Source: Chiloscyllium plagiosum
Lineage: Eukaryota
Assembly: GCF_004010195.1 (NCBI RefSeq)
Contig: NC_057718.1
Span: 101,511,764-101,549,102, forward strand
DNA length: 37,339 nt
Reading direction: 5' to 3'
The notes beneath the pieces were generated by a model. That model was not told where the DNA came from, made no database searches, and saw only the letters and a list, made by a program, of their open reading frames with translations. Below, one piece after another: positions 1-37,339 of this stretch (position 1 is the first letter of the stretch; the number at the start of each line of letters is the position of its first letter). The position numbers and the translations under genes are program-made.

Positions 1-209
1 GGGGAGATGTCAGGGGTGGGTTTTTTACCCAGAGAGTGGTGGGAGCATGGAATGTGCTGCCTGTGGGAGTGGTAGAGTCAGAATCTTTGGTGACCTTTAA
101 GCGGCAATTGGATAGGTACATGGATGGGTGCTTAAGCTAGGACAAATGTTCGGCACAACATTGTGGGCCGAAGGGCCTGTTCTGTGCTGTATTGTTCTAT
201 GTTCTATGT
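1..209 (+). mobile_element. CR1/HER1-like LINE 3' end (cut by window edge)
   Basis: CR1-type 3' region (tttacccagagagtggtg...tggaat) ending gggccgaagggcctgttctgtgctgta plus a (tgttcta)n tail. Confidence 0.85.
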
Positions 210-1169
210 AGTCCTTGGTTCCTTTGTGTAAATCATTAATATTAATGTGAATAGTTGTGGTCCCAACCCAGATCCCTGTGGAATTCATCTAGTCACCAGT
301 TGCGACGTTAAAAAGACCTTATTCCCTCAGAAGAATTGAGGTGCATTCTTCTGCCAATTTCCAATCCTCTGGCACCCTCCCTGACTCCAATGATTCCTGA
401 AATATCACCTCCAATATCTCTTCAGCTATCCCATCAGAACTCTGCTCCAGGTGATTTATCCATTTTCAGGTCTTTCAGCTTCCCCGGCGCTGCCTTCTTG
501 GTGATTGCGACTACAATCACCTCTGACCCCCCGACTCTCGAAGTTCTGGTAAACATCTGGTGTCTTTCCCCAGGCATCTGTGTACCAGTGGCACTAAGTA
601 ATTATGGTGACCAGTGCTGGGACTGCAGGCAATCCCACCATGTCAAAGATCCCAGCTACCCCCTGGTTTCAGAGCATTTGGTGAAGGTCGTTAGTTGGGC
701 AGAGGGGTGGGTTGCAGTCCGTGTGAAAGAATTCGGCGTGTTGGCTAAGATTGGTGATTGTCAATTCGGAATCAAGCCAGTCGGTCAGAGAGAAACCAAG
801 ACATCTTTTTTTTGGGGGGATGTAGTTTATTAATGATTCAGTCTTACAGCTCCTTCCACACAACTTATTCCCTTTATATCTACACAGTTATTTACTTTTA
901 AATAGACCCACCACTAAATCACCCATTTGACAAATTAAACAAATAATGAAGTACGAACGCTGTCCGCCAGGGGCAGCGCAACATGATACAAAGGGGAGGG
1001 CCTGGGATGAGGGAGGAGCTAAATCTAAAAGGAATAGAAGTGGGGAAGTAATGTACCCCTAACCCTGTATAGTGCCCACCTGTCTCCAATTGTTAACAGT
1101 CAATCAATTAATCAACCAACCCATGTCCACTGCTTAACTATCTGCAGTGTTGTTCCCTTATTTAAGGAA

Positions 1170-1703
1170 CAATATCATTTCATTGGCCATTCAGAGAAGG
1201 TTCACTAGGTTGAGCCCAATATGGGAGGGATGGTCTTATGAGCAAAGGTTAAACAGTTTAAGGACCCTATTCCCTGGGGTTTGGAAGAATGAGAGAGGAT
1301 CTCATTGAGACATATCGGACTCTTAAGGGGCTTGACCGGATCAATGCTGAGAGGATGTTTCCCCCTCATGGGAGAGTCTAGGACCAGAGGGTACAGTCTC
1401 AGAATAAAGGGGCACCAATTTCAGGCTGAGATGGGGAGGATTTTTTTCTCTCAGAAGTTTGAGAGTCTTTGGAACTCCTTGCCACAGAGAGCTGGCCAGG
1501 AAGGGGGCAAAGACCTTGTGTATATTTAAGGTGAGAGAGAAAGTGATTTTTGCTCATTCAGGGAGTCAAGGGTTATGGGAAGAAAGTTTAAAAAAAAATT
1601 GGATGTGTGGAACATCAAATCAGCTGTGATCTTTTTAAATGGCAGAGTGGTCTCAGTGGATCAAATGGCTGAATTCTGTTCCTATTTCTTAGGTCTTATT
1701 TAT
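1170..1703 (+). mobile_element. Decayed CR1 LINE 3' fragment
   Basis: ORF 1305-1529 has CR1 C-terminal motifs (FPLMGESRTRGYSLRIKG, FFSQK..SLWNSLP); tail tcttaggtcttatt. Confidence 0.85.
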
Positions 1704-2134
1704 AAGTATGACTGGGAGAAGTGGTGCCAGGTCCTGACATTAGCTGAATGTGCTGGGCATCTCACATGGCGTGGGCCTGTCCACTTGACAAGAGTCATGT
1801 CCCGTGGCAACAGGAGTAGGCCCTGCAATGGCCATGAATTGACCAGCTGGGGGCCTCAATAGGCACACGGTGTCAACACGGCAAAGCCTGTCCCTTGCCC
1901 TCTCCTGAAATGGAGCGGGGGATGGCAGGTGGGGGCGCGAGCGAATAGGAAGGCCAACTGCTCGGTTTTACACGTGCGCCATCCAGGAGTCACTCAGCAG
2001 CTACCCTGACAGGCAGATCGTACCATACTATACCACGTGCATTTGGGTCATAGAGCAGAGCAAGAAATACAACATTATGGTTGCAGAGAAGGCGCACAAA
2101 GGACGAGATCAACATTAGGGGATTTTAAATTTGT

Positions 2135-2540
2135 GAGGTGCATTCAGAAGTCTAATAACAGTGGGGAAGAAGCTGTTCTTGAATCTATTTGTACATATAC
2201 ACAAACTTTTATTCCCAAATTGGAACATTTAAGAGGCATTTGGATGGGTGTATGAATAGGAAGGGGTTGGAGGGATATGGGCCGGGTGCTGGCAGGTGGG
2301 ACTAGATTGAGTTGGGATATCTGGTCGACATGGATGAGTTGGACTGAAGGGTCTGTTTCCGTGCTGCACATCTCTATGACTCTATGACTTCTGCCTGACA
2401 GAAGAGAATATAACAGGTGGGAGGGATCTTTGATGTTGGTTGCTCTCCCGAGATGGTGGGAAGTGTAGATGGAGTCAATGGATGCGAGGTTGGTTTGCTC
2501 ATGTTCATGAGGTTGGGCTATGTTCATGACTCCCTGTTCT
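2135..2540 (-). mobile_element. Old LINE fragment (L2/Rex-like), interrupted by a CR1 3' end at about 2215-2388
   Basis: ttcagaagtctaataacagtggggaagaagctgttcttgaatct resumes as cttctgcctgac after the CR1 insert; family is a guess. Confidence 0.4.
2215..2388 (+). mobile_element. CR1/HER1-like LINE 3' end
   Basis: ggactgaagggtctgtttccgtgctg followed by a (ctctatga)n tail; matches other copies in the window. Confidence 0.85.
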
Positions 2541-2667
2541 TGAATACTCTGCTGTAGGCTGGATGATCTCTTATTTGAAAAATATTGAATTGGAATGGCT
2601 ATCATATCCAATAACGTTAGGATAGTTTGTATCATCGCCTTCTGTTTCACTTTAGGGCAGATTGTTG

Positions 2668-3300
2668 CACACTGGTAGTGTAGTCAGAATCCAGAAACCC
2701 AGGGTGACCCTCTGGGAGCATGGGTTCAAATCCTACCATGGCAGCTGATTGAATTTAAATTCAATTAATAAAGTATGGACTTTCGGCTCTTGTGGTCTAG
2801 AGGTAGTGCCCCAATGTCTGAGCCAGGAGATCTGGATTCAAGTCTCACCTGTTTCAGAGGTAGATCATAACAGCTTCAACAGGTTGAGTAACAATATCCT
2901 AAAATCTAAGATTGAGGGTCCCTGTGGCACAGTGGTAGTGTCCATGTTTCTGTGCCAGGAGGTCCAGGCTCAAGTCCCACTGTTCCAGAGGTATGTCATA
3001 ACATCTCTGAACAGGTTGATTAGAAAATATGCAATAGGAAGTTAGTCTCAGTGATGGTGGCCATGAGATGATCATTGATTGTCATTAAAGGTCAATCTGG
3101 TTCACTGAAATGCTTTAGGGAAGGAAATCTGCCATCCTTACCTGGTCTGGCCTACATGTGATTCCAGACCCACAGCAACAGGATTGACTCTTAACTGCCC
3201 TCTGAAACAGATGAGCATGCTTCTCCAATCAAGGGTAATTGGAGATGATCATCAAATGTTGGTTTTGCCAATGATACCCACATCCCAAGAAAGAATGAAA
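2668..3300 (+). mobile_element. tRNA-head SINE containing two inserted short tRNA-like repeats
   Basis: B-box gggttcaaatcc near 2722; body (agggaaggaaatctgccatccttacctggtctggcc) recurs at about 12395-12620 (+), 16725-17070 (-) and 32670-32920 (-). Confidence 0.7.
2786..3031 (+). repeat. Tandem pair of ~115-bp tRNA-like short SINEs
   Basis: Units about 2786-2898 and 2915-3031 share tgtgg..ag.ggtagtg, ttcaagtc, cagaggta..tcataaca and acaggttga; a third split copy lies at about 19450-19496 / 20490-20522. Confidence 0.65.
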
Positions 3301-3449
3301 AAAAAATCAAGTGCTTGAGATCCTTAAAGATTGCAAAGGGCATGCATCTGTTTTGCCTCTTGCACTGATTTATCATCCATATAAGATCTGTATTTGGAAA
3401 TAAAGAATTCATTTTCTCAACGTTGAGCTCCACATTCGTCCATCACCCT

Positions 3450-3586
3450 CAGCTCCGCTGGCTGAACTCTTAGCTCTGAGATGTGAGGTGGTGTGTTCAA
3501 GCCCCAGTGCAGGCTTGAGCCCACAAACCAAGGCTCACACCCCATGGCCGTCACAAAGGAATGCTGCACTCCCTGTCTTTGGACGT
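3450..3586 (+). mobile_element. SacSINE1/Deu-like SINE 5' part, interrupted by a PLE
   Basis: gttcaagccccagtgcaggcttgagc...gctgcact resembles the copies at 24760 and 28786. Confidence 0.55.
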
Positions 3587-4041
3587 CATGATGTGGAGGT
3601 GCCGGTGTTGAACTGAGGTGGATAAAGTTAAAAATCGCACAACACCAGGTTATAGTCCAACAGATTTATTTGAAAGTACAAGCTTTTGGTGTGCTGCTGC
3701 TTCATCGGGTAGCTAGTGGGGCAGATATATAGGACACAGAATTTACAGTAAAAGATCAAAGTGTCATACAACTGATGTGATTGTGACTTGAAAGAAGTTC
3801 TGGGATTTATATATTAAGCAATTGAAACCTGCATCCCCATTCTAAGTGATTAAAGACTTCACAGCAAACTCGGTTTGTTCAATACATCGCATCAGTTGTC
3901 TGACACTTTGATCTTTTACTATAAATTCTGTGTCCTATGTACCTGTCCCACTAGCTACCTGATGAAGGGGCAGCGCTCCGAAAGCTTGTACTTCCAAATA
4001 AATGTTGGACTGTAACCTGGTGTTGTGTGATTTTTAATTTT
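3587..4041. mobile_element. Penelope-like pLTR insertion with long inverted arms (family A)
   Basis: Arms about 3624-3783 and 3880-4041 are reverse complements; carries a hammerhead motif followed by AATAAA; family tail (ggcacctccacatcatg) lies on the minus strand at the left. Confidence 0.8.
3956..3990 (+). ncRNA. Minimal type I hammerhead ribozyme motif
   Basis: TAC CTGATGA A GGGGC agc GCTCC GAAA GC TT GTA: both core boxes, stem II, palindromic stem III AAGCTT, stem I TAC/GTA. Confidence 0.7.
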
Positions 4042-4084
4042 CCCATGATGAGGCATTAAAAGTGAGAAGGAACATGCTGAAATT

Positions 4085-6035
4085 CATTTTGACGGAACTG
4101 ATAGCTTGACATTTAGCAAACCACAATGTAATCAGGACAATCATCAAGGTATTGCAAAAGAGAAATCATGTTTGACTAACTTATTAAAATTCTTAGAGGA
4201 ATTAAAAAGCAATATGGATAATGGTGTTGTCTGATTCCTTTTTAAGCAAGTTACAGGCGACTCTGACAGAATGTTATGAATGAATTTGCCCAGGTGTCAC
4301 AGAATACCGATCTGATCAAATCACGACGAACACAAGTCAGTACCGATACAAAACAATCCCAACTTTATTGGGAAAAAAGATACAATAATCTTTAATACTA
4401 AACTAATCTTTAGTATTTAGCCCCTTAAGGTTACAATGCTTCCCGAGTCTCCTATAGATTTACGCAGTTGCTCTTTCTCTCTCTGGCTCTGTTGCTGGGT
4501 CTGGGCAGCTACTCTCTCTCCCTCTCTCGCTCTTTCTCTGGATGGTCAGCTGCTCTCTGTCTCTTGCCATGCTAGCGTCCTCGGAAGGCCTCAGACTGTT
4601 CCAAGAATGAGGTCTGCAGGTGACCCCTATTTTCAGATGGTTTGCTGTATCTTTCTATAGTTCTGGCCAATCAGTTTCAACCAAGAGTCAATCATTTGGA
4701 TGGCATCTTACTGTTAGTTTCCTTGTGTCGCAGGACCCATGCCTTTATGTCTGGGCCCTCCTTTGTTTAATGGATAAGTTGTTGGGGGTATGTCTGTCCA
4801 GGATAACTGTTGCCTTTTACATTCTGCTAAGGTCATTAGTACCTGGCTGCTGCATTTGCCCTGTATCTGGTGTGTGAGCTTGTGATTTCAGAGTTTTACT
4901 TAGCCAGCACACCCAGCATCCCTTGCTGTATGGCCAAGTTAGCGACTTGTGTTTTAGCAGTCAGGAGGCTGATACAATGGGGATCCAGAGTATTTATTAT
5001 GTTTGCAAGCCTACACAGTGTGTAAGGTTATTACATAAAATAAGAGCTCATGTTATAGGAGCTAACATTGGTTAGCTAACAGGAAGCAGAGAGGGATAAA
5101 TGGGTCATTTTCAATTTGGCAAACAGTCGCTAAGAGAGTGTCACAGGGATTAGTGCTGGGCTCACAACTGTTTACTATTTATATCAACGACTTAGATGAA
5201 TTTATAGTTGGTAAATTTGCTAATGACTCTTAGGTAGGCAGACAAGTACGTTGTCAAGAGAACATAAAGAGTCTACAGAGAATTTTGGAGAGGTTACGTG
5301 AGGGGTGAAAATTTGACAGATTCTTTGTGAAAACTGAAGACCTGCATGGTCCAGAGGGATCTGTGTGTCCTGGTGGATGGATTACAAGACATTAGGATGC
5401 AGGTGCAGCAAGTCGTTAGGAAGACAAATGGATGGTTGACCTTTATTGCACGTGGGTAAAGAAGTACAAAGGCAAGGAGGTTATGCTGCAGTTGTACAGA
5501 GCATTGGTGAGACCACATCTAGAGTAATGTGTACAATTTCCATCTCTATTTATAAAATTGCAATCAGAGCTGTGCAGGGTAGATCAGTCAGCTGATTTTG
5601 TGGCATCACGGAGTTGAGCCACGGTTGAGCAGGTTGTGATATACCCATTGGACGTTAGAAGAATGAGAGGTGACATTTTTGAAGCATATAATCTCCTGAA
5701 GGGCCTTGACAGGATTGATGCTGAAAGGGATCTTCCACATTTTTTGGAAATTCTGAAATTAGGGGACGCAGTTGATCATTTTAGGACGTCCATTTAAGAC
5801 TGAGAGAAGGATCTTTTTTAGCTCTCTCAATGCCAGGGAGCAGTGAAGGGTGGGTCACTGAATATATTCAAGGTTGAGTTAGACAGATCTTTGATCAGCA
5901 AGGAACTTGAGAGTGACTGGGAGGGAGGCTGCGACAGGAGAATTGGGTGGAGGTTGGAGTCAGATCAGCTATGATTCTATCGAATCGTGAAGCGGGTTTG
6001 ACAGGCCAAATGGCCTCCTCCAGCTCCTCGATCAT
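4085..6035 (+). mobile_element. Degenerate CR1 LINE RT and 3' region, split by a solo LTR
   Basis: RT-region motifs (tcatgtttgactaac, tttatatcaacgacttagatga, agcattggtgagaccacatctagagta); the sequence rejoins across the LTR as ggataatggggatccag. Confidence 0.8.
4225..4976 (-). mobile_element. Solo LTR (752 bp)
   Basis: TGTTG...TACA termini; 4-bp TSD ATGG (4221-4224, 4977-4980); minus-strand AATAAA near 4365 suggests the orientation. Confidence 0.8.
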
Positions 6036-6039
6036 TCCC

Positions 6040-6370
6040 TGCCCAGGTGAATGAGGAAGATCCCACCACACGATTTTGAAGAAGAGCAAGGGGTATTATC
6101 CCCGATGTCCTGACCGATCCCTGAGTCAACATCACAAAAACAAAACAGGCTATCCTCACATCGGGAACTAGCTGCATACAAATTGGTCCTACATTTCAAC
6201 AGTGGCTAAAGCTCAAGAAACTACTTGAAAAAGGGTCACTGAACCTCCCAGAGACATTAGCTCTGTTTCACTCTCCATAGATGCTGTTGAGTTTCTCCAG
6301 CAACTTCTGTTTTTATTTCAAGAAAGTGCATATTGGCTGTAAAACACTTGAGATATCTGGTGGCTGTGAA
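6040..6370 (+). mobile_element. SacSINE1-like SINE 3' half with a decayed PLE-type insert at about 6225-6320
   Basis: attttgaagaagagcaagggg...cctacatttcaacagtg...ttggctgtaaaacacttgaga matches the copies at 24760 and 28786. Confidence 0.55.
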
Positions 6371-6499
6371 CAAAGTGACATATCAATTTTCTCTTTTTAT
6401 GCATTTGGAACAGCAAGGGCTAGTAGCTTGTTATGAAGTTCTGTTTTAGGCTCGCATACTCTGAGGCCTGTGGTCAGGCCTCGCTCAGAAATAAATAAT

Positions 6500-7055
6500 A
6501 ACACTGGCATGGAGTACAAGAGCAAGCTGGTGATACTGAACTTGTATTGGAGCACTGCTTGCAGTCCTGTGAGCCACACTTTAAGGATGTGAAGAGAGTG
6601 CTGAAGAGATTTTCAAGAATGGTTTCAGGGATGAGAAACTTCTGTTATGAAGTTAGATTGGAGAGGTTGGCCTGTTCTACTTGGGGAGGCGAAGGCAAAG
6701 AGAAGATACTGATAGAAATATTAAAAAAGAATTGAGAGGTCTGTGCGGAATAGTCGGGGAGAAACTGTTCCTGCTTTTAAGAGGATCGAGAACCAGAGGG
6801 CACAGACTTTAAGTGCTGTACAAAAGAAGCGAATGCGGTGCAGGAAGGAAACTTCTCCGCACAAGTGGGTCAGGTCTGGAAAACACTGTCTGGATGAGTG
6901 GTGTAGACATGTTCAATTCGAGAGGGCGCTGGGTGTTATTTCAATCGGAATAAAATGCATGGGTATGGGGAACAGGCGGGAGAATGGCACTATGTCATGA
7001 AGCTCATTTGGAGAGCCAATGCAACACACAATGGGCTGAAAGGCCTCCTCCTACA
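6500..7055 (+). mobile_element. Old CR1 LINE 3' fragment
   Basis: EHCLQSCEPH..DV.RV.KRFSRMVSGM in ORF 6547-6735; ends tgggctgaaaggcctcc. Confidence 0.7.
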
Positions 7056-7186
7056 CCCCACAAAGCCTCTGGTCATGCAGTGTGCAAGTGATTGATGGTT
7101 GACGATCTGTTTCTCTTTTCCCCAATCTGATCCTCCCTCCCCCTTGCCAAATGTACCAGCAACAGCACCCATCCCACCCTCCAAAT

Positions 7187-7625
7187 CATAGTTATAGAGC
7201 AACACAGCACGGAAACAGATGTTTCGGTCCAACCAGTCCATGCTAAACATAGTCCCAAACTAAACTAGTCCCACCTGCTGGCTCCAATTGTACCCACATC
7301 CACCACTTCCACATGTGAACTATCCTCTGTGTCTAGAATTTGCCTTTCAGGTCTTTTTCAAATCTTTTCCCTCTCACTTTAAAAATATGGCCCTTAGTTT
7401 TGAAATCCCTGTCCTTGGGAAAAGACAGCTACCATTACCCTCATTATCTTATACACTTCTGTAAGGTCTCCTCTCAACCTCTTATGCTCCAGGGAAAAAT
7501 GTCTCAGCCTATCCAGCCTTCCTTTATTACTCAATCCTCCCAAACCCGGCAACATCCTGGTAAATCTCTTCTGACCCTTCTCCAGCTTAATAACATCCTT
7601 CCTATAACAGGGTGAGCAGAGGCCT
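7187..7625 (-). mobile_element. CR1/HER1-like LINE 3' fragment
   Basis: Tail on the left (acagcacggaaacag...cggtccaaccagtccatg); very similar to 36752-37190. Confidence 0.8.
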
Positions 7626-8309
7626 CAATCTTCAACATGTCCATGCATGCTGCGTACTGTACCATCTTCGTGAGTCTGAGTTAAGGCTGGGGGCACTGGT
7701 TTGCCATATTCTTCGACATCTGATCATGTGACCATCATGCCACATCTGATCACATGATATCTGATTGTATGACATTTGTTCGCAGTTTGAGAATATTGTT
7801 ACCACTTTCTCTGGGGTTTTGTATACAACTCCTTAACATGTACTTGATACGCACAGTTGGTAAATGCAATCTTTGTTTCTGATTGCAAAACTCAGGCGTG
7901 ATTACACATGGGAGTAAACGCTCGAGTCTAAAGATAAAATTGTCTTTCAGCATTAGGCATGCAGTGTTGTGATTTAATCAGTCTGATGCTATTTCAGTAC
8001 TCTCGATAATTTATTTGCTGATATTTAGAGCAGGATTAATATTCTTGGTAATTTTGCTGATTGTTAAGTGGCCATCAAACCACTTGAAAAGTATAAAGTA
8101 AGTCTATTACTGGTGAGTCTTGACTGATGAACTTGCTGTTTGTACAACTGGAGAAATCATTTGCTCAGAACTATAGAACCATTCAGCTGAACATGGATAG
8201 TGGAGAAAAGTAATGAGTGCTGAAGGGGAAATGAGAAAAATATCTGGAAATCCACAATGTAAATGAATTGTCAGCACGCATTATGTAGCAAAGAGCATAA
8301 GTAAGGGTA

Positions 8310-9158
8310 ACCCAGTGGATGTTATTTATCTAGATTTCCAAACATCTTCAGTAACAAATGGCTACGTAACAGACCGCAGGTCTCATGATTAAAATCCAGC
8401 ACCATCGGGACCAAGGTCACGCTGAATTTTGGAGTTGCTTGGTACTTGGACAATGTGTCCAAATGTTATCTCACTGAATGTCAAATAGGACACTTTAAAA
8501 CAATGTCCAGTTTTCATTCAGCCAAATTTTGGACGTACAACCAATAATGCAAAAGATGGAGCAGGATGGACGGTACGGAGGCGAGGGGTAGGAATCCAAA
8601 CTGGTAGGTAGTGGAAAGTGGGGTCTCAAAAGAATCTCTGATGGAACTACTGTTGTTCACAGTGTATGTTGATTTTGACTTCTAAATTTGCCAAAATTGG
8701 AGGAGGGGTGGTCAGTACTGAGGATATGTCATCAGTTGCAAGAAAAGGTGATTAAACTTACACAATGGGCATGTATAATTGTTGAATGAATTTAACACAG
8801 TTGAGTGTGAGATGGTACACAGTAACAATAACGAGGGTGAACAGTCTGTTCACAAGGACAGAATTGACAAATGGTGTGTTAGCCTTTATCGCAAGAGTAT
8901 TTAAGAGCAGAAGGCAGCACGTCTTGTTAAAATTGTTTTGAACCTTGGTGGGACTGCACCTGGAGACCTGTGTACCCTCCTCATTCACTAAAGCAGCTTC
9001 TTGAAATAAAAGTTTAAAAGACATTTGGATAATATGAATAGGAAAGGTTTGGAGGGATAGGGGTCAAGCACAGGCACATGGGACTAGTTTAGTTTGGGAA
9101 CACGTTCAGCAATGATTGGTTGGAACCGAAGGGTCTGTTTCCATTCTGTATGACTCGA
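8310..9158 (+). mobile_element. Highly decayed CR1 RT pieces plus a younger CR1 3' end (about 9008-9158)
   Basis: ccagtggatgttatttatctagatttcca (VDVIYLDF), accttggtgggactgcacctggag, ccgaagggtctgtttcc. Confidence 0.6.
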
Positions 9159-10043
9159 TTTCAGTGTCTGTCTTCATTATCACCAGCTCGTTGTCTCCGA
9201 GTTGATCATTGAAGGCTTTGTCTCCAACATGTGAACATTCTCATGGAAGTGTATATTCTTTGTCTTTGGATAAACTATTGATTTCAACTCGACTGTCTGT
9301 TATCTAATCCACATTGAATCTTGGCCACTTGTAGTCAGTTCATTGTGGTGTCTATTTTAAGACAGTAATTTGACCCTTTTCTTAAAAACATTATCTCAGT
9401 CAGTGAGAGTCCGAGGTATTAAGTCAGATGATGGAATTCGAAAATCTATATTTTTCATGAATGTCGCACCACAATACAAGTTGGAAGTGTAAAGTGATCT
9501 TGGTCACTTTAAGCAGTGTTGTCTCCAGGTACAATTGCCAAGTAAAGTGACTCACTCACCTGCATCCTGGAGGGATGTGAACTGTCACTTGGAGCAGTCC
9601 AATTTGAATTCTTCTCGATGATAGGGCAAATGGCTGATTGGCTGCAAGAAGTCACATTCCAGGTTTTACAGCTTGCCCAAAAACGCTATTCCCACATTCT
9701 CGGCAGCAAGCAGTGGCCTGGGATTCCCAGATTCCACAGGTAGTTGTGCAATACCTCTCTTGATCCATGGACTCCCCCTCTCCCTCCACCATTCTGCATC
9801 TTGCTGTGTTAGCTCTCAAAGCACCTGCACTTGTTGTCCTCTGCTGGACATACTTACCGCTGTTGTAGAAACAGGAAATGCTGCAGAAACCCGGCAGCAT
9901 CTGTGGAGAAACAGCGTTGGTGTTTCAACACTGATATAACTCTTCTTTGCCTTCTGCTGTCCTCCTTCTACCTTGCCTGACCCACACCTTGCTCAGCCAG
10001 CCCCTCAATTCCCTAAAGTTTTAAGTCTCAATCCATAGTATTA

Positions 10044-10623
10044 AAATTCAGGTTATAGTCCAACAGGTTTATTTGGAAGCACTAGCTTTCATAGCGCTGC
10101 TCCTTCATCAGGTAACAGGTGGTTGATGAAGGACAGCACTCCGAAAGCTAGTGCTTCCAAATAAACCTGTGGGACTATAACCTGGTGTTGTGTGAATTTT
10201 AACTTGTTGAAATTTTAAAGGAATACTTTTAAACAGTTTCTATGAAGTAATTAACCCATTAAAGGCAAGTATGATATTTCATTACATAATTAGTCTTCAT
10301 CCTTCTTATAAGGACAACTGGTTGACGGAATGAAATATCATGCTTGCCTTTAATAGGTTAATTAATTCATAGAAACTATCTCAAAGCACTTCTTTAAAAA
10401 TCTAAAAAGTTAAAAATCACACAACACCAGGTCATAGTCTCACAGGTTTATTTGGAAGCACTAGCTTTCGGAGTGCTCTTTCTTCATCAAGTAACAGGTG
10501 GTTGATGACGGAGCAGCGCTCCGAAAGCTAGTGCTTCCAAATAAACCTATTGGACTATAACCTGGTGTTGTGTGAATTTTAACTTTGTCCGCCCCAGTTC
10601 AACACCGGCAACTCCACATCATG
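10044..10623. mobile_element. Composite double-palindrome PLE insertion (family A)
   Basis: TSD tccatagtatta / tccataatatta (10032-10043, 10624-10635); two pLTR hairpins around an internal inverted repeat; four partly mutated hammerhead motifs. Confidence 0.8.
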
Positions 10624-10799
10624 TCCATAATATTACACATCTCAAAATTGTAAGATTTGCTTTCCCAGCTGTAACTGGAGATCAGCTGATTTCCTCACAG
10701 GGACGGGAAGGTGGAAAATCGGGGCAATAAACATTTTCAGCTACTTATGAACATCTTTAGTGACCACTGTCAAAGCACGGTACAGGAATGTGTGGTCAG

Positions 10800-11233
10800 G
10801 TCATAGAATCATACAGCAGGGAAACAGACCTTTCAGTCCAATTCATCCATGCTGACCAGACATCCCAATCTGGCCTAGTCCCATTTGTCAGCACTTGGCC
10901 CACATCCCTGTAAACCCTTCCTTTTCATATACCGATCCAGATGCATTTTTAATGTTGTAACTGTACCAGCCTCCTCCACTGCCTCTGGCAGCTCAATCCA
11001 TAAGTTGCACCACCCTCTGTGTGAAAAAGTTGCCCCTTACGTCCCTTTTAAATCTTTCCCCTCTCACCCTAAACCTATGCCCTCTAGTTTTGGACTCCCC
11101 CACCTTGGGGAAAAAATACCTTGTCTGTTTACCCTATCCATGTCCCTCATAGTTTGATAAACCTCTAAAAGGTCAGCCCTCAGCCTCTGACGCTCCAGTG
11201 AAAACAGCCCCAGCCTGTTCAGCCTCTCTCAAA
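10800..11233 (-). mobile_element. CR1/HER1-like LINE 3' fragment
   Basis: catagaatcatacagcagggaaacagacc tail; matches 20685-21090. Confidence 0.85.
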
Positions 11234-12394
11234 TCTATTGCATTTTGCAAAAGTAAAAGATAAAGCTTAGAAAGTCGATCTTTCTGCAGCAGCTTCAGCT
11301 CATTCTGACTGAGCAAGCTATATAAATAAGGAAGGAAAGAGAGAGAAAAAAACAGATGTTGAGGGAAAAATCACTCAACTTGTTGAGATGAAGTATTTTC
11401 ATTGATTGGCAGTGATGAACCATTTTGTTGTCAGGGTCCACTTTGTGCGATCGGTCTGATTTTAGCTGGAGGTATGATCTGACTGCCTGCATCGCTGTTG
11501 TGAAACTTCCCTGTTTTTAAAGATTTTGGTTTTGTTGTTAAGCTTTTCCTTTTCATTAACATAACAATAGCAAGATTGCCTGCTGTGAGAAAATGAGATC
11601 TGCACTGCAGGGTTGGAAACAACTGGGCAAGATTCGTTTGAATCTACAGGTTCTGCTCCATGCTAATTCTCCCCATTGTTTCATGGGTGTCCGTACCTCC
11701 CTGGTGCAGTGGGTAAGCTCTTGAGTGTAAGGACGTGTTCCTACAAAAGCAGGTCCACTTTCCTTCTGATAGTCCCTCCATCTGTCTGAGGTGTTGGCAC
11801 AGTGGTAAAGCGACTGGACTAGTCAGCCAAGATCATATTCTGGGGATGCAGTTCAAGTCATGATAGGTGTTGGTGGAATTAATTCTGGCTTGAAAGCTAA
11901 TCACAGTAATGGTGGCCGTAAAACTATCATTTCTTGTGGAGAGTGGCCATCTCATTTGCCTCTGGTGAAGCAGCTTGGTTCACCTATTCCAAAACTCACT
12001 GTGCTATGTTTCACGCTTCTAGTTTTCAACTCATCCTCTGTCTTCGTGATTCAGAATGAAATTCATGCCTTCGGACAAAGCCAGAGTGGAATTTGTTGTG
12101 AACATACGCTCTCTTGGTGCTGGACTTTCACAGAGTCGGAATGGTTAGCTCAGTTGGTGATACCGCTGAGTCAGTAAAACACCAACAGCATGGGTTCTGT
12201 TCCCGTTCTGGGTGAGGTAGACTTGGGACCTGCATTCTAGTCCTGCCCCTGAGGGTGGCAAGCAATGGTGAACCACCATGGACAACAAACTGCCCGGAGA
12301 AATGGCTCAGATTGAAGTGTCAGCAGACAATGAGCTCAAAGGGAGATGACCCTATACCAGCAATGACTTGGACTTGTACCCTGGAGCCCCCAGG

Positions 12395-12620
12395 CAGCTG
12401 GTGGAATTTAAATACAATTAATGAAATGTAGGTGCAGTAGCGGAGACCAAGGAACCATCATCGATTGTTGTAGAAACCCATCAGGTTTGCTACTGTCCTT
12501 GAGGGAAGGGAATCTGCCCTCCTGGGCAGACACCGTCACTCCGGACCCACAATTGTTTCTCTGTTCGGAAGTCAGGTCAAGCAATGCTGACCTTTCCGAC
12601 AGCGTCCACATCCCGTGACA
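12395..12620 (+). mobile_element. SINE body (same family as 2668-3300)
   Basis: ggcagctggtggaatttaaat...agggaagggaatctgcc...cacatccc. Confidence 0.6.
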
Positions 12621-13164
12621 GAAAACATTTTGAAAATCACCCTCAAGTCTTAAGTCTTGATTTTCGCTGTCGATGATGGTAAGTTCCCACAGATGGTGTC
12701 GAACACAACTGTTTGTTAGAATAAAAGATTATCCTTGATTGCAAGCTGAATAGCTCCCTGGTAAAGATTTAAAATGGTTTCAAGGGTGACTGCATGTGGT
12801 GACACAGCAGCTCCCTCCCAGGGTAGAGATGACTGGCTCATCCCTCTGTCTCTATTCTGGCTGGGAACTGTGCCGTCTCTATCTCCAGAATCAGCATTGT
12901 CACGCATCACTGCGATTGATTGTACATACAATATTTGGACTCAGTAATCCTTAAATCAGAGATTGTTGGCAGCAATTAACACACAGTCCCATTATTGTGA
13001 CTCGGAAACCCTGCAACAAGAACCAAGTTAAAGTTAACCCTTTTAGCACTAAGTGCGGAGGTAAAAAGCAACTTGCATTTATTTATGGCCTTTCACAGTT
13101 TCAGGACATCCCAATGATCTTCAGCCGATGTTTGAAGGGTCATCAATGTTGTATGGAAATATCG

Positions 13165-14125
13165 CGCTCAGTTGGCTGATTTGTGATGCCAACAGCACGG
13201 GTTCGATTCCTTGCACTGAGACTACCATGAAGGACTTGCCTTCTCAATCTCTTCCTTCTCCTGAGGCATATAAGAACATAAGAACTAGGAGCAGGAATAG
13301 GCCATCTGGCCCATTAAGCCTGATCCGCCATTCAATAAGATCATGGCTGATCTTTCTGTGGACTCAGCTCCACTTACCCGCCCGCTCACATAGCCCTTAA
13401 TTGCTTTACTGTTCAAAAATCCATCTATCTTTGCCTTAAAAGCATTTAACAAGGTAGCCTCAATTGCTTCCCTGGGCAGGGAATTCCACAGATTCACAAC
13501 CCTCTGGGTGAAGAAGTTCCTCCTCAGCTCAGCCCTAACTCTGCTCCTCCTTATTTTGAGACTATGTCCCCTAATTCTAGTTTCACCCTTCAGTGGGTAC
13601 AACCTCCCAGCTTCTATCTTATCTCCTCCCTTCATAATTTTATATGTTTCTATGTGTCCCCCTTTATTCTTCTAAATTCCAATGAGAATAGTCCCAGTCT
13701 ATTCAATCTCTCCTCATAAGCCAACCCACTCAACTCTGGAATCAACCTAATGAACCTCCTCTGCAGCCCCTCCAGTGCCCGTACATCCTTTCTCAAGTAA
13801 GGAGACTAAAATTGTACACAATACTCCAGATGTGGCCTCACCAGCACCTATACAGCTGCAACATAACCTCCCTACTTTTAAACTCAATCCCTTTAAAAAT
13901 GAAGGACAATATTCCATTTGCTTTCTTAACTACCTGTTGCACGAGCAAACCAACTTATTGTGATTCGTGCACGAGGATACCCAGGTTCCTCTGCACCACT
14001 TAAATCTCACATTTACACGGTGACCCTCAGGTTAAACCACCATCAGTAGTCTCTCTCTCTATCTCTCTCTCTAATGAGAGAGCAGCTTAATGGTCCTCCA
14101 AGACTATGGCAACGTTACCTTTGAC
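13165..14125 (+). mobile_element. tRNA-head SINE split by a CR1 insertion
   Basis: gctcagttgg and gggttcgattcc boxes; resumes near 14019 (ggtgaccctcaggttaa); unsplit relative at 18405-18607. Confidence 0.65.
13268..13997 (-). mobile_element. CR1 LINE 3' fragment
   Basis: ORF 13285-13635 (TRIRGHSLKIR...FFTQRVVNLWNSLP...FKAKIDGFL); tail ataagaacataagaac. Confidence 0.9.
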
Positions 14126-15344
14126 CTTTATGGAAACATGGTCACCAATTTCCACACAGCAAACTCCCATAAACAGCACTCTGCCACTGACCAGACCATC
14201 TGTCTTTGTGATTGTTCTGGTTCACTGGGGTGATGCACTGGATATTGAACCCTGGTATTCCCTGAGTCACCTAAAAGTGAAAGATTTTTTTGTAAAGGTA
14301 TGTAAATATCACCAATGCATCTGCCTTTCCAACCCAAGCTAAGGGAAGGCACAGGCCAGGTTTCTGTACTTCACAAGAATGACTCTTTGTTTCCAAATAA
14401 TTAGACTCTAGCTACGGATAAACCGTTATAAACCATTGACGTTTAGCTACAAATTCAAACTCTAATCCCCTTGTGAATTCCTCCCTATGCCCACTCAGAC
14501 AGACCAACAGACAAGGTAAAATAGGATTGTTTGACAGAGGGGAAAAAGAGGGAAGACAGTTCAGCCATCTTTGATCCCACACTCTGTTGTTAAGATGATC
14601 TTTATGACTGTCCTTACATAGCCTCATCTTTCTCTGAGTGCTTGCAGTGGTTGTTAACATACACAAAATGGCTGGTTCGCTTAAACATGTTTAAAGTCAT
14701 ACCTTGCAACAAATGTTACAGGAAAGATAAACTAGTTTTCTTCAGCTCTACAGTGAGTTTTTACTGCAGAGAACAGAGAGACCACTCTGGAGCCAGAGAA
14801 GAACACTTCCCTTCCCTTGCTCTCTGTACTTGTTCCCAGCTCCAAGCTGATCTGTTCCTGAGAGCCAATCATACCATTGTTGGTACGCAAAAAAGTCTTC
14901 TAAAGTATAAAGTGGGTACCTTCGGTCTCTGTCCATGTTTTCCCACTTCCCAACCTGCTGAAGTCCTGCCATTGGTTATCAGATTTCAAAATGTCTTTGG
15001 CTTATAAGGGGAAAGGATCAATCCTCAGCTGCCTCCCTTAACCTTGTCTGCTCACAGTACTGAGGACGTTGGAAATCGATATCTAACAGAAAATGCTGAA
15101 AAATTAACTTTGCATTTATGGAAAGGCAAACTCAATCCCAATGAACCAGGCTCAAACAGAAACCTTAATTCTGACTTTCTGTCTGATGCTGAGGGAAATC
15201 CAGAGGATTTCATGTGCTTGTTTTTTCATTCCTCATTAACAGGGTCTGGGACATGGAATTTCCAATATTCAGTCCACTGCGCCTCTTATAGCAAAATCCT
15301 TCTCAACAAACTTTTAGCAGGTTGTAAATTATACTCTTTTCTTT

Positions 15345-15860
15345 TACAGGATATGGGTGTGTCACTGGCTGAGTCAGCATTTATTGTCCGTTTCTAGTTG
15401 CCCTTGTGAAGGAGCTGCCTTCTTGAACCGCTGCAGTCCATGTGCAGTAGGTACACCCACTATTCCATTGGGAAGGGTGTTCCAGGATTGTGACCCAGCG
15501 ATGTGAAGGAACGGCAATATATTTCCAAGTCAGGATGGTGTGTGATTTGCAGGGGGTGCTGTTCCCATGTATCTGCTGCTCTTACCCTTCTGGGTGGTAG
15601 GGTTTGCAAGATCAGAAGGTGATATTGTAACTACTTTGTTGAGTTGCTGCAGTGCGTCTTGTAGATGGTACACACTGCTGTGTGTCAAAGGTTTGGGGTG
15701 CAAATGTTTAAGATGGCGAATGGGCTACCAGTCAAGCACAGCTTCTCCTGGATAATGTTGAGCTTTTTCTGTGTTGGACAATCCAAGCAAGTGAGGAATA
15801 TTCCATTACACTTGTGCCTTGATGGTGGACAGGCTTTGGGGAGTCAGGAGGTGAGTTATG
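15345..15860 (-). mobile_element. Old LINE 3' fragment (L2/CR1 clade)
   Basis: gagctgccttcttgaaccgctgcagtcc; opposite-strand relative at about 34680-34975. Confidence 0.6.
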
Positions 15861-16596
15861 TGTCAATAATTATAGTGCGAACAAAATAACTAATAGTTAC
15901 CTGGATCATTGTGTTATTGGAGCAAATGGTTAACCAGCTTTTAATCAGACTATCAGCATTTTCACCTATAAAATGCCCCACAACACAAAGGATTATGGAA
16001 TGATATCACATATTAAACTATTGCTTCAGTTTACAATTTGAAAATTAAAAGCTTTTTGCTACATAGCCATGCATTAAACTTTAACAGGCCAGGTCTGTAC
16101 TCTTTTATATTAATATGAAATATTTTGCAAATAAAGGTAGAGGTCATAGAAGATTTCCATGGAAATAAAAGTAGACCAAAGGCTCCTGAAACAGCCCTCC
16201 AACTATCCTGTCATTTTAAGATAAGTGCGGTTTAGTTCATTAAAAAATTGCTAACTTGAGATTTAATTATTAAAAACAGGTTCATCTGAGCAGTAGATCA
16301 AATAAATAACCAGATCCAAATATTGAGTATTTGTAATGTGCAGTTAAGCACTGGTTTTCAGATCTTGAAAGTTTAGAAGCTGACCAAACAATGTGTACAT
16401 GTTTAATATTTGAACATTATGAACAAAGTAGTGCATAAGTTAACCCACTTCATACGCGTTACTCTGAATTTATCACTGTGACTGACATCTGCTGCTCATT
16501 ATTAGTGACAGGAAATATCTTAAAACTGCTCTTCAGCCTCGCTGACATTATTTCAGCCAGTTTCTGATCCACACCAATGAAATCATGATTTGGAGG

Positions 16597-16674
16597 TGTG
16601 TGTGTGTGCACGCGCGTACGTGTGTGTGTACATGCGTGCCTGTGTGTGTGTGCGTGTGTGCGTGCGCGCTGTGC
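16597..16674. repeat. Imperfect (TG)n/(CG)n microsatellite
   Basis: Near-continuous purine-pyrimidine alternation. Confidence 0.9.
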
Positions 16675-16724
16675 AACGTGTTATTTCATTCACAGCATGC
16701 CCTTTGCAGACTTAATTTTTTTTT

Positions 16725-17070
16725 CAGTCATTCACGGGATGAGGGCATCACTGGCTGCGCCAGCATTTATTGCCCATCCTGAGCTGTCGAGAGGGTACTT
16801 AAGAGTCAACCACATTGCTGTGGGTCTGAAGTCACATGTAGACCAGACCAGGTAAGGATGGCAGTTTCCATCCCTAAGGGGCATTAGTGAATCAGATGGA
16901 TTCTTCCAACAATCAACACTAGATTCACAGTTAGCATTGGACTCTTACTTCCAGATTTAGCTGAGTTCAATTTCCATGGCAGGATTCCGACCAGGGTTCC
17001 CCAGAACATTACCTGGTTCTCTGGATTAACAGTCCAGCGATAATACCACCGGATTATCACCTCCCCAGTG
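16725..17070 (-). mobile_element. tRNA-head SINE (family of 2668-3300)
   Basis: Reverse-complement match, e.g. cacatgtagaccagaccaggtaaggatggcag. Confidence 0.75.
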
Positions 17071-17407
17071 CCTCATATGGTGAGATCCACAGTTGGACAG
17101 TTGAACTGGATATAGGATGAGAATTTTGGGTGGCTGTGCATTACTAAACTTTGATGGATTACCAGTGAAATGTTAAATTCCATTAAAAATCTAGTGACAA
17201 CCCTAGGACAAAAAAAGTACAAACAAGTTAATCATAATTAGGCTTCATCCTTCTTATATGGGCAACTGGTTGATGGAATGAAATATCATACTTGCCTTTA
17301 ATGATGTTAGTTACTTCATAGAAACAACTTAAAAGCACTTCTTTAAAAATCTAAAAAGTTAAAAATCACGCAACACCAGGTTGTAGTCCAACAGGTTTAT
17401 TTGGAAG

Positions 17408-17442
17408 CACTAGCTTTCAGAGCGCTGCTCCTTCATCAGGTA
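17408..17442 (-). ncRNA. Minimal type I hammerhead motif (antisense arm)
   Basis: Minus strand TAC CTGATGA A GGAGC agc GCTCT GAAA GC TA GTG; G-U wobbles in stems I and II. Confidence 0.6.
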
Positions 17443-17452
17443 CAGACAAAAC

Positions 17453-17487
17453 CACCTGATGAAGGAGCAGTGCTCCGAAAGCTAGTG
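17453..17487 (+). ncRNA. Minimal type I hammerhead ribozyme motif
   Basis: CAC CTGATGA A GGAGC agt GCTCC GAAA GC TA GTG; stem I CAC/GTG. Confidence 0.72.
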
Positions 17488-17594
17488 CTTCCAAATAAAC
17501 CTGTTTGACTATAACCTGGTGTTGTGTGATTTTTAACTTTGTACACCCCAGTCCAACACCGGCATCTCCAAATCATCTTTAAAAATCAAGTAAC

Positions 17595-17850
17595 ACAGGA
17601 CGTAAATCAGGAGTAGTCCATTCAGCTCTTTGAGTCTGCACTCTAATCAGTAGGATCATGATTGATTCTGTTGTGGTCTTTGTTCCACGTTCCTGTCTGT
17701 CCTCTCTAATCCTTTTACTCCCTTGACTATAAAAAACAGTTGTCTAACTCAGCCATAGAAGTTGCAGTCTCCCCTACCCTCTGGAGTGGAGAATTCCACC
17801 CTCTGCTGATCCTTTGAGAGAGAAAAAAAATTCTCCTCATCTCTGTCTTC
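17595..17850 (-). mobile_element. Old CR1 3' end
   Basis: aggagtagtccattcagc...aggatcatgattgat; gaattccac; ttctcctcatctctgtc. Confidence 0.65.
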
Positions 17851-18404
17851 AAAAGGGTGAGGTTTTAGGATAGTTTGGAAAAGTGCAAACCAAATGGAGA
17901 TGTTATTATGGCATCACTGTGTGCCACGTTGTCCTAAATCACATTAATATGTTGTTTTGTTGCCTTCAATAAGAAAAGCCTTGGAGACAGTGAGTAAGAT
18001 TTTAACATATTGAAGACCCGTTCACTTGCACACCATTAAAATTGAGCCCAGTGCCTTTTTATGATAGAGCTGGCTTCAGTTGGGTGGCAGGGGCGACCTG
18101 AAGTCACATTCAATCCTGATGTGAAGGAAATAATACTTCGTGGCATTTAAGGGGCCACGTAAAACAAGTTAAAGCACTTTCATCTCGGTGTAGGTTAAGA
18201 CTTGGTCCACGGCACAAAACAAGATTGGATCTTCCACTCAAGCAAACAATGAACACAGTTGAGTGTGAGAAAGAATAATTTGCGTTAAGTCAGTGTAGCT
18301 TCTCTCATGAGATTTCAGCCAGTGTTGGGGCAGAGCAGTTTGTGTTATATTATTCAATGCTGACACGAGCTACCAAATAAGAAATATGTTTTCTTCCTGA
18401 TCTC

Positions 18405-18607
18405 TTAGCTCAGTTGGCTGGAGAGCTGGTTTGTGATGTAGAGTCATCCCAACAGTGTGGGTTCAATTCCCACTCCAGCTGAGGATTCTCCTTCTCAACA
18501 TCTCCCCTCACCTGAGACATGGTGACCCTCAGGTTAAGCCACCACTATTGTCTCTCTACTGAGAGAGCAGCCCTATGGTCTGGAAGGGGCATGGACACTT
18601 TACCTTT
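18405..18607 (+). mobile_element. tRNA-head SINE
   Basis: A box tagctcagttgg, B box gggttcaattccc, tail ctttaccttt-like; matches 13165-14125. Confidence 0.7.
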
Positions 18608-19841
18608 TGATCTCTTACTCTGGCTATGACAAGAAAAAGCCCCCCAAAAAACATACATGACATAAAATCGATACTGCAATTTTAATGCTGAGCACAAGTT
18701 GTTTGAAGGTTTAAATCTGTGGGGTTTTTTTTGCTGATCATCACAACACACAGCAAAGCTGCAGAACATAACCCTCAGCAGAAAAGTTAACTTCGTTTTT
18801 TTCCCAAAACATGTTAGCTGAATTTGTGATTGAAGATTGGTAAAAGATACTTCACAGCGAGTAGCAGGGAAGAAATGAACAGACATTACCTAAGTGTGTG
18901 ACCTGGCAAGCTTACCTCCCAGTCCAACCATTGATGGTCAGTTTCTCTGATATTTTACTCAGGGCAATCATTATTGCTTGGCTTGTAACTGATGATTACG
19001 TGGATGATTTATTTCAGAATTGCACAGATTGGAGCTCCATGTTCATCACTGATCACAAAACCTAGCCAATAAAGTGATGACCAAGTCTATCTTTCTGTAA
19101 TATGGTGGAATCCCAGTGATAATGAAACTGAGAGCTTGCCGCTGTAAAGAATGGTAGCCCATGATGTATCATCGGCCGATGAGCAATACCAGCTGAGCTG
19201 GACTTCCCTCTCTTTGCTGAGCTGCCACACTCTTTTGTCATTTGTTGGCCTCACAAGGAGATGTGCTAATGCACATTCTTGCAACAGTCACCCAATGTAT
19301 TTGTCTGTCCAGCAGCCCCTCCTTCTTAGAGTGGTGCTGGAAAAGCACAGCAGTTCAGGCAGCATCCGAGGAGTAGTATGCTTGACTTGAGTTCAAATGG
19401 GTAATTTTGGTGAGGAAAAGCATAAACTTGAAGTTTCAGCTTGACTACACTCAGAGGGCTGGTTTGAGTTGCTCCTGCTCCAGAGGTGTGTCATAAATGG
19501 CCTTGAAGGTAGCCCAGAGAAGGTTCACTCAGCTGATACCAGGTATGGAGGAACTGTCTTCGGACGACAGGTTGAGTAGACAGGGCCTTCTATGGTCGGA
19601 ATGTAGAAGAATGAGAGAGGATTCCATTGATCCATATCAGATTCTTAGGGCATTTGGCAGAGTCGATGTAGAGCGATTATTCCCCCTTGTGGGAGAGTCC
19701 AGGACAATTATGCTTCCTCTCAAAATAAGGAGTCACACATTTAAGACAAAGATGAAGAGCAATTTCTTCTCAGAGATTTGTGAATCTGTGGAATTCTTTA
19801 CCGCAAAGGGCTGTACAGACTGGGTCATGAAGTATATTCAA

Positions 19842-20320
19842 AGTTTGGGGTGGGACACAGTAGTTCAGTCAGTTAGCACTGCTGCCTCATAGCACCAGGG
19901 TCCCAGGTTCGATTCCAGCCTCGGCCGACTCTCTATGTGGAGTTTGCACGTTCTCCCTGTGTCTGCATGGGTTTCCTCTGGGTACTCCGGTTTCCTCCCA
20001 CAGTCTAAAGATGTGCAGGTCAGATGAATTGGCCATGCTAAACTGCCCATAGTGTTAGGTGCATTAGTCAGGGGGAAATGGGTCTGGGTGGGTTACTCTT
20101 CAGAGGATCAGTGTGGGCTTGTTGGGCCGAAGGGCCTATTTCCACAATGTAGAGGATCTAAACTTATAAATTACACGACACCAGGTTATAGTCCAACAGG
20201 GTTATTTTGGAAGTACAAGCTTTCAGAGCACTGCTTCCAAATAAACCTGTTGGACTATGACCTGGTGTTGTGTGACTTTGAACTTTGTACACCCCAGTCC
20301 AATGCCGGCACCTCCACATC
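19842..20320 (+). mobile_element. Internally deleted family A PLE, interrupted by a SINE
   Basis: 12-bp TSD aagtatattcaa (19830-19841, 20321-20332); pLTR sequence at about 20168-20320. Confidence 0.75.
19846..20165 (+). mobile_element. HE1-type V-SINE
   Basis: tRNA head (gttagcactgctgcctca, ggttcgattcc), V domain (tggagtttgcacgttctcc...ccggtttcctcccac), LINE-like tail gggccgaagggcc. Confidence 0.9.
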
Positions 20321-20684
20321 AAGTATATTCAAGGCTGAGACAGACAGATTTTTGATCAGGATGGTCATCAAGGGTTATGGGGAAAAGGGTAGAAGTTGAG
20401 GATTTTCAGATCATCCATGATCTCATTCGATGGCAGAGCAGTCTTGATGGGCCGAATGGTCTATTTCTGCTCCCACATCTTCTGGTCTTATAACCTAACT
20501 AAACAGGTTGATCCAAAACATTTGTACTCGGAAGATACAAGCCCCTAATTCTCATGTTTGTATCTCGCTTTTGAGGGTGCTGAAGGGGCAAACTTAGTCA
20601 ACAGGAAGGGAGTGGTTTTGAAAGAACTACCGAGCCTGATGGTGTGAAACATAAAACTTTACCCCCATCACAGAACCACTTGGA

Positions 20685-21090
20685 GTCATAGAGACGTACA
20701 GCATGGAAACAGACCCTTCGGTCCAACCTGTCCATGCTGACCAGATATCCCAACCCAATCTAGTCCCATCTGCTAGCACGCGGCCCATATCCCTCCAAAC
20801 CCTTCTATTCATATAACCATCCAAATGCCTCTTAAATGTTGCAATTGTATCAGCCTCCACCACTTTCTCTGGCAGCTCATTCCATACAGATACCACCCTC
20901 CCTTCTTACCCTAAGCCCTCTAGTTCTGGACTCCCCCACCCCCAGAGAAGAGACTTTGTCTATTTACCCTATCCATGTCCCTCATGATTTTATAAACCTC
21001 TGAGGTCAACTCTCAGCCTCCGACACTCCAGGGAAAACAGCTCCAGCCCCAGCCTTCTCCCTCTAGCACAAACCCTCCAACCCTGGCAAC
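20685..21090 (-). mobile_element. CR1/HER1-like LINE, non-inverted 3' segment
   Basis: ORF 20627-20896 (VWNELPEKVVEADTIATFKRHLDGYM) plus tail. Confidence 0.9.
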
Positions 21091-21487
21091 TGGATCTTGA
21101 TCAGATTGACCAATGGACTGAGAAGTGGCAGATGGAGTTTAATTTAGATAAATGTGAAGTGCTGCGTTTTGGGAAAGTAAATCTTAGTGGGACTTATACA
21201 CTTAATGGTAAGGTCCTAGGGAGTGTTGCTGAACAAAGAGACCTTGGAGTGCAGGTTCATAGCTCCTTGAAAGTAGAGTCACAGGTAGATAGGATAGTGA
21301 AGAAGGTGTTTGGTATGCTTTCCTTTATTGGTCAGAGTATTGAGTACAGGAGTTGGGAGGTGATGTTGTGGCTGTACGGGACATTGGTTAGGCCACTGTT
21401 GGAATATTGCATGCAATTCTGGTCTCCTTCCTATCGGAAAGATGTTGTGAAACTTGAAAGGGTTCAGAAAAGATTTACAAGGATGTT
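21091..21487 (+). mobile_element. CR1 LINE RT C-terminal segment, inverted relative to its 3' part
   Basis: ORF 21132 (W)QMEFNLDKCEVLRFG...RDLGVQV...LVRPLLEYCMQFWSP...LERVQKRFTRM. Confidence 0.9.
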
Positions 21488-21779
21488 TCTCCTAGTTCAT
21501 GACAGGTTCAATCCCAGGCTTGTTTAATGCCCTCTCATCAACCTGGGCATCTCAGTTGGAAGCTGCTAATCATCCTTTCTGCTCACACCTTGGATTTTCC
21601 GAGTTCCTTCTCAGTTCCTCAACGGATGTGTTTCCAGACAATTTAATTCATCGATGTTAGTTGGACATACGCCACTTCAGTCTTGCTGTCTTCTTCAATC
21701 TTATTGGCTTTTGACACATGTCCTACAAAGTGTAAGTAATGTCAACCAAAACAGACTGACACGCAGTTAGGATAATCAC

Positions 21780-21968
21780 AAACCCAGAGAATGCTGGAGA
21801 AACTCTGGTAGTCTTTCATGGAGAGAAATAGAGTTAATGATTCAAATCCGGTATGACTCGAAAGAAACGTCCTATTGGACTGGAAGTGTTAAGTGTTTCT
21901 CTCTCCACAGGTTCTACTGGACCTGCTGAGTTTGGCTGTGTCTGTTTCAGATTTCCAGCATCCACAAC
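21780..21968. mobile_element. Decayed palindromic PLE-type element (older family)
   Basis: atgctggagaaactc...tggagagaaa inverted against tttctctctcca...gacctgctgagtt; relatives at about 6225-6320, 9865-9950 and 33930-34070. Confidence 0.55.
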
Positions 21969-22943
21969 CATTTAACTTTTAACAGTTACAGGTTTGCCTT
22001 TGCATTTTGGCACCATCAACCGCTGCAGTTATTAACCTTTACCTACTTAAATAAAAGAGGGGAAAAAGGGGCTAGTACAGTCAGAGGCAGCTTGGTTTGC
22101 AATAGATTTCATGAGGAGCTTCTCTCTGCAAATGTTGAGAGCAGTGCAAACTCTCACGCATGTTTACATACTGTTCCAGTGCAGTCTTTTTTAGTATGTG
22201 TGGAGTGATTAAAGAGATTGAACTCATGTTTAATGAACATCAGCTGTTTAAACATGTATACTGGAATTTGCAATGGGGCAGGCCATAGGAAGCCTGCAGT
22301 TAATAACCCTCAATATGAACAGCTCATCATTGCTCACCAGCAGAGAGAAAGAGAGAAAGAGAGAGAGAGACCCCCCCTTTTGCTCTCAGATTGTGGCATT
22401 TTGGGAGCCTTCTTTCATCTGAATTGGCAAATACGGAAAGAGCTGGATTCTAATCCACCAAAGTCAATTCCATGGATTGATGGAGAGTTTAATCTCCATC
22501 AACCTGTTTGAATCCTTGATCATCAGCACAGGTCAATGATGCATTCCAGATATCGGATGCTATTGAAGTGAAATGTGGCTAGCTCCACCCCACCCACCTT
22601 CACTGTCTGCTGACACCTTCCATTCTGGTTCCTCCCTAAGGATCATTCCGGTCACATTTTTATTGGTTCGGATTTGAAATAGATTATTATAGCATCAGCT
22701 TTGGTCGAGTGTCCTTAACCTTGGTACTGTGAGCTGGCTGTGTCGATCAGATGGTGCTTTTGAACCTCGATGGTTCTTTTCCCAACACCAGTTATCAATG
22801 TTGCGCTTTTTCTAAGTTAATTATGAGGACAAGCAGTGGTTCCGTCTGTCTTGAAAGGTGAAAACCTGCTGCCAGTGTGTATTGAACATTGTGTGCTGTG
22901 GCTGTGGACTCTGAAGCTCAAAGGGACAGGACCCTCTCACAGT

Positions 22944-23048
22944 CAGAGGTCACACAACACCAGGTTATAGTCCAACAGGTTTATTTAAAATAATGTGTGA
23001 CTTCTGGCTTTGTCTTCCCCAGTTCTACACTGGCACCTCCACATCATG
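22944..23048 (+). mobile_element. Short family A PLE remnant lacking the ribozyme
   Basis: cacacaacaccaggttatagtccaacagg and ggcacctccacatcatg; flanks cctctcacagt / cctcccacagt. Confidence 0.75.
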
Positions 23049-23682
23049 CCTCCCACAGTTGGCACAGATCGGCAGTGTTGACCCTGAAGTTGACTAAGGT
23101 CTCTTTATTTCTGGTGGCTTTACTTCTCAGCTGTTTACTCTAGTCTATTGTCCTCTGCATTTTCCACCCCTTCCCTGTTTGCTACTCTCTAGTCTCTGTG
23201 GGGGAATAATGAGGGATTCCCATACACTGACCCTGAGTTTGGTTTATTTGAGGTCTTACCTTGCTAACCGCCTTGTCGGAGATATGGGATGAACTGTGGG
23301 GTTTGTGTCAACAGCCAGCTCGCCACGGGGCACATCTTTGGAGTCGCAGCCTGCGTGACCCAGTTATTGGTGTAGGTAAAGCTGACTCAAGATTGTAGAG
23401 AAGCTGGGGAGCTCCACATGTTCTTGCACAGCCGTATTCCATAGGAGTGGTACATTGCAATCATCTTATTCTTAATCTGATTAAAAACTGCACGTGATTG
23501 GAAATTGGTTGCTTGCAAGTGTATGGTTCCTGTTAGTCTCTGCAACTCATACACTTTGGGGTTAGAACAATCATAGCAAAGGGCTGATGCAGACTCTGTC
23601 ATCATTGCTACAAGACATTGCAACCTAATGTTTCAAAGATTGAGCCAATAAGAATGTAGCTCAGTGAGGATCCTTTATCTCA

Positions 23683-23976
23683 TTAGAATCCCTACAGAGT
23701 GAAAGCAAGCCATTTGGCCCATCGAGTCTATACCGAAGAGCATCCCACCCAGACCTATCCCCCTACCCTATCCCTAATCCAACTCTGGACACTATGGGCA
23801 ATCCATCCTAACCTGCACATCTTTGGCCTGTGGGAGGAAACCGGAGCACCCAGAGGAAACCCATGCAGGCACGGAGAGAATGTGCAAACTCCACACAGAC
23901 AATCACCCGAGGCTGGAATTGAATCTGGGTCCCTGGCGCTGTGAGGCAGCAGTGCTAACCACTGAGCCACCGTGCC
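23683..23976 (-). mobile_element. HE1-type V-SINE
   Basis: Reverse complement of the tRNA head and V domain (tgggaggaaaccggagcacccagaggaaacccatgcag). Confidence 0.9.
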
Positions 23977-24759
23977 ATTCCTCCACCACTGGAAGTGGCC
24001 TGACATTTTATTGAGTTCAAAACAGCAACAACAACAACAGCCCTCATTTACGTTGCACCTTAGAATGTATCAATGTTCATCCCCAGCGAGAATGTTGTCA
24101 ACTGAGACAAGCAACGTACCTTGAGTCAAGGACTTCAGCTCAAGTGTGGGACTTCAGCTCAGCATAACATGGCTAACTAACTCCGGGGAAAATGTGCCGA
24201 CCTACTTGGGTTGGCATGAAAGATCCGCAAAGGAATCTTAAAGGGGCAGAGCTGGCTGAATATTTTTGGCCATTACGTTTCCCTCAACCAGCGCCAGGAC
24301 AGCAAGTTAATGGGAGAAGGCGTGTGTTTGGCAGGATAATTATGGACTGAGTGAGAGAAAATGAGCCACAATGATTGTGTGAGTGTAAAAGCTAGAGTTC
24401 CAGACATTGATTCCTAGGATGAGAGGGCAGCATCTTCAAAGGTAGCCCACTGAAAGTGAGGAAATGAGCTGAAAAACGGTTCAATTTCTGCTCTTGAAAA
24501 TCAGTAAAACGTTCTGTGAGAATCCCAAGCAGGCGCTCCTATTTATTTCCTTTTTTGCCGATAATTCTGGTTAGAATTTACCGTGGCTGAAATTTTGCAA
24601 ATGCTTGTGAACCAGCCAATGAAATCCGAAATGTGAATGAACATCAGGATCTGTTTAGAATCAGCCGCTTAAAATATATGTCAACTAATGAGGAACAGGG
24701 ATTTCGACATGTGTGGCCCACCAAAGCCCGACGTTTCCTTTTGGCTTGTATGTCAGCTG

Positions 24760-25137
24760 TGGCTTACTTGGCAGCACCCACTTCTCTGAGGCACAAGGTC
24801 ATGGGTTCAAGTCCCACTACAGGCCTTGAGCACTCAGATATAGACAGACCCACCAGTGCATTGCTGAAGGGCTGTTGCAATGTCAGAGGAGCTGTCTTTT
24901 GGATTGGGCAGAAAGTCAGTGCCCTCTCAAGCGGATGCAAAAGATCCTGTAGCCAAAATTTTGAAGGAGAGCAGGAGGACATCCCCCTGACCCCCTTCCC
25001 CCGGGGCCCTGTACAACATTGATCCATCCGTCAGCATTACAAACACTCAACTGGTGCTCCTTCTCTGAGCCTGCTGCATCTCCTACATTGCAACAGTTCT
25101 AAAACTGCTTCTTTGGCTCTAACATAAACTTTTAGAT
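24760..25137 (+). mobile_element. SacSINE1/Deu-like SINE
   Basis: tgggttcaagtcccact...cttgagcac...gctgtcttttgga...ttttgaaggagagcagg...tcctacattgcaacag. Confidence 0.65.
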
Positions 25138-25469
25138 TGTTATGGACCAGGCCCGACCCCTCAAAACATTTTTAAGCAGGTAGCCCAGACCGTAGCTTTG
25201 CTGTTTGTTTCAGGTAAGTGTATAGTGGACATTCCCGGATGTGAATTAGCTGGTCAGGCTGCAAAGTTTTAGACAAACATAATTACGGAATGAAACACAA
25301 CAAACCGAAAATAGAATACCCGACAAACGTATCCCATCCGAACCCAACAAGCTATCCTGACTTAGTGATGCTGTTGGGAGAAAGTGAGGACTGCAGATGC
25401 TGGCGATCAGAGCTGAAAAATGTGTTGCTGGAAAAGCGCAGCAGGTCAGGCAGCATCCAAGGAACAGGA

Positions 25470-25507
25470 GAATCGACGTTTCAGGCATAAGCCCTTCATC
25501 AGGAATC
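25470..25507 (-). ncRNA. Minimal type I hammerhead motif (GUC site)
   Basis: Minus strand GATTC CTGATGA A GGGC ttat GCCT GAAA CG TC GATTC. Confidence 0.68.
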
Positions 25508-25514
25508 AGCAGGA

Positions 25515-25547
25515 GAATCGACGTTTCGGGCATAAGCCCTTCTTCAG
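25515..25547 (-). ncRNA. Second minimal hammerhead core (stem I 5' arm lost)
   Basis: Minus strand CTGAAGA A GGGC ttat GCCC GAAA CG TC GATTC. Confidence 0.55.
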
Positions 25548-26316
25548 CATCAGTGATGCTGTTCCAAACTACTTGGAGCAGTCCCAATAAACAAACCCCT
25601 GAGCACGAAGAGTAAAAATAACACAAAAAGTTGGCAGGTTACAAAGTCAGAAGGGCAGAAGGAGAGAGAGAACCGGCTGGACTTGCTCCAGTAACCTTTC
25701 TTCACACACACACTGCTACTGAACTGAACTAAAAAGCTCAGTTGCTGCCACTGGCCGCTCCCCTTTCATTATGCACGTTATTTTTAAACATGGAAGTCTT
25801 CTGCCTGAGGCAGTATCTGCTCGCCAGTGTCTGTAGTCTAACGGGCCCTAAAGTCTATCCGAACTCTCAGACATTTTGGAGTCTGAGCTGTTTACAGCCT
25901 CTCTGAAAAAGGTCAAGGATGACATCACCTTGTCAGAATGAGCAGCCTCATCACAAGATGTGGACATGGCGGAATGGGCAGGGTGTTTCTGAAGAGGATG
26001 GGTAAATGAATGAGGTAGGTAGGATGGTGGTTGTGGATATTGGCAGGAACACGGGAGGGGGTACGGTGATTGAGAAAGACAGTGCAGATCCATTTCCAAT
26101 AGTGTCAAACTTTGCACACCTTGATGAAAAGGACATCAAAACAATGGCTCAGATTTTCCAGTCAGACACTGTACGTAGGATCCGGGATGTTTTTTGGGAT
26201 CTCACAGAGTGCTGACCTATACGGAGTCCCCCAGGAGAGCTTGACCTTCCATCAGGCAGTTACCCTGCTCCAAGGGACCCTCAGAAAATGTGTCTGACAG
26301 TCTCTGAGTTAGAGTA

Positions 26317-26554
26317 ATAGAATCCCTACGGTATGAAAGCAGGCCCTTCAGCCCATTGAATCCACACCGGCCCTCCAAAGAGCATCCCACCTAGATCCAG
26401 CCCCCGACCCTATCTCTGTAACCCTGCATTTCCCATGATCAATCCACCTAACCTGGACATTTTGGGACTGTGGGAGGAATCCGGAACACACAGGTAGTCA
26501 CCCAAGGGTGGAGTTGAACCTGGGTTCCTGGCACTGTGAGACAGCAGCGCTAAC
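26317..26554 (-). mobile_element. V-SINE (internally deleted), head interrupted by another SINE
   Basis: Matches 23683-23976; the head continues at 26881 (taaccactga). Confidence 0.8.
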
Positions 26555-26880
26555 ATGGTGGCATAGTGGTTAGCACTGCTGCCTCACAGCAGCAGAGACC
26601 CGGGTTCAATTCCCGCCTCGGGCAACTGTCTGCATGGAGTTTGCACTTTTTCCCCGTGTCTGTGTGGGTTTCTTCCGAGTGCTCTGGTTTCCTCCCATAG
26701 TCCAAGGATGTGTAGGTTAGGTGAATTGGCCAGACTCAATTGCCCGTAGTGTTAGGTGCATTAGTCAGGCGTAAATGTAGGGGAATGGGTCTGGGTGGGT
26801 TGCTCTTCAGAGGGTCGGTGTGGACTTGTTGGGCCGAAGGGCCTGTTTCCACACTGTAGGGAATCTAATCTGATCTAATC
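26555..26880 (+). mobile_element. HE1-type V-SINE, near full length
   Basis: tggcatagtggttagcac, gggttcaattccc, V domain, (aatct)n tail. Confidence 0.92.
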
Positions 26881-27115
26881 TAACCACTGATTTGCAGCAG
26901 TTCCAATAACCCTATATACAGATAGTTACCCAGAGAATTATAGACACATTCAAACCAAGTCCAACTCCTGAATATCTACTGAACTGACCTCCCAATCACT
27001 CATGCTGATTGCAACCTCCACACAACTTACCCCCTCAACAATACTCCCTCGACCCCTTGTCCCCACCCCACGACCACTGGCTCCCAAGCTAACCCCCCAC
27101 CCCACCACCCATTAA

Positions 27116-27117
27116 NN
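27116..27117. other. Ambiguous bases (nn) in a C-rich tract
   Basis: Seen directly; may hide an assembly gap. Confidence 0.95.
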
Positions 27118-27234
27118 AACACCCTGCCCATTCCGCCATGTGCACACCTAAACACCCCTGTGACTGCTCGTGCTGAACAGGGTGGAGGTGGATCGGCCTA
27201 CTCCCGACCCTCCAGCACTTTGTGGAAGCTCTTC

Positions 27235-27670
27235 CCAGAAAGCAGGAGCTGGAGGAGGCCATTCGGCCCTTCCAGCCTGCTGTGCGGTTCATCTGCACAT
27301 GGCCGGTCATAACTCAGTCCCCTGTTCCCGCTTCTTCCCTGTACCTTTTGATCCCTTTTGCCCAAGGAACTGTACCTAACCCCTTCTTGAAAACATTCAA
27401 TATTTTGGCCACTTTCTGTGGCAGAGGATTCCACAGGCTCTCTGAGTGAAGGAATCTCTCCTCATCTTAGTCCGAAATGGCCTACCCCGTATCCTTTCAC
27501 TGTGACCCCTGGTCCTGGGCTCCCCACACAGTCTTTCCTGCATTTAGGAATGTTATAGATTTCTATGGGACCCCTCCCCATCCACCTGATTCTTCTAAAC
27601 ACCAGTGAATGCCGTCTGAACTGATTCAGTCTCTCTTCATACAACAGTCCCGCTGTCCTGGGGATAAGTC
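27235..27670 (-). mobile_element. Old CR1 3' fragment
   Basis: ORF 27462-27644 (YEERLNQFRRHSLVFRRIR); ggaggaggccattcggccc. Confidence 0.75.
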
Positions 27671-28785
27671 GTGGGACTGCAGACGCTGTATTTCTGAAGA
27701 ACTGGACGTCGGAAACCCTAATCAGAAACGAGGAGCACCCTCATTGCGGCGGGTGGGGAAATGTGTTGCAGAAAAATCAGAAGAATAGAAAACCGACAGT
27801 GACTGCCCCCTTCGTGGAAGGTCCAGGCTGACATATCGGGGCCAAGGGGCCCAGTTTAGCAATTTGTCTCAAATTGAATGTGCTTTTTTATTGAAGCATT
27901 TTAAAAAATGGGCCACCATCCAGGAATGCAATGCAGCGTGAAACAAATAGCACATGCGGTATAAACACAAACAGTGCAGAGATCAAAGAGGAAATTTGAG
28001 AAAATGGGAACTTCTGGCCCATTGGTTAAATTCCCAACATTGTAATTAACAAGCAGTCAGTTGCTCGGAGGCAAAAATGTTTAAACACTTTTGTGGTTGA
28101 TTAGCTGGAAAAGCCCAGATAAATGCTGGATGAAGGAACGTGTTTGTACGTGGAAGACTCAAATTATACTGGCGTTTTCTTTCTTTGTCACTCAGAGACA
28201 GATGAGTGAGCTGTTTGGAAGAAGTGACGGTTCATTCAAAGTGACGAGGTGTTTTGTTGTTTCTTTGTTTGGCCCGCAGGAGTTGGATGAACTTGCATGA
28301 CACAGTACAGCCAACCCATTGGCCAATTGTACAGCAGTGCAGATGTACTTTTGTAGTTCTGCACTTTCACCTGTCATCACAGAGCATGTTGACATTTTAC
28401 AGAGCACAGCAGACCTTTGAAGTTAGTGCATTCTGATCAGGAACCTTATGGAGAGATGCTCCCCTCAATCCCCCAGACTAATCTGTTTGTCACAGGCAAT
28501 GGAAATATTAACTACATAAAAGCTTTCGATCCAATATGTTCACTAGTGATTGGTGATGGCTCTATCTTTGAAAAAAAAATCCACTTACCTTTTCTGAATA
28601 TAACAAAACCTACATGTACCTGAGGGAACCAACTGCTCATCCCACAATGCATCTATCCACTTGCAAGATTCAATTGTGAATTGTGTCTGTGTTTTGTGTA
28701 TGGACTAGGTGCACAGTGTATTTACATAGCATACCTTAGGAAGGATATATTGGCCTTGGAGGGAGTACAGTGTAGGTTTACAAGA

Positions 28786-29175
28786 GTCACATGGTCTAAG
28801 GTTCAAGTCCCACTCCAGGACTTGAGCATAACATTCGGGGCTCCCACTGCTGTACAGTACTGAGGGAAAGCTGTACTGTCGGAGCTTGTGTGAGGAGTGG
28901 CCACAACTGAGGCCTTGTGCCTATTTGAGTGGATGCAAATGATCCCAAAGCACTATTTCCAGGAAATTATTCCTTGGTATCTCAGCCAATATCGAGCACT
29001 CGGTCAACTCCTCGAAAAAAGAAAGCAGATCTTCCAGTCATTATCATACCGCAGTTTCTGGGAGCTTGCTGCATGCATATTGGTCACTACATGTCCCTCA
29101 TCTCAACAGTGACCACATTTCTGAAATATTCGATCATGAAGCACTTTGAGACATCCAGTGGTCGGGAATGGTGTT
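28786..29175 (+). mobile_element. SacSINE1/Deu-like SINE
   Basis: ggttcaagtcccactccaggacttgagcat...cagtactgagggaaagctgtactgtcggag...aagcactttgagacatcc. Confidence 0.7.
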
Positions 29176-29177
29176 AC

Positions 29178-29980
29178 AGAACATACAACATAGAACATTC
29201 CAGCGCAGTATAGGCCCTTCGGTCCTCGATGTTGCACTGACCTGTGGAACCAATCCGAAGCTCATCTAACCTACACTATTCCATTTTCATTCATACGTTT
29301 ATCCAATGACAAAATTCAATGCCCTTAAAGTTGGTGAGTCTCCTACTGTTGCAGGTAGTGCGTTCCACGCCCCTACTACTTTCTGAGTAAAGAAACTACC
29401 TCTGACATCTGGCCTGTGTCTATCGCCCCTCAATTTATCGCTATGTCCCCTCGTGCTAACCATCACCATCCGAAGATAAGGCTGTCACTGTCCACCCTAT
29501 CTAACCCTCTGATTATCTAATGTGTCTCAATTATGTCATCTCTCAACTTTCTTCTCTCTAACAAAAACATCCACAAGACCCTCAGCCTTTCCTCATAAGA
29601 CCTTCCGTCCAAACCAGGCAACATCCGAGTAAATCTCCTGTGAACCCTTTCCAACACTTCCACATCCTCCCTATAATGCAGTGACCAGAACTGTATGCAA
29701 TTCTCCAAATGTGGCCGCACCAGAATTTTGTATAGCTGAAGTATGATCTCATGGCTCCGAAACTCAGTCCCTCTACCAATAAAAACTAACACATTGTATG
29801 CCTTCTTAACAACCTTATCAACCTGTGTGGCAACTTTCAGGGATCTATGTATATGGACACCGAGATCTCCCAGCTCATCTACACTACCAAGAATCTTACC
29901 ATTAGCAAGTACTCTGATTTCCTGTTGCTCCTTCCAAAGTAAATCACCTCACACTTTGCTGCATTAATCGCCATTTGCCA
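29178..29980 (-). mobile_element. CR1 LINE 3' fragment
   Basis: ORF 29517-29792 (LYKILVRPHLENCIQFWS...LERVHRRFTRMLPGL..SYEERL). Confidence 0.9.
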
Positions 29981-30324
29981 GAAATGGAAGTTTTTTTAGC
30001 ATCTACTGTCTGAATGCCTTCACTTCCCATGTGTTTGGATCCTTTATAAAGTGAGTTTGTGTTTCACATTTGTCTTGCTATGTTTTGCACGTTGCTCTTT
30101 TCTTCAACACGGCCTGTGTTGGTCACAGCTTAGAAGGATAGTCTTGCACTGGTGTACGGAGATTACCACCGGTGAATCCGCTTCTATGCCGACTCTTGAT
30201 CAGTTTAGAAAGTCCGAGTGAGCCGGGGATGTGCCCGATATCAGGCAGCTAGTTTCGGCCGTGTCAGCCCAACTGGCTGATTCATGGCTGCTATTCCCCC
30301 AGAATCTGAACAAAAAGGGCTCCT

Positions 30325-30760
30325 CTGGAGTACGGTGTCCAGTTCTGGTCGCCCTGTTACAGGAAGGTTATTATCAAGCTGGTGAAGGTTCATAAGAGAT
30401 TTACCAGGATGCTGCCAGGAATGGAGAGTTCAAGTTAAAGGGAGAGGCTGGGATAGGCTGGGACTTCTTTCACTGGAATGTAGGAGGTTGAGGGGTGACC
30501 TTACTGAGGTTTATAAAATCATGAGGGATGTAGATAAAGTGAGCGGCAGGTGTCTTTTCCCTGGAGTCAGGGATTTCAAGACTATGGGTTATACTGGTTT
30601 GTGTGTGGAATGAACTTTGTGAGCAAATGGTGGATGTGGGTACAGTTACAACGTTGAAAACACTTTTGGATAAATACTTGAATAAGAAATGTTTGGAGGG
30701 ATATGAGCCAAGTGCAGGCAGGTGGGATGAGCTTATCTTGGGATTGTGGTCAGCATGGCT
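30325..30760 (+). mobile_element. CR1 LINE 3' fragment
   Basis: ctggagtacggtgtccagttctggtcgccc (LEYGVQFWSP); VWNEL..VDVGTVTT. Confidence 0.85.
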
Positions 30761-32669
30761 TCAAAGGTCATTGGCGCATGTTTCTCTCTGGGTTTAGCAG
30801 AGTGCACTGACTTTTGAAGTGGAAGATGTCATTATATTTTACACATCACGTCTCCACAAAAGAAACTTATCCCTTAAATAACCCTCTCCTCGGGCTTGTG
30901 TGCAAAGTCAGGGGTTCAGCGGTGTAATCATTTCAATCAAAGTAGGCTGAACGATGACCTGATATGGGTCTTTCGTGTCATGAAAACGTTTGATAAAGTA
31001 AACACACAGACAATATTTCTCCTTGTGAGGGGAGACCGAGCTAACGAGTTGTTTCCAAGACTGGTTGCCTTTGGAGCCCAACATTCCCATTGGAATTTTT
31101 CTTGAGCTGCTTTATCCTGGCGAACACTCCTGCCATCAAGCTGTGAATTCAGGTTGTGTTTTCACGTTTAGGTTGGTCTTCCGAGACCTAGTGGAGTTGT
31201 ATTTCATCACTTTCTCACGTCTGGTTTCAAATAACGTTCCGTTCTGTTAGGTATCATTGTCAGACTGACAAGCCTGTGCAGTGTACTCGACAATTCCACT
31301 TGTGACAGATCAAGTGCCATCAATATTTTAAAAATGATCAGATATTCCCAGGAGAGACACAAGGACCAACTATACACCCGTGTTCGGAAACATATCCTCT
31401 CATCTGGCTGTGGTACAGAGGCCTAAGGCAGAAAATCAAGCTGATGTTCCCCCCAGAGTCTGTCAGTGATGGGCTTGTTGAATACTAAAAAATATTACAA
31501 GGTAGTAGAGTACAATCATTGCTTTGGCTAAGCTTGTGTGATGATCACAGTTCCAACCCTGGCACCCTCTATTGTGCACTAACTCTGTCTGATGGTTATT
31601 GATCTCTGTTAGCTCTGGCCCAATAAATACAAAAGGCTGACCAAAGAAATTCTCGGCACTGATATTCCTGCTGAGCTTTGAGTATTGCATCGCAACGGTC
31701 AACAAACAAATAGTTGGCTGTTTTCATTAGAGCCACGTGTTTTAGTCGGTGGATAGCAGAAGGCAATTTATTTGCCCTGGAAAGGAAATCCTTAAGTTGG
31801 TTTGTTAATGGGCTTGTTCGCAATTATTTAACACTGCGGACCTTATCATTAGTTTCTCTTTTGTGTGTTTTGAAGCAAATACCGAAACTGCTGGGTGGAA
31901 AGAAACCCTTTCCTCCAGTGCTGCTTTCAATAAAAAGCCTTAAGATTGCTCTTAACCAAAACAAAAAGGGATTGTTAGTTAAAAACTACCAAGGATGAAG
32001 TAGTGAACTAACGTTGCTTTACGTCATTTGTATTCAATTGATGGAGAGCTGAAAGCAGTACAATAGTGAGCTTTCTTCTCCATAACAGGAGATCAGCACA
32101 TCTGAGGGCTCATCTGTCTGTTTTCTTGCCCTTTGTGCCTTCTTCATAAACCACCCCAATGGCAAAGTCTGTGAAGGATGTAAATGAAACATATTGGTTC
32201 AACTCATCTTATCTTCTTCAGAATGAAGCTCCAGTGTGGGAGTTAAGTTCCAAACATGGTTGTTTCTTTTTAACTTTTATTCTGTCTGTCCCCCAGTCCC
32301 CAATCCTAGCTCCTGTAACATTGCCCCCTTCGTGATCCTCTTCGTCCCTTATGGATGGAGTGAAGGGTTGGTTTCAATTGAAGATGCAGAGGGTGGGAAG
32401 CTGATTGTAGCGAGTGCCTTTTCAGCTTGATTGGCAGTAGGGCTGGCTCATACAAGATGTGCTAGTTGGCTGGTATTTAAGGCAGGGGGATTGTAACCCC
32501 CCAGATCCTAAAATCTCAAACCTCGTCACCAAGGGTGGATGGAGAACCTGTGTCAAATTGCTGCCCCCTGGAGGCCATTGGTTTCCAGGTGAGCTGGGAG
32601 TCTCAGGCAGGAAGTGACATGGAGTCCAGGTCCAGAAGTTCTTTCTCCCTGACATTATTTTCATTGTGT

Positions 32670-32920
32670 GAGAGCATTTCTGGCGAGGCCAGTGTTTGTT
32701 GACCGGTGTACCTTGCTGCACCATTTCAGGGGACAGCTAAGCATCAGTCAGATCACCACATTGTTCTGAGTCACATGTAGGCCAGACTGGGTAAGGATGG
32801 CAGATTTCCCTCCCTAAATTACATCAGTGACCCAGGTGAGTTTTTATTTAACAACTGTTGATATATTCAAGCTTAATATTCCAGTGTAAGCATCGAACCT
32901 CATGTTCCCTGGTTCTAGTT
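32670..32920 (-). mobile_element. SINE body (family of 2668-3300)
   Basis: gagtcacatgtaggccagactgggtaaggatggcagatttccctccctaa. Confidence 0.65.
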
Positions 32921-33097
32921 GCCCCTACATAAGGAAACTACCTCTCAACATCTGTCCTGTCTGCATTTCAATCTGAGCACTGATATTCAAAGCAAACAGG
33001 ACTTTTTCCCTGCTCACATCCTGACCATTCCCAGTGAAAACCTGTCCAGTGAGGTGGGCTATTGACTCGTATCCTACATTTACCCCTTCAGCTAACA

Positions 33098-33296
33098 CTA
33101 CGGGCAATTTAGCATGGCCAGTTCACCTGAACTGCACATTTTTGGACTGTGGGAGGAAACCGGAGCACCTGGAGGAAACTCACGCAGACACAGGGAGAAT
33201 GTGCAAGCTCCACACAGACAGTTGCCTGAGGTGGGAATTGAACCCGGGTCTCTGGCACTGTGAGGCAGCAGTGCTAACCACTGTGCCACCATGCCA
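33098..33296 (-). mobile_element. HE1-type V-SINE 5' part
   Basis: Reverse complement of the tRNA head and V domain. Confidence 0.88.
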
Positions 33297-33309
33297 CTCA
33301 CAATGTCCC

Positions 33310-33650
33310 AATGGTGTCACAGTTTCTGATCAGTGGTAGTGGGGGATTCAGTGATAGTGACACCATTGAATGTCAAAGGGTAATGGTTTTGTTCTCTCCT
33401 TATGGAGATGGTCATTTCCTAATACTTACATGGCACCAATATTACCTGCCACGTGTGTTGGCCCAAGTTTGGCTATTGCCCACGTCTTGCGATGTTTCAA
33501 AAAGGACTGCTTCAATATCTGAGGAGTCGCGAATGATGCTGAACATTGTGCAATCATTGGCAAGCAAACCCACATCTGGCCTTATGACGGAGGCAAGGTC
33601 ATTGGTGAAGGAGCTGAAAATTGTTGGGAAGAGGACAATACTCTGAGGAA
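33310..33650 (-). mobile_element. Old LINE RT-region fragment
   Basis: gaatgatgctgaacattgtgcaatcattggcaa: the minus strand reads ANDCTMFSII, like the FADD region of an RT. Confidence 0.55.
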
Positions 33651-34679
33651 CTCAGAACTCTCAAGGTGTATAGGTAGTGTCCCTACGCCTGAGTCAGAAG
33701 GTCTGGGTTCAGGTCCCACCATGAGGAATTCCTGCTGGGGTGTCTTGAAGCAAAGAAGAATGGCCTGCAAAGACCTAAGTGCCAGGTCTGACTCCAACCA
33801 GCAGAGGGTTTGCCCGCATTGATACCCATTTGCTTGATGCCACACTCAATCAAACACGGCCTTGATGTCAACAGCAGTCACACTCAACACCCAACATTGG
33901 GGGGGGGAGCTCAGTGGCATAATGGTAATGAAGAACTGAAGAAAACTCATACTGGACTCAACGCATTTACTCTATTTCTCTCTCCACAGAGGCTGCCAGA
34001 CCTGCTGAGTTTCTCCAGCATTTTCTATATTCATTTCAGATTTCCAGCTTCTGCAGTATGGTGCTCCTTTTCATAGAAGTGAATGATAGAGATTGCACAA
34101 GGGAAAGCAATTAATAAGATAATGAAATGGGGAAACGAAAGCAGTGTTTAATATTGACAGTACAAAGGCTTAACCAGCTGTTTGGGAGAGATTATTCCTT
34201 CATATTCTTTCAGATTTGTTTCTTTTCAAAGGGCGTCTGTCTCCTTCATAATAGCACAGACCTTCAAAAAACAAAAACTTGAGAAGAGATCTCACAGTTA
34301 TAAGATGTGGGCAGCAAATAAACAATAATGGCTTAATTTTGGGATATTAATTAGCAAAGAAAATTGGATTTTTAAATTTGGTAGATTAATATTTGAGTAG
34401 AAGGAAAGCTGGTGAAATTAATGGGTAAATTGTCTCCTTTTGAAGACAGCATAATTAGACCACAAACTAAGTCCTTTGTTTTTCTGTTTTTTTGTGTGGT
34501 GAGTCCATAGACAGTGGAAATTTGAAGATATTTTGCCTCACATTCTGTACTCCAAAAACTTCAGAGAGTTCCTTTAATGCTAAATTTGCAAAGTCATTTT
34601 ACAATGTAGTAAATCAAAACAGTGCAAGAAAAGTTTCAAAGGGCAATACAATGTATTCCTTTATTTATTCTGAATTACA

Positions 34680-34975
34680 GAACACAGTGGCAGCATTGTG
34701 TACTATCCACAAGATGCACTGTGGTAACTCACTAAGGCTCCTTCGGTACCACCTTCTAATGCCACGACCTCTCTCATCTAGAAGGACATAGAGAAGGGAC
34801 ATCGCCACCTGCTACTTCCCCTCCAAGCTGCATACCATCTTCACTTGGCACTGTATCATACTTCCTTCACCCCCACCCTTGCTGAGTCAGACTCCTGGAA
34901 CATTTTCCCGAACAGCATTGTGGGTCTACACCAGCACATGGTCTGCAGTGGTTCAAGAAGGCAGCGCGCACCGCT
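34680..34975 (+). mobile_element. Old LINE 3' fragment
   Basis: Reverse-complement relative of 15345-15860 (ctgcagtggttcaagaaggcagc). Confidence 0.6.
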
Positions 34976-35059
34976 TTCTCAATGGCCTCTTCCACAAAGG
35001 GAAATGTCTATTCACCATTCTCCCACAAGTCCCCCCTGCCTGCTTGCTTTATCTCTGTC

Positions 35060-35450
35060 TCCCCTTTGTAGGCATCTTATGTTCTCATTGCAGCTTACTT
35101 TCCTACCCAGCTTTACGTCACCAGCAAATGTAGTTACCATAATTGGGTCCTTCAGCTCTGATCTCTCTGGCATTCCACTTGTTACATCTGGCTAAGCCCA
35201 GAAAGCCCCATTTGTGCCTACTCTCTGTTAACCACCAACATTGCTATCCATGCCAATATGTTATGCTCTACATCATGAGCTTCTATTTGATGGTGTGAGC
35301 TTTGATATGGCACCTTGTCAAATGCCTTTTCCAAATTCAAGTACGCCACACCCACAGGTTCCCCATAAACCATGTTGCTTGTTACCACCTCAAACAACCT
35401 CTCATAAATTAATCAAATACATTTTCTCTTTCATAACCCATGCCTGGTTG
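35060..35450 (-). mobile_element. Decayed CR1 RT fragment
   Basis: ggcaccttgtcaaatgccttttccaaattcaagtac: the minus strand gives YL.F/.KAFDKVP. Confidence 0.65.
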
Positions 35451-35729
35451 CATTGACATTTTCTAAATGGCCTCCTGTAACTTCCATAATAAGAGATTCC
35501 ATCATCTCTAACAACCTTGATGTTTCCTGTTTCCTGTTTTCTGCCTCCCTTTTCAGTACGGAAGGTACACCCGCTATTTTCCAATATCCCAGAAGTTTGG
35601 GAAATTTGAAAAAGTCAAACCAGTGGTACAGATATTCTGATGGCCAGATAGTTGTTGGAGCATTGCACACGTCTTGGGGCTGTGCAGTATCTCAGACACA
35701 ACAGACTCATTCTCCAGGAAATTGAAGAT

Positions 35730-35891
35730 TCCAATTGGCATTTCCCTGCACTGGGATCCCTCAGAAATAATCCAGTAAAGTTGGAGAATTCAGTCAAGTT
35801 GAATGTTACCCAGGAAATGGTTGATGATTCAAATCCCAGTCTAACTCCTAGATAACTATGAAACTGACCCTCCCCAACATTAATGACCCCT
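35730..35891 (+). repeat. Donor copy of a 162-bp local duplication
   Basis: Matches 36590-36751 with 3 mismatches. Confidence 0.95.
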
Positions 35892-36589
35892 GAAAACTAC
35901 CCATCCTGATCAAAACCTGGCCCTAGCTCCCAACCCAATATGATTCAACCCCTCGTTCGACCTAATATCTCCACCACCACTGCTTGAACCCAAGCTGGTC
36001 ACATTCCCTCCCCCCACACCCTTCTTAGCCTCCCCTGACACACCATCATTTATCTTGCACCCTACTCATGTGTCATCTCACTTATCTGGCACCCTTCCTG
36101 GTATCCTATTTACCTGAACCTGTGCCAAGCCAACCCTAGCCCAACCCCATCCCCCCAAACACCCCCTTATAATGACACCCTACACTTACCTGGCACCCTC
36201 ACGATTTATAGAATCCATAGAACCCTCTACAGTGCACAAAGAGACCATTTGGCCCATCACATCTGCACCAACCGTCTGAAGATCATCCCACACTCACAGA
36301 TATCTCATTGCTGCATATATGAAATATGTCCTTAAATAACTGCCCAACATTTCTACCTACCTATTGTTTAATCAGATTTTCCAGCTCACTTTAGCCAGCT
36401 CTGTCAAGTTTCATATTGTCCTTATTTAAGTTTAAAATACTATTCTTAGACCCACTGTTCTCTCCCTCAAACCAAATATAAAATTCAATCTTGTTATGAT
36501 TGCTGCTGGCTAGGGACACCTTTTACTTTGAGGCCACCAATTAATCTTGTTTTATTGCATATTATTATAGAGTTATGGTATCCCTTCGG

Positions 36590-36751
36590 TCCAATTGGCA
36601 TTTCCCTGCACTGGGATCCCTCAGAAATAATCCAGTAAAGTAGGAGAATTCAGTCAAGTTGAATGTTACCCAGGAAATGGTTGATGATTCAAATCCCAGT
36701 CTAACTCCTGGATAACTATGAAACTGACCCTCCCCAACATTAATAACCCCT
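36590..36751 (+). repeat. Templated copy of 35730-35891 inserted in a CR1 tail
   Basis: Bracketed by the 13-bp direct repeat cccttcggtccaa (36582-36594, 36748-36760). Confidence 0.93.
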
Positions 36752-37190
36752 TCGGTCCAACCAGTCCATGCCGACCAAAATCCCAAACTAAACTAGTCCT
36801 ACCTGCCTGCGCCTGGCCCATATCCCTCCAAACCTTTCCTATTCAAGTACTTATGCAAATGACTTTTAAATATTGCAATTGTAACCACATCCACCACTTC
36901 CTCAGGAAGTTCATTCCACATACAAACCACCCTCTGTGTAAAGAATTTGCCCCTCATGTTTTCTTTTATTTTTCTCCTCTCATCTTAAAAATGTGCCCCC
37001 AGTCTTGAAATCCCCCATCCTAGGGAAAAGACAACTACCAGTAACTCTATCTATACGTCTCATAATTTTATAAACTTCTATCAGGTAACCTCTGAATCTC
37101 CTAAGCTCTAGTGAAAAAGGTCTCAGCCTATCCAGCCTTTCTTTATAACTCAAGCCATTCCCAACAACATCCTGGTAAATCTCTTCTGAA
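36752..37190 (-). mobile_element. CR1/HER1-like LINE 3' fragment
   Basis: ORF 36980-37231 (GLSYKERLDRL..FSLE.RR.RG.LIEVYKIMR.IDRV). Confidence 0.88.
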
Positions 37191-37193
37191 TTC

Positions 37194-37339
37194 TGGATCA
37201 GTGGTGCTGGAAGACCGCAAAAGCCCTTCATCAGGAATAAAGACAGAGAGCCTGAAGCGTGGAGAGATAAGCTGGAGGAGGGTGGGGGTGGGGAGAAAGT
37301 AGCATAGAGTACAATAGGTGAGTGGGGGAGGGGATGAAG
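37194..37339 (-). mobile_element. Family B PLE end (runs off window), hammerhead half deleted
   Basis: gtggtgctggaaga...caaaagcccttcatcaggaat; minus strand has CTGATGAAGGGCTTTTG without the GAAA box. Confidence 0.65.

Follow-up and report, generated by a model that had tools for sequence, protein, structure and literature searches.

Minimal hammerhead ribozymes in inverted, truncated end repeats of a putative Penelope-like family in Chiloscyllium plagiosum

Insertions and hammerhead motifs in the window

The window, a 37,339-nucleotide stretch of the Chiloscyllium plagiosum genome, contains 12 arms of one repeat family in five insertions (loci A-E). At all five loci the arms are inverted and head to head, an inverted 5'-truncated copy lying beside a pLTR, and a tail of about 36 nt is attached to exactly one outer arm. 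Locus A (3587..4041) consists of inverted end repeats of a putative Penelope-like element (PLE), subtype UU/GUA, with the tail on the left (minus) arm and an unpaired centre of 104 nt; a weak 7-bp target duplication (TSD), 3587-3593/4044-4050, overlaps the tail end and is at chance level. Locus B (10044..10623) is a single composite palindromic insertion of four damaged ribozyme arms (10049-10113 and 10403-10492 on the minus strand, 10124-10205 and 10503-10622 on the plus strand, the last bearing the tail), flanked by a 12-bp TSD with one mismatch (10032-10043/10624-10635). Locus C (17352..17576), of subtype UA/GUG, has arms of 90 nt that are 93% complementary, a centre of 12 nt, the tail at 17541-17576 and a TSD at about 17340-17351/17576-17587. 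The ribozyme is mostly gone from the inverted pair at locus D (20160..20321; tail right, no TSD found), where the minus arm retains only GAAA-GC-UU-GUA, and is absent from that at locus E (22944..23048; tail right), which has an 11-bp TSD with one mismatch (22933-22943/23049-23059). TSD-like repeats of 11-14 bp are accordingly found at three of the five loci (B, C and E), a length of at least 11 bp being reached at 1 of 150 random positions. Each of the five loci has its own centre and truncation points, and the arms are asymmetric; none of the eight rows of the tandem-repeat annotation of the window overlaps a locus or forms a tandem array there. Missing from the original prediction were two of the loci (D and E), the arrangement as inverted arms, the tails and the TSDs.

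A descriptor of the type I minimal hammerhead ribozyme (min-HHR), applied to both strands of the window, returns exactly three matches, 3956-3990 (+), 17453-17487 (+) and 17408-17442 (-), the same positions and strands as originally predicted, compared to a mean of 0.015 and a maximum of 1 in 200 first-order Markov simulations of the window. A looser pattern gives eight matches versus 0.52 expected, a number reached in 0 of 100 shuffles; seven are family arms, and that at 32069 is non-family. The motif at 3956..3990 (+) is intact, with stem I TAC/GTA, a 5-bp stem II carrying a private A>G change (G-U) and H17 at 3987; at position 3969, A makes up 96% and 95% of the family depth in two DNA runs. 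Also intact is the motif at 17453..17487 (+), with stem I CAC/GTG and H17 at 17484, and its minus-strand neighbour (17408..17442) combines an intact core with stem I TAC/GTG (U-G), C11.1>U at a CpG and H17 at 17411. Cleavage had been predicted after 3987 (CUU) and 17484 (CUA), in agreement with these positions, and the AATAAA said to follow the motif does so, beginning 10 nt past H17 in the four arms printed (3997..4002 on the plus strand of locus A). The damaged copies are likewise as claimed: that on the minus strand at 3677..3711 (given as 3677-3712) carries U4>C and, at a CpG, G12>A, its stem II being broken; of the four arms within 10049-10622, C3 is missing from three and a stem II pair is disrupted in one. 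The direct ribozyme pairs within locus B are damaged. Upstream of the locus A ribozyme, element sequence at 3782..3955 (+) is a probable 3' UTR; in this copy each of its three frames contains stops, and family depth reaches back to 3782.

An Rfam scan of the window gave 23 matches at E up to 10, hammerhead families being absent from them. At loci A, B and C some of these matches are to miRNA families; they stay under the gathering scores, reflect the hairpins and were rejected. Exact-pattern scans of viral, metagenome and prokaryote genome contigs and blastn of plasmids were all without match.

Stem variation, decay and apparent re-copying

Only 3 of the 12 arms pass the core and stem I/II descriptor (CUGANGA ... 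GAAA ... UH). An extra nucleotide between A9 and 10.1 is present in all eight arms having both core halves, the pair 10.1-11.1 is G-C in six and G-U in three of nine arms, and the palindromic 15.2-16.2 segment, AGCU, is invariant in the nine aligned arms, in keeping with the lack of a stable helix III. Stem I covariation, as originally proposed, is partly supported in that TAC/GTA and CAC/GTG both occur, a compensatory difference (U-A vs C-G) between subtypes; it is one compensatory event, no more, and gives no statistical signal, as on nine arms 0 of 8 pairs are altered on both sides relative to the commonest pair and the covariation score is equalled or exceeded by 332 of 500 shuffles. TAC/GTG is the stem I of three more arms, and the CAC stem I is found in one arm only of the window. 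The two subtypes (UU/GUA and UA/GUG) have about equal shares in two DNA runs (51-59%, in 40 of 200 rows, position 2.3 lying outside these). The proposed G-U compatibility of stem II changes holds for the three intact copies but not beyond them, 79.5% of stem II cells being paired over nine arms.

Changes in the arms are concentrated at CpG (9/36 versus 33/676 elsewhere), and non-CpG changes affect 4/84 core and 21/454 downstream positions. This weakly suggests that the ribozyme cores decay like the flanking DNA, mostly at CpG, in a comparison with little power, the arms being non-independent (B from C) and two of the four core changes concerning junction bases.

Loci B and C have 344 nt in common at 86.6%, and the left flank of locus C (17233..17351, +) recurs twice inside locus B, once inverted, and nowhere else in the window (89% over 120 nt and 87% over 76 nt). 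The right half of locus B seems to have been copied from locus C together with 119 bp of its left flank. As the likeness takes in C's own TSD and flank, it points to a re-copying of C rather than to a family unit.

Relation to Penelope-like elements

The original class call, a min-HHR of PLEs, is borne out by insertions of PLE anatomy and by the fit to the published consensus, in which A9 is followed by an extra base, 10.1-11.1 is a G-C pair and 15.2-16.2 is palindromic. Shared with the min-HHRs of metazoan PLEs (Cervera & De la Pena 2014, PMC4209133) are these three traits, the CUGANGA core, the GAAA-G-C-U-H end, a short stem I and an A/U-rich 3' side, as well as the occurrence mostly as single motifs and opposite-strand pairs, the latter 100-700 bp apart in that study. 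In the part of its Fig. S3 that was compared, the nearest row is Chrysemys picta bellii, whose GAAA-GC-UU end is identical and leads into a stretch that contains AAUAAA, and cartilaginous fish are not among the rows. Unlike the published min-HHRs, the window copies have a stem II of 5 bp with a 3-nt loop and a stem I of 3 bp, and no PLE ORF is linked to them. Neither an RT nor a GIY-YIG ORF is found by Pfam among the 234 stop-to-stop window frames of at least 55 aa (frames with X excluded), which yield three weak matches, all below cut-off, one being an RVT_1 fragment at 5066-5230 (E 0.009). A search of the 61-aa frame of the minus arm of locus A against longer proteins gave one candidate and none at E up to 1, which is weak evidence. 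The motifs fit the already described ribozyme of PLE end repeats, an assignment made from motif and insertion anatomy with no PLE ORF in the window.

The anatomy resembles that of EN+ PLE insertions (Penelope/Poseidon, Neptune and Nematis; PMC8557442, PMC3846280) in the head-to-head inverted 5'-truncated copy, a 30-40-bp tail at one end and the capture of unrelated sequence beside solo pLTRs. TSDs are about 8-10 bp in this literature as compared to 11-14 bp here, and, unlike these elements, the window loci retain only the last 37-260 bp and hold no RT for clade assignment. In Poseidon PAc of Anolis carolinensis (PMC11167929) a pLTR hammerhead is similarly placed upstream of a tail, the latter marking where reverse transcription starts, but there an ORF begins at stem II and continues through the tail, whereas the translated window arms show no ATG-led frame from the ribozyme through the tail. 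The passage of the shark PLE literature compared here goes no further than naming Penelope among the elements of the whale shark.

The family is abundant, 18,211 of 23.6 M contigs in DNA run X1 and 19,820 of 36.0 M in X9 falling on a 319-bp family stretch (summed contig depth is not used as copy number), and 345 contigs of X1 and 426 of X9 show the tail as a loose end behind 4041. The loci are very probably dead 5'-truncated pLTRs of an abundant endonuclease-type Penelope-like family, with the hammerhead as a passenger. Following the published mechanism, reverse transcription by the element's protein would have begun at the tail and halted at the hammerhead or a little way upstream of it, and a second, inverted arm would then have been made, giving a palindrome between target duplications. 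In the parent elements the hammerhead would have been under selection, the two subtypes pairing stem I in different ways, and is probably a weak cutter that would act as a dimer via the AGCU palindrome or be helped by PLE protein. The purpose of PLE hammerheads is termed unclear in PMC8557442; in PAc, cleavage is protein-assisted and is not required for insertion in vitro (PMC11167929). In the relics the passenger ribozyme would decay like neighbouring DNA, mostly at CpG, and be masked by the antisense arm in read-through RNA. This adds one family to the class described in 2014, and its abundance and two stem I subtypes make it well suited to tests of PLE hammerhead function.

Proposed polyadenylation use, self-cleavage and independent spread

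Compatible with dead relics is the reading that they act as portable polyadenylation cassettes, the AATAAA being used by host or read-through transcripts and the ribozyme remaining idle or occasionally removing the tail, a prospect that we place a little short of evenly balanced. A loose end behind 4002 is seen in 668 family reads of RNA run X21; its consensus runs through 13 family bases into oligo(A) (median 81 nt, agreement 0.86), while in both DNA runs the element sequence carries on there. First-mate minus-strand depth in X21 drops from 853 to 318 at that place, with several haplotypes mixed. Against this, X21 is a single RNA run of which about 2 in 100 was read, 0 of 8.3 M records of a second RNA run of the same sample align to the family, and only 5 of 1,676 RNA reads reach 99% likeness to the window copy, so that the window loci may not be the source; priming on A-runs of particular genomic copies may also contribute. 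Poly(A) use of the pLTR signal would, if true, give the relics a real effect on host transcripts. Places with A>G/T>C changes, a sign of hairpin editing, number 48/182 in RNA versus 13/76 in DNA (p 0.15), and editing is not supported.

It had further been proposed that the intact copies are latent modules self-cleaving in any overlapping transcript; cuts on read-through would fall at 3987, 17484 or, on the minus strand, 17411. This proposal is poorly supported and appears unlikely, even though three copies retain all core bases, stem I and stem II. Each of the three forms part of a long hairpin together with its antisense copy (-150.9 kcal/mol, z -23, for locus C), and since an antisense arm is transcribed first on either strand, each intact motif is masked and predicted not to fold: the pair probability of the ribozyme stems is 0.000 in three whole-locus folds and in three prefix folds including the upstream arm. 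A transcript that starts inside the 104-nt centre of locus A would escape the masking, but the stem probabilities are even then only about 0.01 for stem I and 0.10 for stem II. For the plus-strand motif of locus C, as monomer or dimer, the minimum-energy structure differs from the intended fold, and for the plus-strand motif of locus A as monomer the two agree only in part. All these folds are equilibrium predictions, which leave proteins and kinetics out of account. The cores, besides, seem to decay like their flank. Family-sense polyadenylated RNA in one run makes intermolecular dimer partners conceivable, but the two motifs of one palindrome, being of opposite orientation, cannot occur together in a single RNA, and a dimer partner is missing nearby. 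Published single min-HHRs gave no cleavage as monomers and were slow as dimers (PMC4209133), and eight of nine predicted Xenopus dimers failed to cleave. The anole PLE ribozyme does cleave with PLE protein present, but required that protein. Locus B, moreover, appears to have been copied through the intact plus-strand cleavage site of locus C with no break. The RNA reads show no pile-up of molecule starts or ends, cut site included. In a poly(A) single-cell library a 28-nt 3' product would scarcely be visible, so this absence carries no weight as evidence.

Solo sense-oriented relics could also supply host transcripts with 3'-end modules, the poly(A) site being given by the AATAAA and the tail being cut off by an intact hammerhead some 28 nt upstream of it, with PLE protein or a second family RNA as partner; we consider this very unlikely. 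If true, it would make host mRNA stability subject to a transposon-dependent switch.

That the loci belong to a self-standing palindromic family, non-autonomous and either MITE-like or a non-LTR retrozyme, which spreads as a fixed unit, is highly improbable and was rejected: the strong terminal-looking inverted repeats with TSDs, the likeness of loci B and C and the report of retrozymes in one chondrichthyan genome would favour it, but the varying centres and truncation points, the asymmetric arms, the tail at one end only, the lack of tandem units and the apparent re-copying of C with its TSD and flank speak against it. Non-LTR retrozymes (bioRxiv 10.64898/2026.07.22.740005) are similar in being short non-coding pLTR-related units with type I hammerheads, but are tandem units with at least two complete motifs, whereas the window loci are inverted.

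Hammerhead motifs and insertion anatomy

A descriptor for the type I minimal hammerhead ribozyme (min-HHR), applied to both strands of the window, gave three matches, exactly at the positions of the original prediction: 3956-3990 (+), 17453-17487 (+) and 17408-17442 (-), with predicted cuts after 3987, 17484 and 17411 (minus strand), respectively. In 200 Markov simulations of the window the mean was 0.015 matches and the maximum 1. Damaged copies, too, lie where described, near 3677-3712 and within 10049-10622. An Rfam search of the window returned no model recognising these hammerheads. The motifs agree with the min-HHR consensus that Cervera and De la Pena give in the available part of PMC4209133, where opposite-strand pairs are also reported and copies are mostly solo; the portion of its alignment examined holds no cartilaginous fish among the rows. 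The motifs are members of an already known kind, the min-HHRs of Penelope-like elements (PLEs).

Using C+, the plus-strand arm of locus C, as blastn query against the window, 12 arms were found in five loci, namely the inverted pairs A (3587-4041), C (17352-17576), D (20160-20321) and E (22950-23047), and the four-armed B (10049-10622). All five show head-to-head inverted pairing, with an extra ~36 nt (the tail) on exactly one outer arm each, and the arms carry both halves of the ribozyme core in eight cases, the 3' half only in D- and none in three. Direct repeats flank B (12 bp), C (12-14 bp) and E (11 bp), a length of 11 bp being reached under the same rule at 1 of 150 random places; that of locus A is 7 bp only, and the rule found none at locus D. 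This layout is that of endonuclease-bearing PLEs, described in the accessible parts of PMC8557442 and PMC3846280 as an inverted 5'-truncated copy with a 30-40-bp tail at one end. No RT/GIY-YIG ORF was found among 234 window frames, and a protein search with a 61-aa frame from an arm of locus A gave no match; the grounds for assigning the family to PLEs are the motif and the insertion anatomy. At three of the five loci (3587-3590, 10620-10623 and 23045-23048) the last letters of the tail are CATG, whose ATG could, at a guess, be the initiation codon of the parental ORF.

Locus B (10044-10623 in this comparison) appears to be a derived copy of locus C that also took in 119 bp of flank and was doubled to give a larger palindrome. 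The match between its right half and 17233-17576 (86.6%) includes 119 bp of the left flank of C and the left target duplication of C; the right flank of C is absent from the match, and B has a 12-bp duplication of its own. The centre of the larger palindrome holds pieces of the C centre in both orientations. The simplest reading would be that PLE machinery re-copied locus C 7 kb away, starting at the C tail, from a template that would have passed unbroken through the C+ cut site; DNA-level duplication could also have produced locus B. Capture of unrelated sequence by solo PLE end repeats is described for PLEs in the same partial sources (PMC8557442; PMC3846280). The arms of B thus do not count as independent of those of C.

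Family subtypes and stem I variation

Public data were aligned to window 3782-4100 at 80% likeness. This stretch was covered by 18,211 of 23.6 million contigs in X1 (a DNA run of organism A) and 19,820 of 36.0 million in X9 (a DNA run of organism B), and the family is therefore very abundant in two organisms. Motif pattern scans of viral, metagenome and prokaryote contigs and a plasmid search gave no match. Family depth stops at about 4041, where the tail shows as a loose end. At H17, the base before the predicted cut, A makes up 59% and 56% of depth in X1 and X9, and at position 1.3 G makes up 54% and 51%; 9/9 aligned arms of the window combine A17 with GUG or U17 with GUA. The family has two subtypes, split by these two positions. 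Depth is about threefold lower just upstream of the core (3947-3968) in both DNA runs, a drop that clustered 5' ends and divergent upstream subtypes would each fit. Before 3957 the contigs also yield a third upstream consensus, rich in pyrimidines (176 and 184 contigs; agreement 0.4), which may represent another subfamily or mixed flanks.

Stem I had been predicted to covary. Both forms behind this claim exist: the two arms of locus A carry TAC/GTA, and CAC/GTG is confined, within the window, to C+; B1-, B2- and C-, minus-strand arms of B and C, have TAC/GTG, with a T at the inversion junction that may not be element sequence. An upstream type with a C+-like end occurs outside the window, as a loose end before 3963 in 184 RNA reads, and in X1 and X9 alike the consensus of the contigs clipped before 3957 ends in C, with a low agreement of 0.4. 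It is thus plausible that the subtypes differ by TAC/GUA versus CAC/GUG, but this amounts to one event. Across nine arms 0/8 stem pairs are altered on both sides relative to the commonest pair, and the covariation score was equalled by 332/500 shuffles. The G-U-compatible changes in stem II were seen as well, yet are weak evidence because C11.1>U, a CpG change, yields G-U from G-C with no need for selection. Among CpG cells 9/36 are altered, versus 33/676 elsewhere. The core has changed no less than downstream DNA (4/84, two being junction bases, versus 21/454; counts small and non-independent).

Transcripts and the prospect of cleavage

In X21, a poly(A) single-cell RNA run of which about 2 in 100 was examined, 1,676 of 12.96 million records aligned to the family stretch, and 668 reads had a loose end behind AATAAA (family position 3997-4015), with a consensus of 13 family bases followed by oligo(A); at the same place in the DNA runs the element sequence goes on. 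With the first mate taken as antisense, as is usual for such libraries, this poly(A) RNA has the sense of the ribozyme, with its end about 28 nt beyond the predicted cut. Oligo(A) might instead have been read from genomic A-runs in single family copies. Only 5 X21 reads reach 99% likeness to the window copy, and in the sister run X22, from the same sample, 0 of 8.3 million records aligned to the family stretch. The oligo(A) reads comprise several haplotypes, some deleted at 3985-3989 (99-118 reads).

That intact copies cleave within any overlapping transcript, as originally proposed, is very improbable. The arms of each pair face away from each other, so that read-through RNA of either strand has the antisense arm first, and all eight ribozyme pairs were at probability 0.000 in three whole-locus folds and in three folds of prefixes that stop shortly after the ribozyme. 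The predicted fold of locus C is a single hairpin (-150.9 kcal/mol), and even in isolated motifs predicted stem I probability was 0.001 (A+), 0.04 (C+) and 0.15 (C-). Published work, as far as its accessible parts go, also argues against the proposal: single min-HHRs gave no cleavage and dimers were slow (PMC4209133), a point repeated in the available review literature; cleavage by the anole PLE ribozyme required PLE protein, insertion in vitro did not need this ribozyme, and RNA-seq showed no ends at its cut site (PMC11167929); and of nine dimer elements from Xenopus eight yielded no product (bioRxiv 10.64898/2026.07.22.740005). In its favor, folding models leave proteins out of account, and a transcription start within the locus A centre would escape masking. 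No host gene was recognised in the window, which makes any transcript overlapping the motifs hypothetical.

Other repeats

Judged by the other repeats of the window, the genome is probably shark-like. A ~200-bp SINE-like repeat that resembles shark SINEs occurs in several copies and both orientations (19872-20080, 23807-23980, 26554-26777 and 33089-33299). A decayed LINE-like 3' ORF fragment at 5066-5230 has a weak RVT_1 match, and further such fragments were recognised by eye at 13285-13671, 19497-19892, 20988-21527 and 29517-29948. A 162-bp direct repeat (35730-35891 and 36590-36751; 98% identity, 860 bp apart) is either a recent duplication or an LTR-like pair.
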